DNA of 64,000 bases from an uncultured Candidatus Actinomarina sp. (lineage in GTDB: Bacteria; Actinomycetota; Acidimicrobiia; Actinomarinales; Actinomarinaceae): positions 5,803-69,802 of the forward strand of contig CABZMN010000004.1 of NCBI GenBank assembly GCA_902526825.1, in the 5' to 3' direction. The position numbers were made by a program, and so were the translations under genes. This document shows, one piece after another, positions 1-64,000 of this stretch (position 1 is its first letter; the number at the start of each line of letters is the position of its first letter). The notes beneath the pieces are model-generated. The model saw nothing but the letters and a program-made list of their open reading frames with translations, ran no database searches and was not told the DNA's origin.

Positions 1-1
1 T

Positions 2-2110
2 GTCTTTGGAAAAGATGAACCATTTGATCTTGAGATTGGTGGATTTTACAAACATAAAAAAGGAAGTGAACCACATGTAACTTCACCAGTGACAGTTCTA
101 AAATTGCAAAAAGCTGTTCGATCTGGAGATAGGGACGAATGGAACAAATATCTTGAGTCCTTAGAAGATCGAGATAATGTACAAATACGTGATTTATTTA
201 CACTCCCTGAGAATAATAAAATTTTAAATTCAGTAGAAGATGACTCACTTCAAGATATATACAAGAAATTTACAGTTAGCTCAATGTCACTTGGTGCCTT
301 GTCAGAGGAAGCTCATCAAGCTTTAGCTATAGCAATGAATCGTATTGGAGCCAAGTCAGGCTCTGGAGAAGGTGGTGAAGATCCAGAAAGATATGGAACT
401 GAAAAGAATTCAAAAATAAAACAAATTGCCTCTGGACGTTTTGGAGTAACTCCAGATTATTTGGCATCTGCTGAGGAATATCAAATAAAAATGGCACAGG
501 GATCAAAACCGGGAGAGGGTGGTCAATTACCTGGATTCAAAGTAGACCCACATATTGCAAAACTAAGACACACTGTCGAAGGTGTGACTTTAATATCACC
601 CCCACCTCACCATGACATATACTCAATTGAAGATCTTGCACAGTTAATATATGACTTAAAAACTTTTAACCCTAACAATCCAGTAAATGTAAAACTTGTT
701 TCTGAACCTGGAGTTGGAGTTATAGCTGTTGGAGTGGCAAAAGCTGGAGCAGATGTTATAACAATAGCTGGTAGTGATGGCGGGACAGGAGCAAGTCCAT
801 GGACAAGTATTAAACATGCTGGATCTCCATGGGAACTTGGATTAAGTGAAACTCATCAGGCATTAGTAGAAAATAATATGCGAGATAAAGTTCTTCTTGA
901 GGTTGATGGAGGATTACGGTCTCCAAAAGATATTATCATTGCGACCCTATTAGGTGCTGATAGATATGGCTTTGGAACATTACCACTTTTAGCCTTGGGT
1001 TGTAAAATGGTTCGACAATGTCATGAGAATACCTGTCCAGTTGGAATTGCAACTCAGGATGAAAATTTAAGAGCAAAATTTACTGGTGCCCCAGAACAAG
1101 TTATGCAACTTTTTAAATTTATTGCTGAAGATATTAAGTCATACTTACAAATTTTTAATGTTCAGTCGTTAGATGATCTCATTGGACATGCAGATCTTTT
1201 AGGACTTAAAGTAATGAATAATAACTTACCAAAAAGTCTTCACAAGCTTTTAAAGAATGCTGTTTCAGATAAGAAAAACCCTGGATTTATAAGGCATGAC
1301 GAAGGAAGGTTATCAAGAAGATTAACTTCAGAAATAATGAAAGGTGTAAGAAGTAAGAAATCAACAATTATTCAGTATCCTGTATCAAACGAAGATAGAA
1401 GTATCGGAGCAAGAGTTTCTGGAGAGATATCAATTAACAAATTAGGTAATGAATTAAAAGAAAACCCAACATATATAAGTCTTTCTGGAGCTGCAGGCCA
1501 AAGTTTTGGAGCATTTATTAGAGACGGTATAAATCTAAAGCTAATTGGAAGTGCAAACGATTATGTTGGTAAAGGAATGGGTGGAGGAAGTATTACGATT
1601 ATCCCTCAAGGTACAAAAAATCAAGGAGCATATCATGCAGCTGGAAATGCACTTTTATATGGAGCTACAGGTGGACAACTATATATATCTGGAAGAGTTG
1701 GTCAGAGATTTGGTGTAAGAAATAGCGGGGGAATAGCAGTAGTTGAGGGCTGTAGCGCACATGCAGCAGAATACATGACTGGTGGTACCTTAATCATTCT
1801 TGGAAGTATTGGTTTCAATTTTGGTGCTGGAATGACTGGTGGGAAAGTTATATTATTAAATACACAAAAAAACTTTGAGCAATATATTTCTAAATCTGCT
1901 CCAGAATCTCGAGAGATAAATGACATAGACGCATTAGAGTTGAGAGCATTCTTAAACAAACATATTGAGCAAACAGGATCACCTCTAGCTAAGGATATAC
2001 TTTCAAAAGAGCCAGATTGGTCAAAAATGTTTACTGTATTTGGGGGCCTTGCAAATGTTACTGAAAGTGATATAAACATTGCAAAAGCAAAGATTGAGGC
2101 GCTTGATTAA
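2..2110 (+). CDS. gltB: Glutamate synthase large subunit, 5'-truncated by the window edge
   Basis: Frame is open from position 2 (VFGKDEPFDLEIGGFYKHKK...). Motifs SSMSLGALS, SGEGGED, KQIASGRFGV, IKMAQGSKPGEGGQLPG, [3Fe-4S] CKMVRQCHENTCPVG, C-terminal GXGXG domain. Confidence 0.97.
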   Translation, partial: VFGKDEPFDLEIGGFYKHKKGSEPHVTSPVTVLKLQKAVRSGDRDEWNKYLESLEDRDNVQIRDLFTLPENNKILNSVEDDSLQDIYKKFTVSSMSLGALSEEAHQALAIAMNRIGAKSGSGEGGEDPERYGTEKNSKIKQIASGRFGVTPDYLASAEEYQIKMAQGSKPGEGGQLPGFKVDPHIAKLRHTVEGVTLISPPPHHDIYSIEDLAQLIYDLKTFNPNNPVNVKLVSEPGVGVIAVGVAKAGADVITIAGSDGGTGASPWTSIKHAGSPWELGLSETHQALVENNMRDKVLLEVDGGLRSPKDIIIATLLGADRYGFGTLPLLALGCKMVRQCHENTCPVGIATQDENLRAKFTGAPEQVMQLFKFIAEDIKSYLQIFNVQSLDDLIGHADLLGLKVMNNNLPKSLHKLLKNAVSDKKNPGFIRHDEGRLSRRLTSEIMKGVRSKKSTIIQYPVSNEDRSIGARVSGEISINKLGNELKENPTYISLSGAAGQSFGAFIRDGINLKLIGSANDYVGKGMGGGSITIIPQGTKNQGAYHAAGNALLYGATGGQLYISGRVGQRFGVRNSGGIAVVEGCSAHAAEYMTGGTLIILGSIGFNFGAGMTGGKVILLNTQKNFEQYISKSAPESREINDIDALELRAFLNKHIEQTGSPLAKDILSKEPDWSKMFTVFGGLANVTESDINIAKAKIEALD

Positions 2111-2152
2111 TTAGTTATTTCTTTATAACAAATTAAGTTATACCATAAGAAT

Positions 2153-3091
2153 ATGAATACAAAACTATCAATTAATAACACTGTCGACTGGACAACAACT
2201 GAAGATATGGTTAACAATGTGAAAATTGACGAAGTTGGGGTATTAGACCGAGTGTCATTACTTGCAACACGAAGTATCAAGAGAGAATCTAAATTAAATG
2301 CTTTACAAAAAATAATAAGCATGTGTGACCTTACAACATTAGAGGGCGAGGATACTGAAGGTAAAATTATCCAAATGTCATCAAAAGCAATAGCACCAGA
2401 TCCAAATGATGAAAGCGTCCCTAGTGCTGCTGCAGTATGTGTATATCCAGCACTTGTATCAACAGCTAAAAAAACAGTAAAAGATTCGAGTGTTAAAGTA
2501 GCATCCGTTTCTTCTTATTTCCCAAGTGGACAAGCACCTATTGAATCAAAAATTTCAGACACTAAATTTGCAATTAATGAAGGTGCTGATGAAATAGACA
2601 TCGTAATTAATAGAAAAGCTTTTTTTGAAGGTGATTATAAGAAAGTGTATGAAGAAATAAAATCTTTGAAAGATGTTTGTGGAGATATTCATCTAAAAAC
2701 AATACTGGAGATTGGAGAACTGAAAACTTATGAAAACATAAAGAAAGCAAGTGTAATTGCTTTATGTGCTGGATCTGATTTTATCAAAACCTCAACAGGA
2801 AAAATATCTAATGGTTCATCAAGAGAAGCATGCTTGGTAATGGCCAGAACTGTTAGAGAATTTCAATCTTATGGTTATGGCATGAGGGGAATTAAAGTGG
2901 CAGGAGGAATAAGAAGCGCTAAAGATGCGATACGGTACTTAGTAATTATTAATGAAGAATTAGGCACCTCCTGGCTTTCTCCAGATTATTTTAGATTTGG
3001 TGCATCAAGCTTGTTAGATGATGTTCTTAGACAAATAAAAAAACTAAAAACTAATGCATATCAATCAAGTTATTATTTTCCAAGAGGATGA
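2153..3091 (+). CDS. deoC: Deoxyribose-phosphate aldolase (long, DERA-like type)
   Basis: DLTTL, AAVCVYP, GADEIDIVIN, DFIKTSTGK, GIKVAGGIR, RFGASSLL motifs. Confidence 0.95.
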   Translation: MNTKLSINNTVDWTTTEDMVNNVKIDEVGVLDRVSLLATRSIKRESKLNALQKIISMCDLTTLEGEDTEGKIIQMSSKAIAPDPNDESVPSAAAVCVYPALVSTAKKTVKDSSVKVASVSSYFPSGQAPIESKISDTKFAINEGADEIDIVINRKAFFEGDYKKVYEEIKSLKDVCGDIHLKTILEIGELKTYENIKKASVIALCAGSDFIKTSTGKISNGSSREACLVMARTVREFQSYGYGMRGIKVAGGIRSAKDAIRYLVIINEELGTSWLSPDYFRFGASSLLDDVLRQIKKLKTNAYQSSYYFPRG

Positions 3092-3094
3092 TTT

Positions 3095-4534
3095 ATGAAT
3101 AATTGGGAATACGCAGAATCAATAGAGTCAGAAAAAATTGTAAATATAGAAAAAAAGTATGGCCACTTCATTGAGGGAGAATTTGTGTCACCAAATTCTA
3201 AAAAATATCTAGACACAATCTCTCCATCAACTGAAGAAGTTTTATCATCAATATCCATTGGTGATGAAAAGGATGTAGATTTTGCTGTAAATGCAGCAAA
3301 AGAAGGGGTTAAACAATGGAGTAAAACCTCACCATCAGAGAGATCAAAGTATCTGTTTAAGCTTGCAAGATTAATCCAAGAAAGATCCAGAGAGTTTGCG
3401 GTGCTAGAAAGTTTAGATGGTGGAAAGCCTATAAAAGAATCTAGAGATTTTGACCTCCCACAAGTTGCACAGAATTTTTTCTACTATGCCGGGTGGGCTG
3501 ACAAAATTGATCTTGCATGGGGTAGTGGTATTTCAAAACCTTACGGAGTTGTAGGTCAAATTATTCCATGGAATTTTCCATTATTAATGCTTTCTTGGAA
3601 AGTTGCTCCCGCGCTAGCAACGGGTAATACTGTAGTTTTAAAACCTGCAGAGACCACTCCACTAACTGCTTTATTATTTGCAGAACTTTGTGATGAAATA
3701 GGTCTTCCTAAAGGTGTTTTTAATTTAGTTACTGGAGATGGAACTACAGGCTCCCATTTAGTGAATCATAAAGATATTAAAAAAATTGCATTTACTGGAT
3801 CAACAAGTGTTGGTAAATACATACAGAAATCTTTATCTGGAAGGGATGTTGGCCTTACTCTTGAGTTAGGTGGAAAGGCTGCAAACATCGTTTATAACGA
3901 TGCAGCCTTAGATGAAGCAGTAGACGGAGTGGTAAATGGAATCTTTTTTAATCAAGGACACGTATGCTGTGCTGGAAGTAGATTATTAGTTCAAGAGGAT
4001 ATCCATGATGTATTTATCGACAAACTTGAAAAAAGGATGCAAACTTTAAGAGTTGGCAATCCACTCGATAAGAACACTGATATTGGTGCAATTAATTCAA
4101 AAGATCAGCTTGATAAAATCAATGAACTGGTCAATGAAGGTGTAAACGATGGTGGGGAGCTCTTTCAAATTGAATGTGAACTACCCAAGAATGGTTTTTG
4201 GTTTAAACCAAGTCTATTTACTGGGGTTCAGGCAAATTATAAAATTGCGACAGAAGAAATATTTGGTCCAGTATTGACTACCTTAACATTTCGAACTCCA
4301 GATGAAGCTGTTGAAATAGCTAACAATACAGAGTATGGATTATCTGCAGGGATTTGGACTGAAAAAGGATCCAAAATATTATGGACTGCAGACAGGCTTG
4401 ATGCTGGTGTTGTTTGGGCTAATACGTTTAATAAATTCGACCCGGCTTCTCCATTTGGTGGGTATAAAGAATCTGGTTTTGGAAGAGAAGGTGGCAGGCA
4501 TGGTCTCCTTTCATATTTAAAGGCATCATCATGA
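3095..4534 (+). CDS. NAD-dependent aldehyde dehydrogenase
   Basis: IIPWNFP, FTGSTSVG, LELGGK (catalytic Glu), GHVCCAGSR (catalytic Cys), EEIFGPV, PFGGYKESG. Confidence 0.95.
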   Translation: MNNWEYAESIESEKIVNIEKKYGHFIEGEFVSPNSKKYLDTISPSTEEVLSSISIGDEKDVDFAVNAAKEGVKQWSKTSPSERSKYLFKLARLIQERSREFAVLESLDGGKPIKESRDFDLPQVAQNFFYYAGWADKIDLAWGSGISKPYGVVGQIIPWNFPLLMLSWKVAPALATGNTVVLKPAETTPLTALLFAELCDEIGLPKGVFNLVTGDGTTGSHLVNHKDIKKIAFTGSTSVGKYIQKSLSGRDVGLTLELGGKAANIVYNDAALDEAVDGVVNGIFFNQGHVCCAGSRLLVQEDIHDVFIDKLEKRMQTLRVGNPLDKNTDIGAINSKDQLDKINELVNEGVNDGGELFQIECELPKNGFWFKPSLFTGVQANYKIATEEIFGPVLTTLTFRTPDEAVEIANNTEYGLSAGIWTEKGSKILWTADRLDAGVVWANTFNKFDPASPFGGYKESGFGREGGRHGLLSYLKASS

Positions 4535-5358
4535 CAGAAGTTAAGAAAACATATAAACATTATGTAGATGGTAAATTTGTAAGATCAGAGTCAGGAAAAG
4601 TCTATGCAATTGATTTAAAAAATGAAAAATACGAGATCCCTCTTACTTCAAAGAAAGACTTAAGAGACGCAGTTACATCATCCAAAGCTGGCTTTGCAAA
4701 ATGGAATTCATTAACTATGTACAACAAATCCCAGATACTTTATAGATTATCTGAAATGATTGAGGGAAATAAAGAAAGTTATATAATATTGCTACAAGAT
4801 CATGGACTTAGTAAAAGTGAGGCTAAAAATGATATCGAAAATTCAATAAACACAATCATTTGGTATGCAGGTCTTGTTGATAAATGGGAACAACTTACAG
4901 GTAATCTCAACCCTGTAGCTGGAGAATATTTTAATATTTCTCATCAGGAGCCAATCGGAGTTACATTCACATTAAATTCAAACTCAATATCTTTAGACGA
5001 TTTAGTTAAGTCCTTTCTACCTGCCTTAACTGTTGGATGTTCAGTAATTAATTTTTCAGAGAAAAATGCAGTCATTGCTTTAAAACTTTCAGAGGATATA
5101 AATAATTCAGATTTTCCGGCAGGCAGTCTGAATATAATCGCAGGAAAATTTGAAAATATTGTTGAAGATGTTGGTGGTCATGTTGAAATAAAACATGCAG
5201 TAATTTATGATGACATTTCAAAAGAATCTAAAACAATTATTGGCGAAAAAGGATCAGAGTCTGTTAAAAGAATTTCTTTTCAACCACCAACAAGTGGGTT
5301 AAGTTCCATACTTCCGTTTATTGAAACAAAGACAGTTTGGCATCCGAAAGGTAAATAA
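4531..5358 (+). CDS. Truncated aldehyde dehydrogenase-fold protein (non-catalytic, ALDH16 C-domain-like)
   Basis: KTYKHYVDGKFVRSESG start, WYAGLVDK, EPIGV, ETKTVWHP end. No LELGG or catalytic Cys. ATGA overlap with the upstream ALDH. Confidence 0.8.
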   Translation: MTEVKKTYKHYVDGKFVRSESGKVYAIDLKNEKYEIPLTSKKDLRDAVTSSKAGFAKWNSLTMYNKSQILYRLSEMIEGNKESYIILLQDHGLSKSEAKNDIENSINTIIWYAGLVDKWEQLTGNLNPVAGEYFNISHQEPIGVTFTLNSNSISLDDLVKSFLPALTVGCSVINFSEKNAVIALKLSEDINNSDFPAGSLNIIAGKFENIVEDVGGHVEIKHAVIYDDISKESKTIIGEKGSESVKRISFQPPTSGLSSILPFIETKTVWHPKGK

Positions 5359-5407
5359 ACTGTCGTACCTATATTCTAATATTTTATTATTACTCATTAA
5401 CCCTGTT

Positions 5408-5436
5408 TAAGCTGTCTTGTTAGTCAAGACAGCTTA
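5408..5436 (+). terminator. Perfect 12-bp hairpin, probable terminator of the deoC-ALDH operon
   Basis: TAAGCTGTCTTG-TTAGT-CAAGACAGCTTA about 50 nt after the stop codon; U-tract is weak. Confidence 0.55.
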
Positions 5437-5459
5437 TTCATAAATGTTGTTATTATTAC

Positions 5460-5879
5460 ATGATGGTTGAAGACAATATTGAAAATCTTTTACAGAAGAG
5501 CGGAATGCCTGTTCCAAATGTATGGATTGAGCTTGAGGGTGAATTTCTAGAATTTGATAAGGAAAATGAAACCTTAAAATGCAAATTCCCTGTAAGGGAA
5601 AGATATTTCAATCCATTACCTACAACACTTGGTGGAATTATTGATTCCTGGATAGACATCACTATGGGGCCATTGAGTGTACTGCTTGGTCAGAAAGCCG
5701 TGACAAAAACTTTCTCAATAAAATTCATCAAACCTGTTGGACCTTCAATAAAATACGTAACTGCAGTTGCTTGGAGAGAAAGTATTAATGGGCGAAGTAG
5801 TCAGTTTAAAGGCGAACTTTATTTGGATAGTGGAGAGTTAGCTGCAATTGCTGAATCAGAACTTGTAGAGATAAAATAA
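5460..5879 (+). CDS. PaaI/hotdog-fold thioesterase
   Basis: FNPLPTTLGGIIDSWIDITMG resembles the NxxGxxHGG...D hotdog motif; 139 aa. Confidence 0.75.
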   Translation: MMVEDNIENLLQKSGMPVPNVWIELEGEFLEFDKENETLKCKFPVRERYFNPLPTTLGGIIDSWIDITMGPLSVLLGQKAVTKTFSIKFIKPVGPSIKYVTAVAWRESINGRSSQFKGELYLDSGELAAIAESELVEIK

Positions 5880-6728
5880 TTAAGTTCTCGAATATAAAAT
5901 AGCTGAAGTAAGAATCACTCCAATTCCAACAAATTGTATGGCATAAGTAATTTCATTTAGAAACTGATAACCAAAGAAAATAGAAAAAATCGGAATCATA
6001 TAAACTATAAATGAACTTGATATCCTTCCAACATTGTCTAAAAGTTTGTAATAGGTTAAGAATGCAATCCCAGTACCACCAATACCTAAAATTAACATTG
6101 GAATTAATGAAATCTGTGGAGTTGGAAGTTTAAATGATGCAGTAAATCCATATAAAATCAATGAAAGCAATGATGCATATCTCATGACAATTTTAAGAAC
6201 GATATAGGATTCATATTTTTTAATAAGTGGCTCAACTATATTTACAGCAATTCCATAAGATATTGAGGCAATTAATGCAAAGATAGATCCAATATTAAAA
6301 GATAGTTCATTAATTCCACCACTTAATGTAATCAGGCCAACTCCAATGAAGCCTGAAAAAATATAAATGATTTGAAGATTGGTAATTCTCAGTCTGTAAA
6401 AAACTACCGCGATGAAGGCTACAAAAATTGGGGTTGAACCATTGATTAGTCCAGCTAATGATGATGTTATTGTTTGCTCTGCTATTCCGAACATATAAAA
6501 AGGTAAAGCCATCCAAAAAAAGGAAACAATAACAAATTTGATATGATCAGCCTTATCAATCTTTTCTTTAGTTCTTACGAAAATATTTACAAATAATGCA
6601 CCAATTAGAATTCTATAAAGAGCTATATCGGAAGGATTTAGTTCATCAAGAGAATATTTGATCATTAAAAATGAAGATCCCCAAATTGATGAAGTTACAA
6701 GAGCTAGAAATAGGTTTTTAATTTGCAC
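5880..6728 (-). CDS. EamA/DMT family transporter
   Basis: IWGSSF, SSLAGLINGSTPIF, GTGIAF; about 10 hydrophobic segments. Confidence 0.9.
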   Translation of the reverse strand: MQIKNLFLALVTSSIWGSSFLMIKYSLDELNPSDIALYRILIGALFVNIFVRTKEKIDKADHIKFVIVSFFWMALPFYMFGIAEQTITSSLAGLINGSTPIFVAFIAVVFYRLRITNLQIIYIFSGFIGVGLITLSGGINELSFNIGSIFALIASISYGIAVNIVEPLIKKYESYIVLKIVMRYASLLSLILYGFTASFKLPTPQISLIPMLILGIGGTGIAFLTYYKLLDNVGRISSSFIVYMIPIFSIFFGYQFLNEITYAIQFVGIGVILTSAILYSRT

Positions 6729-6758
6729 AGATTAAGAAGCCTAACATAGTTTTATTAA

Positions 6759-6824
6759 TGGAGCCACCCCAACAGGGTAGTTGATTAGTGTCAGTGGTTC
6801 AGACTTACACAAAAGGCGGCTCCA
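6759..6824 (-). ncRNA. Candidate structured small RNA or cis-regulatory leader (unclassified)
   Basis: GC-rich island in AT-rich DNA. On the minus strand TGGAGCCGCCTT pairs with GGGGTGGCTCCA (12 bp including G-U), with internal hairpin GTGT-A-AGT/ACT-G-ACAC. TAAACT -10 box lies 6 nt upstream of G6823. Confidence 0.45.
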
Positions 6825-6848
6825 CTTTAAGTTTAGATGAAAGAATAA

Positions 6849-7514
6849 TTAGATTATCTGGTCAGTAATTATTTCAATATTTTTTGAATAATTCTTTAAA
6901 AGATTAATAGGTAAGTCATTGTCAACGTTTACACGTTTAAGTATATTTTTCTTACTTTCACCAGTCGCTAGGACATATATCTTTTCAACTTTTCCAAGTA
7001 ATTGAAAAGTTGATGTTACTCTCCACTTTGTTTTTATATTTACTTCGTTTGCAACATAAAGTGAATCATTATTTTCAAGGGCTTTTGTACCGGGAAATAG
7101 TGACGCTACATGTCCATCTTCACCCATACCAAGAATTGCAACATCGAATATCTGGATTGTGCTTTGTAGTTTATCTTCATACTTTTTTGCATCACTTTCA
7201 GGAGAGGAACTTGTGAATTCAAATTTTAAAATATTTGCGTCAGTTCTTTCAAAGCATTCATTGATCATTTTCTGGTTTGAAAGGTCATTATCTTCTTCAA
7301 TCCATCTATCATCAATTGTCCAAAGAAAAGTTTTTGAGAGGTCATCAAAGTTTTCTGCGATCATTGAATAAGTTAATTTAGGAGTGTTCCCACCTGAAAG
7401 TCCAATTGAAAAATCTTTATTTGACTTAACTAATAAATCTTTAATCTCTCCTACAAGATAACTGGATGCACTCTCATGGTTGTCTTCATGATGAATATTT
7501 ATATCATGTGTCAT
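6849..7514 (-). CDS. pgl: 6-phosphogluconolactonase
   Basis: GLSGGNTP, DDRW, LGMGEDGHVASLFP. Confidence 0.92.
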   Translation of the reverse strand: MTHDINIHHEDNHESASSYLVGEIKDLLVKSNKDFSIGLSGGNTPKLTYSMIAENFDDLSKTFLWTIDDRWIEEDNDLSNQKMINECFERTDANILKFEFTSSSPESDAKKYEDKLQSTIQIFDVAILGMGEDGHVASLFPGTKALENNDSLYVANEVNIKTKWRVTSTFQLLGKVEKIYVLATGESKKNILKRVNVDNDLPINLLKNYSKNIEIITDQII

Positions 7515-7551
7515 AAAAAAATTGTTACACTTTAAACTTCAAGTAATATCA

Positions 7552-8820
7552 ATGATAGTGGAAAAACATATTTCAATTGAAGGTAACCACAAATTAAGTG
7601 GTGATATAAATGTAAAAGGCGCTAAAAATGCTGTACTCAAAGAAATGATTCTTCCTATTCTCTCAGAAGGAAAATATGTTCTTACTAATGTTCCTTTGAT
7701 CGCAGATGTTCAATATATGCAAGACGTTTTAGAAGTTCTTGGTATTAATAGTACTTTTCAAGATGATGCTTTGGAGATTGAAACACCTTCACAAATTGGT
7801 ATAGAAGCCCCTTATGAAATAGTTCAAAAAATGAGAGCCTCAATAATTATTCTTGGACCTCTGTTAGCACGTTGTGGTGAAGCTAGAATCGCATTTCCAG
7901 GTGGAGATCAATTGGGACCTAGACCTGTTCAAATGCATTTGGACGCATTAGAGAAAATGGGTGCAAATTTTGAACTCGACCATGGTGTTTTAATTGGAAA
8001 AACAGATGGTCTGAATGGTGTGGAAATAAATCTTCCTTACGCATCAGTTGGAGCAACAGAAAATGTTTTATTAGCCGCTGTTCTTGCTAAGGGTAGAACT
8101 GTAATTGAGAATGCTGCAAGAGAACCAGAAATAGTTGATATTGCAAATATGCTCATAAAAATGGGTGCAAACATCATTGGAGCTGGTACAAGTGAAATCA
8201 TAATTGAAGGTGTTGAAAAATTGGCTCCAACGAACCATGAAATTATTGGGGATAGAATAGTTGCAGGAACTTTTTTAGCAGCAATATTATCTACAAAAGG
8301 TTCTGGAAAAATCAATGGAATAAATCCCGAACATTTACCTATGGAAATAAAAAAATTAAATGAAATGGGTGCAAAGATAAAAACGAATGCAACATCAATA
8401 TCAGTTGAATACCAAGATAATCTTAAAGCTATAGAACTTTCAACACTACCTTTTCCTGGAGTAGCTACTGATCTTCAACCAATTTTTGGATCAGCTCTGT
8501 TATTAGCTGATGGAACATCAATATTAACTGAGAATGTTTATGATCAACGTTTTCAATGGATACCAGAAGTACAAAGGATGGGTGCAAATATACAAACTGG
8601 CTGGCAACATGCAATGATTAAGGGTGTTAAGAGACTATCTGGTGCGCCGGTACATGCAACAGATATAAGAACGGGTGCAAGTTTGATTATTGCTGCGTTA
8701 CAAGCTGATGGTTTTTCAACAATTTCAGGAATAGACCACATTAACAGAGGATATGAAGATATCGTAATGTCATTAAGCTCATTAGGGGGAGTAATCGAAT
8801 ATAATAATAATGATGGATGA
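7552..8820 (+). CDS. murA: UDP-N-acetylglucosamine 1-carboxyvinyltransferase
   Basis: GAKNAVL, MRASI, PGGDQLGPRP (Asp in place of the fosfomycin-target Cys), SVGATEN, NAAREPEI. Start set at ATG 7552. Confidence 0.96.
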   Translation: MIVEKHISIEGNHKLSGDINVKGAKNAVLKEMILPILSEGKYVLTNVPLIADVQYMQDVLEVLGINSTFQDDALEIETPSQIGIEAPYEIVQKMRASIIILGPLLARCGEARIAFPGGDQLGPRPVQMHLDALEKMGANFELDHGVLIGKTDGLNGVEINLPYASVGATENVLLAAVLAKGRTVIENAAREPEIVDIANMLIKMGANIIGAGTSEIIIEGVEKLAPTNHEIIGDRIVAGTFLAAILSTKGSGKINGINPEHLPMEIKKLNEMGAKIKTNATSISVEYQDNLKAIELSTLPFPGVATDLQPIFGSALLLADGTSILTENVYDQRFQWIPEVQRMGANIQTGWQHAMIKGVKRLSGAPVHATDIRTGASLIIAALQADGFSTISGIDHINRGYEDIVMSLSSLGGVIEYNNNDG

Positions 8821-9091
8821 TAAAGGAATTAATTTTCCAACTTTTAAGGAAAGACCTGAAAAGGTTGATATTGACCTGGATATATTAAATGACACAATCG
8901 AATATATTCGTCCCGCAGTTCAAGCTGATGGAGGAGATATTAAACTATCTTCGGTCGAAGATGGTGTTGTTAATATAGAGATGCTAGGGGCGTGTCAGGG
9001 TTGTCCATTGTCTATTGCAACATTGAAAAGTGGAATTGAGAGAATTTTAATAGACAAAGTTCCAGGTGTTGAACAAGTAATTGCAACTTAG
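8810..9091 (+). CDS. NifU/Nfu-type Fe-S cluster carrier
   Basis: IRPAVQADGGDI, GACQGCP (CxxC). Confidence 0.9.
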   Translation: MMDDKGINFPTFKERPEKVDIDLDILNDTIEYIRPAVQADGGDIKLSSVEDGVVNIEMLGACQGCPLSIATLKSGIERILIDKVPGVEQVIAT

Positions 9092-9092
9092 T

Positions 9093-9728
9093 TTAGTTCA
9101 AGGTCAATCTGCTATAAAAATTTAAACCAACCAACCTACTCCCTTGAATTAAAGGCTCAATCTCATACTCAATTTCATTTAATACTAAAATACCTCCATA
9201 TTCATTTGGATCAGTTATCTCTTCGTACAGTCCAAGTCCAGATAGAATATTTTCTCTACCATCTCTATCTAATTCATCATCTGAAAGCGCAATTATTAAA
9301 AGTAAAAACAATTTGGTTTGTTGAGTTGTTGTAGTGTCATTTGTTGTAGGCGCAAAAAATTGTAAAGTTCTTACAATTTCATTTTCTATGTATAGGTTCA
9401 AAATAAATATATTATCTTGCTTGGATGCATCTCCCCACTTGTAAACTAGTTGATCTTTATCTGAGGATGTCCACTTTACTTCATCAGGATTAATTGAAAA
9501 AAATAATATAGTTTCCTCATCGTTAGAAATAGAATTAACAACACTATTCCATGTTGATACAAAAATTTCTGGTGATTTACCAAGTGCAGAATCCCAATCA
9601 ACTAAATCTTCCTGGTTGTTACTCTGGTTTTCTACAGCTTCATCTGCATTATTTTCAATAGATAAATTGTTATCTTCATTGCAAAAAGTTATAAATAATA
9701 GTAAAAACGCAAGTTTTGCTAATTTCAT
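9093..9728 (-). CDS. Hypothetical secreted or lipoprotein
   Basis: N-terminal MKLAKLAFLLLFITFC signal-like peptide ending in Cys; acidic mature part. Confidence 0.65.
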   Translation of the reverse strand: MKLAKLAFLLLFITFCNEDNNLSIENNADEAVENQSNNQEDLVDWDSALGKSPEIFVSTWNSVVNSISNDEETILFFSINPDEVKWTSSDKDQLVYKWGDASKQDNIFILNLYIENEIVRTLQFFAPTTNDTTTTQQTKLFLLLIIALSDDELDRDGRENILSGLGLYEEITDPNEYGGILVLNEIEYEIEPLIQGSRLVGLNFYSRLTLN

Positions 9729-10165
9729 TTTTCAAATATTTCTTTTAAATTATTTAAATTTTGTTTCCATATAAATTCTAATATTGGTTTTCCAAAATAT
9801 TCGCCTATTGGTCCTCCAAGATAAAAAGGAAAGTTCAATGTTTCAATCCATTTAAACTTAGTTTTGTATTTTGATACTTCATGAAATTGCATTTCACCTA
9901 CACCGGTAACTATTCCGACATGGTCAACTCCAATGGCTTTTTTATTTTCCCATTTAGTAAATGTCATAAAATCATAAAGTTTTATTGGACCAATTTTTGT
10001 AAGTACTTTTATCTTTGTACCGACACCAGATTTTATATCTGTTTGAAAGTGAATTGTCTCTGCATCTTTCATCCAATTTGTATGATTTTCAATTTTTGAC
10101 ACTTCACTCCAAACTTCATCCAAGGAAGCATTTATAATTGTTTCTACCGAAATTGTTTTACTCAT
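9725..10165 (-). CDS. SRPBCC (polyketide cyclase/dehydrase-like) family protein
   Basis: INASLDEVW...HTNWM, GVGT; 146 aa. Confidence 0.8.
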   Translation of the reverse strand: MSKTISVETIINASLDEVWSEVSKIENHTNWMKDAETIHFQTDIKSGVGTKIKVLTKIGPIKLYDFMTFTKWENKKAIGVDHVGIVTGVGEMQFHEVSKYKTKFKWIETLNFPFYLGGPIGEYFGKPILEFIWKQNLNNLKEIFEK

Positions 10166-10207
10166 TGTGTGTTTTACAATCTTAGTTCCTCACTAAAATA
10201 ATTGGGT

Positions 10208-11353
10208 ATGAAAAATCAAGACTATTTATATCTAGATCATGCTGCGTCAACTCCGATGCGTAAATCTGCCATGGATAAATATATAGAGGCTGAGAGCTAT
10301 GGTTATGCTAATTCTTCAGGGGGACATAAACTTTCAAGGAATTCAAAGAATTTATTAGAAGATTCTCGTGAAAAAATTGCTGAATTATTAAATGCAGCGC
10401 AAGGAGAAATTGTATTCACAAGTGGTGGTACTGAAGCAGACAACTGGACTATTAAATCTTTGTTTAATTCAGAAAGACCTAATGATAACCTTGTCACTTC
10501 AAATATTGAGCATGAGGCTGTTATTGCTTCAGCTGAATGGGTATCCTCAAACGGGTATCGTACTAAATATGCTAAATCTGATAAAAATGGTTTAGTAACT
10601 AAAGATGAATTTTTAGGGCAAGTTGACAACGACACCAAGGTTGCATCGTTAATGTGGGGTAATAATGAAACAGGTATTATTCAACCTATTAAGGATATTG
10701 CTAGAGAAATAAAAACAATCAATCCATCAACCCTTTTTCATTCAGATGTTGTCCAGGGCATTATCTCAGACAATATTGATTTTCATAAAAATGGTATTGA
10801 AAGTGCTGCAGTATCTGCTCATAAAATTGGAGGACCAAAGGGAGTAGGTGCAATGTTTATAAATAGTAATCATAAATTACCTAGTTTTTTACATGGAGGA
10901 AAGCAAGAACTTGAAAGAAGAGCGGGCACTGTTGATGTTCCAGGTATTGCTGCATTTGCAACCGCACTAGAAGAACAACAAAGCAGATTTGATGAAGAAG
11001 TTGGTTTAATGAAGAATGAAAGAGCAATTTTTGAAGAAAAGCTTAAGAATTCATTAGATATAGAAATTCTTGGAGATTCAATGAATAGGCTTCCACACAT
11101 AAGCAATGTACAATTTAAAGATCTACATTCTGAAGTACTTTTAATTCAATTAGATTTAAATGGTCTTGGAGTTTCACGAGGATCTGCATGTGCAAGCGGT
11201 GCTCAAAAACCATCTCACGTATTAGAGGCTATGAATATAAATCCCAAATTTATTAATAGTCATTTGAGGTTTAGTTTTGGTTGGACAACTCAAGTTGGAG
11301 ATGGAAATAAAGCTGCAGAAATAGTCATGCAAGCCGTAAAGGAAATTGAATGA
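10208..11353 (+). CDS. iscS: Cysteine desulfurase
   Basis: YLDHAASTP, FTSGGTEA, SAHKIGGPKGVG (PLP Lys), SRGSACAS; directly upstream of mnmA. Confidence 0.93.
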   Translation: MKNQDYLYLDHAASTPMRKSAMDKYIEAESYGYANSSGGHKLSRNSKNLLEDSREKIAELLNAAQGEIVFTSGGTEADNWTIKSLFNSERPNDNLVTSNIEHEAVIASAEWVSSNGYRTKYAKSDKNGLVTKDEFLGQVDNDTKVASLMWGNNETGIIQPIKDIAREIKTINPSTLFHSDVVQGIISDNIDFHKNGIESAAVSAHKIGGPKGVGAMFINSNHKLPSFLHGGKQELERRAGTVDVPGIAAFATALEEQQSRFDEEVGLMKNERAIFEEKLKNSLDIEILGDSMNRLPHISNVQFKDLHSEVLLIQLDLNGLGVSRGSACASGAQKPSHVLEAMNINPKFINSHLRFSFGWTTQVGDGNKAAEIVMQAVKEIE

Positions 11354-12420
11354 GAATTTTAGTAGCAATGAGTGGTGGTGTAGACTCTTCAGTTGTCGCT
11401 GCATTGTTAAAGGAACAAGGTCACGAGGTTATAGGTGTGACCATGAAATTGTGGGAAGGACCAAATGGAGAAATGCCAGAATCTGGATGTTGCACTGCAT
11501 CAGATAGCGAGGATGCAAGAAAAGTTGCCTCTAAGTTAGACATACCATACTACGTATTGGACTACACTGAATCTTTTTCCAAAAATGTAGTTGATAATTT
11601 TACTCAAATGTATGCACAAGGTCTGACACCAAACCCATGTGTTGAATGTAATAGGTCAGTTAAATTTGATCATTTTATCGGTCAAGCGAAAAAATTAAAT
11701 TGTGACAAAGTTGCAACAGGACATTATGCAAAAATAATTAAAAAAAATAATGAATTTGAATTACATAAGGCAGATTATCTTGACAAAGATCAATCTTATG
11801 TACTTCATATGTTGAAGTCGTCTGATTTAGAAAATATATCATTTCCTCTTGGAGAAATAAGTAAACCTGATGTTAGGCAAATTGCAGCAAGAATCGGATT
11901 AAAAACAGCTTTTAAAAAAGATAGTCAGGATATTTGTTTTGTAGGAAAAAAAGATTATCGATCATTTGTTGAAAAAAGAATCGATTTAACATCCCCTGGT
12001 AAAATTTTTGATATTGAAGGAAACAAGGTGGGTGACCATAATGGAATACATGAATTTACAGTTGGACAGAGAAAAGGCCTACCAGGGGGATACGGTACAC
12101 CTAGATATGTTACAAAAATTAATGTACAAAACAAAAATGTAACTATTGGAGAAAAAAAAGATCTTTTAGTTAGTTCATTTATTGTTGAAGAGTTGTCATG
12201 TGTAAATGATCTTGAATACAAAAACCTTACAATACAAACAAGGTATAACTCTGAAGATCTTCATTGTAAAATTAAAAAGTTATCAGATACAAAAGTCTTA
12301 GTACAGCTAAAAGAGCCAGCATTTGGTGTTGCCCCTGGCCAATTTGGTGTTATTTACAATGGTACAAAAGTTGTGTGTGGTGGGAGAATAAGTCCTAAAG
12401 TTTTGGAGAATATTGGATGA
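11350..12420 (+). CDS. mnmA: tRNA 2-thiouridine(34) synthase
   Basis: AMSGGVDSS, PNPCVECN, ATGHY, KDQSY, DSQDICF. Confidence 0.97.
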   Translation: MRILVAMSGGVDSSVVAALLKEQGHEVIGVTMKLWEGPNGEMPESGCCTASDSEDARKVASKLDIPYYVLDYTESFSKNVVDNFTQMYAQGLTPNPCVECNRSVKFDHFIGQAKKLNCDKVATGHYAKIIKKNNEFELHKADYLDKDQSYVLHMLKSSDLENISFPLGEISKPDVRQIAARIGLKTAFKKDSQDICFVGKKDYRSFVEKRIDLTSPGKIFDIEGNKVGDHNGIHEFTVGQRKGLPGGYGTPRYVTKINVQNKNVTIGEKKDLLVSSFIVEELSCVNDLEYKNLTIQTRYNSEDLHCKIKKLSDTKVLVQLKEPAFGVAPGQFGVIYNGTKVVCGGRISPKVLENIG

Positions 12421-14507
12421 ACAAGAAAAATGTTCGAGAAATTATTGACAAGTTAACAAACGCTGAACATGCATATTATGTACTAAATGATCCAATCATG
12501 TCAGATGGAGAATACGATAAATTATTTAATTCTCTGAAATTAATTGAACAGGATCATCCTGAATTATTAATGGAAGATTCACCAACTCAAAGAGTTACAG
12601 AAACTCCAAGTGATGCATTTGAACCAGTGGAACATCAAAGAAGAATGTACAGTTTAGACAATATAGAAAATAGTGAAGATTTAAAGAAATGGTTTGAAAG
12701 GTTAGAAAAGATAACTGAAAATTCAATATTTCCAGTTACTGTTGAGCCAAAAATTGATGGTTTAGCAATTTCACTAATTTATCAAGATAGTCTTTTAAAG
12801 CGAGGATTAACCAGAGGAGATGGAGTAGTTGGGGAGGATGTAACTCACAATGTAAAAACAATCAGAAATATCCCTCTCCGTTTAAAAAAAGAGATCAAAG
12901 GCACAGTAGAAATAAGAGGCGAAGTTTACATGCCAGTAAAAAGTTTTGATAAGCTCAATGCTCAGCGACTTAAAGACTCACTTGAAATTGAAAAGTTGAA
13001 ACTAAAAGATAAAAACAAGTTATCTGATACAGAAAAAAAATCTCTTTCAAGAATAAGAAAAGAGGGAACTAGTACATTTATTAATTCAAGAAATGCTGCT
13101 GCAGGCTCACTTAGACAAAAAGATGCTTCAATAACATCTAATCGAGATTTAAGACTTCTCGCATATCAACTAATAATTTACGAGCAAGAAAACAAAAATA
13201 ATTTTCATTCCAAAAACAACAGTTTGATGAATGAACTAGGTTTTAAAACAAACAAGATTGATATTTCACATAGTCAAAAAGAAATTGAAAAAAGTGTTGA
13301 ATTAATTAAAGAGTCAAGATCAAAATATTCATACCAAATTGATGGGGCAGTTCTTAAGGTTGATTCACTTCAGGCCCAAGATGAGTTAGGGTATACATCA
13401 AAATCACCAAGATGGGCTGTTGCTTTTAAATTTCCCTCAGAGGAACAAACAACAATACTTAAGGATATAAAATTACAGACAGGTCGAACTGGGGCAATTA
13501 CACCAGTAGCTGTACTTGAACCAATAGATGTTGGAGGCGCAAAGGTCTCTTTTGCAACACTTCATAATCCAGATGAAATAAAAAGAAAAGATTTGAGAAT
13601 CAATGATTACGTTATTGTAAGACGTGCAGGTGATGTAATACCCGAAGTTGTCTCTTCACTTAAAGATAGAAGAGATGGAAGCCAAAAAAAATGGCAACTT
13701 CCTAAGAAATGTCCATGTGGGGAATTTTCAATAGAGTTAATTGATGAAGAAAAAGTACCTAGATGTGAAGGTGGACAATCCTGTAATTTAGCAAAGAAAG
13801 AGGCGATAATCTTTTTTGGATCTAAATCAGGTCTTGAGATAGAAGGGCTTGGTAGGGAGACTGTTGAGACTTTGTTGGAGAGCAAACTAATTAATAATGT
13901 AGAGGATATTTACAGTCTTAAATATGAAGATTTGATTGATCTACCCTCATGGGAGAAAAAGAAAACAAACAACCTATTAAATGCAATTAAATCATCCACG
14001 AATGCTTCCCCTGAAAAATTATTGACTGCATTAGGCATTAGATTTATTGGGAAACGTACATCTCAATTATTAATACAAAATTTTAATTCAATAGATGGTG
14101 TTCTAAATGCAAAAGAGTCTGATATTGAAAGTATCCATGGAATTTCTATTAGTGTTTCAAAATCACTCGAAGATTGGAAATCAAACAAAGAAAATATTAA
14201 TTTACTAAATCAATTAAAAAATTATAGATTTGCTTTCAAAAAAGATATTAAAACTTCAAAAAGTTATTTATCTGGAAACACATTTGTAATAACAGGGACG
14301 TTAGATAATTACTCAAGACAAGATGTTGTCGACATTTTAGAAAGCTATGGTGGCACCGTGACAACTTCAGTTTCCAAAAATACAGATTACTTAATATATG
14401 GATCAAAACCAGGTTCTAAGTTTGAGAAAGCAAAAACTCTTGGGGTTCAGACTCTAGATGAAACCAATTTTAAAGAATTAATTAGTAAGTATAAAAAATC
14501 CAGCTGA
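12417..14507 (+). CDS. ligA: NAD-dependent DNA ligase
   Basis: EPKIDG, TRGDG, RNAAAGSLRQ, Zn-finger cysteines, HhH repeats, C-terminal BRCT (FVITGTL). Confidence 0.97.
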   Translation: MNKKNVREIIDKLTNAEHAYYVLNDPIMSDGEYDKLFNSLKLIEQDHPELLMEDSPTQRVTETPSDAFEPVEHQRRMYSLDNIENSEDLKKWFERLEKITENSIFPVTVEPKIDGLAISLIYQDSLLKRGLTRGDGVVGEDVTHNVKTIRNIPLRLKKEIKGTVEIRGEVYMPVKSFDKLNAQRLKDSLEIEKLKLKDKNKLSDTEKKSLSRIRKEGTSTFINSRNAAAGSLRQKDASITSNRDLRLLAYQLIIYEQENKNNFHSKNNSLMNELGFKTNKIDISHSQKEIEKSVELIKESRSKYSYQIDGAVLKVDSLQAQDELGYTSKSPRWAVAFKFPSEEQTTILKDIKLQTGRTGAITPVAVLEPIDVGGAKVSFATLHNPDEIKRKDLRINDYVIVRRAGDVIPEVVSSLKDRRDGSQKKWQLPKKCPCGEFSIELIDEEKVPRCEGGQSCNLAKKEAIIFFGSKSGLEIEGLGRETVETLLESKLINNVEDIYSLKYEDLIDLPSWEKKKTNNLLNAIKSSTNASPEKLLTALGIRFIGKRTSQLLIQNFNSIDGVLNAKESDIESIHGISISVSKSLEDWKSNKENINLLNQLKNYRFAFKKDIKTSKSYLSGNTFVITGTLDNYSRQDVVDILESYGGTVTTSVSKNTDYLIYGSKPGSKFEKAKTLGVQTLDETNFKELISKYKKSS

Positions 14508-14886
14508 ATTCACCCACATCAGGGAGTCCAGTTGTTTTTGACCATTGAACAACTACAGTATGCTTTCCAGCTATCCACGATTCAAATGATTTATTTGGCC
14601 CTGGTCTCCAAGTTGCTAGTCCAATTGCATCTTGAAATAAAATTTCTTGAGCTGGGATGATGTAATTATCTACAATTAGTACGATTTCATATCCTACAGG
14701 GACGTCGACAATGATACTTGATTGTTGTGGCACCTGATCGTTTGGAAGTGGATAAATATCTTCAATGACTTGTGGCAACTCAACAATCTCTGAATTATTT
14801 CGAGAAAACGAGACTCCCCACCAAATAACGAAAATTAGTAGCCCAGTTAATAAAAGAATAATAAATCTGTAAGTGTTTTTACTCAT
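14482..14886 (-). CDS. Hypothetical membrane-anchored protein
   Basis: Single N-terminal TM helix followed by a beta-rich (Ig-like?) domain. Confidence 0.7.
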   Translation of the reverse strand: MSKNTYRFIILLLTGLLIFVIWWGVSFSRNNSEIVELPQVIEDIYPLPNDQVPQQSSIIVDVPVGYEIVLIVDNYIIPAQEILFQDAIGLATWRPGPNKSFESWIAGKHTVVVQWSKTTGLPDVGEFSWIFYTY

Positions 14887-14924
14887 ACATTAAAATACTA
14901 TCTAATAACTAAAAAGAGACCAAT

Positions 14925-15737
14925 ATGAATATTGAAAAATTAAAAGAAAACATTGAAAACATTGATGCTGAGAATATTTCAAGTGAAGATATTACTTCAA
15001 TTAGGCAGACTATTGAGGCATTAGATAATGGCAAGATAAGAGTTGCAGAACAAGTCGATGGTGAATGGTTGGTCAATGAATGGGTAAAGAAATCAATACT
15101 ACATTATTTCACCATAGAAAATTTGAAAGTCATTTCATCAGGTGATGTTACTTATTTTGATAAATTAGAACCAAAGAAAAATTATGAAGATTTAAAAATT
15201 AGAGTAGTTCCTCCGGGAGTTGTAAGGTATGGAGCATTTTGTGAGCCTGGAGTAGTTGTAATGCCCGGTTTTGTAAATATTGGAGCTTATGTTGGTTCTG
15301 GAACAATGGTTGATACTTGGGCAACAGTTGGTTCATGTGCTCAAATTGGAAAAAATGTTCATTTATCTGGAGGGGTAGGAATTGGAGGAGTCTTAGAACC
15401 ACCTTCAGCGATGCCAGTAATTATCGAGGATGGTGCTTTTATTGGATCCAGGGCAATAATTGTTGAGGGTGTAAGAATTGGTAAAGGAGCTGTTATAGGC
15501 GCAAATGTTACGATAACTTCTTCCACTCCAGTAATTGATGTTTCTGGTGAAAAGCCTATTGAGCACAAAGGAATTGTCCCTGAAAATTCTGTTGTAATTC
15601 CTGGTACTAGACCAAAGAAATTTCCAAGTGGTGAATTTGAAGTTCAATGTGCACTAATTATTGGACAGAGAAAAGAATCAACGAACGAGAAAACCTCATT
15701 AAATGAGGCACTCAGAACATTTGGAGTTGACGTTTGA
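14925..15737 (+). CDS. dapD: Tetrahydrodipicolinate N-succinyltransferase
   Basis: VNEWVKK, VDTWATVGSCAQIGKNVHLSGGVGIGGVLEP, hexapeptide repeats. Confidence 0.96.
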   Translation: MNIEKLKENIENIDAENISSEDITSIRQTIEALDNGKIRVAEQVDGEWLVNEWVKKSILHYFTIENLKVISSGDVTYFDKLEPKKNYEDLKIRVVPPGVVRYGAFCEPGVVVMPGFVNIGAYVGSGTMVDTWATVGSCAQIGKNVHLSGGVGIGGVLEPPSAMPVIIEDGAFIGSRAIIVEGVRIGKGAVIGANVTITSSTPVIDVSGEKPIEHKGIVPENSVVIPGTRPKKFPSGEFEVQCALIIGQRKESTNEKTSLNEALRTFGVDV

Positions 15738-16774
15738 ACCTAAACGAATTGACCCAAAGATTAATAGATATTGAATCAGTAACTGGTGATGAGCAGGAAT
15801 TAATCAATTTTATTGAAAGTTATCTTCTGGATTCTGGATATAAAGGAAATATATTTAAAGATGAAGGAGGTTTGATTGTTAATACTCCTGATTCAAATCC
15901 CAAAATAGCATTAGTTGGACATCTCGATACTGTTCCTATTCATGAAAGCCAAAAAAATTATTCCGATGAAGAAAATATTTATGGTCGGGGAGCCGTTGAT
16001 ATGAAGGCTGGAGTTGCAGTCATGATTCAGACAATACTTGATGAAAAGGAAAATGTAGTTGGTGTTTTTTATACAGGCGAAGAAGGAACTCCAGAACAAA
16101 ATGGACTTAACAATCTAATGAGTAAATTGAAGAAAGATTTTTCTATTGAATTAGCAATTGTTATGGAGCCAAGTAGTTTGGAGTGTCAACTAGGTTGCAA
16201 TGGAACACTTAACGCAACATTAGTCATTCCTGGTGTTTCAAGCCACTCTGCAAGACCTTGGATGGGAGAGAATCCATTTTTTAAACTTAAAGAATTGAGT
16301 GAATTTTTATTAAAGAATGAAATAAAAGATTATGAAATTGATGGTTTAATCTACAAACAGGTAATAACTGTAACAAGAATAAATGGTGGGGTGGCAAATA
16401 ATGTAACGCCACCTAATATCACTTTAAATGTAAATTTTAGGTTTGTCCCTTCTTTCTCCGCTGAGGATGCAGAAAAATATATTACAGATGAATTACAAAA
16501 GTTTGGAAATGTTAGTGTAAAAGACATATCCGTTGGAGCGTTACCAAATAAAAATCTAGATATAATCAGCGATTTTATAAACTCTACAGGTCTAAAGGTT
16601 ACGCCAAAACAAGGATGGACAGACGTGGCGAGATTTACTAATGATGGCATCCCAGCACTAAACTTTGGGCCTGGTGATCCATTACTAGCTCACACTTCAG
16701 ATGAATTTGTTATTAAAAATGAAATATTAGAATCCTATGAGATATTAAATAAGTTTCTTGAGAGTGTTACATGA
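15734..16774 (+). CDS. dapE: Succinyl-diaminopimelate desuccinylase
   Basis: GHLDTVP, GRGAVDMKAG, GEE, HSARPWMG, GWTDVARF, FGPGDPLLAH; follows dapD. Confidence 0.92.
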   Translation: MNLNELTQRLIDIESVTGDEQELINFIESYLLDSGYKGNIFKDEGGLIVNTPDSNPKIALVGHLDTVPIHESQKNYSDEENIYGRGAVDMKAGVAVMIQTILDEKENVVGVFYTGEEGTPEQNGLNNLMSKLKKDFSIELAIVMEPSSLECQLGCNGTLNATLVIPGVSSHSARPWMGENPFFKLKELSEFLLKNEIKDYEIDGLIYKQVITVTRINGGVANNVTPPNITLNVNFRFVPSFSAEDAEKYITDELQKFGNVSVKDISVGALPNKNLDIISDFINSTGLKVTPKQGWTDVARFTNDGIPALNFGPGDPLLAHTSDEFVIKNEILESYEILNKFLESVT

Positions 16775-17055
16775 GCGAAAATTTTAACATTGATGATATA
16801 TCAAATCTTGCTTCTATAGAACTTAGTGAAGATGAAAAAGCCAAACTTCAAAAAGATTTACAAATAATTCTTGAACATGTTGACGCTTTGAAAAATATTG
16901 ATGTAAAAGATCAAAAAATTGATATTCATCCTCTAAGTAAGGTCCTTGAATTGAGAAAGGATGAATCAAAAGAATCACTGAAACACGAGGATGCAATGAT
17001 GAACTCTCCTGAAACGAAGGATGGTCACTTTGTTGTACCTCCGTCCATAGAATAA
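16771..17055 (+). CDS. gatC: Asp/Glu-tRNA amidotransferase subunit C
   Basis: LASIEL...LRKDE...FVVP pattern; precedes gatA. Confidence 0.9.
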   Translation: MSENFNIDDISNLASIELSEDEKAKLQKDLQIILEHVDALKNIDVKDQKIDIHPLSKVLELRKDESKESLKHEDAMMNSPETKDGHFVVPPSIE

Positions 17056-17061
17056 ATAAAC

Positions 17062-18519
17062 ATGACAGAGAAAATACCTTCAATTTCCAAGATAAATGAA
17101 CTGTTTCAGAATAAAGAAATGAAACCATCTGAACTATTTGAACAAGTATATGAAACAGCTTCTTACACAGAATCCGTGCTTCATGCACATTTAGAATTAT
17201 TTTATGATGAGGGTTTAAAATTGTCTAAAGAGTCCGATAAACGATATACAAAAAATGAGAGTTTGGGACTACTTGATGGAATTCCAATCGCAATAAAAGA
17301 CAATATTAATATCTATGGATATAAGACAACATGTTCATCAAAAATGCTTTCCAACTATGTTTCACCTTATGATGCAACGGTTGTCACAAGTCTAAAAAAA
17401 GCAGGAACAATTTTTACGGGAAAAACGAATCTTGATGAATTTGCAATGGGTTCCTCAACAGAAAATTCCGCTTATGGTCCTACAAAGAATCCTTGGAATC
17501 CTGATTTTGTTCCCGGCGGATCCTCTGGAGGTTCGGCAGCAGTAGTTTCTGCAGGATCGGCTGTAGCATCATTAGGAAGTGATACAGGAGGATCAATTAG
17601 GCAGCCTGCTTCATTTTGTGGAGTAGTTGGGTTCAAGCCAACCTATGGAACAGTTTCAAGATACGGATTGATAGCATTTGCATCTTCTCTAGATCAAATT
17701 GGTCCAATTACAAATACAGTGGATGACACACGAATTATATTCAATGAAATTCAAGGATATGATAGTAAGGACGCAACATCAATAACTCCTGAATATACAA
17801 AACTAGAAAATAAAAAAGTAAAAGTCGGAATTTTGAAGGAACTTATGCAAGAAGGAGTCTCAAATGAGTCTCAAAATGAAGTTAACAAAGTAGTCAATCT
17901 ACTTAAAGAAAAAGGGCATGATGTGACTGAAATTTCTTTACCTCTTACTGAAATGGCGTTGTCAGTTTATTACCTTATTGCCCCTGCGGAATGTTCTGCA
18001 AATTTATCAAGATTTGATGGAGTTAGATATGGCATTAGAGAAGATGCATCGACAAGTTATGAAATGATGAATAAAACACGCTCGGTTGGATTTGGTGAAG
18101 AAGTTAAAAAAAGAATTTTACTAGGAACATATGCTTTATCCGCTGGATATTTTGATGAATATTACGGCAGAGCTTTAAAAGTGAGATCAAAAATTATTAC
18201 AGATTTTAAAACTGCATTCGACAAAGTTGACTTTATTTTATCACCAACTACTCCTACACCCGCATTTGGTTTTGGTGAAAAAACAAAGAATCCACTTGAG
18301 ATGTATTTGTCTGATTTATGTACAATTCCAGCCAACCTTGCTGGCCTACCAGCCATAAGCATACCAACTGGGTTATCGGAAAATAACTTACCCTTATCAG
18401 TACAGATAATGGGTAAGCCTTGCTCAGATTATTCACTCATTGATTTTGCAGAATCCATTGAGGAAATGGTTGAATTTAATTTTTCTCCAAATTTATTAAA
18501 GGAAAATAATGAATCTTAA
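17062..18519 (+). CDS. gatA: Asp/Glu-tRNA amidotransferase subunit A
   Basis: KTNLDEFAMGSSTE, PGGSSGGSA, GSDTGGSIRQPA. Confidence 0.97.
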   Translation: MTEKIPSISKINELFQNKEMKPSELFEQVYETASYTESVLHAHLELFYDEGLKLSKESDKRYTKNESLGLLDGIPIAIKDNINIYGYKTTCSSKMLSNYVSPYDATVVTSLKKAGTIFTGKTNLDEFAMGSSTENSAYGPTKNPWNPDFVPGGSSGGSAAVVSAGSAVASLGSDTGGSIRQPASFCGVVGFKPTYGTVSRYGLIAFASSLDQIGPITNTVDDTRIIFNEIQGYDSKDATSITPEYTKLENKKVKVGILKELMQEGVSNESQNEVNKVVNLLKEKGHDVTEISLPLTEMALSVYYLIAPAECSANLSRFDGVRYGIREDASTSYEMMNKTRSVGFGEEVKKRILLGTYALSAGYFDEYYGRALKVRSKIITDFKTAFDKVDFILSPTTPTPAFGFGEKTKNPLEMYLSDLCTIPANLAGLPAISIPTGLSENNLPLSVQIMGKPCSDYSLIDFAESIEEMVEFNFSPNLLKENNES

Positions 18520-19954
18520 AGCAACAATTGGAATGGAAACTCACGTTGAACTAGATACAAAATCAAAAATGTTCTGTTCGTGCGAAGTAGTTGAAACTGA
18601 TGAACCTAATATTAGCGTTTGTCCAACATGCTTAGGTCTTCCAGGTGCTTTACCAGTACCAAATAAAACAGCTATTGAATATATAGTTATGCTTTCATTA
18701 GGTGCAAATTGCAATATTACTAATGAAGGCATGTTTCATAGAAAAAATTATTTTTATCCTGACTTGCCAAAAAACTATCAAATTTCTCAATTTGATTTTC
18801 CTGTAGGAGTTAATGGGTTTTTAGAAATTGTTTTAGATGAGGAACTTCATTCAGTTGAAATTGAAAGAGTACATATGGAAGAAGATACAGGAAAAAGTGT
18901 TCATATCGGTTCAGGTAGAATTGATTCTGCAACTAGTACACTTTTAGATTTCAATAGATCAGGCATTCCATTAGTAGAAGTTGTAACTAAGCCAGTTATT
19001 TCAACTTCAAAAATGGCTGTTGCTTATATTGAAGAATTACGACAATTAGTCATTGATCTTGGAATTTCAAAAGGCAAATTAGAAAAAGGAAATTTAAGAT
19101 TTGATGCAAATATATCAGTAGCAAACGAAGATTCAAATGAACTTGGAACTAAGGTAGAGATTAAAAATATGAATTCATTGAAGTCATTAGAAAAAGCAAT
19201 CGATTATGAAATCATGAGACAGTCCAAACAAATTGAAAAAGGTGAATCTGTAATTCAGGAAACTAGGCATTGGGATGAGAATAAACAAGTCACTATATCA
19301 ATGCGAACAAAAGAGGGAAGTGCTGATTATAGATATTTTTCAGATCCAGATTTACCAAATATGATTATTGATGAAGAATTTATTAATAATTCAAAAAAGA
19401 ATATACAAAACCTACCTTTAGATAAAAGAAAAACTTTAAAAGAATCCGGGTTATCTTTATCAGATTCAAATTATTTAGATAAAGGTGATAAGTGGTTATA
19501 TGATCTTTATTTGTCTACCGTTGAAAATACTAAAGATAGTAAATCAACATTTAATTTCCTTACAGGGGAACTACAGGGGCAAATGAGGAAAGCAGAAATT
19601 GATGAGTTACCTGATTGGGTTGATTCAGAAAAAATTTCTAATTTAATAAATTTGTTTGAAACTAATGAGGTTTCTTTTACATCAGCAAAAGATATTCTTG
19701 CAAAATTGTTAGGTGAGGATATTGATCCTAAATCTTATGCAACCGATAACAATCTTATCCAATCTTCAGATGATGAGGAAATAAAAACACTTGTGACTTC
19801 AGTAATTAATGAAAATCAAGATATTGTTGAAAGATTAGAAGATCCCGAAGACAAACTTGTTGGTTTTTTAGTGGGTCAAGTAATGAAAAGCTCAGTGAAT
19901 AAGGTTAATCCTGGATCTGTAAAAGATATCTTACTTAAAGAGTTATTTGGATAA
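18509..19954 (+). CDS. gatB: Asp/Glu-tRNA amidotransferase subunit B
   Basis: GMETHVEL, RKNYFYPDLPKNYQISQ, VEIKNMNS, DYRYFSDPDL. Confidence 0.97.
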   Translation: MNLKATIGMETHVELDTKSKMFCSCEVVETDEPNISVCPTCLGLPGALPVPNKTAIEYIVMLSLGANCNITNEGMFHRKNYFYPDLPKNYQISQFDFPVGVNGFLEIVLDEELHSVEIERVHMEEDTGKSVHIGSGRIDSATSTLLDFNRSGIPLVEVVTKPVISTSKMAVAYIEELRQLVIDLGISKGKLEKGNLRFDANISVANEDSNELGTKVEIKNMNSLKSLEKAIDYEIMRQSKQIEKGESVIQETRHWDENKQVTISMRTKEGSADYRYFSDPDLPNMIIDEEFINNSKKNIQNLPLDKRKTLKESGLSLSDSNYLDKGDKWLYDLYLSTVENTKDSKSTFNFLTGELQGQMRKAEIDELPDWVDSEKISNLINLFETNEVSFTSAKDILAKLLGEDIDPKSYATDNNLIQSSDDEEIKTLVTSVINENQDIVERLEDPEDKLVGFLVGQVMKSSVNKVNPGSVKDILLKELFG

Positions 19955-20411
19955 TTTGATTCACAATCATTGCTGATATTAATCCAATAAACCCAGCCCC
20001 AAGATCATCGTAGAGAACTCCTAATTTCCCTGGAAGCTTCTCCAATTCTCCAACAAAAGTTGGTTGCTTAAGAATATCACTTAATCTAAAAACTAGAAAA
20101 CCAGACAATAAAGGTAACAATTCAGCCCCAGAACCTATTGTTACAAGACTCATTCCACAAATCTCATCTAGCGTAATCCAGCTTGGATCAGAGGATGCAT
20201 CATCATCGTCGACAGTTACAAAATATAAAATAATTAAAACAATAAATAATATGAATAAGTTAAGAGTGTTCCAAATCCCAAACAGATAATTACCGAAATA
20301 GATTTCAAGTATTAATAATAAAGAGGCAAAAGTGCCTCCACCTTTTTTATTTTTAAAAAATGCCTCCCAAAAAAGGCCAACCCCAAATCCTGAAGCAATA
20401 AATCGTTTCAC
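19935..20411 (-). CDS. pgpA: Phosphatidylglycerophosphatase A
   Basis: GFGVG, GTFASL, DPSWITLDEICG, FRLSDILK, GVLYDDLGAG. Confidence 0.8.
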   Translation of the reverse strand: MKRFIASGFGVGLFWEAFFKNKKGGGTFASLLLILEIYFGNYLFGIWNTLNLFILFIVLIILYFVTVDDDDASSDPSWITLDEICGMSLVTIGSGAELLPLLSGFLVFRLSDILKQPTFVGELEKLPGKLGVLYDDLGAGFIGLISAMIVNQIIQITL

Positions 20412-20471
20412 AATTTGAATAATAGTATTTTTCTTGGATAGACCTTTTAAAAGGTGTAGTATTTATTTACT

Positions 20472-21386
20472 GTGGAAAAATCCGATTTTATATGGTTTGA
20501 TGGTGAATTTGTAGACTGGGACAGTGCTCAGATAAATGTAATGACACACACTCTGCATTATGGGACTGGTGTGTTTGAAGGTATAAGAGCAAGAAATACA
20601 GAAAAAGGCGTCTCAATTTTTAGACTTAATGACCATGTTGATAGATTATTTGCTTCAGCTGATTCATATAATTTAAAAATTCCGTACACTAAAGAAGTTA
20701 TTTTTGAGGCAATAAAAGATGTTGTGAGCAAAAACAAGCTTGAATCAGCATACATCAGACCTTTAGTTTTTTTTGGTGAAGGGGAAATGGGACTTCTTCC
20801 AAAAGATGTTCCTGTAAGGGTTTCAATAGCAGCGTGGTACTGGGGAGCTTATTTAGGAGACGAGGCAGTCAATCAAGGTGTCAACGTTTGTATTTCAAGA
20901 TGGAGAAGAATTAGTCCGACGAGTTTTATACCTTTAGCTAAAGGTGTGGGAGGCTACATGAACTCAACATTAGCCAAGATTGATGCTGTTGAGAATGGTT
21001 TTGATGACGCAATAATGTTGGGTGATGATGGAACAGTTGCTGAGGGCAGTGGACAAAATATTTTTATTGTTAAAGATAATAATATTTCTACACCTCCAAA
21101 TTCCACAGGTGCCCTAAATGGAATTACCAGAAGAACAGTAATTGAGATTGCTAAACAGAAAAATATACCAATTGAAGAAAAAAACCTTACTGTTAAAGAT
21201 CTTAAAACTGCGGATGAGGTATTTTTTACTGGAACTGCAACGGGTGTTATTGGAGTAGTAAGTATTGATAAAGATGATATATCTGATGGGCAGGTTGGAA
21301 AAATCACTTCAGACATAATTGATTCATATGAAGATGTGGTTAATGGAAAGGACGATAATTTTAAATCATATATAACATTGATTTAA
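20472..21386 (+). CDS. ilvE: Branched-chain amino acid aminotransferase
   Basis: LHYGTGVFEGIR, AYIRP, AEGSGQN, LNGITR, FFTGTA. Confidence 0.95.
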   Translation: MEKSDFIWFDGEFVDWDSAQINVMTHTLHYGTGVFEGIRARNTEKGVSIFRLNDHVDRLFASADSYNLKIPYTKEVIFEAIKDVVSKNKLESAYIRPLVFFGEGEMGLLPKDVPVRVSIAAWYWGAYLGDEAVNQGVNVCISRWRRISPTSFIPLAKGVGGYMNSTLAKIDAVENGFDDAIMLGDDGTVAEGSGQNIFIVKDNNISTPPNSTGALNGITRRTVIEIAKQKNIPIEEKNLTVKDLKTADEVFFTGTATGVIGVVSIDKDDISDGQVGKITSDIIDSYEDVVNGKDDNFKSYITLI

Positions 21387-21802
21387 TGCCACAAGAACCA
21401 AGTATCAATTTAGATAAAATTAAAAGAATAAACGACCCGGTAATGCCTGTACCGAGGAAAAACTTTAAAAGACTTGCAGAAAATCTTGATCCAAACGACA
21501 AAGAAGTTTTTGGAAGTACTGGACCAGACAGTGGTTTTGCATTAAAAATAGTGAACAAGTACAAAACTTTATGGGGTAACCATCCAAGAAATAAATTAGT
21601 TACATCTATTGTTACAAACCTAATAATTAATAGAGCAGCTCATTTTGGTAGAGCTCCAACAGTATATGATCTTCACCATATATTGGGTATATTAAGAATA
21701 ACTGAAAATAGCCTTGGTGATCTATCTGAAGAATTGTTAATTAAATGCTCTAAGGAAAAAAATAAAGGCACACACCTTTTATCAATATTTAATTTTTACT
21801 AA
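21386..21802 (+). CDS. Hypothetical protein
   Basis: 138-aa ORF coupled to the ilvE stop; motifs GPDSGFAL and RAAHFGRAPT look conserved. Confidence 0.7.
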   Translation: MPQEPSINLDKIKRINDPVMPVPRKNFKRLAENLDPNDKEVFGSTGPDSGFALKIVNKYKTLWGNHPRNKLVTSIVTNLIINRAAHFGRAPTVYDLHHILGILRITENSLGDLSEELLIKCSKEKNKGTHLLSIFNFY

Positions 21803-21840
21803 ACACTCTATTTTTCTAATGCCTTAATATTGTTAAAAGT

Positions 21841-22608
21841 ATGAAAATTGTAAGAGCAAAACATCAAAATGAAATCTTTTATGGAGAGCTTATTGACGAC
21901 AAAGTTGTTCGTTACGAGGGGTCACCTCTAGTTGTCTGGGAAAGTACAGAAGAAATCTATGAACTTGATGAAATTGAATTATTAGCACCTGTCTTACCAT
22001 CAAAAGTTATTGCAGTAGCAAAAAACTATGCAAAACATGCTGAGGAAATGGGTTTGCCTGGATATGAGTATCAGGCAGATAATCCAGTATTTTTTATTAA
22101 ACCTTCAACCTCGGTAATTGGCACTGGTCAAAATATAATATATCCAAAAATAGGTCAACATGTTGATCATGAAGCAGAACTAGCACTAGTGATTTCAAAA
22201 GTCAGTAAAAATATTTCTAGAGAAAATTGGACGGAACATGTTCTTGGATTAACTGCAGCTAATGATTTATCAGAAAGAGTATTACAAGGCAAAACAGGTC
22301 ACTTTACAAGAGCAAAGGGTTTTGACACATTTTGTCCTTTGGGACCATTTATTCAAACAGAGTTTACAAATAATCCAGAACTCAACATTAAAGCATTTGT
22401 CAATGGTGAACTTAAACAGGATGGTAACAGTCGAGATATGATATATTCAATCGGTGAAATATTAGAATTTGTTACTTCAATTATGACATTACTTCCTGGC
22501 GATGTTGTGATGACGGGTACACCTGAAGGGGTTAGTCAAGTTAAGCCTGGAGATGAAATTAAAATTGAAATTGAAACACTTGGAACCTTATTAAATTCAG
22601 TTGAGTAA
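21841..22608 (+). CDS. Fumarylacetoacetate hydrolase family protein
   Basis: KNYAKHAEE, HEAELA, NDLSER, KGFDTFCPLGP, PGDVVMTGTP. Confidence 0.93.
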   Translation: MKIVRAKHQNEIFYGELIDDKVVRYEGSPLVVWESTEEIYELDEIELLAPVLPSKVIAVAKNYAKHAEEMGLPGYEYQADNPVFFIKPSTSVIGTGQNIIYPKIGQHVDHEAELALVISKVSKNISRENWTEHVLGLTAANDLSERVLQGKTGHFTRAKGFDTFCPLGPFIQTEFTNNPELNIKAFVNGELKQDGNSRDMIYSIGEILEFVTSIMTLLPGDVVMTGTPEGVSQVKPGDEIKIEIETLGTLLNSVE

Positions 22609-22611
22609 ATT

Positions 22612-23919
22612 ATGAAATTAAGAATTGCGCCATCACCTACCGGAGAGCTTCATATTGGCAATGCAAGAACGGCATTATTTAACTGGCTTTATGCAAGAAA
22701 AAATAATGGTAAATTTCTTCTCAGAATAGACGATACTGATACTGAAAGAAGCACTCCAGAATATATTGAAAATATTGTACAAAATCTTTCATGGCTTGGT
22801 ATCGACTGGGATGAGGGTTATGAATGTAGTGATTCAAATTCTTATAAACAGTCAGATAGATTTGGCAGGTATGAGGAAATAGCAAATCAACTACTTGAAA
22901 ATGATTTTGCATATGAAGATGATGGAGCAGTGAGATTTAGAGTTGAAAAAGATAAAGAGATATTTTTTCAAGACTATGTAATAGGAGATATGAAATTTAA
23001 TACCAATGATGTTGAGGATTTTGTAATTTTAAGATCTGATAAGAGCCCAACATATCACCTAGCTTCTACTGTAGATGATATTGACTATGAGATAACAATA
23101 ATCGCTAGAGGAGAGGATATCCTTTCTTCCACTCCAAAACATATAATGATAATGAATGCATTAAATGCAAAAGTTCCTGATTTTTGCCATCTCCCTTTGT
23201 TGTTTGGTCCAGACGGAAAAAAATTAAGTAAAAGACATGGTGATACTTCAGTCTCATCTTTTAGAGAACGTGGAGTTTTATCTGAAACGATGTTTAATTA
23301 TATGTCGATTCTTGGTTGGTCCCCAGGAAATGATTTAGAAATATTTGACAAAGAATTTGCAATAAATAATTTTGATTTAAAAAATGTTTTAGCTAACCCC
23401 GCAATTTTTGATACACAAAAGCTTCTTTGGATGAATGGTCAATATATAAGAGAATTTGATGAAAAAACATTTAATAAGATTGCTCATGATGCAATTGAAA
23501 CTTCATTATCAAGGGAGCTTTTTAGCGAGGAAATTGAAAGGATCAATTTAATTCTTTCTGTTGTTCAAGAACGCCTTGAAACATTAAAGGACTTAATTGG
23601 ACAGGTTGAATTTCTACTCGATGAGCCTTTTAATGTTGACGAGGACGAATGGGAAGAAGTTAATTCAAAATCTGCTCAGGATTATCTTACGAACATTCGA
23701 AATGAATTTAAAACAATGAAAGACTTTGAACTAGACAAAATTGAAGCAATGATGAGAGAACAGTTAAAGAAACTTGATATAAAACCTAAAGAAGGATTCC
23801 AGGCTGCAAGAGTTGCAATAACTGGTACAAAAATAAGTCCGCCATTATTTGAATCCATTTATGCACTAGGTCAATCTTCTACAATTGCAAGAATTGCCGA
23901 AAAGATTGATAATTTGTAA
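22612..23919 (+). CDS. gltX: Glutamate--tRNA ligase
   Basis: RIAPSPTGELHIGN (HIGH), RGED, KKLSKR (KMSKS); followed by tRNA-Glu/Gln genes. Confidence 0.96.
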   Translation: MKLRIAPSPTGELHIGNARTALFNWLYARKNNGKFLLRIDDTDTERSTPEYIENIVQNLSWLGIDWDEGYECSDSNSYKQSDRFGRYEEIANQLLENDFAYEDDGAVRFRVEKDKEIFFQDYVIGDMKFNTNDVEDFVILRSDKSPTYHLASTVDDIDYEITIIARGEDILSSTPKHIMIMNALNAKVPDFCHLPLLFGPDGKKLSKRHGDTSVSSFRERGVLSETMFNYMSILGWSPGNDLEIFDKEFAINNFDLKNVLANPAIFDTQKLLWMNGQYIREFDEKTFNKIAHDAIETSLSRELFSEEIERINLILSVVQERLETLKDLIGQVEFLLDEPFNVDEDEWEEVNSKSAQDYLTNIRNEFKTMKDFELDKIEAMMREQLKKLDIKPKEGFQAARVAITGTKISPPLFESIYALGQSSTIARIAEKIDNL

Positions 23920-23959
23920 CAAATAATATATATAAGTTACTATATTCTTATACAAATAC

Positions 23960-24032
23960 GGCCCCGTCGTCCAGAGGCCTAGGACGCTGGGTTTTCAACC
24001 CAGAAACGCCGGTTCGAATCCGGTCGGGGCTG
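23960..24032 (+). tRNA. tRNA-Glu (TTC)
   Basis: Cloverleaf GGCCCCG...CGGGGCT-G, anticodon arm CTGGG-TTTTCAA-CCCAG, T loop GGTTCGAATCC; CCA not encoded. Confidence 0.95.
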
Positions 24033-24039
24033 CTACCTT

Positions 24040-24111
24040 TCGGGGATGGTGTAATTGGCAACACAATGGGTTCTGGTCCCATCGTTGAGGGTTCAAGTCC
24101 TTCTCCCCGAG
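24040..24111 (+). tRNA. tRNA-Gln (CTG)
   Basis: TCGGGGA...TCCCCGA-G, anticodon arm ATGGG-TTCTGGT-CCCAT, GGTTCAAGTCC. Confidence 0.95.
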
Positions 24112-24115
24112 CAGA

Positions 24116-24188
24116 GGCCCCGTCGTCTAGAGGCCTAGGACGCCGCCCTCTCAAGGCGGAAACGCCGGTTCAAATCCGGTCGGGGCTG
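24116..24188 (+). tRNA. tRNA-Glu (CTC)
   Basis: GGCCCCG...CGGGGCT-G, anticodon arm CCGCC-CTCTCAA-GGCGG, GGTTCAAATCC. Confidence 0.95.
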
Positions 24189-24791
24189 CTAAAACTGTAA
24201 ATTTTTAGACCATCTTGGTCTATGCTGAAGAAAACTAATGAAATCTTCTTCATCATCTATTTCAAAACTAAATTCTTTATTAAATGATTTTTTGATATCT
24301 AAATTCTCTTTAAGAAAAATATTCATGTGATTATCAAAACTATTTTTACCATACATTAATTTTTTAACTTTAATATTTCCCCCAAGTAGAGGAGTTCCGC
24401 TATCTTTACTTGAACATATTACAATCTGGGATGACTTGCATTCTTTTATCCATTCCTGTGCATAAAAATTGTTTAGGTATGGCAGGTCAGCATGACAGAT
24501 AGTCCAATATTCATATTCATAAGAGTGAAGAAACTCTTCTAGCTCAAAATTTAAACCTTTTTTTCTAGTTGAGAATGTCTCAATATCATTGTTCTTACAG
24601 TAATCAATAACAAGCTCATCATTTGTGACACAAACAATTTTTGTTTCGTCATTTTCAAATGATTTCACTATATTTTCAAACATTCCTTTTGATAGTTCTA
24701 TTCTTTTTTCAACACTCAGAACATTTTCAAGTCTAGACATTGGATTTTTAAAATTTCTTACGGGGATACCTATCAAAAAATTTTTTAACAT
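24189..24791 (-). CDS. cofC: CofC/FbiD-like guanylyltransferase (F420 biosynthesis)
   Basis: IPVRNFKNPMSRL, GLN, HADLP, DSGT, YGKNSF..H, EIDDEED match the CofC pattern (IPVK..AKSRL; ADLP; GGTN; G..SF..H; DVD). Confidence 0.8.
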   Translation of the reverse strand: MLKNFLIGIPVRNFKNPMSRLENVLSVEKRIELSKGMFENIVKSFENDETKIVCVTNDELVIDYCKNNDIETFSTRKKGLNFELEEFLHSYEYEYWTICHADLPYLNNFYAQEWIKECKSSQIVICSSKDSGTPLLGGNIKVKKLMYGKNSFDNHMNIFLKENLDIKKSFNKEFSFEIDDEEDFISFLQHRPRWSKNLQF

Positions 24792-24834
24792 TACAACACT
24801 TTACATATTCCATGCTATTAAGTTATATATTGAA

Positions 24835-26232
24835 ATGACAAGAAAAACTAAAATAATCGCAACAGTAGGTCCAAGTATTCATTCAAAAGAGGCTATCAAT
24901 GAAATTATTGATGCAGGAGCTAATGTTTTAAGGTTAAATTTTTCACATGGATCTAATGAAGAATATCAACAAATAGTAGATTGGTCTAGATCATCAAATA
25001 AAAAAATTGCAATAATGCAAGATATTCAAGGTCCAAAAATAAGAACAGGACATTTGGAACAATCATTTGACCTATCTCAAGGAGCTGAAATTGAAATATT
25101 CAATAAAGATTCAAAGAAAAATAATGAAAATATTGTTATAAATTATGACCAATTATTTGAGGATGTGAGTGAAGGTGAACGAATTTTAATTGATGATGGA
25201 AAATTGTCCCTAAGAGTTATAAAAAAAGCAAAAAATAAAATTATTGCTGAGGTAGAGATTGGGGGACAATTAAGATCTAATCAAGGTGTTGCTTTCCCAG
25301 ATTCTAATTTATCAGTTTCAACTTTAACAAAAAAAGATATTGAAGATTTAGAGTTCGGCAATCAACTTGGAGTTGATTTTGTCGCTGTTTCTTTTGTTCG
25401 CAACGCAGAAGAAATTATAAATGTCAAGAAATACATAGATGCTGATACAAAAGTTATAGCAAAAATTGAACTTAAGTCTGGAGTAAAAAATCTAAAATCA
25501 ATTATTCAAGAGTCGGATGGAGTGATGGTAGCAAGGGGTGATTTAGGTGTACAGCTTCCTCTTGAGAGAATTCCACTCGTTCAAAAAGAGATTTTAAATG
25601 AAACAAATTTACAGGGAAAAATTACAATAACAGCTACTGAAATGTTAACTTCTATGATTTCTTCTCATAGGCCCACAAGAGCAGAGGTTTCTGACATTAC
25701 AAATGCAATACTTGATGGAACTGATGCTGTAATGTTGTCAGCGGAAACCTCAATCGGTGAAAACCCAATTGAGGTTGTTAGTGCCATGGCAAAGATATGT
25801 AGTGAGGTAGATAATGTATCTACTACAAAAATAACATCATCTAAAGATGTATTGACTTCTGATGAACTAACAAATTCACTTTCAAAAGCTGCGGTACAAG
25901 TAGCGAATGATTCTAATGCAAAGGCAATTGTAGCTTTTACTGAAACTGGTAAAACAGCGTTGTTGATTTCAAATCATCGACCAGATGCTCCAATTTTTAC
26001 ATTTACAACTGTTGGAAAAACTTTTAATCAACTTAATTTGATATGGGGAGTAGAACAGATAAAGATAGATAGACTAGAAACTACTGATGAGATGTTTGCG
26101 ATTGCAAATCAGTGGCTAAGTGAAGAGATGAATTTTTTAAAAAATGATAAAGTAGTTATTGTCGCTGGTACACCTCCAAATAAAGAGGCAGCAACTAACC
26201 TTATTAGAATAATGAAGATTGGTGAATTTTAA
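24835..26232 (+). CDS. pyk: Pyruvate kinase
   Basis: True start MTRKTKIIATVGP at 24835; RLNFSHG, DIQGPKIR, IAKIE, MVARGDLG, DAVMLSAET. Confidence 0.96.
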   Translation: MTRKTKIIATVGPSIHSKEAINEIIDAGANVLRLNFSHGSNEEYQQIVDWSRSSNKKIAIMQDIQGPKIRTGHLEQSFDLSQGAEIEIFNKDSKKNNENIVINYDQLFEDVSEGERILIDDGKLSLRVIKKAKNKIIAEVEIGGQLRSNQGVAFPDSNLSVSTLTKKDIEDLEFGNQLGVDFVAVSFVRNAEEIINVKKYIDADTKVIAKIELKSGVKNLKSIIQESDGVMVARGDLGVQLPLERIPLVQKEILNETNLQGKITITATEMLTSMISSHRPTRAEVSDITNAILDGTDAVMLSAETSIGENPIEVVSAMAKICSEVDNVSTTKITSSKDVLTSDELTNSLSKAAVQVANDSNAKAIVAFTETGKTALLISNHRPDAPIFTFTTVGKTFNQLNLIWGVEQIKIDRLETTDEMFAIANQWLSEEMNFLKNDKVVIVAGTPPNKEAATNLIRIMKIGEF

Positions 26233-26534
26233 TGGGCCAAAAAATTGAATTAAAGACAACTCAATTTGGAAAAAATGTCATATTCGACTTAAACAGATCA
26301 TTATCAGGACAAGATGGTGAAACTTATTACAATATAGCCCATGCTTCATTAACAAATGAAATCAGCGCACAACTGGCAATGAAACTATTTCAATTCTCAA
26401 ATGATATTGAAAATATCTTTATTCAATCGAATGTTGTTACTGTTAATTTTACAAAAAACATGGGTACTGCAGTTACAGACTTTGAGAAGCTTATCGAAGA
26501 TTTCTTCCTTTTTTATGGAGATGAGGAAGAATGA
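26232..26534 (+). CDS. Hypothetical protein (possibly Nfu N-terminal scaffold-like)
   Basis: FDLNRSLSG...LAMKLF...IENIFIQSNVVTV pattern; translationally coupled to its neighbours. Confidence 0.6.
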   Translation: MGQKIELKTTQFGKNVIFDLNRSLSGQDGETYYNIAHASLTNEISAQLAMKLFQFSNDIENIFIQSNVVTVNFTKNMGTAVTDFEKLIEDFFLFYGDEEE

Positions 26535-27466
26535 TAGTTGGGGTCACAGGTGCCTCTGGTTTTATTGGTAAAAAAACAATTAAAATTTTAAAGGATTCTG
26601 GCCATGAAGTTAGAAGATTTGTAAGAAGAGAAGTAAAGAGTGATGATGAAATTTATTGGAGCCCAGCAAAAAAGGAAATAGATAAAGATAAATTTCAAGA
26701 ACTTGATGCAATAATCCATTTAGCTGGTGAAAGTATTGCTCCACAGGATATACTAGGTTTCCTACCTTTTGCAGGTGGTCGATGGTCAAAAGAAAGAAAA
26801 TCACGAATTTATTGGTCTAGGAAGTGGGCATCTGATCTTTTTGTCGATACATACAAATCATGTGAAAAATATCCAAAAATATTTATTACGGCATCTGGAA
26901 ATGATATTTATGGAGATCATGGAGATGAGATAGTTACCGAACAGACTCCGTTTAATCGAGGACAATTTTTACAAATGGTTGCTGAAGAATGCTGGGAAGA
27001 ACCATTATATGAAATTGAAAAAATGGGGGTAAGAGTAATGAAGTGTAGAGCTGGAATTGTCTTAGGGAAGGGAAATATTGCAACACAAATATTTACACTT
27101 ATATCAAAATTAAATTTGTCGGGTCCAATTGGAGATGGTAAACAATATTTTTCTTGGGTATCTGTTTATGACATGGCGGAAGCATTTGTATTTTGTTTAG
27201 AAAATGAAAATATTAAGGGTGCTGTTAATGTGACTGCTCCTGAACCTTTACAACAGAAAGAATTTTCAAGAGCCATTGCAAAAATAATGAATAAAGCTTT
27301 TTTTGCCCCTCCTTTACCGCCAATTATAATGAGATTAGCTGTTGGTTGGGAACTAGGCGAGCAACTTGGTTTAAATAGTATTAGAGCAATTCCTCAAAAA
27401 CTATTAAAAGAGGGATTTCAGTTTAAAAATCCTACTTTAGAAACAATGAAAGATGATTTTAATTAA
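26531..27466 (+). CDS. TIGR01777-type NAD-dependent epimerase/oxidoreductase
   Basis: VTGASGFIG, IHLAGESI, RW...SR, GDGKQYFSWV, GAVNVTAP. Confidence 0.9.
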   Translation: MIVGVTGASGFIGKKTIKILKDSGHEVRRFVRREVKSDDEIYWSPAKKEIDKDKFQELDAIIHLAGESIAPQDILGFLPFAGGRWSKERKSRIYWSRKWASDLFVDTYKSCEKYPKIFITASGNDIYGDHGDEIVTEQTPFNRGQFLQMVAEECWEEPLYEIEKMGVRVMKCRAGIVLGKGNIATQIFTLISKLNLSGPIGDGKQYFSWVSVYDMAEAFVFCLENENIKGAVNVTAPEPLQQKEFSRAIAKIMNKAFFAPPLPPIIMRLAVGWELGEQLGLNSIRAIPQKLLKEGFQFKNPTLETMKDDFN

Positions 27467-27822
27467 TGAGTAGCTACGAAGAAAGAATGTCGCAAAAATA
27501 TAATTTTTTCTCTTCGGAGGGAAAAAGTCCAGTTCCTGATTCAGAATCAGAAAAAGAAACAAAAAGTGAAGAAATTATTCATGAAGTTGATGAGGCAAAT
27601 GATACTCAAGAAGATGAAAACATGCTCGTTCCAATATCTGCTTGGAAGAAAGTTTTAGACCAACTTGGAAATTTACATGAGGCTGATAAGTTAATGGCTG
27701 AAGCTAGAGAGAGGGCAGCAAAAGCAGAAGCCGAAAGTGAATTTTTAAGAGAAAAACTTAAAAACACACGAGAAGAATTAAATACATTTAAAAAGAAAAG
27801 AAGGTTTTTCTTTTTTAAATAA
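27466..27822 (+). CDS. Hypothetical coiled-coil protein
   Basis: Acidic N-terminus, heptad-rich core, basic/aromatic tail KKKRRFFFFK. Confidence 0.7.
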   Translation: MSSYEERMSQKYNFFSSEGKSPVPDSESEKETKSEEIIHEVDEANDTQEDENMLVPISAWKKVLDQLGNLHEADKLMAEARERAAKAEAESEFLREKLKNTREELNTFKKKRRFFFFK

Positions 27823-27823
27823 C

Positions 27824-29044
27824 TTAATCTATAAAATTACTTTCATCAGAGACACCCCTGATAATATAAAATGAAATCATTAAAAGCACAACAAGAGACA
27901 ACATCGCAGTATTTCGTCCTAAATTTAAAGTGTTAACAATAAAGCCCCATAAAATAGGACCTACAATTGTTGCAAATCTTCCAACAGTAGAATATAAACC
28001 ATAAAATTCACCAAGATGTTGCTTTGGACTAAGTCTTGTCATAAATACTCTATCAACTGCAAATATTCCACCAATATTGAAGCCACCAATAACTCCAGTT
28101 ACATAAATTAACCAGTCAATATCAAATTCTGTAGAAATAACTGCAATGATTAATGAAACCATCCAACAACCTAAGCTAAATAAAGTGCATTTTCTTGGAC
28201 CATATTTATCTCCAGCTTTACCGTAAACATAACCACCGATAATCGAGATAATGATTGCCAGGGCTAATAAATTTTGACTGTCTTCAGCTGTAAGACCAGC
28301 CTCTTCAACAAGGTATACTGCCAGTAGACCACTGATTAAAGTATTAATTGCATCTGCATAAAAGAATCGCCCAATAAGAAATCTAGTAAGACCTTTATAT
28401 TCTCTAGAATGCTTCCACGACTTAATTACGATATAAAGAGATTCTCTAAATTTAACGCTTGTTTTAATAATATTAAATTTTTTCTCTTCGATAAATAAAA
28501 ATGCTGGAATTGAGAATAATAAAAAAAGAATTGCCACAGATCTAAAAATCTCTACATAACTGTAACCAAATTCCTGAAGAATTGATGCAACGCCAAACCC
28601 TATAAGTGATCCCATATATCCAAATGCAACTCCCATTCCTGAAATCTTTCCTCTGTTATTTTCATTACTTACTGAAACAAGAAGAGCATCGTAGACCACT
28701 GATCCGAGATTAAATCCAATCAATGAAATGATAAACAAAAGAACAGATATATTTACATTGAATGTACCAAGAAGGAAGGTCGCTATTATACAGATTGCAG
28801 TTGTAATAAATAATAATGGTTTCTTTCCTTGTGCTCCATCACTTCTTGCTCCTACCCAAGGACCAGTTAAGGCAACAATTACCATTGCTCCTGAAGTTGC
28901 AAGACCCAAAGCTTGGTCTGTCCAACCTTGTTCACTAACAAGCCAGACTGAAAAATATAAACCAGGAATTACAAATGCGTAAACTGTATTTGCTAAATCA
29001 AAAAGTAACCAGGAATATAAACTTTTTTTCTTTACTTCATTCAT
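27824..29044 (-). CDS. MFS transporter (UMF1/Atg22-like)
   Basis: WLLFDLANT, YDALL, SGMGVAFGY, GEFYGLY; about 12 TM segments. Confidence 0.88.
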   Translation of the reverse strand: MNEVKKKSLYSWLLFDLANTVYAFVIPGLYFSVWLVSEQGWTDQALGLATSGAMVIVALTGPWVGARSDGAQGKKPLLFITTAICIIATFLLGTFNVNISVLLFIISLIGFNLGSVVYDALLVSVSNENNRGKISGMGVAFGYMGSLIGFGVASILQEFGYSYVEIFRSVAILFLLFSIPAFLFIEEKKFNIIKTSVKFRESLYIVIKSWKHSREYKGLTRFLIGRFFYADAINTLISGLLAVYLVEEAGLTAEDSQNLLALAIIISIIGGYVYGKAGDKYGPRKCTLFSLGCWMVSLIIAVISTEFDIDWLIYVTGVIGGFNIGGIFAVDRVFMTRLSPKQHLGEFYGLYSTVGRFATIVGPILWGFIVNTLNLGRNTAMLSLVVLLMISFYIIRGVSDESNFID

Positions 29045-30240
29045 TAAATTGATTCTAGAGCGTCTTTAAATCTCGAAAGGCCTTCCTTTAGATCTTCATC
29101 GCTTAGAGCATAAGAACAACGTAGAAATCCTTCTTTTCCAAATACCTCGCCAGGTACAAACGCAATATAGTATTTCTCTAGTAACCAATCACAAAGCTCA
29201 ATTGATGTACCTACACCTTCTATAAGACCATTTGTATAATGATTGACATCAGGAAAAACGTAAAAAGCTCCTGTCGAATTGGGGACTTTTATGTTTTCTA
29301 AAGTTCCAAATAAATCTAGTGCATAGTTTCTTCTTTTATTAAATGCTTTCTTCATTTCATTTGTGGTATCTAATCCATTTTTTAATGCTGAATATGCAGC
29401 AACTTGAGAAATATTTGCAACGTTCGATGTGGCATGAGACTGAATTTTTTTTGACAGACCGATGACATCATCATTACCTATTATCCAACCAACTCTCCAT
29501 CCAGTCATTGCGTACGCTTTAGCAACACCATTCACTACAATTGTTTTCTCAAGATTTTTATCAATAGTTGCTGGCGAAGGTGAAGTGATTCCTTCATAAA
29601 CTAGATGTTCGTAAAGCTCATCTGAAAGTATCCATATATTTTTATCAAATGCCCAATTATATATTTCTTCAGCTTCTTCTTTTGAATAGACCACCCCGGT
29701 TGGATTCGATGGAGATACCCAAACAACAACTTTAGTTTTTTCCGTAAATTTCTCTTCAAGTTGCTCAACTGTAACTTTGAAATCATTTTCAAAATCTGTA
29801 TTAACAATTACTGGCTTCCCACCTGAAATTTTTACTGCTTCAGGATATGTTGTCCAATAAGGTGAAGGTATTAATACTTCATCACCAGGATCAAGTAGTG
29901 ACATAAATGTTGTTAGTATTGCTTGTTTTCCTCCATTTGTTACAACTATATTATCTGGGTTAACTTCAAAATTTGAATATTCTCTTGTTGTTCTAGAAAT
30001 TTCATCTCTTAAAATCGTTAATCCACCAACTGCTGTGTACTTATGATACGTTGGATTTTCCGATGCAATTTTTACTTCCTCTATGACATGTGACGGTGTT
30101 GGAAAATCAGGTTCACCTGCACCAAAACCAATTACAGGCTTTCCTTGTTCCTTAAGAATTCTAGCCTTGTTAGATATTGCCATTGTTCCCGAAGGTGTAA
30201 TATTATTATTTAATTTTGAAATATCCACATTTGTCTCCAA
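29044..30240 (-). CDS. aspC: Class I PLP aminotransferase (aspartate aminotransferase-like)
   Basis: GAGEPDF, NGGKQA, SPSNPTG, SDELY, AKAYAMTGWRVG. Confidence 0.88.
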   Translation of the reverse strand: METNVDISKLNNNITPSGTMAISNKARILKEQGKPVIGFGAGEPDFPTPSHVIEEVKIASENPTYHKYTAVGGLTILRDEISRTTREYSNFEVNPDNIVVTNGGKQAILTTFMSLLDPGDEVLIPSPYWTTYPEAVKISGGKPVIVNTDFENDFKVTVEQLEEKFTEKTKVVVWVSPSNPTGVVYSKEEAEEIYNWAFDKNIWILSDELYEHLVYEGITSPSPATIDKNLEKTIVVNGVAKAYAMTGWRVGWIIGNDDVIGLSKKIQSHATSNVANISQVAAYSALKNGLDTTNEMKKAFNKRRNYALDLFGTLENIKVPNSTGAFYVFPDVNHYTNGLIEGVGTSIELCDWLLEKYYIAFVPGEVFGKEGFLRCSYALSDEDLKEGLSRFKDALESI

Positions 30241-30297
30241 ATGCTATTTTAACGAAATAATTTATAAACTAACCAAGTGATTTATTAAACTTAATTT

Positions 30298-31134
30298 ATG
30301 TCACAAATCTTATATGGTAAACCTGTTACTGAAAACCTTGACTTTAAAAGTAAAACGATTTTTGAAAATTACATAACTAAAAATGACAAACCTCCAATAT
30401 TGACAGCAATTACTGTCGGTGAAAATCCTGCATCACTTCTTTATGTATCCGTAAAAGAAAAAAAAGCTAAGCAACTAGGAGTAGATTTTAATTGGATAAA
30501 ATTAAAAGAGAGTACATCAGAAAGTGAATTAGAAGATACTATCTCTAATTATTCTGAATCATCTCAAGGAATGATTGTACAGCTTCCACTACCAGAACAC
30601 TTGAATGTTGAAAAGGTAATTGACTTGATACCAAGTGAAATAGATGTTGATGGACTTACTACTTTTAATTTGGGTAGACTTTATTCTGAAAATTTAAATA
30701 TTATTCCTGCTACGTCAATGGCAATTCTTGAATTGTTATCTCATTACGAGTTAGAAACTGAAGACAAAAACATTGTCATTGCTGGACGATCAAGGTTAGT
30801 AACATCTCCTCTTTCAAAAATTTTGAGTTCAAAAAAATTTAATGGAAACGTATCTGTTATTCATAGTAAAACTTCAAATCCTAAAGATTTTATATCCAAA
30901 GCAGATATCTTTATATCTGCTGTTGGTAAATCAAAAATGTTTGATAAATCTTATTTTAAAGAAGGCTCCTATGTCATTGATGTTGGAATTTCTGTTGTTG
31001 ATGGAAAATCATATGGAGATATTGATACCACTGATCTCGATAATTATTTACTTGGAAGAGCCCCGTACCCCGGTGGTATAGGTCCAATAACAGTATCAGC
31101 CTTATATTCAAATCTAGCTCAACTGATTAGCTAG
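30298..31134 (+). CDS. folD: Methylenetetrahydrofolate dehydrogenase/cyclohydrolase
   Basis: YVSVK, IVQLPLP, DVDG, GRS, VIDVGI, PGGIGP. Confidence 0.93.
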   Translation: MSQILYGKPVTENLDFKSKTIFENYITKNDKPPILTAITVGENPASLLYVSVKEKKAKQLGVDFNWIKLKESTSESELEDTISNYSESSQGMIVQLPLPEHLNVEKVIDLIPSEIDVDGLTTFNLGRLYSENLNIIPATSMAILELLSHYELETEDKNIVIAGRSRLVTSPLSKILSSKKFNGNVSVIHSKTSNPKDFISKADIFISAVGKSKMFDKSYFKEGSYVIDVGISVVDGKSYGDIDTTDLDNYLLGRAPYPGGIGPITVSALYSNLAQLIS

Positions 31135-32437
31135 CGGCCCACTCTTCTTCAGTAATTTGTGAATTAATATCAACATTTCTTAACAATAGATATCCAATTA
31201 CAAAAAATAGTGAAATACCTGGTAAAGAAAGTCTCGGATTACCTGTGGAAGCACTGACATAGCTATAAATTAAAGGACCCCAAATAGCTGAAAATCTTGA
31301 AATGACTGAAAAGAATCCCATAAATTCACCCTCTGCACCTTTTGGTAACATTGTTGCATAAACACTTCTACTTACTGACTGTAATCCTCCCATACCTGTT
31401 CCAACTATTACCCCTAAGAGTATCACTGGTAGAAGTTGCTGTTCTGGTACAAAATATGCCCCGTTTCCTGCCACAAAGAAAAGTGCAATGGTGAAAATAA
31501 GAGTATTTTTCTGTCCAATTCTACCTGCAAGATAACCTGCTAATCTTGCACCAATAAAAGCGATGAATTGAACAACTAGATATACAACTATTATTGAAGT
31601 CTGATCGAGCAACAAAACTTCACTAAAAAATGGACCTGCCATATTAATTACTGTCTGGGCCCCATCCCAATAGAATATGTATGCTAGTAAGAAATAAAGT
31701 AAAAATGGAAATTTTCTAACTTTCCTTAATGTATTTAAATTTGTTTTCCAACCAGCAGACAAATGATTTCTACCTACCGTATTTTCAGATTTTGTTTCAT
31801 CTATTTTCATTCTTGAAAAGCTAAATATTGAGAAAAGTAGCCACCATATTCCTGCAAAAGCTATTGCGATTCTTGATGCTAAAGAGGTATCAATTCCTAA
31901 TAATGAAGGTCCAAGTTGAATCACAATCAAGGAAAGTAAAAGTTGTAGCCCTCCTCCCAAATATCCAAGTGCATATCCTTTTGCAGATACTTGGTCGATA
32001 GTATCTTCAGTTGTTATATCTTTTAAAACACTGTCATAAAACACGTTGGATCCTGTTGCACCCAGTTGTGCTAGAAAATATATTAAAAGTGTTAGAACAA
32101 CATCACCTGATTGTGCAAAATAAAATGTGGATGCAAAAATAGCACCACCATATGCAAAAGATTTAAATAACCGCATTCTTGAACCAGAAAGGTCCGCCAT
32201 TGCACCAATTGTTGGCATAATTAAGAAGAAAATAAACAAGACTGATCCTATAGCAAATCCCCATACCTCGGCTCCAGTGTATAAATTACCTCTAAATAAA
32301 AATCCTTCTTCTGGTACTACGACACTCACAAAATAAACCGGCATAACAGCCCCAAGTGTTGTTGTTTCATATGCAGATTTTGCCCAATCATACATAGACC
32401 AACCAAAAATAGTTTTTTTATTATTTTTTTCGGTCAT
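31127..32437 (-). CDS. MFS transporter (UMF1/Atg22-like)
   Basis: WSMYDWAKSA, FYDSVL, SAKGYALGYLGG, EFMGFFS. Confidence 0.88.
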   Translation of the reverse strand: MTEKNNKKTIFGWSMYDWAKSAYETTTLGAVMPVYFVSVVVPEEGFLFRGNLYTGAEVWGFAIGSVLFIFFLIMPTIGAMADLSGSRMRLFKSFAYGGAIFASTFYFAQSGDVVLTLLIYFLAQLGATGSNVFYDSVLKDITTEDTIDQVSAKGYALGYLGGGLQLLLSLIVIQLGPSLLGIDTSLASRIAIAFAGIWWLLFSIFSFSRMKIDETKSENTVGRNHLSAGWKTNLNTLRKVRKFPFLLYFLLAYIFYWDGAQTVINMAGPFFSEVLLLDQTSIIVVYLVVQFIAFIGARLAGYLAGRIGQKNTLIFTIALFFVAGNGAYFVPEQQLLPVILLGVIVGTGMGGLQSVSRSVYATMLPKGAEGEFMGFFSVISRFSAIWGPLIYSYVSASTGNPRLSLPGISLFFVIGYLLLRNVDINSQITEEEWAAS

Positions 32438-32552
32438 ATTTCTTCCTTATTTAAAACTCTAATCTAATTATTTATTCCATGAGGTGTAGTTGTTAAAAAT
32501 AAATAAAAAATTAAATTATGCTTTCGATATGCTTTATCAAAGGACATAATAT

Positions 32553-33644
32553 ATGGGATTTAAATGTGGAATTGTTGGTTTACCAAATGTTGGAAAATCA
32601 ACTTTATTTAATGCTTTAACTGAAGCGGATATTGAATCAGAAAATTATCCCTTCTGTACAATTGAACCTAATGTTGGTGTAGTCCCTATTGCAGATAATC
32701 GTTTACACAAACTTTCAAATATTGTAAATCCAAAAAAAGTATTACCAACTGTAATGGAATTTGTTGATATTGCAGGATTAGTTAAAGGAGCATCTCAAGG
32801 AGAAGGGCTTGGTAATCAATTTTTAGCAAATATTAGAGAAAGTGAAGCAATTATCCATGTTGTTAGGGCATTTGAGAATGAAGATATTGTACATGTTGCA
32901 GGTAAGGTTTCGCCTATTGATGATATTGAAGTTATAAATACAGAATTAGTTTTAGCAGACTTAGGTACAGTTGAAAAACTTTACCAAAAAACATCCAAAA
33001 GTTCCAAGTCAGGAGAAAAAGAAGGCTTATTACTTAAAAATTTATTAGAAAAAATATTGCCAAATCTTGAAAATGGTCAAAACCTTAGATCATTAACTTT
33101 TTCTATTGAAGAACAAAAATTACTTAGAGGTTTTCAATTATTGACTACAAAGCCTGTCTTGTACGTTGCCAATGTAAGTGAAAATGGATTTAATGAAAAT
33201 AAGTATCTCGAACAGGTTATTAATTTTGCCAATAATGAAAATGCAAAAGTTGTGGCAATTTGTGCTGATATTGAGGAAGATATCTCGAAATTAGATATCT
33301 TAGAAAAAAAAGAATATTTACAAGAAATTGGTCAAACTGAAACAGGATTAGACAAACTGGTTAAGGCAGGGTATGAACTTCTAGGGTTAAGAACTTTCTT
33401 TACTGCTGGACCAAAAGAAGTTAAAGCATGGACGATAAATATTGGCGATAAAGCACCTCAAGCAGCAGGCAAGATACATGGCGATTTTGAAAAAGGATTT
33501 ATACGTGCAGAAACAATTAGTTTTGAAGATTATATCTCAAACAATGGTGAAAAAGGGGCAAAAGAAGCTGGAAAATTGAGATCTGAAGGTAAAGAGTATA
33601 TTGTTCAGGACGGAGATGTTATGCATTTCCTATTTAATAATTGA
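32553..33644 (+). CDS. ychF: Ribosome-binding ATPase YchF
   Basis: [30 protein letters not shown]-domain end YIVQDGDV. Confidence 0.97.
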
Positions 33645-33668
33645 TTAAGCTTTAAATTTAATCATAAA

Positions 33669-33691
33669 AAACCTTTGTAAGCACGGGGTTT
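33669..33691 (+). terminator. Possible terminator hairpin after ychF
   Basis: AAACCTTTG-TAAG-CACGGGGTTT imperfect stem followed by an AT-rich tract. Confidence 0.3.
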
Positions 33692-33754
33692 ATATATGAA
33701 TAAGTTTTTAAAAGTAGTCCTTTATGAAAATCAGATTTATAGCATAATAAGCAC

Positions 33755-35161
33755 GTGAAAGTAATTATCATAGGCGCTCATGGTGAGGCACGCCAACTTA
33801 TTAATAGAATTAGCACTGGCTGGAATGTCTCTGTTATTGATATGGATCAAGAAAAGCTTAGGAATTTTAATCCAAATAGGCAAATAGAAAAATACCAAGG
33901 AGACGGGACCTCAACCCTCGTTTTGAAAAAAGCAGGTATTGAAAATGCAAGTGCTATAGTCACACTTACAAATGATGATGAAGTAAATTTGGAAATTTTA
34001 AAGATTGCAAAACAAAATAATATTTACAGGTTGTCTTCAATAGTTAACGAAGATAAAAATTTTCAGCAATACAAAAATTTAGATGTTGAGGTTGTAGATC
34101 CCGACGTGTTAATAGGAAGAAGACTAGAACATATTCTTGAACCGAGAAGAGTAGTCTCCCAGGCATTTGCTGGAGGTAGAGCTGAGGCGATTGAACTTGA
34201 AATTAACTCAGATAGTCCTGCTAGAGGAAAAAAACTTAAAGATATAGGTTCAGATTTCTTTATTGTTGGAGCATTATTAAGAAAAGGAAATGTTGTTATC
34301 CCTCATGGTGATACAGAGCTTGAGACTGGTGATCTTGTAACAATAGTTTTACAATCAGGTGCGTTCTCAAATGTTATAAATTTATTTTCTGGTTCTGAAT
34401 CAAGATTTCCACTTGAGTTTGGCAAAAATGTTGCCGTATTCCTTAAGAATGAAGATGAGTTAAAAAATCTTTCTGAAGCAGAGTATTTCATTAGAAATAC
34501 AAAAGCAGATAAATTAGAAATTCTAACCTCAGGTGACATATTTCCAGATAAAAAGGAAGACCAAACAGAAACATATAAAGCGATTATGAAAGATCAAGAT
34601 TTTGAATTATATAATGTACAAAAATCTTTACTTAAAGAAATTGAGAGCAATAAAGATTCATTTTCTATAGGAACTATATTGATACCATTTGATGAAAAAG
34701 ATATAACAAAATCAAAATTAAAAACTTATATTAATTTTTCAAATAAGAACAGTATTCCTTTGTTGTTTTCAAGATCTTCTTTTCCATATAAAAAAATAGG
34801 AATACTTGTTAGTGATGATTTTAGTGATAATAGTCCAGTCAATATAGCATTTGATTTAGCCTCAACTTTATCTGCTGATGTTACAGCTTTAAACATATCT
34901 CAACCAAAGTTTCTTCAACCAGAACATACATCAACATCGAATAAAAACACTGAGAGAATTCAAGATTTAGCATTATCTAATGAAGTACAATGTGAGATAG
35001 TCAATGCTGAAGGAAACGAAGCAAAAGTATTTTCTTCTTTCACAGATAAAATTGATCTTTCAATCGTTAGTCAAACTAGTCAGTCCAATTGGCAAGGTAA
35101 AAAGATTGCAGAATTTATTCTTCAGAATGCGAAATCTTCAGTTTTATATATACCTAATTAA
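33755..35161 (+). CDS. TrkA-family RCK (N+C) protein fused to universal-stress-like domains
   Basis: Rossmann start VIIIGAHG, GDGT..LKKAGI, TNDDEVN, PHGDTELETGD (RCK_C); C-terminal USP-like end IAEFILQNAKSSVLYIP. Confidence 0.82.
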   Translation: MKVIIIGAHGEARQLINRISTGWNVSVIDMDQEKLRNFNPNRQIEKYQGDGTSTLVLKKAGIENASAIVTLTNDDEVNLEILKIAKQNNIYRLSSIVNEDKNFQQYKNLDVEVVDPDVLIGRRLEHILEPRRVVSQAFAGGRAEAIELEINSDSPARGKKLKDIGSDFFIVGALLRKGNVVIPHGDTELETGDLVTIVLQSGAFSNVINLFSGSESRFPLEFGKNVAVFLKNEDELKNLSEAEYFIRNTKADKLEILTSGDIFPDKKEDQTETYKAIMKDQDFELYNVQKSLLKEIESNKDSFSIGTILIPFDEKDITKSKLKTYINFSNKNSIPLLFSRSSFPYKKIGILVSDDFSDNSPVNIAFDLASTLSADVTALNISQPKFLQPEHTSTSNKNTERIQDLALSNEVQCEIVNAEGNEAKVFSSFTDKIDLSIVSQTSQSNWQGKKIAEFILQNAKSSVLYIPN

Positions 35162-36315
35162 TGGAAAACTTTGACGCTTTATCTCTTGTAATCATTTCTT
35201 TAGGTGCTTTTTTATTGCCACTTATTGCACAAAGAATAAGCATTCCAAGTATTGTTTTAGAAATTGCATATGGAATATTAGTTGGGCCAGTTCTAGGAAT
35301 AGTAAAGATTTCAGAATTTATATCTGGGTTGGCAATATTCGGATTCATGTTATTAATGTTCTTGTCTGGGTTTGAAATAGAATTAGACACATTTAGAGAA
35401 AAAGGTTTGAAAACTTTATCAATCCCTCTTGCTATCTATATTGCAACAGTTGCAACGTCCTTTTATCTAATAATTACTCTAGATTATCCAATATTTTTGG
35501 CACTTGTACTTTGTACTACAAGTGTAGATATTGTGATAACTGTATTGAGAAGCGATGATACGATTAAAACAAATTATGGTCAGTCACTTTTTATGTCTGC
35601 TTTGATAGCTGACATATTTACTTTGATTGGAGTAACAGTTTTTGCATCTTTACAACATTCTGAAGGCTTTTCTATATCTAACTTAAATGTAATTTTGTAT
35701 TTCTTAATTGTAATTTTAATTCTTAGAATTATTCGAAGAGTTGCTTGGTGGAATCCACAAATATTTTCGAGAATGTTTGATGGTAATGATCCAGAGGAAA
35801 TGGGTATCAGAAGTTCGATAGCTTTAATGTTGACTTTAGTTGGTGTTGCGGTCTTATTTGACATTGAATATATCTTAGGAGCTTTCCTTGCAGGAACTTT
35901 ATTTGCTTTTACTTTCCCAAATAGAGGAAGTTTAGAGAACAGCCTAAAAGGTTTTTCCTATGGTTTTCTCATTCCAATATTTTTTATAAATATAGGTTTA
36001 AATTACGATATTGAAGTTTTTAAAAATACAGAATTTTATATTCAGGTGTTGAGTCTTTTAGGAATTGCACTCATTGTAAAAATTGTACCTTCATTGTTTC
36101 TAATATTTACAAAAATAAAAATCAGACAATTAGTAGCAGGTGGCTTTTTATTAGCTGCAAGATTTAGCTTAATTATTGCTATGGCTGAGATTGGTGTAGA
36201 GCTGGACCTTATTTCAAAAGCCTTGGAGCAGCAGATTATATTACTTGCTGTACTTACTGCAACAATCTCACCAATTTTTTATAGAATTTTTTCTCCAAAA
36301 ACGACAGAGGCTTAA
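35161..36315 (+). CDS. Cation:proton antiporter (CPA2 family)
   Basis: IPSIVLEIAYGILVGP, LMFLSGFEI, ILGAFLAG, PIFFINIG. Confidence 0.9.
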   Translation: MENFDALSLVIISLGAFLLPLIAQRISIPSIVLEIAYGILVGPVLGIVKISEFISGLAIFGFMLLMFLSGFEIELDTFREKGLKTLSIPLAIYIATVATSFYLIITLDYPIFLALVLCTTSVDIVITVLRSDDTIKTNYGQSLFMSALIADIFTLIGVTVFASLQHSEGFSISNLNVILYFLIVILILRIIRRVAWWNPQIFSRMFDGNDPEEMGIRSSIALMLTLVGVAVLFDIEYILGAFLAGTLFAFTFPNRGSLENSLKGFSYGFLIPIFFINIGLNYDIEVFKNTEFYIQVLSLLGIALIVKIVPSLFLIFTKIKIRQLVAGGFLLAARFSLIIAMAEIGVELDLISKALEQQIILLAVLTATISPIFYRIFSPKTTEA

Positions 36316-36316
36316 A

Positions 36317-37228
36317 TTGAATCAAAGAATTGCTCTTTTCTTTAAAGGTGTTGCGATGGGTGCTGCAGATATTGTTCCAGGTGTATCCGGAGGTACTATT
36401 GCTCTTATTACAGGCATTTATGAAGAGCTAATTGAATCAATTAAAAATATTAATCTTTCATTATTTCAGACACTTTTTAAGAAGGGAGTTAAAGTTTTTT
36501 GGAAAAAACTTAATGGCAATTTTCTTTTAACGATTTATTTAGGAATAACAGCAGCCGTTTTTTTGTTAGCTAATTTAATTAGTTATTTACTTACCAATCA
36601 CGAGTATAAGATTTGGGGATTATTTTTTGGATTAGTACTCGCATCAGCCTTTATGATCCTTAATGAAGTTGAAAAACTAACAAATAAAAATATTGTTTAC
36701 CTAATTTTAGGGATAATTGTTGCAGGACTTATTTCATTTCTTTCTCCAGCTTCGACTCCAGAAACACCTATTTTTGTATTTTTATCAGGCTCTATTGCAA
36801 TCACCGCAACTATTCTCCCGGGAATAAGTGGTTCATTTATTTTGTTACTTCTTTCAAAATATGAATTTATTATTAATGCAATTAAAAGTTTTGATTTGCA
36901 AATTTTGTCAGTCTTTGCTCTTGGTTGCATCTTAGGATTAATTATTTTCAGCAGAGTTTTATCATTTATGTTTGCAAATTTTAAAAATGAAATATTATCT
37001 CTACTTTCCGGATTTCTTATTGGCTCTCTTATTAAGATATGGCCATTTAGAAATGTTCTTGAATCAAGAGTAAACAGTGAAGGTGAATTAGAGGCCGTTG
37101 TAACAAGACCCGAACTACCAAGCACTACCAATTTTGAAGAAATAATATTCTTTCTTGTTTTTACAATATTTGGATATGTAATAATCAATTTTTTACAAAA
37201 GAAATCTTTAGAAGATAATAAAGAATAG
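36317..37228 (+). CDS. DUF368 family membrane protein (putative undecaprenyl-phosphate translocase)
   Basis: KGVAMGAADIVPGVSGGTIA and ILPGISGS repeats; start set at TTG 36317. Confidence 0.88.
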   Translation: MNQRIALFFKGVAMGAADIVPGVSGGTIALITGIYEELIESIKNINLSLFQTLFKKGVKVFWKKLNGNFLLTIYLGITAAVFLLANLISYLLTNHEYKIWGLFFGLVLASAFMILNEVEKLTNKNIVYLILGIIVAGLISFLSPASTPETPIFVFLSGSIAITATILPGISGSFILLLLSKYEFIINAIKSFDLQILSVFALGCILGLIIFSRVLSFMFANFKNEILSLLSGFLIGSLIKIWPFRNVLESRVNSEGELEAVVTRPELPSTTNFEEIIFFLVFTIFGYVIINFLQKKSLEDNKE

Positions 37229-37247
37229 ATTAAGTTAAAATTAAATT

Positions 37248-37385
37248 ATGAGATTAGGACTACCTGAATTACTTATAATTTTATCGATTTTATTGTTACT
37301 TTTTGGAGCAAAACGACTCCCGGGTTTGGCAAAATCCTTAGGTAAATCAACTAGAGAGTTTAAAACTGGCCTAGAAGAAGAATAA
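37248..37385 (+). CDS. tatA: Sec-independent translocase TatA (45 aa, absent from ORF track)
   Basis: My translation: MRLGLPELLIILSILLLLFGAKRLPGLAKSLGKSTREFKTGLEEE*, with TM helix, FG hinge and amphipathic helix. Confidence 0.93.
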   Translation: MRLGLPELLIILSILLLLFGAKRLPGLAKSLGKSTREFKTGLEEE

Positions 37386-37387
37386 AC

Positions 37388-37675
37388 ATGAAAAAAGCAA
37401 CCGTATTGTTTCTTTTTTTATTTATTGCATGCGGATCTCAAGAAACTGTAGAGCTTACAACTGGAAAAGAGATTTACACAGCTAGATGCTCAGCTTGCCA
37501 CCAAGATGATTTTTCAGGTAGAGTTGGTCCTAGTTTAAAAACAGCATCAGTTCTTAATAAACCAGATACATATTGGCTTCAAACTATTTTGAAAGGAAAA
37601 GGTTCTATGCCTGCAGTCCGCATAACAGAAGAGCAGGCTCAAATCGTAATTGATTACATAAGAGAATCAAATTAA
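37388..37675 (+). CDS. Monoheme cytochrome c, probable lipoprotein
   Basis: Lipobox-like FIAC, heme motif CSACH, GPSL, distal Met in GSMP. Confidence 0.88.
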   Translation: MKKATVLFLFLFIACGSQETVELTTGKEIYTARCSACHQDDFSGRVGPSLKTASVLNKPDTYWLQTILKGKGSMPAVRITEEQAQIVIDYIRESN

Positions 37676-39210
37676 TTTCTACTGTTTGATTTATTGATAT
37701 ATTTAAGGTCAGATATTACTGGGTCTAAAATGTCCATATTTTCAATTCGCCATTTCCAGTTATTTACAGTAGTACCTGGTATATTAAATCGTGACTTGTA
37801 ATCAAGTTGTAATAAATCTTGAACAGTTGTGATAGCTAATTTACAAGGAGATTCCCATATCAATGAAATAAAATTCCAAATGTCACTTTCAAATTGATTA
37901 TTTAATTTATTTGAATATTCGTTAAAATTTTTAATTTGAGATTTACTTGCTTCATTAAGCCATTGTTTAATTGTAGGACTATCGTGAGTTCCAGTGTAAG
38001 CAGCTAAATTTTCTTCCCAATATTTTGGATGGATTTCTTCAAAATAATCATCAGATGCCTCTTCAAACAATTTATTTTGGTTCACTACATCAGTGTCACC
38101 TTGGAAAGGCAAACCTTCATTATCATCAGGAATTCTTTGTTGTAGAACTTTCATACCTGGAATATTGTATTTATTTAATAACGACTTGGTTTCTTTCAAA
38201 ATAACTCCCAAATCTTCAGCTAAAAGTTTATCCAGATCTACATTCTTTGAAATTTTGTCAAAAAATTCACTTTTTGGTCCCAATTTCCACTCACCTTTTA
38301 GGGCTGAATCTCCCTTTTTAATTACCCAATATTTAAAGAATCCTACAAAATGATCTATTCGAAGATAATTGTAAAGATCTAAAGTTTTGTTTAATTTATC
38401 TGTCCAATATTTATAATTATCTAACTTTTGTCTGTCCCATTGGTAGAGGCAATTATTCCAAACTTGCCCCTCCTTGTTAAAGCTATCTGGTACAGCACCT
38501 GATACATATGACATTTCACCACCATTATCAAGTTCAAAAATTTCTTTATTTAACCAAACATCAGCAGAGTTATGATTTACATAAATTGGAATATCTCCAA
38601 GTATTTGAATTTGTTTTTTATTCGCATACTCTCTTAATTTTCCCCACTGTCTAAAAAATTCAAATTGTGTAAATATATGAAATTTAAGTAGTTTTTTATC
38701 ATTTTTTGTAATGTTCTCATAAAGATTGTCACTATATTCTTGGTGATCTTTTTCCCAACTTGTCCAATTTTTTAAACCATATTTATCTCTCAAAACAAGG
38801 TAAGTTATATGGCTTCTGATTAATTCATCATTAAGTAATTCAAAGAATATAGGATCTTCAATATTTATATTTTGAGAAATTTCATAAAAAATTTTATCTT
38901 TGAATTTGTAAACATTTTTGAAATCAACTGATTTCTTATCAAATTCTTTAACTGATGATGTTGGTTGATAATCGCTGATATTATTTAGATCAATTAAATA
39001 TCTATTACCTAGCAATGATGAAGGGCTTGAATATGGTGAGTATTCGTCATTACTGGTGAGTCCTAGTGGAAGTAATTGCCAGATTTTTGTCTCCGTTTCT
39101 TCTAAAAAATCTACGAATTCAAATGCTGAGTAGCCAAAGTCACCTATTCCATATTTGGATGGTAAAGCTGTGGGGTGCAAAATTAATCCAGATGATTTTT
39201 TAATATCCAA
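37672..39210 (-). CDS. malQ: 4-alpha-glucanotransferase (GH77)
   Basis: GLILHPTALP, GIGDFG, GDIPIYV, RIDHF, AEDLG, YTGTHD, NWKWR. Confidence 0.94.
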   Translation of the reverse strand: MDIKKSSGLILHPTALPSKYGIGDFGYSAFEFVDFLEETETKIWQLLPLGLTSNDEYSPYSSPSSLLGNRYLIDLNNISDYQPTSSVKEFDKKSVDFKNVYKFKDKIFYEISQNINIEDPIFFELLNDELIRSHITYLVLRDKYGLKNWTSWEKDHQEYSDNLYENITKNDKKLLKFHIFTQFEFFRQWGKLREYANKKQIQILGDIPIYVNHNSADVWLNKEIFELDNGGEMSYVSGAVPDSFNKEGQVWNNCLYQWDRQKLDNYKYWTDKLNKTLDLYNYLRIDHFVGFFKYWVIKKGDSALKGEWKLGPKSEFFDKISKNVDLDKLLAEDLGVILKETKSLLNKYNIPGMKVLQQRIPDDNEGLPFQGDTDVVNQNKLFEEASDDYFEEIHPKYWEENLAAYTGTHDSPTIKQWLNEASKSQIKNFNEYSNKLNNQFESDIWNFISLIWESPCKLAITTVQDLLQLDYKSRFNIPGTTVNNWKWRIENMDILDPVISDLKYINKSNSRN

Positions 39211-39263
39211 TTCAAACCTTTCATCTAAAGTATATAGTAAAATATTTACTCATATTACTTATT

Positions 39264-41192
39264 ATGGTTGAAAAGCACTCTGTAGAGTTTGTTGATAAAG
39301 ATGAAAGTCAAAAAATTGAATTTTTTGAAGGTGATGCTCATTTGGGACATTATGACATCAAATTTGATTTTAATGACAAAAAGTTTTTTTCGATAGCTGA
39401 TGATGGTACAGCAAATATAAGAATTCATACTCAAACTGACATTGCTGATGTATGGTTATTTTTAGAAGATTCTGACTTAAGACCAATGCAACTTAAATGT
39501 CTCGCTGAAACAGCAAGATATAAATTTTGGGAAATACAAGTAAAGTTTAATTTAGAAAATGTGAAGTTCAGTTTTGGAGCAACAACAAACAAAAAACTAA
39601 ATATTTATTATGGTACGAGCGGAATTGCGAATTTTATTTCTCCATCGGAAAAATGGTTTTATTCAGAGGAAAATTTTAAAAGACATATAGTACCTGACTG
39701 GGTTTACGGCGGAGTGATGTATCAGATATTTCCTGAGAGGTTCAATTATTCAGATACAAACTCACTTTTTGATGAAAAAGTTGAATGGGGTTCAACACCA
39801 AAAAGGCTAGAATTTCAAGGTGGTGATCTTTATGGAATTATTGACAAGCTGGACTATATCAAAAATCTAAATGTAAATATTTTATATCTTAATCCCATAT
39901 TTTTATCAGGCAGTACACATAGATATGATACATGGGATCATTTTAAAGTTGACCCCAAACTTGGTGGGGAAAAAGCTTTGGAAAAATTAATAGATGAATT
40001 ACATGCTAGAAAAATGAAAATAATTTTTGATACATCATTAAATCATGTTCATCCAAAACATTTTGCTTTTCAAGACATAATTAAAAATGGTGAGAAATCA
40101 AAATACAAAGATTGGTTTACTATTTATGAATATCCTGTTCATTTAAAGTACAGACCACATTTGTATGAAAATACTTATAAAGTTGGCTGGGACGGTAATG
40201 AAAAAGAGTATAAACAATATCTAGAAAAAACTTTTTTAGAAACTGAAATTCCTGTGAAAAATATTGATGATGATGGTCCTATAGTTGAACCTTCATATAA
40301 ATCATGGTGGGGTGTTCCTGATATGCCAAAAATCAATTACTCATGTGAAGATGCAAGAAAATGGGCATTGGATGTAACAGCATTTTGGATTAATAATTTT
40401 AATATTGATGGATGGAGAATGGATGTTGCTAAAGAAATAGATTTATTGTTTTGGAAAGATTTCAGAAATATAGCAAAAGATAGTAATCAAAATGTTCTCT
40501 TATTTTCCGAAATCTTTGGTGATACATCTCAATGGCTTCAAGGTGATATGTTCGATGGAACTATGAATTATTCATTTAGAGAATCAATGGTTGATTACTT
40601 TGCGACTAAAAGAATGAGTATTTCAGAATTTTCAGATTCTTTAGCAAATTTATATTTTATGTATTCTTTTAAAGCACTATCATCATGTCAAAATCTTTTA
40701 AGTTCACATGATGTAAAAAGATTTTTAAATAGATGTTCTGATATTTCGTCAATTTACGGACCAATATTTATGCAAGCTACTTTTCCTGGTATTGCGGGAA
40801 TTTATTATGGTGATGAAATTGGGTTAAATGGTGGAAACGAACCAAATAACAGAGAAGCTTTTCCATGGAATGATGAGGGTATTTGGGATTTAAATTTACA
40901 AAATTATATTCGAGAAATTATGAATATTAAATCTTCAAATAATATTTTGAAATATGGAAATTTCCAACTCTTACCAAATCAGAATGATGCGATAGTCTTT
41001 CGACGTGCCTTAAAAGATAAATCACTTTTGTGTATATTTAACAGATCTGAAGATCAAAAAAATATTAAAATTCCAAGTACAGCACACAGCATCGACCAAA
41101 TTTTTGGAAACTCAGATATTGAATTAATTGATGGAAATATTCTTATTTCAGAATTGGAAAAAAACACTGGCTTAATTATTTTTGAGAATTAA
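39264..41192 (+). CDS. GH13 alpha-glycosidase (neopullulanase/cyclomaltodextrinase-like)
   Basis: YQIFPERF, GGDLYGI, HRYDT, DGWRMDVA, EIF, SHD. Confidence 0.9.
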   Translation: MVEKHSVEFVDKDESQKIEFFEGDAHLGHYDIKFDFNDKKFFSIADDGTANIRIHTQTDIADVWLFLEDSDLRPMQLKCLAETARYKFWEIQVKFNLENVKFSFGATTNKKLNIYYGTSGIANFISPSEKWFYSEENFKRHIVPDWVYGGVMYQIFPERFNYSDTNSLFDEKVEWGSTPKRLEFQGGDLYGIIDKLDYIKNLNVNILYLNPIFLSGSTHRYDTWDHFKVDPKLGGEKALEKLIDELHARKMKIIFDTSLNHVHPKHFAFQDIIKNGEKSKYKDWFTIYEYPVHLKYRPHLYENTYKVGWDGNEKEYKQYLEKTFLETEIPVKNIDDDGPIVEPSYKSWWGVPDMPKINYSCEDARKWALDVTAFWINNFNIDGWRMDVAKEIDLLFWKDFRNIAKDSNQNVLLFSEIFGDTSQWLQGDMFDGTMNYSFRESMVDYFATKRMSISEFSDSLANLYFMYSFKALSSCQNLLSSHDVKRFLNRCSDISSIYGPIFMQATFPGIAGIYYGDEIGLNGGNEPNNREAFPWNDEGIWDLNLQNYIREIMNIKSSNNILKYGNFQLLPNQNDAIVFRRALKDKSLLCIFNRSEDQKNIKIPSTAHSIDQIFGNSDIELIDGNILISELEKNTGLIIFEN

Positions 41193-41983
41193 ATTAGCAA
41201 ATTTTTTTGCAGCTCTCTCCATTTATTAGTCCAAATCGGAATTTCATTTTCACCCCATGGCTTTAGATCTCCAACAAAATGTACAATTAATGGATTATCG
41301 TAGTTTTGATGTAATTTTTTATCTTCAGTTAATTTGAATGCCAGTAAGTTAAAAGTAATTGGTAATGGTGACCATTTATTTCTAAATACAAAATTCATGG
41401 CATCTTGTTCAATGCAATCTGTAGGCCCATTGTTTTTAATCCAATTTATAAATTTATCTTCTAAATTCTCTTTTCTCCAAAAATCTAAATCAGCAATAAA
41501 AACACCATTATTAAAGTAAGGAAGGTCAGAATTTGAAAATGTTTTTCTACTCATTCCTGAATATTCAACTGTTGCTAATAGTTTATTCGACAAAGGGTAA
41601 TCAATTAGTGGTTTTATATTTCTATTGACGTATGTATCAGGATCAATATAAATTGCTTTTTTATATTCAGGAAACAAAGACCCAATAAAGAGTCTGTGGC
41701 TCATATTTTTGGATATGTATCCTGCCTCATAAGCCAATCCATCCTCATCTAGCTTATTAAATCTATCTGAACATTTAAACTTAATATTAAGATTTTCACA
41801 ATTAATTTTTTTTACAAACTCATCCTCTTCTGATATCAAATTTTGAGGAACTAAACACATAAGGTCAAAAATGTGATCTTCATGATAGTTGATGCTTAAT
41901 GATTTAATGAAAACGGCTGCATATTCCATATAGTTTTCATCAAATGAAGTAATTATTACACTTTCTTTGTAATTGTTTCCCAT
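41189..41983 (-). CDS. Glycosyltransferase family 8
   Basis: FDENY, YIDPD (DxD), YFNNGV, EQDAMN, IVHFVGDLKPW. Confidence 0.88.
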   Translation of the reverse strand: MGNNYKESVIITSFDENYMEYAAVFIKSLSINYHEDHIFDLMCLVPQNLISEEDEFVKKINCENLNIKFKCSDRFNKLDEDGLAYEAGYISKNMSHRLFIGSLFPEYKKAIYIDPDTYVNRNIKPLIDYPLSNKLLATVEYSGMSRKTFSNSDLPYFNNGVFIADLDFWRKENLEDKFINWIKNNGPTDCIEQDAMNFVFRNKWSPLPITFNLLAFKLTEDKKLHQNYDNPLIVHFVGDLKPWGENEIPIWTNKWRELQKNLLI

Positions 41984-42097
41984 AGTTCTACTTTAAATCC
42001 TTTAACAAAAATAAAGGATTGAATTTAAAAATGATACATTTAATTCGTTAATTTTATATTTGTTAATTAAAATTCTAATAAAGAGTTAGGAAATTAT

Positions 42098-44026
42098 ATG
42101 TCAAAACTTCATGATTTTATGAAAAATAGAGAAGCTTCAGTAACAAGTGTCGTGGATGGTAAAACTATTATTGATTACTTTAACCAAAATGCAGATGAAT
42201 TCCCAGATTATCCAGCACTTAATACTCCAATCAACGATGAATATTCTGGATGGGACTCAACATCATGGTCAGAATATAGAGAATTAGTACATAACCTTGC
42301 CGCTGGACTTATTGATATTGGTTTTAGTCAGGGAGATAATGGCTTTATTGTATCCGACAACACAAAAGAACATTTTATTTCAGATTTATCAATAGTGCAT
42401 GCAGGAGGAACACCATCAACAATTTATAAACAACTTAAAGCTGGACAAATTGCATATATATCAAATTTATTAGATGCAAAAATTGCATTTGTAGGAAACT
42501 CGGAGTTATTTAAAGAGGTAAATGAAGCAAAAAAAGAATGCAAAAATCTAGAATATATCATCATTATTGAGGATTATGAACAATATAAAGACTTAGATTA
42601 TGTTTTAAATTTTCAGGAAATAATTGAAAACGGAAAAAAATTAAATGAATCAGATTCCTCAAAGCTTGAAAATGCTATTGCAAGTGTTACGCCTCAATCA
42701 TTAGCGTGTTTAATATTTACATCCGGTACAACAGGTAATCCAAAGGGTGTAATGATTACACATGAAAACGTATTATGGACCGCACAGAGTCTTTTTGCTG
42801 AAACTGTTCAATTGTCAACAAATCCAAGGATCGTCTCATATCTGCCTATGGCACATATTGCTGCAAGATTAGGAGATCATTATCAGTCAATTTACAGACG
42901 AGGACAAATTTTTCCAGTTCCAATATTAGAGGATATGGCAAAAGCACTTCCAACAATCAAACCATCTATATTTTTAGCAGTACCTAGAGTCTGGGAACGT
43001 TTTCAATCTGGATTGCTGAATAAAATTAATGAATCTGATAAAAAAGATTTAGCACTGAAAGCTATAGATAATGGTCTCGAAAGAGTTGAATATGAACAGC
43101 GTGGAGAGAAACCACCGATTGGAATAAGGCTTAAAGATGCAATATTTAAAAAACTTGTTTTTGAGAAGTCATTTAAACAAGGACTAGGACTTGACAGTAC
43201 AGAAATTTTTGCAACTGCTGCTGCACCAATGAATCCAGACGTGCATAAATGGTTTCATGCTATTCATATTGATGTTACTGAAATATATGGAATGACTGAA
43301 GATACAGGCCCTGCAACTATTGGTATACCAAATCACGCTATTGACTATGTTAAAAATATGTTTAAATCAGGTAGTGTTCCACTTCCTGAAGTTCTAAATC
43401 CTATTGGTAAGGTAGGTATTCCACTTGCAGGAACCGAGGTAAAAGTTCTTGAAGATGGTGAATTATGTATTAAAGGTAAGCACGTTGCATCAGGATATTA
43501 TAAATTAGAGGAAGAAACAAAAGAAACCTTTGATAATGATGGATGGTTACATACAGGTGATCTTGCAGATATTGATGAAAATGGATATGTGAAAATTGTA
43601 GGAAGAAAAAAAGAGATACTCATAACCTCAGGTGGAAAAAATATAGCCCCTGTTGAAATTGAAGATCATGTAAAACCACATACACTCGTAGGTCAAATAT
43701 GTGTTGTAGGAGATGGTAAAAAATTCTTGGCAGCTTTAATTGTTCTTGATGGTGATGGTGGTGCCGAAAAATGGGCAGAGGAAAATGGAGTTGAATATAA
43801 TATAAGTGAAATGTCAAAAAATTCTAGAGTTATCAATGCAATACAAGAACAAATTGATCAAGCAAATTCAAAAGTTGCTAGAGTTCAGCAAATCAAGAAG
43901 TTTACACTTCTTGAAAATGAATGGACAGACTCAAGTGGTGAATTAACACCAACTTTGAAATTAAAAAGAAATGTTATTGCTGAGAGATACAATAACGAAA
44001 TTGAATCAATGTACGAGGAGGCTTAA
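42098..44026 (+). CDS. fadD: Long-chain fatty acid--CoA ligase
   Basis: IFTSGTTGNPKG, SYLPMAH, YGMTE, GWLHTGD, GRKKE, ELTPTLKLKR. Confidence 0.92.
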   Translation: MSKLHDFMKNREASVTSVVDGKTIIDYFNQNADEFPDYPALNTPINDEYSGWDSTSWSEYRELVHNLAAGLIDIGFSQGDNGFIVSDNTKEHFISDLSIVHAGGTPSTIYKQLKAGQIAYISNLLDAKIAFVGNSELFKEVNEAKKECKNLEYIIIIEDYEQYKDLDYVLNFQEIIENGKKLNESDSSKLENAIASVTPQSLACLIFTSGTTGNPKGVMITHENVLWTAQSLFAETVQLSTNPRIVSYLPMAHIAARLGDHYQSIYRRGQIFPVPILEDMAKALPTIKPSIFLAVPRVWERFQSGLLNKINESDKKDLALKAIDNGLERVEYEQRGEKPPIGIRLKDAIFKKLVFEKSFKQGLGLDSTEIFATAAAPMNPDVHKWFHAIHIDVTEIYGMTEDTGPATIGIPNHAIDYVKNMFKSGSVPLPEVLNPIGKVGIPLAGTEVKVLEDGELCIKGKHVASGYYKLEEETKETFDNDGWLHTGDLADIDENGYVKIVGRKKEILITSGGKNIAPVEIEDHVKPHTLVGQICVVGDGKKFLAALIVLDGDGGAEKWAEENGVEYNISEMSKNSRVINAIQEQIDQANSKVARVQQIKKFTLLENEWTDSSGELTPTLKLKRNVIAERYNNEIESMYEEA

Positions 44027-44028
44027 AT

Positions 44029-44943
44029 ATGTCAGATGTTAATTTTGAAAACAGAGTAGCGATTGTTACAGGTGCTGGGAATGGTTTAGGTAAAGCATAT
44101 GCGCTAGAGCTTGGTAAAAGAGGTGCAAAGGTTGTAGTTAACGACCTAGGAGGTGCTGTTGATGGTTCAGGATCAGGTAACTCACCAGCAGATGATGTTG
44201 TAAATCAAATTATCAATAATGGTGGGGAAGCTGTTGCAAATTATGATTCTGTTGCTTCAAAAGATGGTGGAGAGTCAATAGTTCAAACTGCAATAGATAA
44301 TTTTGGAACTGTTGATGCTGTAATTAATAATGCAGGGATATTGAGGGATAGAAGTTTCGCAAATATGACTGAGGAAGAATTTTTGTTAATTGTTGATGTA
44401 CATCTAAAAGGAACGTTTTATGTGACTCATCCTGCATTCAAAATAATGAAGGAAAAAAATTATGGAAGAATTGTAAATGTTGCTTCTCCATCAGGTTTAT
44501 TTGGAAATTTTGGTCAAGCAAATTATGGTGCAGCAAAAATGGGTATAGTTGGTCTTACTAATGTCTTAGCAATTGAGGGGGCTAAATACAATATTAAGGT
44601 AAATGTTATAGCACCTACTGCTTACACAAGGATGACGGAAGGACTCATCCCTGAAGATGTTGGTAAATTTATGACTCCTGAGCTTGTAACACCATTGGTT
44701 ACATATCTTGCATCTGAAGCTTGTGAACCAACCCATGAAATATATGGGGTTGCAGCAGGTAGGTTTGCAAGAATTGGGATAATCACCCATGAAGGTTATG
44801 TTAACCAACAAGCAACAGCTGAAGACATTGCCAACAATATAGATGAGATAAGGACAATTACAGATGGGACTTACCCTTTAAGCAATGATGATGAAAATAT
44901 GTTAATAATGAAAGCTTTACAGGGAAATAGCTCTAACGAATAA
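44029..44943 (+). CDS. SDR oxidoreductase (MFE-2-like 3-hydroxyacyl-CoA dehydrogenase type)
   Basis: TGAGNGLG, VVVNDLGG, NNAGILRD, GNFGQANYGAAK. Confidence 0.9.
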   Translation: MSDVNFENRVAIVTGAGNGLGKAYALELGKRGAKVVVNDLGGAVDGSGSGNSPADDVVNQIINNGGEAVANYDSVASKDGGESIVQTAIDNFGTVDAVINNAGILRDRSFANMTEEEFLLIVDVHLKGTFYVTHPAFKIMKEKNYGRIVNVASPSGLFGNFGQANYGAAKMGIVGLTNVLAIEGAKYNIKVNVIAPTAYTRMTEGLIPEDVGKFMTPELVTPLVTYLASEACEPTHEIYGVAAGRFARIGIITHEGYVNQQATAEDIANNIDEIRTITDGTYPLSNDDENMLIMKALQGNSSNE

Positions 44944-44960
44944 ACGGTGTATAATTCTAT

Positions 44961-46178
44961 ATGGCGAAAATTGAAACAAAACCAGCTGATTCAGAAGAGT
45001 TAATAAAAGATAGACTCAAAGAGCTCATCTCATTCAGAGAAGAAAATCAAAATATTAAAGATTTTTGGGGAAAACAATTTGATTTAGGTTTAGCTTGGGT
45101 ACATTTTCCAGAAGGATCTGGAGGTCTAAACGTAAATCCAAAGTTTCAATTACTTGTAAATGAAACCCTTCGTAAAGAAGGAATTTCAACCAGTAATCGC
45201 ATAGCCAATTTACTTGGTATTGGAATGGGTGCTCCAACAATTAAGGAATATGGAACTCAAGAGCAAATTGATAAATATCTAAGACCCATGTTCACTGCAG
45301 ATGAGATCTGGTGTCAGTTATTTTCTGAGCCAGGATCTGGTTCAGATTTAGCAAGCCTTTCAACAAAAGCAGTAGATGACGGAGATGGGTACATTGTTAA
45401 TGGTCAAAAAGTATGGACCACATTGGGGCATTTATCAAAATGGGGTTTACTTGTTACAAGAACTGATCCGGAGGTTCCAAAACACCGTGGGTTAACATTT
45501 TTTATAGTAGATATGGAATCAGAAGGAGTTGAAGTAAGGCCATTAAGACAAATTACGGGAGAAGCTGAATTCAATGAAGTTTACTTTACAGATGTAAAAA
45601 TTCCAAAAGAAAATGTCTTAGGAGAAGTAGGTGACGGCTGGAGAGTATCATTAGCTATATTGATGAACGAAAGAGTTGCTATTGGGGGCAACGTTAGACA
45701 AAGAGGAAGTGGAGCTCCTGGGCACCTTGTACAACTTTGGAAAGATCGAAACTTAGATGACCCTGTTGTAAAAGACAAGCTCGTGGATTTATGGATTCAA
45801 CAAGAAGCTGTACGGCTTACAAATATGAGAGCTTCAGAACTGAGAGAAAAAGGAACACCTGGTCCTGAAGGCTCTACAAGCAAGCTTCACGAGGCTGAAA
45901 TTAACAAATCTTCTTATGAATTTGGTATGGAGATGTTAGGAAATGATGGATTGTTATTTCCAAGAGGATATGAGTTATCTCAACCTGAATTAAATTTTGA
46001 TAATGATTCATACGGTTTTACCGATACACAAAGTTTATTTTTAAGATCTCGAGCCAACTCCATTGAAGGTGGTACATCAGAAATCATGCGAAACATTATT
46101 GCAGAAAGAGTTTTAGGTCTTCCTAGCGAACCAAAATTAGATAAAGATAAAGCTTGGAAAGATTTGCCAAGATCTTAG
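44961..46178 (+). CDS. Acyl-CoA dehydrogenase
   Basis: WCQLFSEPGSGSDL, NGQKVWT, FNEVYF, IEGGTSEI. Confidence 0.93.
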   Translation: MAKIETKPADSEELIKDRLKELISFREENQNIKDFWGKQFDLGLAWVHFPEGSGGLNVNPKFQLLVNETLRKEGISTSNRIANLLGIGMGAPTIKEYGTQEQIDKYLRPMFTADEIWCQLFSEPGSGSDLASLSTKAVDDGDGYIVNGQKVWTTLGHLSKWGLLVTRTDPEVPKHRGLTFFIVDMESEGVEVRPLRQITGEAEFNEVYFTDVKIPKENVLGEVGDGWRVSLAILMNERVAIGGNVRQRGSGAPGHLVQLWKDRNLDDPVVKDKLVDLWIQQEAVRLTNMRASELREKGTPGPEGSTSKLHEAEINKSSYEFGMEMLGNDGLLFPRGYELSQPELNFDNDSYGFTDTQSLFLRSRANSIEGGTSEIMRNIIAERVLGLPSEPKLDKDKAWKDLPRS

Positions 46179-46798
46179 TTATTATAAATTAAGCAGAACT
46201 TTCCATCCTCTACGGAAACCTCAATATCATTATTGACTGAAATATTTCTTAAAGTGATAGATTTACCAAATTCAATATTTTCATTTTCAAGGTTCCATTG
46301 TGCTCCAGATATATTTAAATTTTTCAAATTCGAAAATGGAAGGATACTAAATTCAACATTATTTCCAATTGCAATTTTTTTTGAATTAGGAATGAGTACT
46401 GTCTGATCCTTATGTATCCAAGAAATTTGTTGGTCCTCTTGAAAGCTAATAATTACAGTTAAAACACTAAACAAATGGTCAATTTCTCCATATTCTCCAC
46501 CTATAATTGTTATATCCTTAATTTCTTTATCCAGTACATGTTTTAAAGCAAGTTCAAAATCTGTTTCATTTTTATTAGTTTTATATTTTAAAATTTGAAC
46601 TTTATCTTTTTCTGCTCTCTGTATAGTTTTCTCATCTATTGAATCAAGATCACCAATAATTAGATCTGGTTTTAAAAATAATTTGTAAGCTTGTTCTGTT
46701 CCTGAATCTACAGCAACTACAAGATCATAATTTCCTAACTGGTCTCTTTTTGTACTATTAAGACCACCGTTTACTATAAGTGCATTTTTCATTTTCAT
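46175..46798 (-). CDS. thiN: Thiamine diphosphokinase
   Basis: AVDSG, PDLIIGDLDS, KNETDFELAL, DH, G.......ISV C-terminus. Confidence 0.88.
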   Translation of the reverse strand: MKMKNALIVNGGLNSTKRDQLGNYDLVVAVDSGTEQAYKLFLKPDLIIGDLDSIDEKTIQRAEKDKVQILKYKTNKNETDFELALKHVLDKEIKDITIIGGEYGEIDHLFSVLTVIISFQEDQQISWIHKDQTVLIPNSKKIAIGNNVEFSILPFSNLKNLNISGAQWNLENENIEFGKSITLRNISVNNDIEVSVEDGKFCLIYNN

Positions 46799-46815
46799 TT
46801 GAAGATTATCATAAA

Positions 46816-47997
46816 TTATTTAATAATTGGCATTGAAGTGTTCATTGCATTTTTTAATGCATTTAAAACTAAAGCTTTTTCGTTTGCTTGCGAAAACACG
46901 AAACCTAAATATTTATCACCATAAGGAGGTTCCAACAAATCTGAATTCTCAAATACAGTTATTTCAACTGCCGATACATTATCAATGTTTTCCAATTCAT
47001 TTTGATTAATTGAAACAAATTTACCAGTTTGAGGAGTTGGAAGCATGAGTACGCCAACATAATTACTAAGGAGTTCAACAGGTTTTAACTCATCATATAA
47101 AAATGCATGTAATGTTATTTCTTCAAGAGAGGCTTTAAACAACCCAAAACTTAAACATTTTGAACAAAGACCACCTATCATTCTTGGATTAATTTCAATA
47201 ATGAAAATATTTCCATCAAGTATTTTAAATTCAACATGTACGGGCCCATTCTCAAGACCAATTTTTTTACATGCATTATCAATCAATTCAACTATTTCAT
47301 TTTGTAATTTTTCAGATAGTTCGCTTGGGGTTATATAGATTGATTCTTCAAAGTAAGGTTCTTTGTATTCAATTGGCTTATCGAAAATTGTTATTTTATT
47401 TAAATTAGAATTTATTAAGTTACCTTCCAATGCATATTCTTTACCATTTATATGTTGCTCAATAACCATTTCCTGATCTTCACATTCGTTCATTAAATTA
47501 ATGATGTAGTCTTTGTTTTTATTAAAATTATCAATTTTTAAAACACTTTTGCTTGCTGACCCAAAGTTTGGTTTTAAAACTGATGTACCATGTTTTTCTA
47601 CAAACACTTCAATATCTTCGAGACTTTTTATAACCATATTTTTTGCTTTTATATTCGATATTGAATTTAAAGTATTTCTTGAGTTAAATTTATTCATTGA
47701 ATGCTCTATTGCATGTAATTTATTTCCTTTAGCATCTAATAAATCAACTAGATAACCAGCAAATTTTAATGCACTATGGTCAACTGGAAGTACGTGAGTT
47801 ACTTTATTAAGCTTTATCAATGTTTCATCGCTTATTTTTTCACTAAAATTATGAATAATTACAGTGTCACCAAATTGACTTGATACTTGATCGCTATCAG
47901 TGATTACTAGAAAATCGATACTTAATCTTTCTGCAGTTAGTACAAAATCATTAGATTTATAGCTATTTTCTGGGATTACTAGCAATAGTTTATTCAT
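46816..47997 (-). CDS. ATP-grasp domain protein of unknown function
   Basis: VLKP, EQHING.E, HVEF, IEINPRMIGG. Confidence 0.85.
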   Translation of the reverse strand: MNKLLLVIPENSYKSNDFVLTAERLSIDFLVITDSDQVSSQFGDTVIIHNFSEKISDETLIKLNKVTHVLPVDHSALKFAGYLVDLLDAKGNKLHAIEHSMNKFNSRNTLNSISNIKAKNMVIKSLEDIEVFVEKHGTSVLKPNFGSASKSVLKIDNFNKNKDYIINLMNECEDQEMVIEQHINGKEYALEGNLINSNLNKITIFDKPIEYKEPYFEESIYITPSELSEKLQNEIVELIDNACKKIGLENGPVHVEFKILDGNIFIIEINPRMIGGLCSKCLSFGLFKASLEEITLHAFLYDELKPVELLSNYVGVLMLPTPQTGKFVSINQNELENIDNVSAVEITVFENSDLLEPPYGDKYLGFVFSQANEKALVLNALKNAMNTSMPIIK

Positions 47998-48037
47998 ATT
48001 TATTTACACATATCTTGAGCTTACTAATATTAAGTAT

Positions 48038-48670
48038 ATGACTGATGAATTTAAATTCAATATTGGAGATAGTGCTGTCAGTAAGATTATTGAATTAAAA
48101 GAACAAGAACCTGGAGATAAAGATTATGCTCTATTCTTACAGATAGATGGTGTACAAGGTAATCAATATACCTATGATCTTAGTTTTTTAGATATTGAAC
48201 AAGCTAGACCAGATGATAAAAATATTGATTTTGGTGATTTGTCTGTAATTATAGCCAGTAAAGATATAGATAATTTTAATGGTGCAGTACTAGAAATGTC
48301 AGATGATCCAAATGCACCAGGACTCACAATGGACAACCCAAATACTCCAAGTCCTTCAATGGTTGGTAACCCTGAAGATTTACCTGAACTTACGGGTGAA
48401 CTTGCAGAGAAGGTGCAAACAGTTCTTGAAAGCCAAATTAATCCAGCAATAGCATCTCACGGAGGAAAGGCATCTTTAGTTGGTATTGAAGGTCAAGATG
48501 TTTATCTTAGACTTGGTGGGGGCTGTCAAGGATGTGGAATGGCTCAAGTAACTCTTACTCAAGGAATAGAAACAGCTTTACGAGATGCTGTACCTGAAAT
48601 AGGAAATATTATTGATGCAACTGATCACGCTTCAGGAAATAATCCTTATTTCGAATCGTCTAAAAAATAA
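48038..48670 (+). CDS. nfuA: Fe-S biogenesis protein NfuA-like
   Basis: Degenerate A-type N-domain (..NPN), then INPAIASHGG, GGGCQGC, DATDHASGNNPY. Confidence 0.88.
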   Translation: MTDEFKFNIGDSAVSKIIELKEQEPGDKDYALFLQIDGVQGNQYTYDLSFLDIEQARPDDKNIDFGDLSVIIASKDIDNFNGAVLEMSDDPNAPGLTMDNPNTPSPSMVGNPEDLPELTGELAEKVQTVLESQINPAIASHGGKASLVGIEGQDVYLRLGGGCQGCGMAQVTLTQGIETALRDAVPEIGNIIDATDHASGNNPYFESSKK

Positions 48671-49645
48671 TTAAAAACGGATTACTGTTTTCCCAATATT
48701 TTTTCTAGATAGAAAGTTTTCAAGTGCTAAAGAAGTCTCTTCTATTGGATGAATATTTTTTGGTTGTATCACTAGTTCATCCTTTTCAATAAATTTAATT
48801 AATTCTTTAAAGTCTTCAGCTGTCTCTTCTGGAGAAGTTGTAGTCCATCTTCCCCACCAAACTCCAACTATTGAGACTCCCTTAACAAGAGTTAAATTTA
48901 ATGGAATTTTTGGTATATTGCCGTCTGTAAAACCTATTACTAGCAACCTTCCATTCCATGCTGTTGCTCTCAATGCTTGTTCTGTTATATCTCCTCCAAC
49001 AGGATCCATAACAACATCTACTCCTTTTCCATCAGTAAGTTCTTTAACTGTTTCCTTCAGTTCAATTTGATCATATCTAATAATTTCATCTGCTCCCAAT
49101 GATTTAACATATTCTGCTTTTTCATCACTGCCAACTGCACATATAGTTTTGACTCCCATTATTTTCGCTAGTTGTATCGTTGCCGTCCCTATACCCCCTG
49201 ACGCACCAAGAACAAGAAGAGACTCATTCTTTTGAATATTTGCTCTTCTTTTGAGTGCGTAATAACAAGTTCCATAATTTATAGGCAAGCTTGCCCCAGC
49301 CATTGAATCGACTTTTTCTGATACTGGTATAACAAGATTCTTATCTACAGAAACATATTCAGAAAAACCTCCTATTGGTGGCAGAGCTATTACTTTGGTC
49401 CCAATCTTAAGATCAACATCATCTCCAGTTTCTTCAACATATCCACAAACTTCATTACCAGGAGTAAAAGGCGGGTCTATTACAATTTGATATTTACCTT
49501 GAACCATTAAAGCATCTGGAAAATTAACACCTGCTGCTTGTACTTTTACTAGTACTTCATTTTTACTTGGCTTTGGTGTTTCAATATCTTTAATCTCAAG
49601 CAGGTTAGGATCACCTATTTTTGTACAAACAACAGCTTTCATCAA
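48671..49645 (-). CDS. Zn-independent MDR oxidoreductase (NADPH:quinone reductase-like)
   Basis: GVNFPD, PFTPGNE, LGASGGIG, DPVGG; no Zn-binding Cys cluster. Confidence 0.88.
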   Translation of the reverse strand: MMKAVVCTKIGDPNLLEIKDIETPKPSKNEVLVKVQAAGVNFPDALMVQGKYQIVIDPPFTPGNEVCGYVEETGDDVDLKIGTKVIALPPIGGFSEYVSVDKNLVIPVSEKVDSMAGASLPINYGTCYYALKRRANIQKNESLLVLGASGGIGTATIQLAKIMGVKTICAVGSDEKAEYVKSLGADEIIRYDQIELKETVKELTDGKGVDVVMDPVGGDITEQALRATAWNGRLLVIGFTDGNIPKIPLNLTLVKGVSIVGVWWGRWTTTSPEETAEDFKELIKFIEKDELVIQPKNIHPIEETSLALENFLSRKNIGKTVIRF

Positions 49646-51096
49646 TCTTCTCTTTTGATTATTCCAGAGAGTTTCTTTGCAAAGTTTTTCTTTTCTTCAA
49701 TATCTACTTTTCTAGAAATTTGTATTCTTTGAGCTTGTGGTGATCCAGCTCCATGCATTGATTCAGTTAAATAAGCAACAGCATTTCTTCCTAATGTCAT
49801 ATTTTCAATAAGTCGTAACATGCTTACACGATCTTCCGTATTTACATCTTCTTTGCCTTTCAAGTATTTCAATAGGTTTGGTGACATCTCACTTTCATTT
49901 ATGTCAATACCTGAAGGCATTGATGCAACTAGTCCACCAGCTAAATCTTGCGCCAACCTTCCTATCTCATAAGTTTCTTTTGTAACATGCTGTTTGCAGA
50001 CATTTGCTAATAAATCGTCATTTATATAATTTCCACTTTTTGTTTTTTTTCCTTGCAAAGATGAAGCAATTCCCGTTGCATAAATAGTTTCATTTAATTT
50101 ATTCATTTCAATCAATTTTTCTTTAATATGTGATTTATCTTCAACACCGTTATATTCGGCAATACTTGCTGCTGCCCCTATCATTACATCCCCAACACCT
50201 GATTTACATACATACGACCTTCGATGATAACATGTAAATCTTTCGACAAGCATTGCAGCAAAATCATATTCACCATTCATAAATATAAATTCGTTTGGAA
50301 TGAATACATTATCAAAAATAACCATTGCTTCTTGACCAGCAAAATATTTATTTCCAACATCATATTCACCTGGCTCCATACTTCTGGTGTCACAGGATTG
50401 TCGTCCATAGATGTATGTAATACCTTCTGTCTCAATGGGCAAGGCTCCTACAATTGCATAATCTTTATCATTTTCAGTAAGCCTTAGAGTTGGCATAACA
50501 ACCATCCAATGAGAATTTATACATCCTGTTTGATGAGCTTTAGCTCCTGAGACATAAACACCATTATCATCTCTTTTAACAACTCTCAAATATAAATCTT
50601 GGTCCGCTTGTTGGTGTGGAGGTTTTGATCTATCACCTTTAACATCAGTCATAGCTCCACCAATCACAAAATTACCCTCATGCATTTTTGTTAAAAAATT
50701 GATAAATTTGTCATGGTAATTTGTCTTATATTTTTCATCAATCTCATATGTTACGGAATGGAGGGCATTGAATGCATCCATTCCTACACATCTTTGGAAA
50801 CACGTACCAGTTAACTGACCAAGTTTCCTTTGCATTTCATTTTGCATAAATAAATCTTCACTGCTGTTCGCAATATGTAAAAATCGATTAATTGGCTCAT
50901 TTGTATAAGGTGAAATAGTTGTAGCCAAATCAGGGTCTCTATCTGCTAATGCATAAGTTTCAGCCATAGCTTCAATACTTGGTTTGATAATTGGATGAGT
51001 GAGCGGATCTTTTACTAGTTCACCCATGAGATAGATAGTTAGATTTCTATTTTTTAGAGAGTTAATATAATCTGATTTTGTACGAATTTTGGTCAT
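49642..51096 (-). CDS. abfD: 4-hydroxybutyryl-CoA dehydratase (AbfD/Hcd, [4Fe-4S]/FAD)
   Basis: GTCFQRCVG (two Fe-S Cys), GAMTDVKGDRS, GAKAHQTG, GQEA, YHRRSYVCK (His/Tyr/Cys), TESMHGAGSPQAQ. The Fe-S ligands distinguish it from HpaB monooxygenases. Confidence 0.9.
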   Translation of the reverse strand: MTKIRTKSDYINSLKNRNLTIYLMGELVKDPLTHPIIKPSIEAMAETYALADRDPDLATTISPYTNEPINRFLHIANSSEDLFMQNEMQRKLGQLTGTCFQRCVGMDAFNALHSVTYEIDEKYKTNYHDKFINFLTKMHEGNFVIGGAMTDVKGDRSKPPHQQADQDLYLRVVKRDDNGVYVSGAKAHQTGCINSHWMVVMPTLRLTENDKDYAIVGALPIETEGITYIYGRQSCDTRSMEPGEYDVGNKYFAGQEAMVIFDNVFIPNEFIFMNGEYDFAAMLVERFTCYHRRSYVCKSGVGDVMIGAAASIAEYNGVEDKSHIKEKLIEMNKLNETIYATGIASSLQGKKTKSGNYINDDLLANVCKQHVTKETYEIGRLAQDLAGGLVASMPSGIDINESEMSPNLLKYLKGKEDVNTEDRVSMLRLIENMTLGRNAVAYLTESMHGAGSPQAQRIQISRKVDIEEKKNFAKKLSGIIKRED

Positions 51097-51150
51097 ACAT
51101 CATTATAAATTGTAAGATTGTGATTTAAAATCTAGTTAGAAATTTATAAT

Positions 51151-52329
51151 TTAAATAACTTCAAATAAGCCAGCTGCACCCATACCACCGCCAACACACA
51201 TAGTTACAACTACGAATTTTGCGTTTCTTCTCTTACCTTCCATTAATGCATGCATTGTCATTCTTGCACCAGTCATTCCATATGGATGGCCTATTGAGAT
51301 TGAGCCGCCATTGACATTGTAAATACTATTATCGATACCAAGTTCGTCTCTACAGTATAAAGTTTGAACAGCAAACGCTTCATTTAGCTCCCAAAGGTCT
51401 ATATCCTCAATTTTCAAATTGAATTTATTCAATAAATCTGGCACTGCATATACAGGACCTATTCCCATTTCCTCTGGTGCTAATGCTGATACTGTCATAC
51501 CTCTGTAATATCCAAGTGGTTCTAGGCTTCTTTTTTCTGCTTCACTTGCTTCCATTAAAACAACAGAAGCTGAACCATCTGATAATTGTGAAGCATTGCC
51601 AGCTGTAATGAACTTTCCTTCTCCGTAAACTGGAGGAAGTGAGGATAAACCTTCTAAATTTGTCTCTGGTCTATTTCCCTCATCTTTTGTTAATTTAACA
51701 TCTTCATCAGTAACTTCGCCGGTTTCTTTATTTTTGACACTCTTGGTTGTAGTTGTTGAGATAATCTCGTCATCAAACTTATTACTTTCTTGAGCAGCTG
51801 CAGTTCTTTGTTGGCTTTGTAATGAATATTCATCTTGATATTCTCTTGAGATATTATATTTTTCAGCAACAAAATCAGCAGTTTCGATCATAGGCATGTA
51901 AGCGTTATCTGCAAGTTTTACCACATTTGGATCTGGAGCAAATCGCAATTCAGCAGTTTGAACCAACGATATAGATTCAACACCGCCTGCAACAACAACA
52001 TTCATATTGTCTGTCATTATTTGTTTTGCACCAGTAGCAATGGCCATTAGGCCAGAAGAACATTGTCTATCTATTGTCATTCCTGGAACAGTAATTGGTA
52101 ATCCTGCTGCGATTCCACTTAGTCTTCCGATATTTAAAGCTTGTGAGCCTTGTTGTTGAGCACAACCCATGATGACATCCTCTATTTCATTTGGATCAAC
52201 ATTTGCTCTTTCAACAGCTTCTTTGATTGAATAAGAACCTAATGTAGGAGCATCTGTTTTGTTGTATGCTCCACGATAAGCTTTTCCAATAGGTGTTCTT
52301 GCTGCTGATACTATTACTGCTTCTCTCAT
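51151..52329 (-). CDS. Acetyl-CoA C-acyltransferase (thiolase)
   Basis: [24 protein letters not shown]. Confidence 0.95.
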
Positions 52330-52346
52330 CTTTAGTCTTCTTTCTT

Positions 52347-52808
52347 CTATTCTGTAATTATAAATAAAGTTAAAGGCTCAACAATAGCTGCTGGTTTATC
52401 TTTACCTTCTATTTCAATTGTAGCAGTATGCTTTACCAACCATCTACCAGCTTTTTTATACTGGACATCTGACAAAACAAATCTCCCTCTAATCTTGCTA
52501 TTTACTGGCACAGCTTCCATGAAACGAACTTTATCAAGTCCGTAATTAATTGCCATTTGAATATTTTCTGGCATGACAGTGTTGTCGGCAGATAAGTAAG
52601 TTATCATACTCAATGTCAGGAATCCATGAGCTATTGTAGTTCCCCATGGAGTGCTTTTAGCCATTTCTTCATCAACATGAATAAATTGATGATCGTTTGT
52701 ACCTTCTGCAAATTGATTTATCCTATCTTGATTTATTTCGAACCAGTCTGAAACACCAACCTCTTGACCAATATATTTTTCCATTTCCTCTGCAGGTACA
52801 ATCATCAT
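52347..52808 (-). CDS. MaoC-family (R)-enoyl-CoA hydratase/dehydratase
   Basis: [33 protein letters not shown]. Confidence 0.92.
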
Positions 52809-53824
52809 GTTATCTCCTCTAATAAATTTTTATTCGCCGCTTTATTTGCAAACTTTATTGTACTGTCCTTAAATGATTCTATTTCATTTTCATTTGTTTT
52901 TCCATATGATCCCATGGAATATCTTATGTACACCCCTTCCATTATCATTGCATGTTTCCAATAAGATAACCTTGTGTAAAATTCAATATCTTTTAAATCT
53001 AGATTTGATTCATTTAGATATAGTTTAATTACATCCTCACGTGTAGGAAATCCACCAGACAGGGTAGGAGAGTAAATAAATGGTGAGTCTTTTTCTTTCT
53101 TTGTGTTCCAAGATGCTATAACTGTTCCCATATCTGCAAGCGGATCTCCTAAAGTACAAAGTTCCCAATCCAGTACGGCTGTTACTTTATTATCATTTAC
53201 TCGAACATTATCTAATCTGTAATCTCCATGAACTATTCCAACAGTTTGTTGTGGAGGAATATAATCAAGAAGTAAATTAGTTGCACTTTCTAATTCTTTT
53301 ATTTCTCTAACTTTTTGAGATTGAAATTGTTTATTCCATCTTTTTATTTGTCTTACTACGTAATTTTCATGTTTTCCTAAATCACTTAATTCTGAATTTA
53401 TAACATTAAAATTGTGTATTTCTGTAAGAGCTTTAATGAATGATTCAGTAATTGTTTTTTTCTGTGATTGGTCATAGCTCCCTGCCACTTGGTCGTTAGC
53501 TATCGTATCACCCTCAATAAATTCCATAATATAAAAATCATCTGTAGATAACTGCTTCTTTTCATATAGATAGAATGGTTTTGGAACCCTTAAACCATTT
53601 TCATTTAAAACTTTTAATATTTTATATTCCCTACCCATATTGTGTGCAGATTCTAATTTGAGTCCAAATGGAGGCCGTCTTAATACAAATGTATTTGAAT
53701 CATCAAAAATTTTAAATGTAATATTTGATCTTCCTACTTTAAATTGTTCAAAGTTGAAATCTTCTGAAATATCTACAACTGTAGAAATATATTTCTTTAG
53801 TTTGTCGCTAAAAAAGTCCATCAA
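52805..53824 (-). CDS. APH-family phosphotransferase (ACAD10/11 kinase domain / LvaA-like)
   Basis: GRSNITF, VLRRPP, AHNMGRE, VHGDYRLDN, VLDWELCTLGDPLAD. Confidence 0.9.
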   Translation of the reverse strand: MMDFFSDKLKKYISTVVDISEDFNFEQFKVGRSNITFKIFDDSNTFVLRRPPFGLKLESAHNMGREYKILKVLNENGLRVPKPFYLYEKKQLSTDDFYIMEFIEGDTIANDQVAGSYDQSQKKTITESFIKALTEIHNFNVINSELSDLGKHENYVVRQIKRWNKQFQSQKVREIKELESATNLLLDYIPPQQTVGIVHGDYRLDNVRVNDNKVTAVLDWELCTLGDPLADMGTVIASWNTKKEKDSPFIYSPTLSGGFPTREDVIKLYLNESNLDLKDIEFYTRLSYWKHAMIMEGVYIRYSMGSYGKTNENEIESFKDSTIKFANKAANKNLLEEIT

Positions 53825-53878
53825 ACAACATATTAATGAAAGTTTTTTGGTTCAGAAGTTTAAATTGATACAATAAGA

Positions 53879-55087
53879 ATGATGGATTTTAATTTCTCTA
53901 AAGAATCACTTGAATTACAAGATAAGCTAAAAACCTTTTTCGCTGACCATATTTACCCAAATGAGGACCTCTATGAGAAGGCAATTAATGATTCAGGAGA
54001 TCCATTGCATATTCCAGAAATATTAAATGAGCTTAAATCAAAAGCTAAAAGTGAAAATTTGTGGAATTTATTTCTCCCTGACAAGGAATATGGATATGGA
54101 TTATCAAATATTGACTATGCACCATTAGCTGAGATAACAGGTCATAATTGGTGGGCTCCTGAAGTATTTAATTGCTCTGCCCCTGATACAGGAAATATGG
54201 AAATTTTAGCCGAGTTTGGAACAGCAGAACAAAAAAAACAATGGCTTGAACCACTTCTTGAAGGAGAAATAAGATCATGCTTCGCAATGACTGAGCCAAA
54301 TGTAGCTTCCTCAGATGCTACAAACATAGGAAGTTCAATTGTCAGTGACGGTGACAATTATGTAATTAATGGTCGTAAATGGTGGACTTCAAATGCAATA
54401 AATCCAAATGCAAAAATATGTATTTTCATGGGTGTGACGAACCCAGATAGTCCTCCATACCAAAGGCAGAGCCAAGTATTAGTTCCTATGGATAGCGAGG
54501 GACTATCGATAATCAGACCAATGCAAGTATTTGGATATGATGATGGATACACAGGACATCCAGAGCTTTTATTTGAAAATGTCGTTGTTCCAAAATCTAA
54601 CATCATTGGGGGAGAAGGAATGGGATTTAAAATAGCTCAAGCTAGGCTTGGGCCTGGAAGAATACATCATTGTATGAGGGCTATCGGAATGGCAGAGAGA
54701 GCATTATCTCTTATGATCGACCGATCACTTGAAAGAGAAACATTTGGTCAAAAATTAGCTGAACAAGGTGTTATTCAAGATTGGATTGCTCGCTCAAGAA
54801 TAAAAATAGAGGAAGCAAGATTACTAACTTTGAAAACTGCATGGCTAATCGATACAGTTGGTAAAGAAGAAGCAAAAATAGAAATCTCATCTATAAAAGT
54901 ATCTGTTGTTGAGGCTGCTTCTTACGTCATCGACAAAGCTATACAAACGTTTGGCGCAATGGGGTTATCCCAAGACACTCCACTAGCTAGGATGTCTGCA
55001 GGAGCTCGTGTATTAAGAATTGCAGATGGACCAGATGAAGTTCACTTAAGATCAATAGCAAGAAGAGAAATTAATAAACATAGATAA
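53879..55087 (+). CDS. Acyl-CoA dehydrogenase (ACAD10/11 / LvaC-like)
   Basis: LWNLFLP, YAPLAE, FNCSAPDTGNMEIL, FAMTEP, RLGPGRIHHCMR, RIADGPDEVH. Confidence 0.92.
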   Translation: MMDFNFSKESLELQDKLKTFFADHIYPNEDLYEKAINDSGDPLHIPEILNELKSKAKSENLWNLFLPDKEYGYGLSNIDYAPLAEITGHNWWAPEVFNCSAPDTGNMEILAEFGTAEQKKQWLEPLLEGEIRSCFAMTEPNVASSDATNIGSSIVSDGDNYVINGRKWWTSNAINPNAKICIFMGVTNPDSPPYQRQSQVLVPMDSEGLSIIRPMQVFGYDDGYTGHPELLFENVVVPKSNIIGGEGMGFKIAQARLGPGRIHHCMRAIGMAERALSLMIDRSLERETFGQKLAEQGVIQDWIARSRIKIEEARLLTLKTAWLIDTVGKEEAKIEISSIKVSVVEAASYVIDKAIQTFGAMGLSQDTPLARMSAGARVLRIADGPDEVHLRSIARREINKHR

Positions 55088-55089
55088 TT

Positions 55090-55956
55090 ATGGAAAAAGT
55101 TGCAGTTATCGGTGGTGGACAAATGGGAAGTCAGATTGCGGCTTTATCAGCAATGTCAGGTCATGAAACAAGTATCTTTGATAGCAATAAAGAATATTTA
55201 GATAGCAAATTAGTTTTTACCAAAGAGAATATAGAAAATTTAGTTTCTAAAGACTTGATAAAAAAAGAAAGCTTGGATAATTTTAACCAAAATCTTAAAG
55301 TTTATGATTCACTTGAAACGGTGGTAGATGATAAAACATTTGTAATTGAAGCTGTAGTTGAAAGATTTGACATAAAAAAAGAAATTTTTTCAACGATTTC
55401 AAAAATACTCGATGAGGATGTTGTTCTTGCAACAAACAGTTCATTTATAGCTGCATCAGAAATTGCGCAACACTGTAAACATCCCGAGAGATTTATAAAT
55501 ATGCACTTCTTTTACCCTCCATTAAGAATGGATCTCATTGAAATTTCATTTCCAGAATCCACTAGCAAAGAAATAGTTGATAGGACTAAAGAACTGAGCA
55601 AATTGATGGGAAGAACAGTTGTAACTTTAAATAAAGAAACACCAGGCTTTATTGTAAACAGGATGTTAGGTGCGTTAGTTGATGAGGCCTACGAATTATA
55701 TGACGAAGGAATAGCCGACTTTAAAGATATAGACCTAGCAATTAAGAAAGGATTGAACCATCCACTAGGACCATTTGAATTGACTGATTACTCAGGCTTG
55801 GATATTAGTTATTATTCAAAACTTAAAATTTATAATGAAACAAAAAACCCAAAAGATAAACCCAAAAAATTTCTAGAAGAAAAAGTTAAAGATGGGAAAT
55901 TGGGTGTAAAAACAGGAGAAGGTTTTTACAATTATGACAAACCTTCAAAGTCTTGA
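55090..55956 (+). CDS. 3-hydroxyacyl(butyryl)-CoA dehydrogenase
   Basis: GGGQMG, EAVVE, ATNSS, MHFFYP, PGFIVNR, HPLGPF, GVKTGEGFY. Confidence 0.92.
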   Translation: MEKVAVIGGGQMGSQIAALSAMSGHETSIFDSNKEYLDSKLVFTKENIENLVSKDLIKKESLDNFNQNLKVYDSLETVVDDKTFVIEAVVERFDIKKEIFSTISKILDEDVVLATNSSFIAASEIAQHCKHPERFINMHFFYPPLRMDLIEISFPESTSKEIVDRTKELSKLMGRTVVTLNKETPGFIVNRMLGALVDEAYELYDEGIADFKDIDLAIKKGLNHPLGPFELTDYSGLDISYYSKLKIYNETKNPKDKPKKFLEEKVKDGKLGVKTGEGFYNYDKPSKS

Positions 55957-56351
55957 TCTTTAAGATTAAAAAAGAATTCTCTTTCGGCTTTTATTTTTAA
56001 AATTATTCTTTCAGATTGAATTTCAAAAGGGTATGGTTTGTTCCAATATTTTTGAGATAGATCATTAATATTCTTTAAAGCGTCTTCACCTGTAATTTCA
56101 CCCACTACTTCTCCTCTAATTTCCACAAATTTAAACTCATTGTCATGCTTCCAGATCATAACATTGACTCTTGGGTCATCTTTTACATTTAAATATTTTC
56201 TACGGTGAATTTCTGTATTTATTAAAATATTTTCACCATCTGTATCAACCCACATTACGTGTGTTTGAGGGGCACCACTTTTAAAGAGCGTCGTTAAAGT
56301 TGCATAATTCGGCTCTTTTGCCATTGCAATCGTTTTTTTATCTAATCCCAT
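55932..56351 (-). CDS. PPOX-class (probably F420-dependent) oxidoreductase
   Basis: ATLTTL..SGAPQTHVMW, RKYLNVKDDPRV, VEIRG, LSQKY. Confidence 0.82.
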   Translation of the reverse strand: MGLDKKTIAMAKEPNYATLTTLFKSGAPQTHVMWVDTDGENILINTEIHRRKYLNVKDDPRVNVMIWKHDNEFKFVEIRGEVVGEITGEDALKNINDLSQKYWNKPYPFEIQSERIILKIKAEREFFFNLKDQDFEGLS

Positions 56352-56370
56352 ATAATTATCATAGAATATT

Positions 56371-56826
56371 ATGAAAGTTGTTTTGCAAAGAGTTAAATCA
56401 GCATCAGTGAAAGTTGATAACTCTTTAATTTCAGAAATTAGCAGTGGCTATCTTCTTTTATGGTGTATTGAAAAAGGTGATATTCCAGAAGATATTGAAA
56501 CCTTAACAAAAAAGATTATTAATTTAAGAATATTTTCTGACGAACAAGGAAAAATGAATAAATCAATTATTGATACTGGTGGAGAAATACTTTTAGTAAG
56601 CCAATTTACATTAAGCGGAAATATTCAAAAAGGCAATAGACCATCATTTATAAATTCTCAAGATCCTGAAATTGCAAAAAAAATGATTGATGATGTTGCT
56701 GAGGTATTTTCTGATCATTTGAAAGTAAAACAAGGTATCTTTGGAGCTCTAATGGAAGTATCTCTTATCAATGATGGTCCTTTAACAATGTTTATTGAAT
56801 CAAGGGATGGAAAAATACAAAGTTAA
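56371..56826 (+). CDS. dtd: D-aminoacyl-tRNA deacylase
   Basis: MKVVLQRV, LRIF, SQFTL, KGNRPSF, NDGP. Confidence 0.95.
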   Translation: MKVVLQRVKSASVKVDNSLISEISSGYLLLWCIEKGDIPEDIETLTKKIINLRIFSDEQGKMNKSIIDTGGEILLVSQFTLSGNIQKGNRPSFINSQDPEIAKKMIDDVAEVFSDHLKVKQGIFGALMEVSLINDGPLTMFIESRDGKIQS

Positions 56827-57251
56827 GCAGATTGTAACTTTATATTTTTCTTTCCTTCAGCTTCACTAAGTTTTTTATCCAAATAATATTCTTCTCCAGC
56901 CCAAAGATGTAATCCAAGACCAACTTTCATCGCACACCTTTTGAAGGCATCTGATTCAGCATGCTTAGCGTTCATGCCATCACTTCCTTGATCATGTTCA
57001 ACATCTCCAATCGAAGTAATAGTTACTGATTTGCCATCAATTTGTGTTGTTAGTTTGCCAAAGCAACCAACAACTTTTCCACTATTTTCTTGTCTAATCA
57101 ATTGAACAACTTCCCAATTAAAAGGTCCACATACCTCCAGAAGTCTTTGAGTAATTACAGAATGTGGAATATAGTTTCCAAATTTCCCTTTTGGGGCAGG
57201 TTTAATCCACTCATCTGGAAATTGTCTTGATAGTTCATATAATTGATTCAT
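56823..57251 (-). CDS. Rad52/Rad22 (Sak/DdrA-like) single-strand annealing protein
   Basis: LSRQFP, YI....ITQRLLEV.G, KHAESDAFKRCAMKVGLGLHLW (K.A.SDA.KR.A...G.G signature). Confidence 0.78.
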   Translation of the reverse strand: MNQLYELSRQFPDEWIKPAPKGKFGNYIPHSVITQRLLEVCGPFNWEVVQLIRQENSGKVVGCFGKLTTQIDGKSVTITSIGDVEHDQGSDGMNAKHAESDAFKRCAMKVGLGLHLWAGEEYYLDKKLSEAEGKKNIKLQSA

Positions 57252-57811
57252 TATTTCCTTTCTTTATGACCTAGATCTTTTGCCCACTTTGGGGCAGTGC
57301 TGTTGTTTGTATTTATACTTTTCAAGTCAGCTTTTTCTTTCCATTCTTTGTATAAAAACGTGTCACGAATCATTTCAGGGTTAATATTTTTAGAATTTGA
57401 AAAAGCATCGAGCCCCTTAAGTTTTGGAACAAAGGTTTGTCCAAGTATCGCAAGTAGTGATTCAACTAACTCTTCATTGTTATCTGACTTTTCAATAATC
57501 CACTCAATAAATTTTCTCAAATCTTGAACTTTCCAACTATAAGATTTGTTGAAGATAAATACTTCATCTCCAAGCCTTACAGGTCCATTTTCTTCCACGT
57601 TTTTAGCAATATTTTGATCATTAAAAGACTTAATATTTGTACTTGCTTTTTTTACAGTTGAGCTTGTATTTCTCGCTATCCAAAGGAACTCAATATCCTT
57701 TGTTTTGGAAAGTTGTTCTCCATATTCAGTAACAGTAATATCAAAGTCATCACCATCCTGATATGTTATCTCTTTTGTTAAAGATAATATTTCATCTAAA
57801 TTATTACTCAT
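57251..57811 (-). CDS. Hypothetical protein (186 aa)
   Basis: Start set at ATG 57811 with AGGAG RBS at 57817-57821; its stop overlaps the start of the Rad52-like gene. Confidence 0.75.
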   Translation of the reverse strand: MSNNLDEILSLTKEITYQDGDDFDITVTEYGEQLSKTKDIEFLWIARNTSSTVKKASTNIKSFNDQNIAKNVEENGPVRLGDEVFIFNKSYSWKVQDLRKFIEWIIEKSDNNEELVESLLAILGQTFVPKLKGLDAFSNSKNINPEMIRDTFLYKEWKEKADLKSINTNNSTAPKWAKDLGHKERK

Positions 57812-57824
57812 ATGTACTCCTAAA

Positions 57825-57941
57825 TTAAGCGGCTTTTCTATAGTCTTCATGACATCTACAGCTGTCACTATGTTGATAGCAAACAATCACTGCTTCTAGC
57901 CCGCATGATTTAAGGATATCTTCAATTTTGTTATTTTTCAT
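57825..57941 (-). CDS. Putative 38-aa Cys/His-rich small protein
   Basis: MKNNKIEDILKSCGLEAVIVCYQHSDSCRCHEDYRKAA*. TAATAT -10 box 7 nt upstream of the ATG; stop lies just before the RBS of the next gene. Confidence 0.5.
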   Translation of the reverse strand: MKNNKIEDILKSCGLEAVIVCYQHSDSCRCHEDYRKAA

Positions 57942-58024
57942 AAAAGTAATATTAGAAATTGCATACGACAAAAAATGTAAAAAAACATACAACAAGTTAT
58001 TTTTTAGAATAAGATGGCCATGTA

Positions 58025-59287
58025 ATGAGTAATTCAGACCTTTTTGAGTCAAACATGTATAAAGAGGTCATTAAGCAATATGATGAAGTAACAGAGTTTA
58101 TTAATCTTGATTCGAACATTAGAGAAAGATTAAAACTTCCCCAAAGAGCACTAACAGTTACATTTCCCTTTAGAAGAGATGAATATGATGAGGTAGAAAC
58201 TGTAATTGGATACCGAGTACAACATGTCTTATCAATGGGACCAACAAAAGGTGGTATTAGATATGCTTCGAATGTGAATTTAGGAGAGGTTACAGCATTA
58301 GCAATTTTGATGTCATGGAAGTCAGCAATTGTTGGTTTACCTTATGGTGGAGCAAAGGGTGGTGTTGCAATTGACCCAACCCCTCTTTCAAAACAAGAGA
58401 AACAAAGGGTTACAAGAAGATACACAGCTGAGTTGTTGCCAGTAATTGGCGTTGACAAGGACATCCCTGGTCCAGATCTTGGAACAGATGAACAGACTAT
58501 GGCATGGATCATGGATACATACAGTAATTTTGTTGGCTCACCGCAACCAGGAATTGTAACTGGTAAACCAGCTTCACTTGGAGGCTCTATCACAAGAAGA
58601 GAAGCAACCGGTAGAGGAGTTGTAGCTATTGCAAACGCAGCTTTAGATAAATTAAATTTAAAATATGAAAACTCAACAGTTGTTATCCAAGGATTTGGAA
58701 ATGTTGGTAGGTATGCGGCTCTTGACTCGTACGAAAGAGGAGCAAAAGTAATTGCTGTAAATGATTTAGGTGGTGCTATTTATAATAAGAATGGAATTAA
58801 TATTCCCGAACTCTTTAAGCACATAGCTAAAAACAAATCTGTAAAAGATTTTGATGGTGCAGATAATTTTGACGAGGAAATATTGGAAATTGAATGTGAT
58901 ATTTTAATTCCTGCTGCTGTTGGAGGTGTTATCAAATCAAATAACGCAGACAATATCAAAGCAAAAATTATTGTTGAGGGAGCAAATTCACCAACAACCC
59001 TGAGTGCGGATAAAATATTAAGGGATAATGGAGTTTTACTAATACCCGATATTCTTGCAAATGCAGGGGGTGTTACTGCCAGTTATTTTGAATGGGTCCA
59101 AAATACACAGAATTATTTATGGAAAGAAAAAGAATTACACGATCGATTGATCGATGTTCTGATCTCAGCCTTTGAAGAGGTATGGATTATTTCTGAAAAG
59201 AATAAAGTTGACTTAAGAACAGCTGCTTTAATTAAAGGAATTAAAAAAGTTGCTGCTGCAAAATTAACTAGAGGATTATTTCCGTAA
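58025..59287 (+). CDS. gdhA: Glutamate dehydrogenase (Glu/Leu/Phe/Val family)
   Basis: GPTKGGIRY, MSWK, GGAKGG, DIPGPD, VTGKP, QGFGNVG, EGAN, NAGGV..SYFEW. Confidence 0.93.
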   Translation: MSNSDLFESNMYKEVIKQYDEVTEFINLDSNIRERLKLPQRALTVTFPFRRDEYDEVETVIGYRVQHVLSMGPTKGGIRYASNVNLGEVTALAILMSWKSAIVGLPYGGAKGGVAIDPTPLSKQEKQRVTRRYTAELLPVIGVDKDIPGPDLGTDEQTMAWIMDTYSNFVGSPQPGIVTGKPASLGGSITRREATGRGVVAIANAALDKLNLKYENSTVVIQGFGNVGRYAALDSYERGAKVIAVNDLGGAIYNKNGINIPELFKHIAKNKSVKDFDGADNFDEEILEIECDILIPAAVGGVIKSNNADNIKAKIIVEGANSPTTLSADKILRDNGVLLIPDILANAGGVTASYFEWVQNTQNYLWKEKELHDRLIDVLISAFEEVWIISEKNKVDLRTAALIKGIKKVAAAKLTRGLFP

Positions 59288-60247
59288 AAATTCTTCTATA
59301 TCTTTAATTATTTTATTTTTTGTAATATTCAATTCTTCCAAATTTTTATTGATTTCATCAAGATTTGTATTTTTTAGTGGACTGTTATCAGGAAGATTAT
59401 CTAAACCTCCAACTAAATTTATAGCTTCTAATGTTTCATTAATTTCATCTATTTTTTCATTACAATTTTCTAGCTCAACTGTACTTGGTGCGTTTTTATT
59501 AAACTCTGGGCAAATTGGTTTGTAGTAACACCAATCACATAATGTATTTTTGATTGTTGGGAAATTGTTACTTTCAAATGCAACTTTAATATCATTCCAT
59601 ATCTCTAAAATCTCTTTTTCAGCATTTTTAAGCATTTCTTCATCTACTTTCATTGTGTGAATAGTTGAGTTTTGTAAATAAATTAACTTTAATTCAACTG
59701 GTGTTTCACCAATTTCATTTTTGATCAATAACGCATACAACTTTAATGCAAAAAATCTTGGTTCTTTGTATTTAGCATTTGGAGCTTTTCCAGATTTGTA
59801 ATCTACAATAATTAATTCACCTTTTTCATTTCTATCCATCCGGTCTAATATTCCACGTAAATTTAAATCCTCTATAGTGCCTCTAACCCATCTTTCTCTC
59901 TCTAAAGGATCAAATAACGCAGGATTTTCAAGAGTTAAGTAATTAGAAAGAAGCTTTAATCCATCTAATCCCCATTCCCTCTCTTCGGATTGATTATTAA
60001 ATAGATGAACATGTTCATCACTTGCTCGTACATCTGTCCATACTTTCCTGAATAAATTATGAAGATTTTCTAGATTTCTTTCTTCTTTAGGTAAATCAAA
60101 TATTTTTTCTAAAGCTTCGTGTACAGTTATTCCTTTTGCTTGTACTTCATTAGTTGGCTCTTTAATTTTGTCAATATTCGCAAACTTAAATTGTTTAGGG
60201 CAAGTTTTAAATTGGGATGCTCTTGATGGTGATAAATTTTTAATCAT
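59276..60247 (-). CDS. RecB-family PD-(D/E)XK nuclease with Fe-S staple cysteines (Cas4/AddB-like)
   Basis: LSPS....FKTCP, G..VHEALE, RGILDRMD, IVDYKSG, LYA, CDWCYYKPICP. Confidence 0.88.
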   Translation of the reverse strand: MIKNLSPSRASQFKTCPKQFKFANIDKIKEPTNEVQAKGITVHEALEKIFDLPKEERNLENLHNLFRKVWTDVRASDEHVHLFNNQSEEREWGLDGLKLLSNYLTLENPALFDPLERERWVRGTIEDLNLRGILDRMDRNEKGELIIVDYKSGKAPNAKYKEPRFFALKLYALLIKNEIGETPVELKLIYLQNSTIHTMKVDEEMLKNAEKEILEIWNDIKVAFESNNFPTIKNTLCDWCYYKPICPEFNKNAPSTVELENCNEKIDEINETLEAINLVGGLDNLPDNSPLKNTNLDEINKNLEELNITKNKIIKDIEEFLRK

Positions 60248-60298
60248 ATATAAATCATAACTATTTAATGTTTATTTTATTGTCAAGTAATCTTTGTC

Positions 60299-60307
60299 TG
60301 TGGATAA
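60299..60307 (-). promoter_or_regulatory. Perfect DnaA box (TTATCCACA)
   Basis: Plus-strand TGTGGATAA in the 216-bp divergent intergenic region. Confidence 0.4.
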
Positions 60308-60463
60308 GTTTTTAAAAATTTTACAAATACTTGGAGTTCTATCATTTGTTTTGTACTTCATTGTTGCTATTTTATACAATTCTGCCAGCTGGTATAACTA
60401 TATATTTGGTGGTTAATCAAGGATGTTATTTTTGTTATATCCCATATCAGTTAAAGTAATTTA

Positions 60464-61537
60464 ATGATCGATTCAAAAATAAACGTTGCAATTTTAGGTG
60501 TAGGAAACTGTGCTAGCTCTTTTGTACAGGGACTTGAATATTATAAAAGTGAACAAGATGAAAATGGATTAATTTCAGATGTAATTGGTGGCTATCGTGT
60601 TTCAGATATTGAAGTTGTTTCTGCCTTTGATATTAATAAATCAAAAGTAGGAAGTGACTTATCGGAAGCAATATTTGAAGAACCAAACAACACTGTAAAA
60701 TTCGCCGAAGTACCTAACTTAGGTGTAAACGTAAAACCAGGTAAAGTTCTTGACGGTATTGGTAAATTTGTAGAAGACATTATTGACCCTACTGAAGATT
60801 CAGAAAATGTCATTAAAGATTTAAAAGAATCTGGTGCGGAAATATTAATAAATTTACTTCCGGTAGGGTCTGATGAGGCAGTTAAATTTTATGCTGATTG
60901 TGCGATTGCCGCAAATGTTGGATTTATAAATTGTATCCCTGTTTTTATTGCTCGAGATGAAGAATGGTATAAAAAGTTTAAAGACAATAATGTCCCACTT
61001 ATTGGAGATGATATTAAAAGTCAAGTTGGTGCAACAATTGTTCACAGAGTTTTAGCTCAATTATTTTCTGATAGAGGAGTTAATTTAAAAAGATCTTATC
61101 AGTTGAACGTGGGTGGAAATATGGATTTTCTTAACATGCTTGAGGAGGATCGTCTTGAAACAAAAAGAACAAGTAAAACTTCTTCAGTTACATCTGTTGC
61201 AAACAAAGGTAAAGGAATGGATCCAAAAAATGTCAGAATTGGTCCATCAGATTATGTTGAATGGCTTGAAGATAGAAAAAAAGCGTTTATTCGCTTGGAG
61301 GGTGAATCATTTGGAGGAGTACCTCTTAATATAGAAGTTCAATTAGAAGTATGGGATTCACCAAACAGTGCAGGTGTAGTAATTGATGCTGTTAGATATA
61401 TGAAATTTTTTAAAGATGCAAATGATTTAGAATCTCTTGATTTAGTATCAGCTTGGTTAATGAAGGCTCCTGCAAAAGCTGCAAAAGATTCTGATACTTT
61501 AAAGAAGTTACATGAACTTACACATAAAGAAGATTAA
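60464..61537 (+). CDS. ino1: Myo-inositol-1-phosphate synthase
   Basis: GVGNCASS, LPVGS, GDDIKSQVGAT, QLNVGGNMDF, WDSPNSAG. Confidence 0.95.
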   Translation: MIDSKINVAILGVGNCASSFVQGLEYYKSEQDENGLISDVIGGYRVSDIEVVSAFDINKSKVGSDLSEAIFEEPNNTVKFAEVPNLGVNVKPGKVLDGIGKFVEDIIDPTEDSENVIKDLKESGAEILINLLPVGSDEAVKFYADCAIAANVGFINCIPVFIARDEEWYKKFKDNNVPLIGDDIKSQVGATIVHRVLAQLFSDRGVNLKRSYQLNVGGNMDFLNMLEEDRLETKRTSKTSSVTSVANKGKGMDPKNVRIGPSDYVEWLEDRKKAFIRLEGESFGGVPLNIEVQLEVWDSPNSAGVVIDAVRYMKFFKDANDLESLDLVSAWLMKAPAKAAKDSDTLKKLHELTHKED

Positions 61538-62802
61538 ATTTTCTCCAAAGCGTTATTAAAGATATCCATTGCCTCTCTTACTTGATTTAATGGTGTAGTT
61601 AAAGGACCCATAAACCTTATAACGTTTCCCTCTTTTCCACAGTTCACAAGAAGCAATCCGTTCTTCTTTGAATTACTTATGATTTTCATAGCTAATTCTT
61701 TAGATGAAGTTTTATTTTCTTTATTTTCGACAATTTCTACGCCCTTCATTATTCCATAACCCCTAACATCTCCAACAAACCCAAAATTTTCTTTCATGAT
61801 TTCAAGGGATTTCTCCATTATCAATTCCTGTTTGTGTACTTTTTCTAGGAGATTGTCTTTATCAAAAACATCTAGAACTCCAAGAGCAGCAGCACATGAA
61901 ATTGGTGAAGCACCAAATGTACTACCAATTCCAGCATCATGAACAGAGTCCATAATCTTAGATTTTCCAACAACAGCCGCAAGAGGAAATCCTCCACCTA
62001 TACCTTTAGCTAAAGTAACCATGTCAGGTTCAACATTTACTTTTGTTGCACCAAACATTTCGCCAGTTCTTCCAAATCCTGTTTGAACCTCATCAAAAAT
62101 TAACAAAATGTTATACTTTTTCGTTATCTCTCTGAGTTTTTTAAGAAACCTTTTAGAAGCAGGAATGTATCCTCCTTCACCTAGTTGAATTTCAACAACT
62201 ATTGCAGCAATATCATTAGGGTCAATTTTTTTTGAAATTAAGTTTTGAAGTTGGTTTAAAACTTTATCATCAGATATGCCTCTGTAATCATATGGAAAAT
62301 CAATATGTCTTATAAATTTAGGAAAGGGACCAAATCCTTCTTTATATGGTTTTTCTTTGCCAGTTAAACCCATAGCTAAGTAAGTTCTCCCATGAAAACC
62401 CCCTTTGAATGCAATTATTTTTTCTCTGCCAGTTGCATACCTTGCTATTTTTATTGCATTTTCTACAGCTTCAGCTCCACTATTAACAAGAAAGGTCTTT
62501 GTTTTTTGTTTTATAGGATATCTTTTATTTATTTGGTCACAAAGTTCAACCGCATTTTCATGTGGTGCAAACGCAAAGCATGAATGTGAGTAGTCATTTA
62601 ATTGTTTTTTAACTCTTTTCACAACTCTTGGATTTAAATGTCCAGTATTTAGAACGGCATATCCACCTACAAAATCTAAGAAACGGTTATTATCTCTATC
62701 CCAAATTTCAGCATTTTTGCCTTTAGATATGAATGAATCCATTGTTGGGTACCATGCAGATGGAACATTTTCTCTAATTGAGCTCATATTCTGTGAAGAC
62801 AT
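61534..62802 (-). CDS. gabT: 4-aminobutyrate aminotransferase (class III PLP)
   Basis: LDFVGGYAVLNTGH, NSGAEAVENAIKIAR, FHGRT, GEGG, DEVQTGFGRTG, AKGIGGG. Start set at ATG 62802. Confidence 0.82.
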   Translation of the reverse strand: MSSQNMSSIRENVPSAWYPTMDSFISKGKNAEIWDRDNNRFLDFVGGYAVLNTGHLNPRVVKRVKKQLNDYSHSCFAFAPHENAVELCDQINKRYPIKQKTKTFLVNSGAEAVENAIKIARYATGREKIIAFKGGFHGRTYLAMGLTGKEKPYKEGFGPFPKFIRHIDFPYDYRGISDDKVLNQLQNLISKKIDPNDIAAIVVEIQLGEGGYIPASKRFLKKLREITKKYNILLIFDEVQTGFGRTGEMFGATKVNVEPDMVTLAKGIGGGFPLAAVVGKSKIMDSVHDAGIGSTFGASPISCAAALGVLDVFDKDNLLEKVHKQELIMEKSLEIMKENFGFVGDVRGYGIMKGVEIVENKENKTSSKELAMKIISNSKKNGLLLVNCGKEGNVIRFMGPLTTPLNQVREAMDIFNNALEKI

Positions 62803-62862
62803 AGATTTTACTGTAACTGAAATACCATAAATACTCAATTTAATAGCTATTAAAATGAATAA

Positions 62863-63234
62863 ATGGAAACAAGTACTTTAAACCTTATAGGAACAGTCAG
62901 TGCTGCAATTTGTGGAATCAGTGGCTTGATCATGCTGACAATGAATTTCATAAAAAACTATCAAAGTAAAAAAATTGGAAATACTTTAATATTTGTATCA
63001 GTCATTTCATTGATAATTCAATCATTGCTTGTTTCATATACGTATACATTAAATGAAGATATTGGCTCTTTTTATTTATTTTATGCTGTAGTTGTACTAT
63101 TCACACTTACATTTTTGTACGTTTATAGATTACAAATGAATGAAAAATATTATCTATATTGGGGTATTGCTTTGCTTTATCTCATGGGTCTTGAAATGAG
63201 AACAATAAATACTATAGGAGAATATCTAAACTAA
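62863..63234 (+). CDS. Hypothetical 4-TM membrane protein
   Basis: Four hydrophobic segments; TAAAAT box 6 nt upstream of the ATG. Confidence 0.7.
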   Translation: METSTLNLIGTVSAAICGISGLIMLTMNFIKNYQSKKIGNTLIFVSVISLIIQSLLVSYTYTLNEDIGSFYLFYAVVVLFTLTFLYVYRLQMNEKYYLYWGIALLYLMGLEMRTINTIGEYLN

Positions 63235-63941
63235 TGATCGCTAAAATTCTTTCTGATAATTTAACTTATGCTCAAGTTAATTCTGAGAATCCAAACATTT
63301 GTTTTCTACACGGTTGGGGCGGAGAAAGTAATAACTGGAAAAATATTTCAAAAGAATTTGAGTCCATTGTTATTGACATTCCAGGATTTGGAAAATCAGT
63401 TCCATTTGAGCAAAGCGGACCACCTGAGTTTTATGCAGAATATTTAGTTGAATTAATTCCAGATTCTGTAGATGTAATTGTTGGCCACTCATTTGGTGGA
63501 ACGATCGCTGTACATTTATCTCAATTAAAAAATTATAAAAAAATAGTTGTAATTGGATCACCTCTTATAAGGTCACCTCTTCAACCAAACCCTTTTTCTT
63601 TATTTAAATTATTTAAATTATTAAATAAATTAAACATTATTAGTGATCAAAGAATGGAAAAGATTAAAAAAAATTATGGCTCTGAAGATTATAAAAACGC
63701 CAATAGGGATTTGAGAGATACGCTAGTTAAGGCTGTAAATCATAATATGTCTGAAATTCTTCCAAAAATAAATACACATGTACAACTTGTGTATGGAGAG
63801 CATGACTTAATTGCTCCACTTGAAAATGGAAAAATTGCTGACAGTCTAATTCCTGATTCAGAATTAACAGTGTTGCTAAAAGAAAATCATTTTTGTTTGG
63901 ATACCTCAAAAGATCAGATTATTGAGATAATTAAAAGATGA
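63234..63941 (+). CDS. Alpha/beta hydrolase
   Basis: LHGWG, DIPGFG, GHSFGG nucleophile elbow, GEHD, H. Confidence 0.9.
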   Translation: MIAKILSDNLTYAQVNSENPNICFLHGWGGESNNWKNISKEFESIVIDIPGFGKSVPFEQSGPPEFYAEYLVELIPDSVDVIVGHSFGGTIAVHLSQLKNYKKIVVIGSPLIRSPLQPNPFSLFKLFKLLNKLNIISDQRMEKIKKNYGSEDYKNANRDLRDTLVKAVNHNMSEILPKINTHVQLVYGEHDLIAPLENGKIADSLIPDSELTVLLKENHFCLDTSKDQIIEIIKR

Positions 63942-64000
63942 ATTTAATCTCTATCGCCACATTAGTGATAATAACTATTGGAACATGTTTCAATGCAATT
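63938..64000 (+). CDS. Start of a further CDS truncated by the window edge (hydrophobic N-terminus)
   Basis: ATGA overlap with the hydrolase stop; MNLISIATLVIITIGTCFNAI is open to the end of the window. Confidence 0.55.
   Translation, partial: MNLISIATLVIITIGTCFNAI

Follow-up and report, generated by a model that had tools for sequence, protein, structure and literature searches.

A predicted Nitrosopumilus-type 4-hydroxybutyryl-CoA dehydratase in a putative 4-hydroxy-acid breakdown operon of the marine actinobacterium Candidatus Actinomarina

Background

The 4-hydroxybutyryl-CoA dehydratase of Clostridium aminobutyricum, AbfD, is oxygen-sensitive and is encoded in a GABA fermentation operon together with a CoA-transferase and an Fe-ADH. 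A second type is represented by the dehydratase of Nitrosopumilus maritimus. In section 7 of the DeMirci preprint (10.1101/2020.02.05.935528) four tunnel-narrowing residues of that enzyme, L77, T102, R441 and N442, are proposed as the basis of its tolerance to O2, and residues T194, E260, Y299 and E449 are named elsewhere in the same source as catalytic or FAD-side residues. Aerobic bacteria which carry the N. maritimus type are already in print: Plesiocystis pacifica is named in the preprint, and Luminiphilus in an excerpt of PMC9802188. No experimental work on the use that aerobic bacteria make of this enzyme was found in the literature searched. [quoted passage not shown] The first of these sources lists R626, H634, R637 and D753 as substrate-binding or catalytic residues of ACAD11.

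We describe here a gene of the N. maritimus type, hcd, from an uncultured Candidatus Actinomarina sp. It was found in a 64,000-nucleotide stretch of DNA, which was analysed as a whole and is called the window below. What is new is the operon context of the gene.

Identity of the enzyme

The gene on which the analysis centred is:

49642..51096, minus strand, hcd/abfD, 4-hydroxybutyryl-CoA dehydratase / vinylacetyl-CoA delta-isomerase of the N. maritimus ('aerobic') type, 484 aa

Both strings quoted for this protein in an earlier note on the window, ERFTCYHRRSYVCK and IENMTLGRNAVAYLTESMHGAGSPQAQRIQI, are present in the translation of the reading frame. The Pfam domains found were HpaB_N and HpaB (E 4e-89 and 4e-64). 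Against solved structures, however, the protein scored 721.7 bits to 6VJR, the N. maritimus enzyme, 544.2 bits to 1U8V, which is C. aminobutyricum AbfD, and only about 100 bits to HpaB structures. Its scores on the NCBIfam HpaB equivalogs, 143 and 92 bits, fall far short of the respective cut-offs (480 and 885). Among the NCBIfam equivalogs a thiolase subfamily was the single one to exceed its cut-off in this neighbourhood, and none did so for hcd itself. An HpaB-type monooxygenase was ruled out by the bit scores and by the Fe-S ligands.

Alignment A1 shows no variation at the ligands of the [4Fe-4S] cluster (C99, C103, H291 and C297), and each of the 89 rows of the clade described below has the corresponding 'CCHC' pattern. 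Also invariant in A1 are T190, E256, Y295 and E445, the equivalents of N. maritimus T194, E260, Y299 and E449 (the Actinomarina numbering is that of N. maritimus minus 4). The earlier note was therefore correct in describing all the AbfD Fe-S and catalytic motifs as intact. The contrast it drew, of HRRSYVCK in Nitrosopumilus with HRQSYGGCK in clostridia, was confirmed by the structure alignments, in which 6VJR reads YHRRSYVCK and 1U8V reads YHRQSYGGCK. Its identification of the protein as a dehydratase likewise agrees with the bit scores and signature residues, which indicate the N. maritimus type and neither HpaB nor the clostridial type. As judged from its sequence, the product is an intact [4Fe-4S]/FAD radical 4-hydroxybutyryl-CoA dehydratase of the AbfD/Hcd type, with predicted activity. 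The dN/dS values for the two closest pairs were 0.05 and 0.03, and hcd is under purifying selection.

All four of the tunnel-narrowing residues are kept in Actinomarina Hcd, as L73, T98, R437 and N438, together with the motif YHRRSYVCK. The combination L-T-R-N was found in 7/7 Actinomarina rows, 19/19 AOA rows and 60/63 rows from other bacteria, the remaining three having T/V-T-R-N; outside the clade it was seen in one row of nine (G047). Of the other 63 bacterial rows, 62 have the motif which had been taken for thaumarchaeal. The description 'thaumarchaeal-like' thus holds as far as membership of the N. maritimus-type clade is concerned, but the signature belongs to a large and mostly bacterial clade. 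The same applies to the proposed 'O2-tolerant clade': the four residues are all present, and the clade that has them is mostly bacterial. We infer that Actinomarina Hcd tolerates air from the four residues proposed in the preprint.

Host and gene cluster

The GC content of the window, 33%, had raised the suspicion of an archaeal source. This was ruled out by the host 16S, for which the bacterial model gave 1583 bits and the archaeal model 1081, and by Hcd orthologues from uncultured Candidatus Actinomarina sp. with 80-99% identity (among the matches listed). The genome, which is about 1 Mb and 74.6% complete, has a gene for subunit I of haem-copper oxidase (521 bits), and an excerpt of PMC7771536 describes members of the order as 'aerobic photoheterotrophs'. 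All of this agrees with the aerobic heterotrophic bacterium that the earlier note had suggested as host. Actinomarina are tiny, and their family ranks with the most abundant actinobacteria in sunlit ocean waters.

The other genes of the cluster, and three nearby genes with conserved synteny, are as follows.

42098-44026, plus strand, fatty-acid-CoA ligase (nearby, conserved synteny)
44029-44943, plus strand, SDR (nearby, conserved synteny)
44961-46178, plus strand, acyl-CoA dehydrogenase (nearby, conserved synteny)
48671..49645, minus strand, quinone-oxidoreductase-like MDR (zinc-ADH superfamily) oxidoreductase, 324 aa; ADH_N, ADH_zinc_N
51151..52329, minus strand, acetyl-CoA C-acyltransferase (thiolase), 392 aa; TIGR01930 at 423.6 bits against a cut-off of 240.55
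52347..52808, minus strand, MaoC-type (R-specific) enoyl-CoA hydratase, 153 aa; PF01575, 5e-24
52805..53824, minus strand, APH-family kinase (LvaA-like), predicted 4-hydroxyacyl-CoA kinase, 339 aa; PF01636
53879..55087, plus strand, ACAD10/11-type acyl-CoA dehydrogenase (LvaC-like), predicted to eliminate phosphate from 4-phosphoacyl-CoA, 402 aa
55090..55956, plus strand, 3-hydroxyacyl-CoA / 3-hydroxybutyryl-CoA dehydrogenase, 288 aa; 3HCDH_N, 3HCDH; all NCBIfam matches below their cut-offs

The genes of the operon are closely spaced: neighbours overlap by 4 bp or lie 17-54 bp apart. The kinase gene is the first of the minus-strand operon, the thiolase gene lies 54 bp upstream of hcd, and the start of the MDR oxidoreductase gene overlaps the hcd stop by 4 bp. 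The best match of that oxidoreductase was 4EYE, a 'probable oxidoreductase' (231 bits); it scored 244 bits on the PIG3 family, below the cut-off of 296.8. The gene of the ACAD10/11-type protein diverges from the kinase gene across 54 bp. The kinase matches the N-terminal kinase domain of ACAD11 (8V3V residues 43-331, 136.9 bits), and its divergent neighbour matches 8V3U residues 374-768 with 435 bits, the next ACAD class giving 143 bits. Counterparts of ACAD11 R626, H634, R637 and the catalytic D753 are kept, and RLGPGRIHHCMR and ADGPDEVH are identical.

The cluster is kept at every Actinomarina locus long enough to show it. In two genomes, G009 (a single 1.01-Mb contig) and G015, hcd is exactly missing from between the thiolase and oxidoreductase genes, which adjoin each other in an otherwise intact neighbourhood. 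At the loci of other bacteria hcd is adjoined by MaoC, SDR, thiolase or crotonase genes. A kinase/ACAD11-like pair was found within 6 kb of hcd at none of 63 such loci, and a second genus of the family lacks it within about 9 kb of hcd. The link is confined to one genus, and may therefore be an accident of where hcd landed.

Contigs from RNA libraries, with at least 95% identity, cover parts of hcd in three of four runs (X1, X2 and X7), and no cover was obtained from run X4. This gives a weak hint of transcription; carry-over of DNA is possible, and contigs show neither level nor strand.

Descent of the gene

Actinomarina Hcd falls in a clade of 89 rows which holds the AOA enzymes and is separate from the clostridial and crenarchaeal-like types. 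The clade had an SH-aLRT support of 99 with all 89 rows, 82/85 in the careful tree and 98/98 under LG+G4, the careful trees being made with sets of 46 and 47 rows. Every free tree placed Actinomarina Hcd among bacteria, with supports of 43-78 for its position within the clade. Identity to the best other bacteria was 69-73% (among the matches listed). A position nested inside the AOA was rejected by the AU test (p-AU 0.021 and 1.6e-5). In quick trees the Actinomarina proteins stood beside that of a gammaproteobacterial MAG (L049), a placement we set aside, since by the AU test there were better trees which the short search had not found. Representatives at 50% identity were too coarse for this purpose, the whole clade collapsing into P0001 and P0002, and a search of the 90% collection returned only Actinomarina-type proteins among the best 120.

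The sequences of the second genus join those of Actinomarina with a support of 100/100. Within the order, hcd was found in 53 of 65 genomes, 12 giving no match, and in 11 of the 12 genomes that are at least 90% complete; among other genomes of the class, one of 24 has a true homologue. The gene has been inherited vertically within the family Actinomarinaceae. The ancestor of the family would have acquired hcd laterally from within the mostly bacterial clade that also contains the AOA enzymes, and the interior of the AOA was probably not the donor. Of the earlier proposal of sharing by lateral transfer, the transfer itself is favoured by the patchy distribution in the class, and derivation from within the AOA is rejected. 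The phylogeny did place the protein in the clade of the thaumarchaeal type, but its closest relatives, whether judged by identity or by any of the free trees, are bacteria.

Proposed function and alternatives

Our preferred reading, to which we give a probability of about 0.72, is that hcd encodes a functional N. maritimus-type dehydratase with a catabolic role in a 4-hydroxy-acid unit, and that it was acquired laterally in a mostly bacterial clade and not within the AOA. Most likely the gene serves to consume carbon rather than to fix it, because the enzyme type is common in aerobic bacteria and the gene lies in an operon of fatty-acid breakdown. The earlier note had also read the role as catabolic, and the operon with its thiolase, MaoC hydratase and split ACAD10/11-type pair supports it in this. 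Hcd would convert 4-hydroxybutyryl-CoA to crotonyl-CoA, from which two acetyl-CoA could be produced by three other enzymes of the cluster, namely the hydratase, the 3-hydroxyacyl-CoA dehydrogenase and the thiolase. The split LvaA/LvaC-type pair would remove the 4-hydroxyl of 4-hydroxyacyl-CoAs by way of a 4-phospho intermediate. The whole cluster would then be a unit for the breakdown of 4-hydroxy acids, to which hcd would be an accessory addition that deals with the C4 compound. The exact absence of hcd from G009 and G015 is in keeping with an accessory role in catabolism, and not with a core role in autotrophy.

The steps do not align neatly. MaoC hydratases yield (R)-3-hydroxyacyl-CoA and dehydrogenases of the FadB type take the (S)-form. 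AcetylCoA_hyd_C, Fe-ADH and CoA_transf_3 domains were not found in the 74.6%-complete genome. With no 4-hydroxybutyrate CoA-transferase or dehydrogenase found there, the substrate may arrive already as a thioester; we speculate that, as one example, the beta-oxidation of even-chain omega-hydroxy acids could end in 4-hydroxybutyryl-CoA.

Two further ideas are put forward more tentatively. One is that removal of the gamma-hydroxyl may be split by chain length, the radical enzyme acting on C4 and the kinase with phosphate elimination on longer chains. The other, separate from it, concerns the origin of the air-tolerant form: the four residues are common to many bacterial phyla and to G047, which suggests that this form arose in bacteria and that the AOA obtained it ready-made. 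G047 is itself a deeper-branching bacterial homologue with all four 'oxygen-tolerance' residues.

A different history, in which the Actinomarinaceae and AOA genes are sister lineages and one side was by direct exchange the donor to the ancestor of the other, seems unlikely to us, even though the joint clade was not rejected by the AU test (p-AU 0.18 at 15.2 lnL worse, and 0.30 at 14.8 lnL worse). On the poor quick tree the tree constrained to this grouping even beat the free tree, both groups are low-GC marine plankton, and the best solved match of the Actinomarina protein is the archaeal 6VJR. Such an exchange would be the strongest version of the sharing by lateral transfer that the earlier note proposed. 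Against this, no free tree recovered the grouping, identity to the AOA sample (63-68%) is lower than that to the best bacteria, and the nested position was rejected.

The enzyme family is bifunctional, 6VJR having been deposited as 'vinylacetyl-CoA delta-isomerase' and the JGI name giving both activities, and no enzyme making 4-hydroxybutyryl-CoA from free 4-hydroxybutyrate was found in the 74.6%-complete genome. The main reaction might accordingly be the isomerisation, or the formation of 4-hydroxybutyryl-CoA from crotonyl-CoA on the way to succinate-level intermediates or 4-hydroxybutyrate polymers, but the degradative neighbours (thiolase, hydratase and dehydrogenases) make this improbable by an argument from context. 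Much the least probable is that hcd marks an HP/HB- or DC/HB-type cycle of CO2 fixation in Actinomarina. In its favour, the AOA cycle has an enzyme of this type as its key enzyme, and the survey excerpted from PMC9802188 used the marker to infer the cycle in bacteria. Such a cycle would need its key enzyme throughout the lineage, however, and hcd is missing from G009 and G015, where its neighbourhood is otherwise intact, and 12 of the 65 genomes of the order gave no match. The context of hcd is one of beta-oxidation, the genome is of about 1 Mb in an order described as photoheterotrophic (PMC7771536, in excerpt), and an AOA-type ADP-forming synthetase was not found in the 74.6%-complete genome, in which the sole Succ_CoA_lig match was a 291-aa ORF with 43.7 bits.

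Implications

Surface-ocean metagenome or metatranscriptome genes annotated as 4-hydroxybutyryl-CoA dehydratase are not necessarily from autotrophic archaea. Because a very abundant marine actinobacterium and many aerobic bacteria carry hcd, inferences of the HP/HB cycle from this marker need a phylogenetic filter; a precedent for this problem is in print (PMC9802188, in the excerpt cited). The published hcd qPCR primers (Offre) have at least five mismatches each in 14/14 Actinomarina loci, so that PCR surveys are not confounded and the use of these primers should be safe. The earlier warning about hcd surveys thus stands for those based on annotation or markers, but not for PCR.

If the two chemistries do divide the work by chain length, sources of 4-hydroxybutyryl-CoA such as GHB/GABA, diols, omega-hydroxy fatty acids and lipid-peroxidation products would be a real source of carbon in surface seawater. 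The operon link to the ACAD10/11-type pair offers a concrete, testable idea of how aerobic bacteria use the enzyme. As to the source of O2 tolerance in the AOA enzyme, the signature residues are no archaeal invention within this sample.

Relation to described systems

The N. maritimus dehydratase (Nmar_0207; 6VJR) and Actinomarina Hcd belong to the same family and subclade, align without gaps over residues 4-480, and share the cluster ligands, the catalytic residues, the four tunnel-narrowing residues and YHRRSYVCK, a motif one residue shorter than that of clostridia. At 484 aa the Actinomarina protein lacks the longer C-terminal tail of most AOA and bacterial rows (about 500-510). It differs from the N. 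maritimus system in its bacterial host, its beta-oxidation context, the lack of an adjoining ADP-forming synthetase, and the dispensability of the gene within the genus.

C. aminobutyricum AbfD (1U8V) has the same fold family, ligands and reaction, and for both enzymes a catabolic role is inferred. In place of the L/T/R/N of Actinomarina it has A/S/A/S (10.1101/2020.02.05.935528, in part), and unlike Actinomarina Hcd it has YHRQSYGGCK and an insert of eight residues. Neither the CoA-transferase nor the Fe-ADH of the AbfD operon was found in the 74.6%-complete Actinomarina genome.

With the N. maritimus-type dehydratases of other aerobic bacteria the clade, signature residues and heterotrophic acyl-CoA context are held in common, but the Actinomarina operon layout is peculiar to one genus, the ACAD11-type pair being found within 6 kb at 0/63 of the other bacterial loci. 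The two domains of mammalian ACAD11, of the ACAD10/ACAD11 group, are matched by the Actinomarina kinase and acyl-CoA dehydrogenase (137 and 435 bits), with the named residues kept, and as in the LvaA/LvaC system of 4-hydroxy-acid catabolism in Pseudomonas putida the two are separate proteins. Unlike either of these systems, the Actinomarina pair is divergently transcribed and is clustered with a radical dehydratase whose predicted reaction is the C4 analogue and whose chemistry is unrelated.

Identity of the dehydratase

The open reading frame described in the earlier note is present, and both strings quoted there occur in its translation. It lies in a cluster of the following genes.

48671..49645, minus strand, quinone-oxidoreductase-like gene (QOR)
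49642..51096, minus strand, hcd, 484 aa, Pfam HpaB_N + HpaB
51151..52329, minus strand, thiolase
52347..52808, minus strand, MaoC hydratase
52805..53824, minus strand, kinase
53879..55087, plus strand, ACAD10/11-type acyl-CoA dehydrogenase (ACAD)
55090..55956, plus strand, 3-hydroxyacyl-CoA dehydrogenase

The Pfam pair is common to monooxygenases and dehydratases alike, so the two were told apart by scores against solved structures. These were 721.7 bits for 6VJR and 544.2 bits for 1U8V (C. aminobutyricum AbfD). 6VJR is the N. maritimus enzyme, which fits the DeMirci preprint on that structure. A grouping with HpaB, which the earlier note saw as fatal to its reading, was not found, the HpaB score being about 100 bits, and the NCBIfam HpaB equivalogs score far under their cut-offs. 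The contrast drawn there between YHRRSYVCK and YHRQSYGGCK is visible in the structure-hit alignments. Every cluster ligand and catalytic residue named in the DeMirci et al. preprint is retained.

In section 7 of that preprint, L77, T102, R441 and N442 (L-T-R-N) are credited with the O2 tolerance of the N. maritimus enzyme; their clostridial counterparts are A, S, A and S. The preprint also reports the four in Plesiocystis pacifica, an aerobic bacterium. The residues were scored on a 99-row alignment, 10 rows of which fall outside the clade; the partial ORF at locus L047 was excluded before all counts. L-T-R-N occurs in 7/7 Actinomarina, 19/19 ammonia-oxidising archaeal (AOA) and 60/63 other bacterial rows (in the other three the first residue is T or V), and YHRRSY-VCK in 62 of the same 63. 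The 'thaumarchaeal' signature is thus the mark of a large, mostly bacterial clade. Outside the clade, both features were found only in G047, a member of the same class, Acidimicrobiia (1/10 rows, GC 67%). Its homologue (L015:9214-10677) is 61% identical to hcd and branches below the AOA+bacteria clade, which suggests that the 'oxygen-tolerance' residues may be older than the split of the AOA and bacterial branches.

Relatives and phylogeny

Scanning genomes at one per species gave at least 594 relative-encoding stretches, the best 80 of which were retained. Among these 80, nine Actinomarina-type loci ranked first, and below them came a wide range of bacterial phyla at 65-73% identity: Planctomycetaceae (73%), Anaerolineae (72%), Saprospiraceae and Microscillaceae (71%), Acidobacteriota and Woeseiaceae (about 70%), cultured Runella and Emticicia (69%), Nannocystaceae (66%) and Bradyrhizobium (65-66%). 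Seven archaeal records in the same set were 66-68% identical. AOA were also sampled directly, from 71 genomes of the class of a Nitrosotenuis genome (E ≤ 1e-20). Matches were found in 32, 26 at 63-68% identity, three at 37-47% and three HpaB-like at 25%.

Tree rows were picked by similarity to the query, and backbone support is poor. Quick trees of 99, 92 and 46 rows gave a single AOA clade with Actinomarina among the bacteria. In the AU test, however, a tree constrained to unite Actinomarina and AOA reached a higher likelihood than the quick tree, which shows that the quick searches fell short. A careful mixture-model tree of 46 rows, its bootstrap not fully settled, recovered AOA (89/96) and the bacteria (82/70), and in it the neighbour of Actinomarina (100/100) is a group rich in Bacteroidota, with support of only 51/52. 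Compared with this tree, the Actinomarina+AOA constraint was 15.2 lnL units worse (p-AU 0.18), and nesting Actinomarina with the non-Nitrososphaeraceae AOA was 45.9 units worse (p-AU 0.021). The long Actinomarina stem was broken by adding G162, from a second genus of the family. In the resulting 47-row LG+G4 tree the two genera unite at 100/100 with Planctomycetota as sister (43/78), and AOA (100/100) are nested inside the bacterial radiation; the AU test gave p 0.30 for Actinomarina as sister to AOA and 1.6e-5 for nesting within them. The earlier note had proposed a clade shared with AOA by lateral transfer. The shared clade stands, but nesting within AOA is rejected in both tests. On these tree comparisons Actinomarina hcd is not derived from within AOA; its closest kin are probably bacteria or, less probably, it is sister to AOA hcd.

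Host and inheritance

The host assembly comprises 879 kb in 24 contigs and is 74.6% complete. A Nitrosopumilus-like archaeal source, suspected from the window's GC content of about 33%, was rejected, the genome's 16S scoring 1583 bits with the bacterial model against 1081 with the archaeal. The genome encodes haem-copper oxidase subunit I (521 bits), and the abstract of López-Pérez et al. 2020 (PMC7771536) calls the order 'aerobic photoheterotrophs'; the description of the host as an aerobic heterotrophic bacterium is borne out. Two tRNA observations were made in passing: a tRNA-Sec gene (G000:C1:144229-144321) in this host genome of roughly 1 Mb, and a tight Glu(TTC)-Gln(CTG)-Glu(CTC) cluster with spacers of 3-7 bases at 23960-24189 (plus strand).

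Orthologues with 80-99% identity occur in other uncultured Candidatus Actinomarina sp. among the matches listed. Across the order hcd is found in 53/65 genomes, and in 11 of the 12 with a completeness of 90% or more. Among 24 genomes from the rest of the class, a true homologue occurs in G047 alone (61% identity) and an HpaB-like protein (28% identity) in one. Within the genus, identity between hcd proteins falls as low as 80%; the closest pairs have dN/dS values of 0.05 and 0.03. Two congeners, G009 (single contig, 1.01 Mb) and G015, lack hcd and keep all its neighbours in unchanged order, with thiolase-QOR spacings of 55 and 24 bp. Since the neighbours in G015 are closer to the window's (92-93% identity) than those of hcd-bearing G010 (80-81%), its absence there looks like a recent loss. 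The G162 gene (L135:9125-10561) is 73% identical and sister to the Actinomarina clade (100/100), yet has no cluster genes within about 9 kb, which indicates that the gene moved after the genera split.

Gene cluster and predicted function

The minus-strand order is kinase, MaoC hydratase, thiolase, hcd, QOR, where adjacent genes overlap by 4 bp or are 17-54 bp apart; ACAD and the 3-hydroxyacyl-CoA dehydrogenase lie across a 54-bp divergent gap from the kinase. ACAD scores 435 bits with the ACAD11 dehydrogenase domain (next class 143 bits) and retains residues matching R626, H634, R637 and D753; the kinase scores 137 bits with the ACAD11 kinase domain. Rashan et al. 2025 (PMC12440821) and PMC11342911 show that these domains act in two steps, phosphorylation of 4-hydroxyacyl-CoAs and then loss of the phosphate, which yields 2-enoyl-CoAs, and that their split bacterial form is P. 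putida LvaA/LvaC. From these matches and this chemistry, hcd is predicted to sit in a cluster that already processes 4-hydroxyacyl-CoAs. It would take the C4 member, and the hydratase, dehydrogenase and thiolase would complete the route to acetyl-CoA. The catabolic use suggested earlier agrees with this predicted operon context. Three points weaken this reading. The MaoC hydratase and the FadB-type dehydrogenase are mismatched in stereochemistry. Searches of the 74.6% complete genome found neither a 4-hydroxybutyrate CoA-transferase nor an Fe-ADH nor a family III CoA-transferase. The RNA signal consists of contigs only, from four seawater RNA libraries, and in three of these they span parts of hcd.

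Two further genes lie nearby. A NifU-domain protein (Fe-S scaffold family; 48038-48670, plus strand) is convergent to the QOR-hcd operon end; it is kept at the same place in Actinomarina genomes with and without hcd and so is unlikely to be linked to the Fe-S dehydratase. The gene for an ATP-grasp protein of 393 aa (46816-47997, minus strand) is variable, being absent from G009, G010 and several other Actinomarina loci and 53-68% identical in others.

Outside Actinomarina, none of 63 loci has the kinase or the ACAD11-like gene within 6 kb of hcd. Other acyl-CoA genes are recurrent neighbours there: SDR (12 loci), an HMG-CoA-reductase-family gene (12), MFS (8), crotonase (6) and MaoC (5). In three Woeseiaceae-type loci MaoC-SDR-thiolase-QOR adjoin hcd, the thiolase being 62-64% identical to the window's. 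In 12/71 non-Actinomarina loci, hcd shares its strand with an HMG-CoA-reductase-family (HMGR) gene.

L056:3764-7431, HMGR-family gene and hcd
L048:2888-7443, HMGR-family gene and hcd
L034:6001-10580, HMGR-family gene and hcd
L035, L036, L044, L046, L047, L050, L059, L064 and L082, likewise

Arrangements include HMGR-crotonase-hcd in Runella, and TetR, hcd-MFS-HMGR in Acidobacteriota. Speculatively, such an enzyme might interconvert alcohol and acyl-CoA, and hence make 4-hydroxybutyryl-CoA from a diol.

Consequences for hcd surveys

The hcd primers of Offre et al. 2011, as listed by Tolar et al. 2013 (PMC3620491), were matched in silico. Primer hcd-465F has one mismatch to the window hcd, and hcd-911F and hcd-1267R have at least five in 14/14 Actinomarina loci. 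Both qPCR primers fit with three mismatches or fewer in 0/14 Actinomarina, 0/63 other bacterial and 24/33 AOA loci (one AOA genome counted twice). The concern that hcd surveys could be confounded thus falls away for PCR, since the pair misses the Actinomarina loci. It holds for annotation-based surveys, which are at risk because public sources label Actinomarina-type proteins 4-hydroxybutyryl-CoA dehydratase. A MAG survey whose HP/HB marker was the N. maritimus enzyme reported that Luminiphilus bacteria have the cycle (PMC9802188), and in fjord metatranscriptomes archaeal hcd was singled out only via phylogenetic placement (PMC8670421).

The literature search found no paper with both 'Actinomarina' and the enzyme name, and the main text of PMC7771536, on Actinomarinales genomes, makes no mention of hydroxybutyrate, fatty acids or acyl-CoA. 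The DeMirci preprint and Abby et al. 2020 (PMC7554672) have already described a bacterial origin for the AOA enzyme, and aerobic bacteria that carry this enzyme type. As a kind, the enzyme was known before; new here are its carrier, its link to this operon and the polymorphism in its presence or absence.

Follow-up and report, generated by a model that had tools for sequence, protein, structure and literature searches.

Two putative entry routes for 4-hydroxy acids at the beta-oxidation locus of Candidatus Actinomarina

Candidatus Actinomarina is a marine actinobacterium with a streamlined genome, and the genes at 48671-55956 of the window (the whole stretch of DNA analysed, 64,000 nucleotides) were considered to be the centre of its one consolidated locus for beta-oxidation. 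AbfD for C4 substrates and a kinase plus ACAD11-type enzyme for C5 and longer would be two non-redundant adaptors that share one beta-oxidation kit; a probability of roughly 0.55 was assigned to this explanation as a whole. AbfD chemistry takes a 4-hydroxyacyl-CoA to a 2-enoyl-CoA, and here its C4 substrate would be the primary alcohol 4-hydroxybutyryl-CoA, converted to crotonyl-CoA at no cost in ATP. The kinase would phosphorylate secondary alcohols, the 4-hydroxyacyl-CoAs from C5 upwards, and the ACAD11-type enzyme would eliminate the phosphate to give a 2-enoyl-CoA. Both products would be finished by shared enzymes, either MaoC and an MFE-2-type SDR (R route) or a crotonase and HBD (S route), with the thiolase closing both. 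The substrates named for each enzyme are all inferred, and so is the division by chain length. A split by chain length had been offered as an alternative in the first-pass annotation and is the most likely reading. The features were as follows.

42098-44026, plus strand: FadD11-like acyl-CoA ligase, belonging to the beta-oxidation neighbourhood (upstream part)
44029-44943, plus strand: MFE-2-type (3R)-hydroxyacyl-CoA dehydrogenase (SDR), in the upstream part of the neighbourhood
44961-46178, plus strand: second ACAD, in the upstream part of the neighbourhood
48671-49645, minus strand: MDR reductase, 324 aa, end gene of the minus-strand string
49642-51096, minus strand: AbfD, 4-hydroxybutyryl-CoA dehydratase (vinylacetyl-CoA isomerase), 484 aa, accessory gene, putatively of the oxygen-tolerant type
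51097-51150, minus strand: thiolase-AbfD spacer, 54 nt
51151-52329, minus strand: acetyl-CoA C-acyltransferase (thiolase), 392 aa
52347-52808, minus strand: MaoC-type enoyl-CoA hydratase, 153 aa
52805-53824, minus strand: APH-fold kinase of the ACAD10/11 / LvaA type, opening gene of the minus-strand string
53825-53878, no strand: divergent spacer between the kinase and ACAD11-type genes, 54 bp (57 bp with the ATG as kinase start)
53879-55087, plus strand: ACAD10/11 / LvaC-type flavoenzyme, 402 aa
55090-55956, plus strand: 3-hydroxyacyl-CoA dehydrogenase (HBD) of the 3HCDH family, 288 aa

ORF coordinates agreed with the first-pass annotation for all seven core genes, and the expected domains were found in 7/7 by Pfam and NCBIfam profile searches. 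Together with the structure matches, these confirmed the gene identities and strands that had been proposed, and with them the observation that genes for two routes to 2-enoyl-CoA lie next to each other, kinase and abfD in one gene string. The interpretation placed on that observation was partly supported. Genes overlapped by 4 nt at APH/MaoC and at AbfD/MDR; the MaoC-thiolase gap was 17 nt and the thiolase-AbfD gap 54 nt. The divergent spacer measured 54 bp as claimed. Codon 2 of the APH gene is ATG (53821-53819) and alignments of relatives began at residue 1-2, so the probable start is the ATG at 53821 and the spacer is possibly 57 bp. The top minus-strand promoter-like match (TTTAAA-16-TATAAT, 51129-51102) lay inside the thiolase-AbfD spacer and hints at best at a separate transcription start for AbfD-MDR; the scan returned 28 sites against a mean of 38.1 in shuffled sequence, i.e. 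fewer than shuffled. Seawater metatranscriptome contigs from four studies covered all seven genes and bridged thiolase-MaoC-kinase, although contigs from RNA libraries are no proof that the genes share one transcript. The divergent spacer was also crossed by one contig, and DNA carry-over is therefore possible.

The ACAD protein contained the N, M and C domains (Pfam) and matched the mouse ACAD11 structure 8v3u (E 2e-129). Its segments RLGPGRIHHCMR and ADGPDEVH aligned with mouse ACAD11 R626, H634-R637 and D753, so that the HCMR motif, the upstream Arg and the catalytic Asp were all retained. It is predicted to be a 4-phosphoacyl-CoA phosphate lyase yielding 2-enoyl-CoA. The kinase contained PF01636 and the motifs HGDYRLDN and DWE, and matched 9o56 (E 2.5e-47), 3dxp (1.8e-40) and the kinase part of ACAD11 (8.6e-39). 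According to passages of PMC12440821 and PMC11342911, the ACAD10/11 kinase and ACAD domains convert 4-hydroxyacyl-CoA to 4-phosphoacyl-CoA and then to 2-enoyl-CoA, and split kinase and ACAD proteins of Burkholderia substitute for the ACAD10 domains. The same passages describe a kinase active on secondary alcohols with a preference for R-4-OH-C6-CoA, and substrate preferences of C6 for ACAD10 and C10 for ACAD11. They report no test of 4-hydroxybutyryl-CoA, and the division between C4 and C5-and-longer substrates consequently rests on the known chemistry of AbfD.

In the P. putida lva operon (LvaA, LvaC) and the B. pseudomallei split pair, as far as the passages describe them, a separate APH-fold kinase gene likewise adjoins an ACAD10/11-type gene, and Actinomarina also keeps the ACAD-specific motifs (HCMR, upstream Arg, catalytic Asp). 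In contrast to both, the Actinomarina kinase and ACAD genes are divergent and do not form one operon. The kinase is instead joined in an operon with MaoC, thiolase, (AbfD) and MDR, and the nearby ligase is of the long-chain FadD11 type. The catalytic motifs are also common to mammalian ACAD10/ACAD11 (E 2e-129 for the ACAD part, approximately 1e-38 for the kinase part), but there kinase and ACAD are fused, whereas the Actinomarina proteins are split and have no HAD domain.

ACAD11-type homologues were present in 39/41 relatives, with every one of the 16 sampled genera represented, and kinase homologues in 39 of the 41. The divergent arrangement was found at every locus of the genus with both genes on one contig, and also in the sister genus, and the upstream FadD-SDR-ACAD block was syntenic across both. 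These data bear on an unlikely reading: that the adjacency is incidental. On this view the kinase would not be a 4-hydroxyacyl-CoA kinase in Actinomarina but would act, for example, on alkylglycerol, monoacylglycerol or another small molecule, and AbfD would have moved by accident into what is simply a compact genome's beta-oxidation cluster. A preprint (bioRxiv 10.1101/2025.09.10.675409) reports in vitro phosphorylation of 1-O-alkylglycerols by the kinase domains of ACAD10/11 and by several homologues from prokaryotes. The substrate of the kinase may therefore be a different one, or there may be more than one; this second reported activity may or may not apply in Actinomarina. Consistent with that reading, at 12 loci of other Acidimicrobiia no kinase was found within 9 kb of the ACAD11-type orthologue. 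The closest ACAD11-type and closest kinase genes there were not adjacent, and the coupling is thus not universal in the class. Gene order is preserved over the whole order according to passages of PMC7771536, so it may be frozen whatever the function, and conserved order within the genus tells little about function. Unrelated genes share the neighbourhood (thiamin pyrophosphokinase, an ATP-grasp protein, NifU and D-Tyr-tRNA deacylase), as an incidental placement would allow. Against it, the kinase is divergently paired, in both genus and sister genus, with an enzyme retaining every ACAD10/11-specific motif, and its gene runs 4 nt into the start of MaoC; elsewhere in the Acidimicrobiia, second-tier kinase and ACAD genes do stand next to each other (G033:C23 and G032:C2); and a split bacterial pair was shown to carry out the 4-hydroxyacyl-CoA reactions, as described in passages of PMC11342911. 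Placement of AbfD by chance within three genes of the kinase is unlikely a priori in a genome of approximately 1000 genes, but this is one historical event in one genus only.

AbfD contained the HpaB_N and HpaB domains (Pfam) and matched 6vjr (E 3e-216) and 1u8v (E 2e-162) over its full length. The record of 6vjr is named vinylacetyl-CoA delta-isomerase, and its residue numbers agree with those given for N. maritimus 4HBD in the DeMirci preprint. All Fe-S ligands (C99, C103, H291, C297) and catalytic residues (T190, E256, Y295, E445) were present, as in the N. maritimus (6vjr) and Clostridium aminobutyricum (1u8v) enzymes. Residues L73, T98, R437 and N438 are those reported to close oxygen tunnels in the O2-tolerant N. 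maritimus enzyme. These four substitutions are common to both proteins, whereas the N. maritimus tunnel glycine G257 is Ala in Actinomarina. The tunnel-closing residues were carried by 99/99 close relatives examined, which come from mostly aerobic lineages, T98 being partly fixed by the scan pattern. On its residues, AbfD is assigned to the oxygen-tolerant type. Unlike N. maritimus and C. aminobutyricum, the host is a heterotroph; the gene is set neither in HP/HB carbon fixation nor in GABA fermentation. Its partner in the beta-oxidation operon is an R-specific hydratase, rather than crotonase and (S)-HBD alone.

The residues weaken the contrast drawn in the first-pass annotation between an O2-insensitive and an Fe-S route, and with it a very unlikely reading in which the two routes share their substrate (4-hydroxybutyryl-CoA or one set of 4-hydroxyacyl-CoAs) and are maintained as a hedge, one ATP-costly and insensitive to O2 and iron, the other ATP-free, Fe-S dependent and O2-sensitive. 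Both routes do yield 2-enoyl-CoA from 4-hydroxyacyl-CoA, that of kinase and ACAD according to passages of PMC12440821, and kinase and AbfD stand in one string. AbfD can also disappear while the kinase/ACAD pair remains, which would be expected were the pair able to stand in for it. However, the habitat of Actinomarina is oxic surface water (passages of PMC7771536), so an oxygen switch would have little to act on. The known kinase activity is on secondary alcohols with R preference, C4 activity not being reported in the passages of PMC11342911, and the pairing was not found outside one genus.

AbfD was present in 53/65 genomes of the order and in 20/41 relatives, yet in just 2/15 other genera, one of the two being a weak HpaB-type match. 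It was cleanly absent from six genomes of the genus, in which APH-MaoC-thiolase-MDR was kept and thiolase was followed directly by MDR. Its presence required at least four changes on the locus tree. The Actinomarina AbfDs grouped in a single clade (support 100), to which the sister-genus copy was sister (100); in the sister genus AbfD adjoins isocitrate lyase, and the beta-oxidation locus is syntenic without it. These comparisons indicate an ancestral frame of APH-MaoC-thiolase-MDR divergent from ACAD11-HBD, with AbfD as an add-on that most species of the genus carry between thiolase and MDR. They indicate likewise a single horizontal acquisition of AbfD by the ancestor of the family, and a different locus for it in the sister genus; changes within the genus are most simply read as loss.

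Outside Actinomarina, in other phyla, neither a kinase nor an ACAD11-type gene was found within 10 kb at any of 68 AbfD loci. The proposal of a conserved pairing does not stand against these loci, the separate AbfD of the sister genus and the six operons of the genus that do without it. Adjacency unique to this genome had been named as counting against the proposal; by synteny it is confined to one genus, which comes close to that. AbfD neighbours in other phyla were hydratase, dehydrogenase, thiolase and transporter genes, and some of the 68 loci carried MaoC, MFE-2-type SDR, thiolase and MDR. MaoC homologues (42-49%) directly adjoined AbfD at 7/68, in Bacteroidota and gammaproteobacteria. 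Three Woeseiaceae-like genomes had a MaoC-SDR-thiolase-MDR operon convergent on AbfD (identities 63-64% for thiolase, 48-52% for SDR and 43% for MDR), and four Bacteroidota loci had SDR-MaoC-AbfD. In these loci AbfD is independently linked to an R-type beta-oxidation module.

The remaining genes were assigned in the same way. The thiolase contained Thiolase_N/C (Pfam; NF005494, 539.8 bits). MaoC contained PF01575 with 2c2i (Rv0130) as top PDB match (E 2.6e-33), which we take to be an R-specific hydratase; R specificity of MaoC is taken from its family and may hold here. HBD contained 3HCDH_N and 3HCDH (Pfam; NF004474 and NF006124, NCBIfam) and is presumed, likewise from its family, to be S-specific. 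A further, R-specific dehydrogenase had been called for, and the SDR at 44029-44943 fits (MFE-2-type; 2et6, E 6e-144; further matches 1gz6 and 1zbq). As in peroxisomal MFE-2-type (R-specific) beta-oxidation, a MaoC hydratase-2 domain protein accompanies a (3R)-hydroxyacyl-CoA dehydrogenase SDR, but in Actinomarina the proteins are separate, their genes lie 8 kb apart and they coexist with an S-specific HBD and crotonases. The CoA ligase does lie outside the core, as proposed, and fadD at 42098 encodes a FadD11-like long-chain ligase. MDR contained ADH_N and ADH_zinc_N (Pfam), scored 244 bits with TIGR02824 PIG3 (under the cut-off) and matched 4eye first (E 2e-67) and quinone oxidoreductases next, which places it in the zinc-free quinone-oxidoreductase/enoyl-reductase-like family.

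Thiolase, HBD and MaoC each gave a single tblastn match in the Actinomarina genome (G000, about 1 Mb), all three at the locus. They are not dedicated partners of the two routes but the only copies found. The rest of the kit comprised one MFE-2 SDR, a second FadD, two weak further ACAD matches and two crotonases. In this 74.6%-complete genome, where absences are weak evidence, no enzyme making or activating 4-hydroxybutyrate was found, including AbfT-type transferase, family III CoA-transferase and Fe-ADH. These absences, the name of 6vjr, the 4-nt AbfD/MDR start overlap and the use of the archaeal enzyme in the 4HB-CoA-forming direction (PMC13288912) would suit AbfD acting as a vinylacetyl-CoA delta-isomerase, or in reverse from crotonyl-CoA to 4-hydroxybutyryl-CoA for a 4-hydroxybutyrate-derived product with MDR as reductive partner, but this is highly improbable, MDR remaining in the operon when AbfD is absent and AbfD contexts elsewhere being catabolic or assimilatory (sister-genus isocitrate lyase among them).

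Under the preferred reading of two adaptors on one kit, a single locus of a tiny marine actinobacterium would combine genes for fatty-acid breakdown with two enzyme systems feeding 4-hydroxy acids into it. One of the two appears to be a borrowed gene, often absent from related species.

The seven genes are located at positions 48671-55956 of the window, on contig C4 of a 0.88 Mb genome (G000; 74.6% complete, G+C approximately 33%). Their coordinates were confirmed by ORF calling, and the family named for each in the first-pass annotation was confirmed by domain and family profile searches. The features used below were as follows:

48671-55956, minus strand: kinase (APH), MaoC, thiolase, AbfD (4-hydroxybutyryl-CoA dehydratase, 4HBD), MDR
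48671-55956, plus strand: ACAD10/11-type enzyme (ACAD), HBD
46816-47997, minus strand: ATP-grasp gene (PF13535), between thiamin pyrophosphokinase and NifU
3095-4534, plus strand: aldehyde dehydrogenase (PF00171, 535 bits), the only strong match of its kind in G000, about 45 kb from the locus
59276-60247, minus strand: 323-aa ORF with a weak Cas4-like / PD-(D/E)XK nuclease match (TIGR00372, 48 bits; cut-off 65), conserved throughout the genus

Gene spacing suited two divergent gene strings, with 4-nt overlaps between kinase and MaoC and between AbfD and MDR, and a gap of 2 nt from ACAD to HBD. There was no space for an additional ORF between kinase and MaoC. The divergent spacer measured 54 bp, as originally described, or 57 bp if translation of the kinase begins one codon later, at an ATG.

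A FadD11-like long-chain ligase, an SDR and a second ACAD were located 5' of this core. The top matches of the SDR were MFE-2 (3R)-hydroxyacyl-CoA dehydrogenases (2et6, E 6e-144; 1gz6, E 1.5e-83) and that of MaoC was Rv0130 (E 2.6e-33). The two would form a hydratase-2 plus (3R)-hydroxyacyl-CoA dehydrogenase pair of the MFE-2 type, whose R-stereospecificity is predicted from family membership. Two crotonases were detected in G000, outside the locus. It had been argued that MaoC and HBD differ in stereospecificity and that a further enzyme was implied; this was right, as an R route (MaoC and SDR) and an S route (crotonase and HBD) are both encoded. Thiolase, HBD, MaoC and the MFE-2-type SDR each gave one match in G000 (74.6% complete). 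To the extent that an incomplete genome can tell, the cell possesses no other copies, and thiolase, HBD and MaoC cannot be taken as dedicated to either 4-hydroxyacid enzyme. To the same extent, the neighbourhood is the organism's entire beta-oxidation kit.

AbfD contained full-length HpaB-like N- and C-domains (PF11794, 299 bits; PF03241, 216 bits), and residues 4-480 were aligned to 6vjr (E 3e-216). The deposited name of this structure is vinylacetyl-CoA delta-isomerase; its residue numbering agrees with the N. maritimus 4HBD of the DeMirci preprint. The match to the Clostridium aminobutyricum enzyme (1u8v) was at E 2e-162. The [4Fe-4S] ligands of the latter, given in that preprint as C99, C103, H292 and C299, aligned to C99, C103, H291 and C297 of the window protein, and were invariant in all 99 AbfD relatives examined. 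T190, E256, Y295 and E445 corresponded to catalytic T190, E257, Y296 and E455 of C. aminobutyricum. AbfD is predicted to be a dehydratase that converts 4-hydroxybutyryl-CoA to crotonyl-CoA.

Residues L77, T102, R441 and N442 of the N. maritimus enzyme are reported to close two tunnels to the cluster (DeMirci preprint). The equivalent residues in the window are L73, T98, R437 and N438, and 1u8v has A, S, A and S. Judged by these residues, AbfD is of the oxygen-tolerant subtype. Among 99 close relatives Leu was present in 95 and Thr, Arg and Asn in all 99, the universal Thr being partly a product of construction because one of the two scan patterns included it. The preprint reports the four changes from ammonia-oxidising and other archaea; their presence in many aerobic bacterial lineages widens the reach of this type. 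All 120 matches listed in a protein search with AbfD were at least 82% identical and apparently came from close Actinomarina relatives (two were named, as 'bacterium' and 'Acidimicrobiaceae bacterium'), so that this search added no diversity. One more distant AbfD, at a Pyrinomonadales locus (L068), had an in-frame stop at the conserved tunnel Gln aligned to window residue 233, for which sequencing error, decay to a pseudogene and recoding are all possible explanations.

For comparison outside Actinomarina, 68 AbfD loci were examined, drawn from the best 80 of at least 588 confirmed relatives. These 68 were 66-73% identical and came from Planctomycetota, Bacteroidota, Acidobacteriota, Chloroflexota, gamma- and other proteobacteria, Nitrososphaeraceae and others. 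The first-pass annotation had proposed synteny of abfD with kinase and ACAD elsewhere as a check on a paired system; a kinase or ACAD11-type gene was found within 10 kb of AbfD in 0 of the 68 best outside loci. The single ACAD match labelled ACAD11 among them was 25% identical, an ordinary ACAD. Four of five distant AbfD-bearing genomes tested carried an ACAD11-type gene (43-54% identical) elsewhere, and the occurrence of both genes within one genome is common. The neighbour genes of the 68 loci, as the best of the longer list, were clustered.

Most frequent genes near AbfD in outside loci (neighbour clustering)
SDR: 13/68 loci
HMG-CoA-reductase-like protein: 11/68 loci
MFS transporter: 10/68 loci
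Crotonase: 7/68 loci
MaoC: 6/68 loci

By tblastn, MaoC homologues (42-49% identical) were located beside AbfD in 7/68 loci. Three Woeseiaceae-like genomes contained an operon of MaoC, MFE-2-type SDR, thiolase and MDR converging on AbfD, with the gene order of the window and identities to it of 47-49% (MaoC), 48-52% (SDR), 63-64% (thiolase) and 43% (MDR). The order SDR-MaoC-AbfD was found in four Bacteroidota loci. The window-type thiolase reached E 1e-100 in only 2 of 16 other Acidimicrobiia genomes, one of which bears AbfD. Judged by these MaoC, SDR and thiolase neighbours, AbfD of this type has an R-specific beta-oxidation module, and not the kinase system, as its recurrent functional partner.

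A separate observation concerned the HMG-CoA-reductase-family gene (PF00368; representative E 1e-125), located within about 5 kb of AbfD in eight Acidobacteriota loci (L051, L052, L053, L063, L067, L068, L071, L081) and three Cytophagales loci (L069, L077, L080), often with an MFS transporter or crotonase. By analogy, its product could form 4-hydroxybutyrate by reduction of succinyl-CoA, or act in both directions between 4-hydroxybutyryl-CoA and a diol, and it might supply AbfD through a step not yet described. None was found in G000 at 74.6% completeness.

The plus-strand ACAD matched mouse ACAD11 (8v3u) at E 2e-129 and ordinary ACADs only at about 1e-40. Its RLGPGRIHHCMR aligned with an identical string of 8v3u, corresponding to mouse ACAD11 R626 and the HCMR motif H634-R637 (8v3u chain numbering is the published numbering minus one). 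Its ADGPDEVH aligned to ADGPDEVH of 8v3u, which holds the catalytic Asp (mouse D753) that replaces the usual ACAD Glu. Rashan et al. (PMC12440821) describe this Arg, HCMR and the catalytic Asp as specific to ACAD10/11 and LvaC. The enzyme is a predicted 4-phosphoacyl-CoA lyase, which would yield 2-enoyl-CoA without an external electron acceptor. The kinase has the APH fold (PF01636, 134.8 bits). Its E values were about 1e-47 to 1e-38 against two bacterial structures of that fold and against the kinase portion of ACAD11. HGDYRLDN (the HxDxxxxN loop) and DWE were visible in alignments to 9o56 and 3dxp, and the metal-binding Asp was present at motif level.

Kinase and ACAD are divergent neighbours 54-57 bp apart, an arrangement kept in the genus and sister genus; at 12 other Acidimicrobiia loci their closest homologues were not coupled. 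According to published work, ACAD10/11 and a split Burkholderia pair convert 4-hydroxyacyl-CoA via the 4-phosphate to 2-enoyl-CoA; the kinase favours an R secondary alcohol, ACAD10 favours C6 and ACAD11 C10 (PMC12440821, PMC11342911). A preprint (bioRxiv 10.1101/2025.09.10.675409) also reports alkylglycerol kinase activity, both in the kinase domains of ACAD10/11 and in several homologues from prokaryotes. With two published activities in the family, 4-hydroxyacyl-CoA is a putative kinase substrate. The locus was not classed as an lva operon. The lva operon (lvaABCDE, LvaR) includes a small LvaB partner, the 4-oxoacyl-CoA reductase LvaD, the short-chain ligase LvaE and the regulator LvaR.

ACAD10/11-like genes in other Acidimicrobiia formed two tiers (G033:C23:15448-17600, G032:C2:293652-296021 and G027:C1:755049-760438, given as genome, contig and positions). 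Genes of the closer tier, which shared 50-61% identity with the window ACAD, had no kinase nearby, and those of the distant tier (about 40%) adjoined an APH kinase in at least two genomes. The tiers may be two functional subfamilies.

The whole 18-gene block was syntenic across the genus. Synteny is kept order-wide with low gene turnover, according to the Actinomarinales genome paper (PMC7771536), so genus-internal synteny is not evidence of function. Presence and absence were scored in 41 relatives. An ACAD11-type gene was present in 39, with each of the 16 genera sampled from the class represented, the kinase likewise in 39, and AbfD in 20. Only 2 of 15 other genera had AbfD, one by a weak HpaB-type match. 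Within the order, AbfD was present in 53 of 65 genomes examined. In six AbfD-less genus genomes (G001, G003, G004, G005, G009 and G015) a single contig carried the locus; for G009 that contig, of 1.01 Mb, is the whole assembly. These loci read kinase-MaoC-thiolase-MDR, with 24-146 nt from thiolase to MDR. A seventh, G024, was uninformative, as no locus genes were found in it. A search of the six AT-rich thiolase-MDR spacers for AbfD remnants returned only chance matches of 7-12 nt, and these gaps cannot separate AbfD loss from an insertion that never occurred.

On a tree of eight concatenated locus proteins, AbfD presence changed at least four times. The Actinomarina AbfDs were one clade (support 100) with an inner order roughly matching the locus tree. 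The sister of this clade (support 100) was the AbfD of G085, the sole sister-genus genome, and the nearest outside relative was a gammaproteobacterial MAG. The only other Acidimicrobiia AbfD clustered with Bradyrhizobium. The beta-oxidation locus of G085 was fully syntenic and without AbfD (kinase-MaoC-thiolase-MDR), its AbfD instead adjoining isocitrate lyase, an SDR and a long ACAD. AbfD was thus added to a frame older than itself. Its simplest history is a single horizontal acquisition by the ancestor of the family, one relocation into or out of the operon, and several losses within the genus. All parts belong to known families and their arrangement varies at genus level; no new kind of system is revealed.

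At the G085 AbfD locus (L131:7995-13803), AbfD is divergent from isocitrate lyase and followed by the SDR, the ACAD (598 aa) and a CoA-binding protein, a context that suggests acetyl-CoA assimilation via the glyoxylate shunt. When two loci of the genus (L014 and L015, from G008 and G018) were compared with window 46175-51096, identity changed sharply at the thiolase/AbfD junction. ACAD11, HBD, MaoC and thiolase were 98-99% identical, AbfD 91%, MDR 85%, NifU 89-90%, the ATP-grasp protein 67% and thiamin pyrophosphokinase 64%. The step looks like a recombination boundary. The ATP-grasp gene is a second presence/absence gene here, found in the window, G011, G008, G018, G015, G003 and the sister genus and undetected in the other genus loci examined. 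NifU beside the operon was considered as an Fe-S helper of AbfD and rejected, as it is also present in AbfD-less genomes.

All seven genes were covered by contigs from four seawater metatranscriptome studies, which establishes presence in RNA libraries only. Single contigs spanned thiolase-MaoC-kinase and the AbfD/MDR junction; such contigs cannot prove one transcript. One contig also crossed the divergent spacer, and none of those listed bridged the thiolase-AbfD spacer. Depth cannot rank genes, and the lower summed contig depth over AbfD and MDR is uninterpretable because AbfD-less relatives have the same flanking genes. Promoter-like sites numbered 28 (38.1 in shuffles) and terminator-like sites 2 (4.0 in shuffles), giving no statistical support for any transcription unit. 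An extended -10-like element read by eye, TGATACAAT (window 53869-53881), ends 4 nt before the ACAD11-type ATG. As this leaves no room for a ribosome-binding site, the ACAD11-type mRNA may be leaderless.

Most likely, the locus encodes two non-redundant adaptors feeding one beta-oxidation pathway. AbfD would convert 4-hydroxybutyryl-CoA to crotonyl-CoA, and the kinase and ACAD11-type enzyme would convert longer 4-hydroxyacyl-CoA, via the 4-phosphate, to 2-enoyl-CoA; every substrate here is a predicted one. Patchy AbfD alongside a kinase/ACAD pair that is nearly universal agrees better with a C4 speciality that can be dispensed with than with a matched pair of routes. The proposal that the two routes hedge against oxygen was weakened, because AbfD is of the tolerant type by its residues and the host lives in oxic surface water (PMC7771536). 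HP/HB-type carbon fixation was also considered as a possible reading. G000, a quarter of which is missing, yielded no enzyme that would produce or activate 4-hydroxybutyrate: AbfT-type transferase, family III transferase, Fe-ADH and an HMG-CoA-reductase-like gene were all looked for and not found. The aldehyde dehydrogenase at 3095-4534 is a candidate oxidiser of 4-hydroxy aldehydes or succinic semialdehyde.

In literature searches, no work was found joining Actinomarina with 4-hydroxybutyryl-CoA dehydratase, or joining the dehydratase with LvaA, ACAD11 or 4-phosphovaleryl-CoA; the two co-mentions were with "levulinic" only, in unrelated contexts. No passage on 4-phosphobutyryl-CoA was found. 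The terms fatty acid, acyl-CoA, lipid and hydroxybutyr were absent from the text of the Actinomarinales genome paper (PMC7771536).

The by-products of most interest are the wide occurrence of the oxygen-tolerant AbfD type in aerobic bacteria and its tie to R-specific beta-oxidation genes. A third is the natural variation in AbfD presence within a very abundant marine lineage, which supplies a series for ecological comparison (53/65 genomes with the gene, six examined loci without). Few free-living cells in the surface ocean are smaller or more abundant than those of Candidatus Actinomarina, whose carbon sources are poorly known. Retention of the kinase/ACAD11 pair by nearly all species in a genome of ~1 Mb, and of an Fe-S/FAD radical dehydratase by the majority, suggests that 4-hydroxy acids are genuine substrates. 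A joint reading, to which we give a tentative probability of roughly one in four, is that oxygen-tolerant AbfD is no archaeal speciality but the key enzyme of an aerobic gamma-hydroxybutyrate route that is widespread in heterotrophic bacteria and has gone undescribed (AbfD, MaoC R-hydratase, MFE-2-type dehydrogenase and thiolase, plus MDR reductase). Actinomarina, the most streamlined actinobacterium of the ocean, would have plugged AbfD into its only beta-oxidation operon, next to a kinase/ACAD11 route for longer 4-hydroxy acids. If so, patchy AbfD would separate ecotypes using the C4 member from those that do not, and 4-hydroxy acids would be a significant, overlooked substrate class of sunlit seawater, with 4-hydroxybutyrate and the 4-hydroxyalkenal/lactone products of photo-oxidised polyunsaturated lipids as possible sources.
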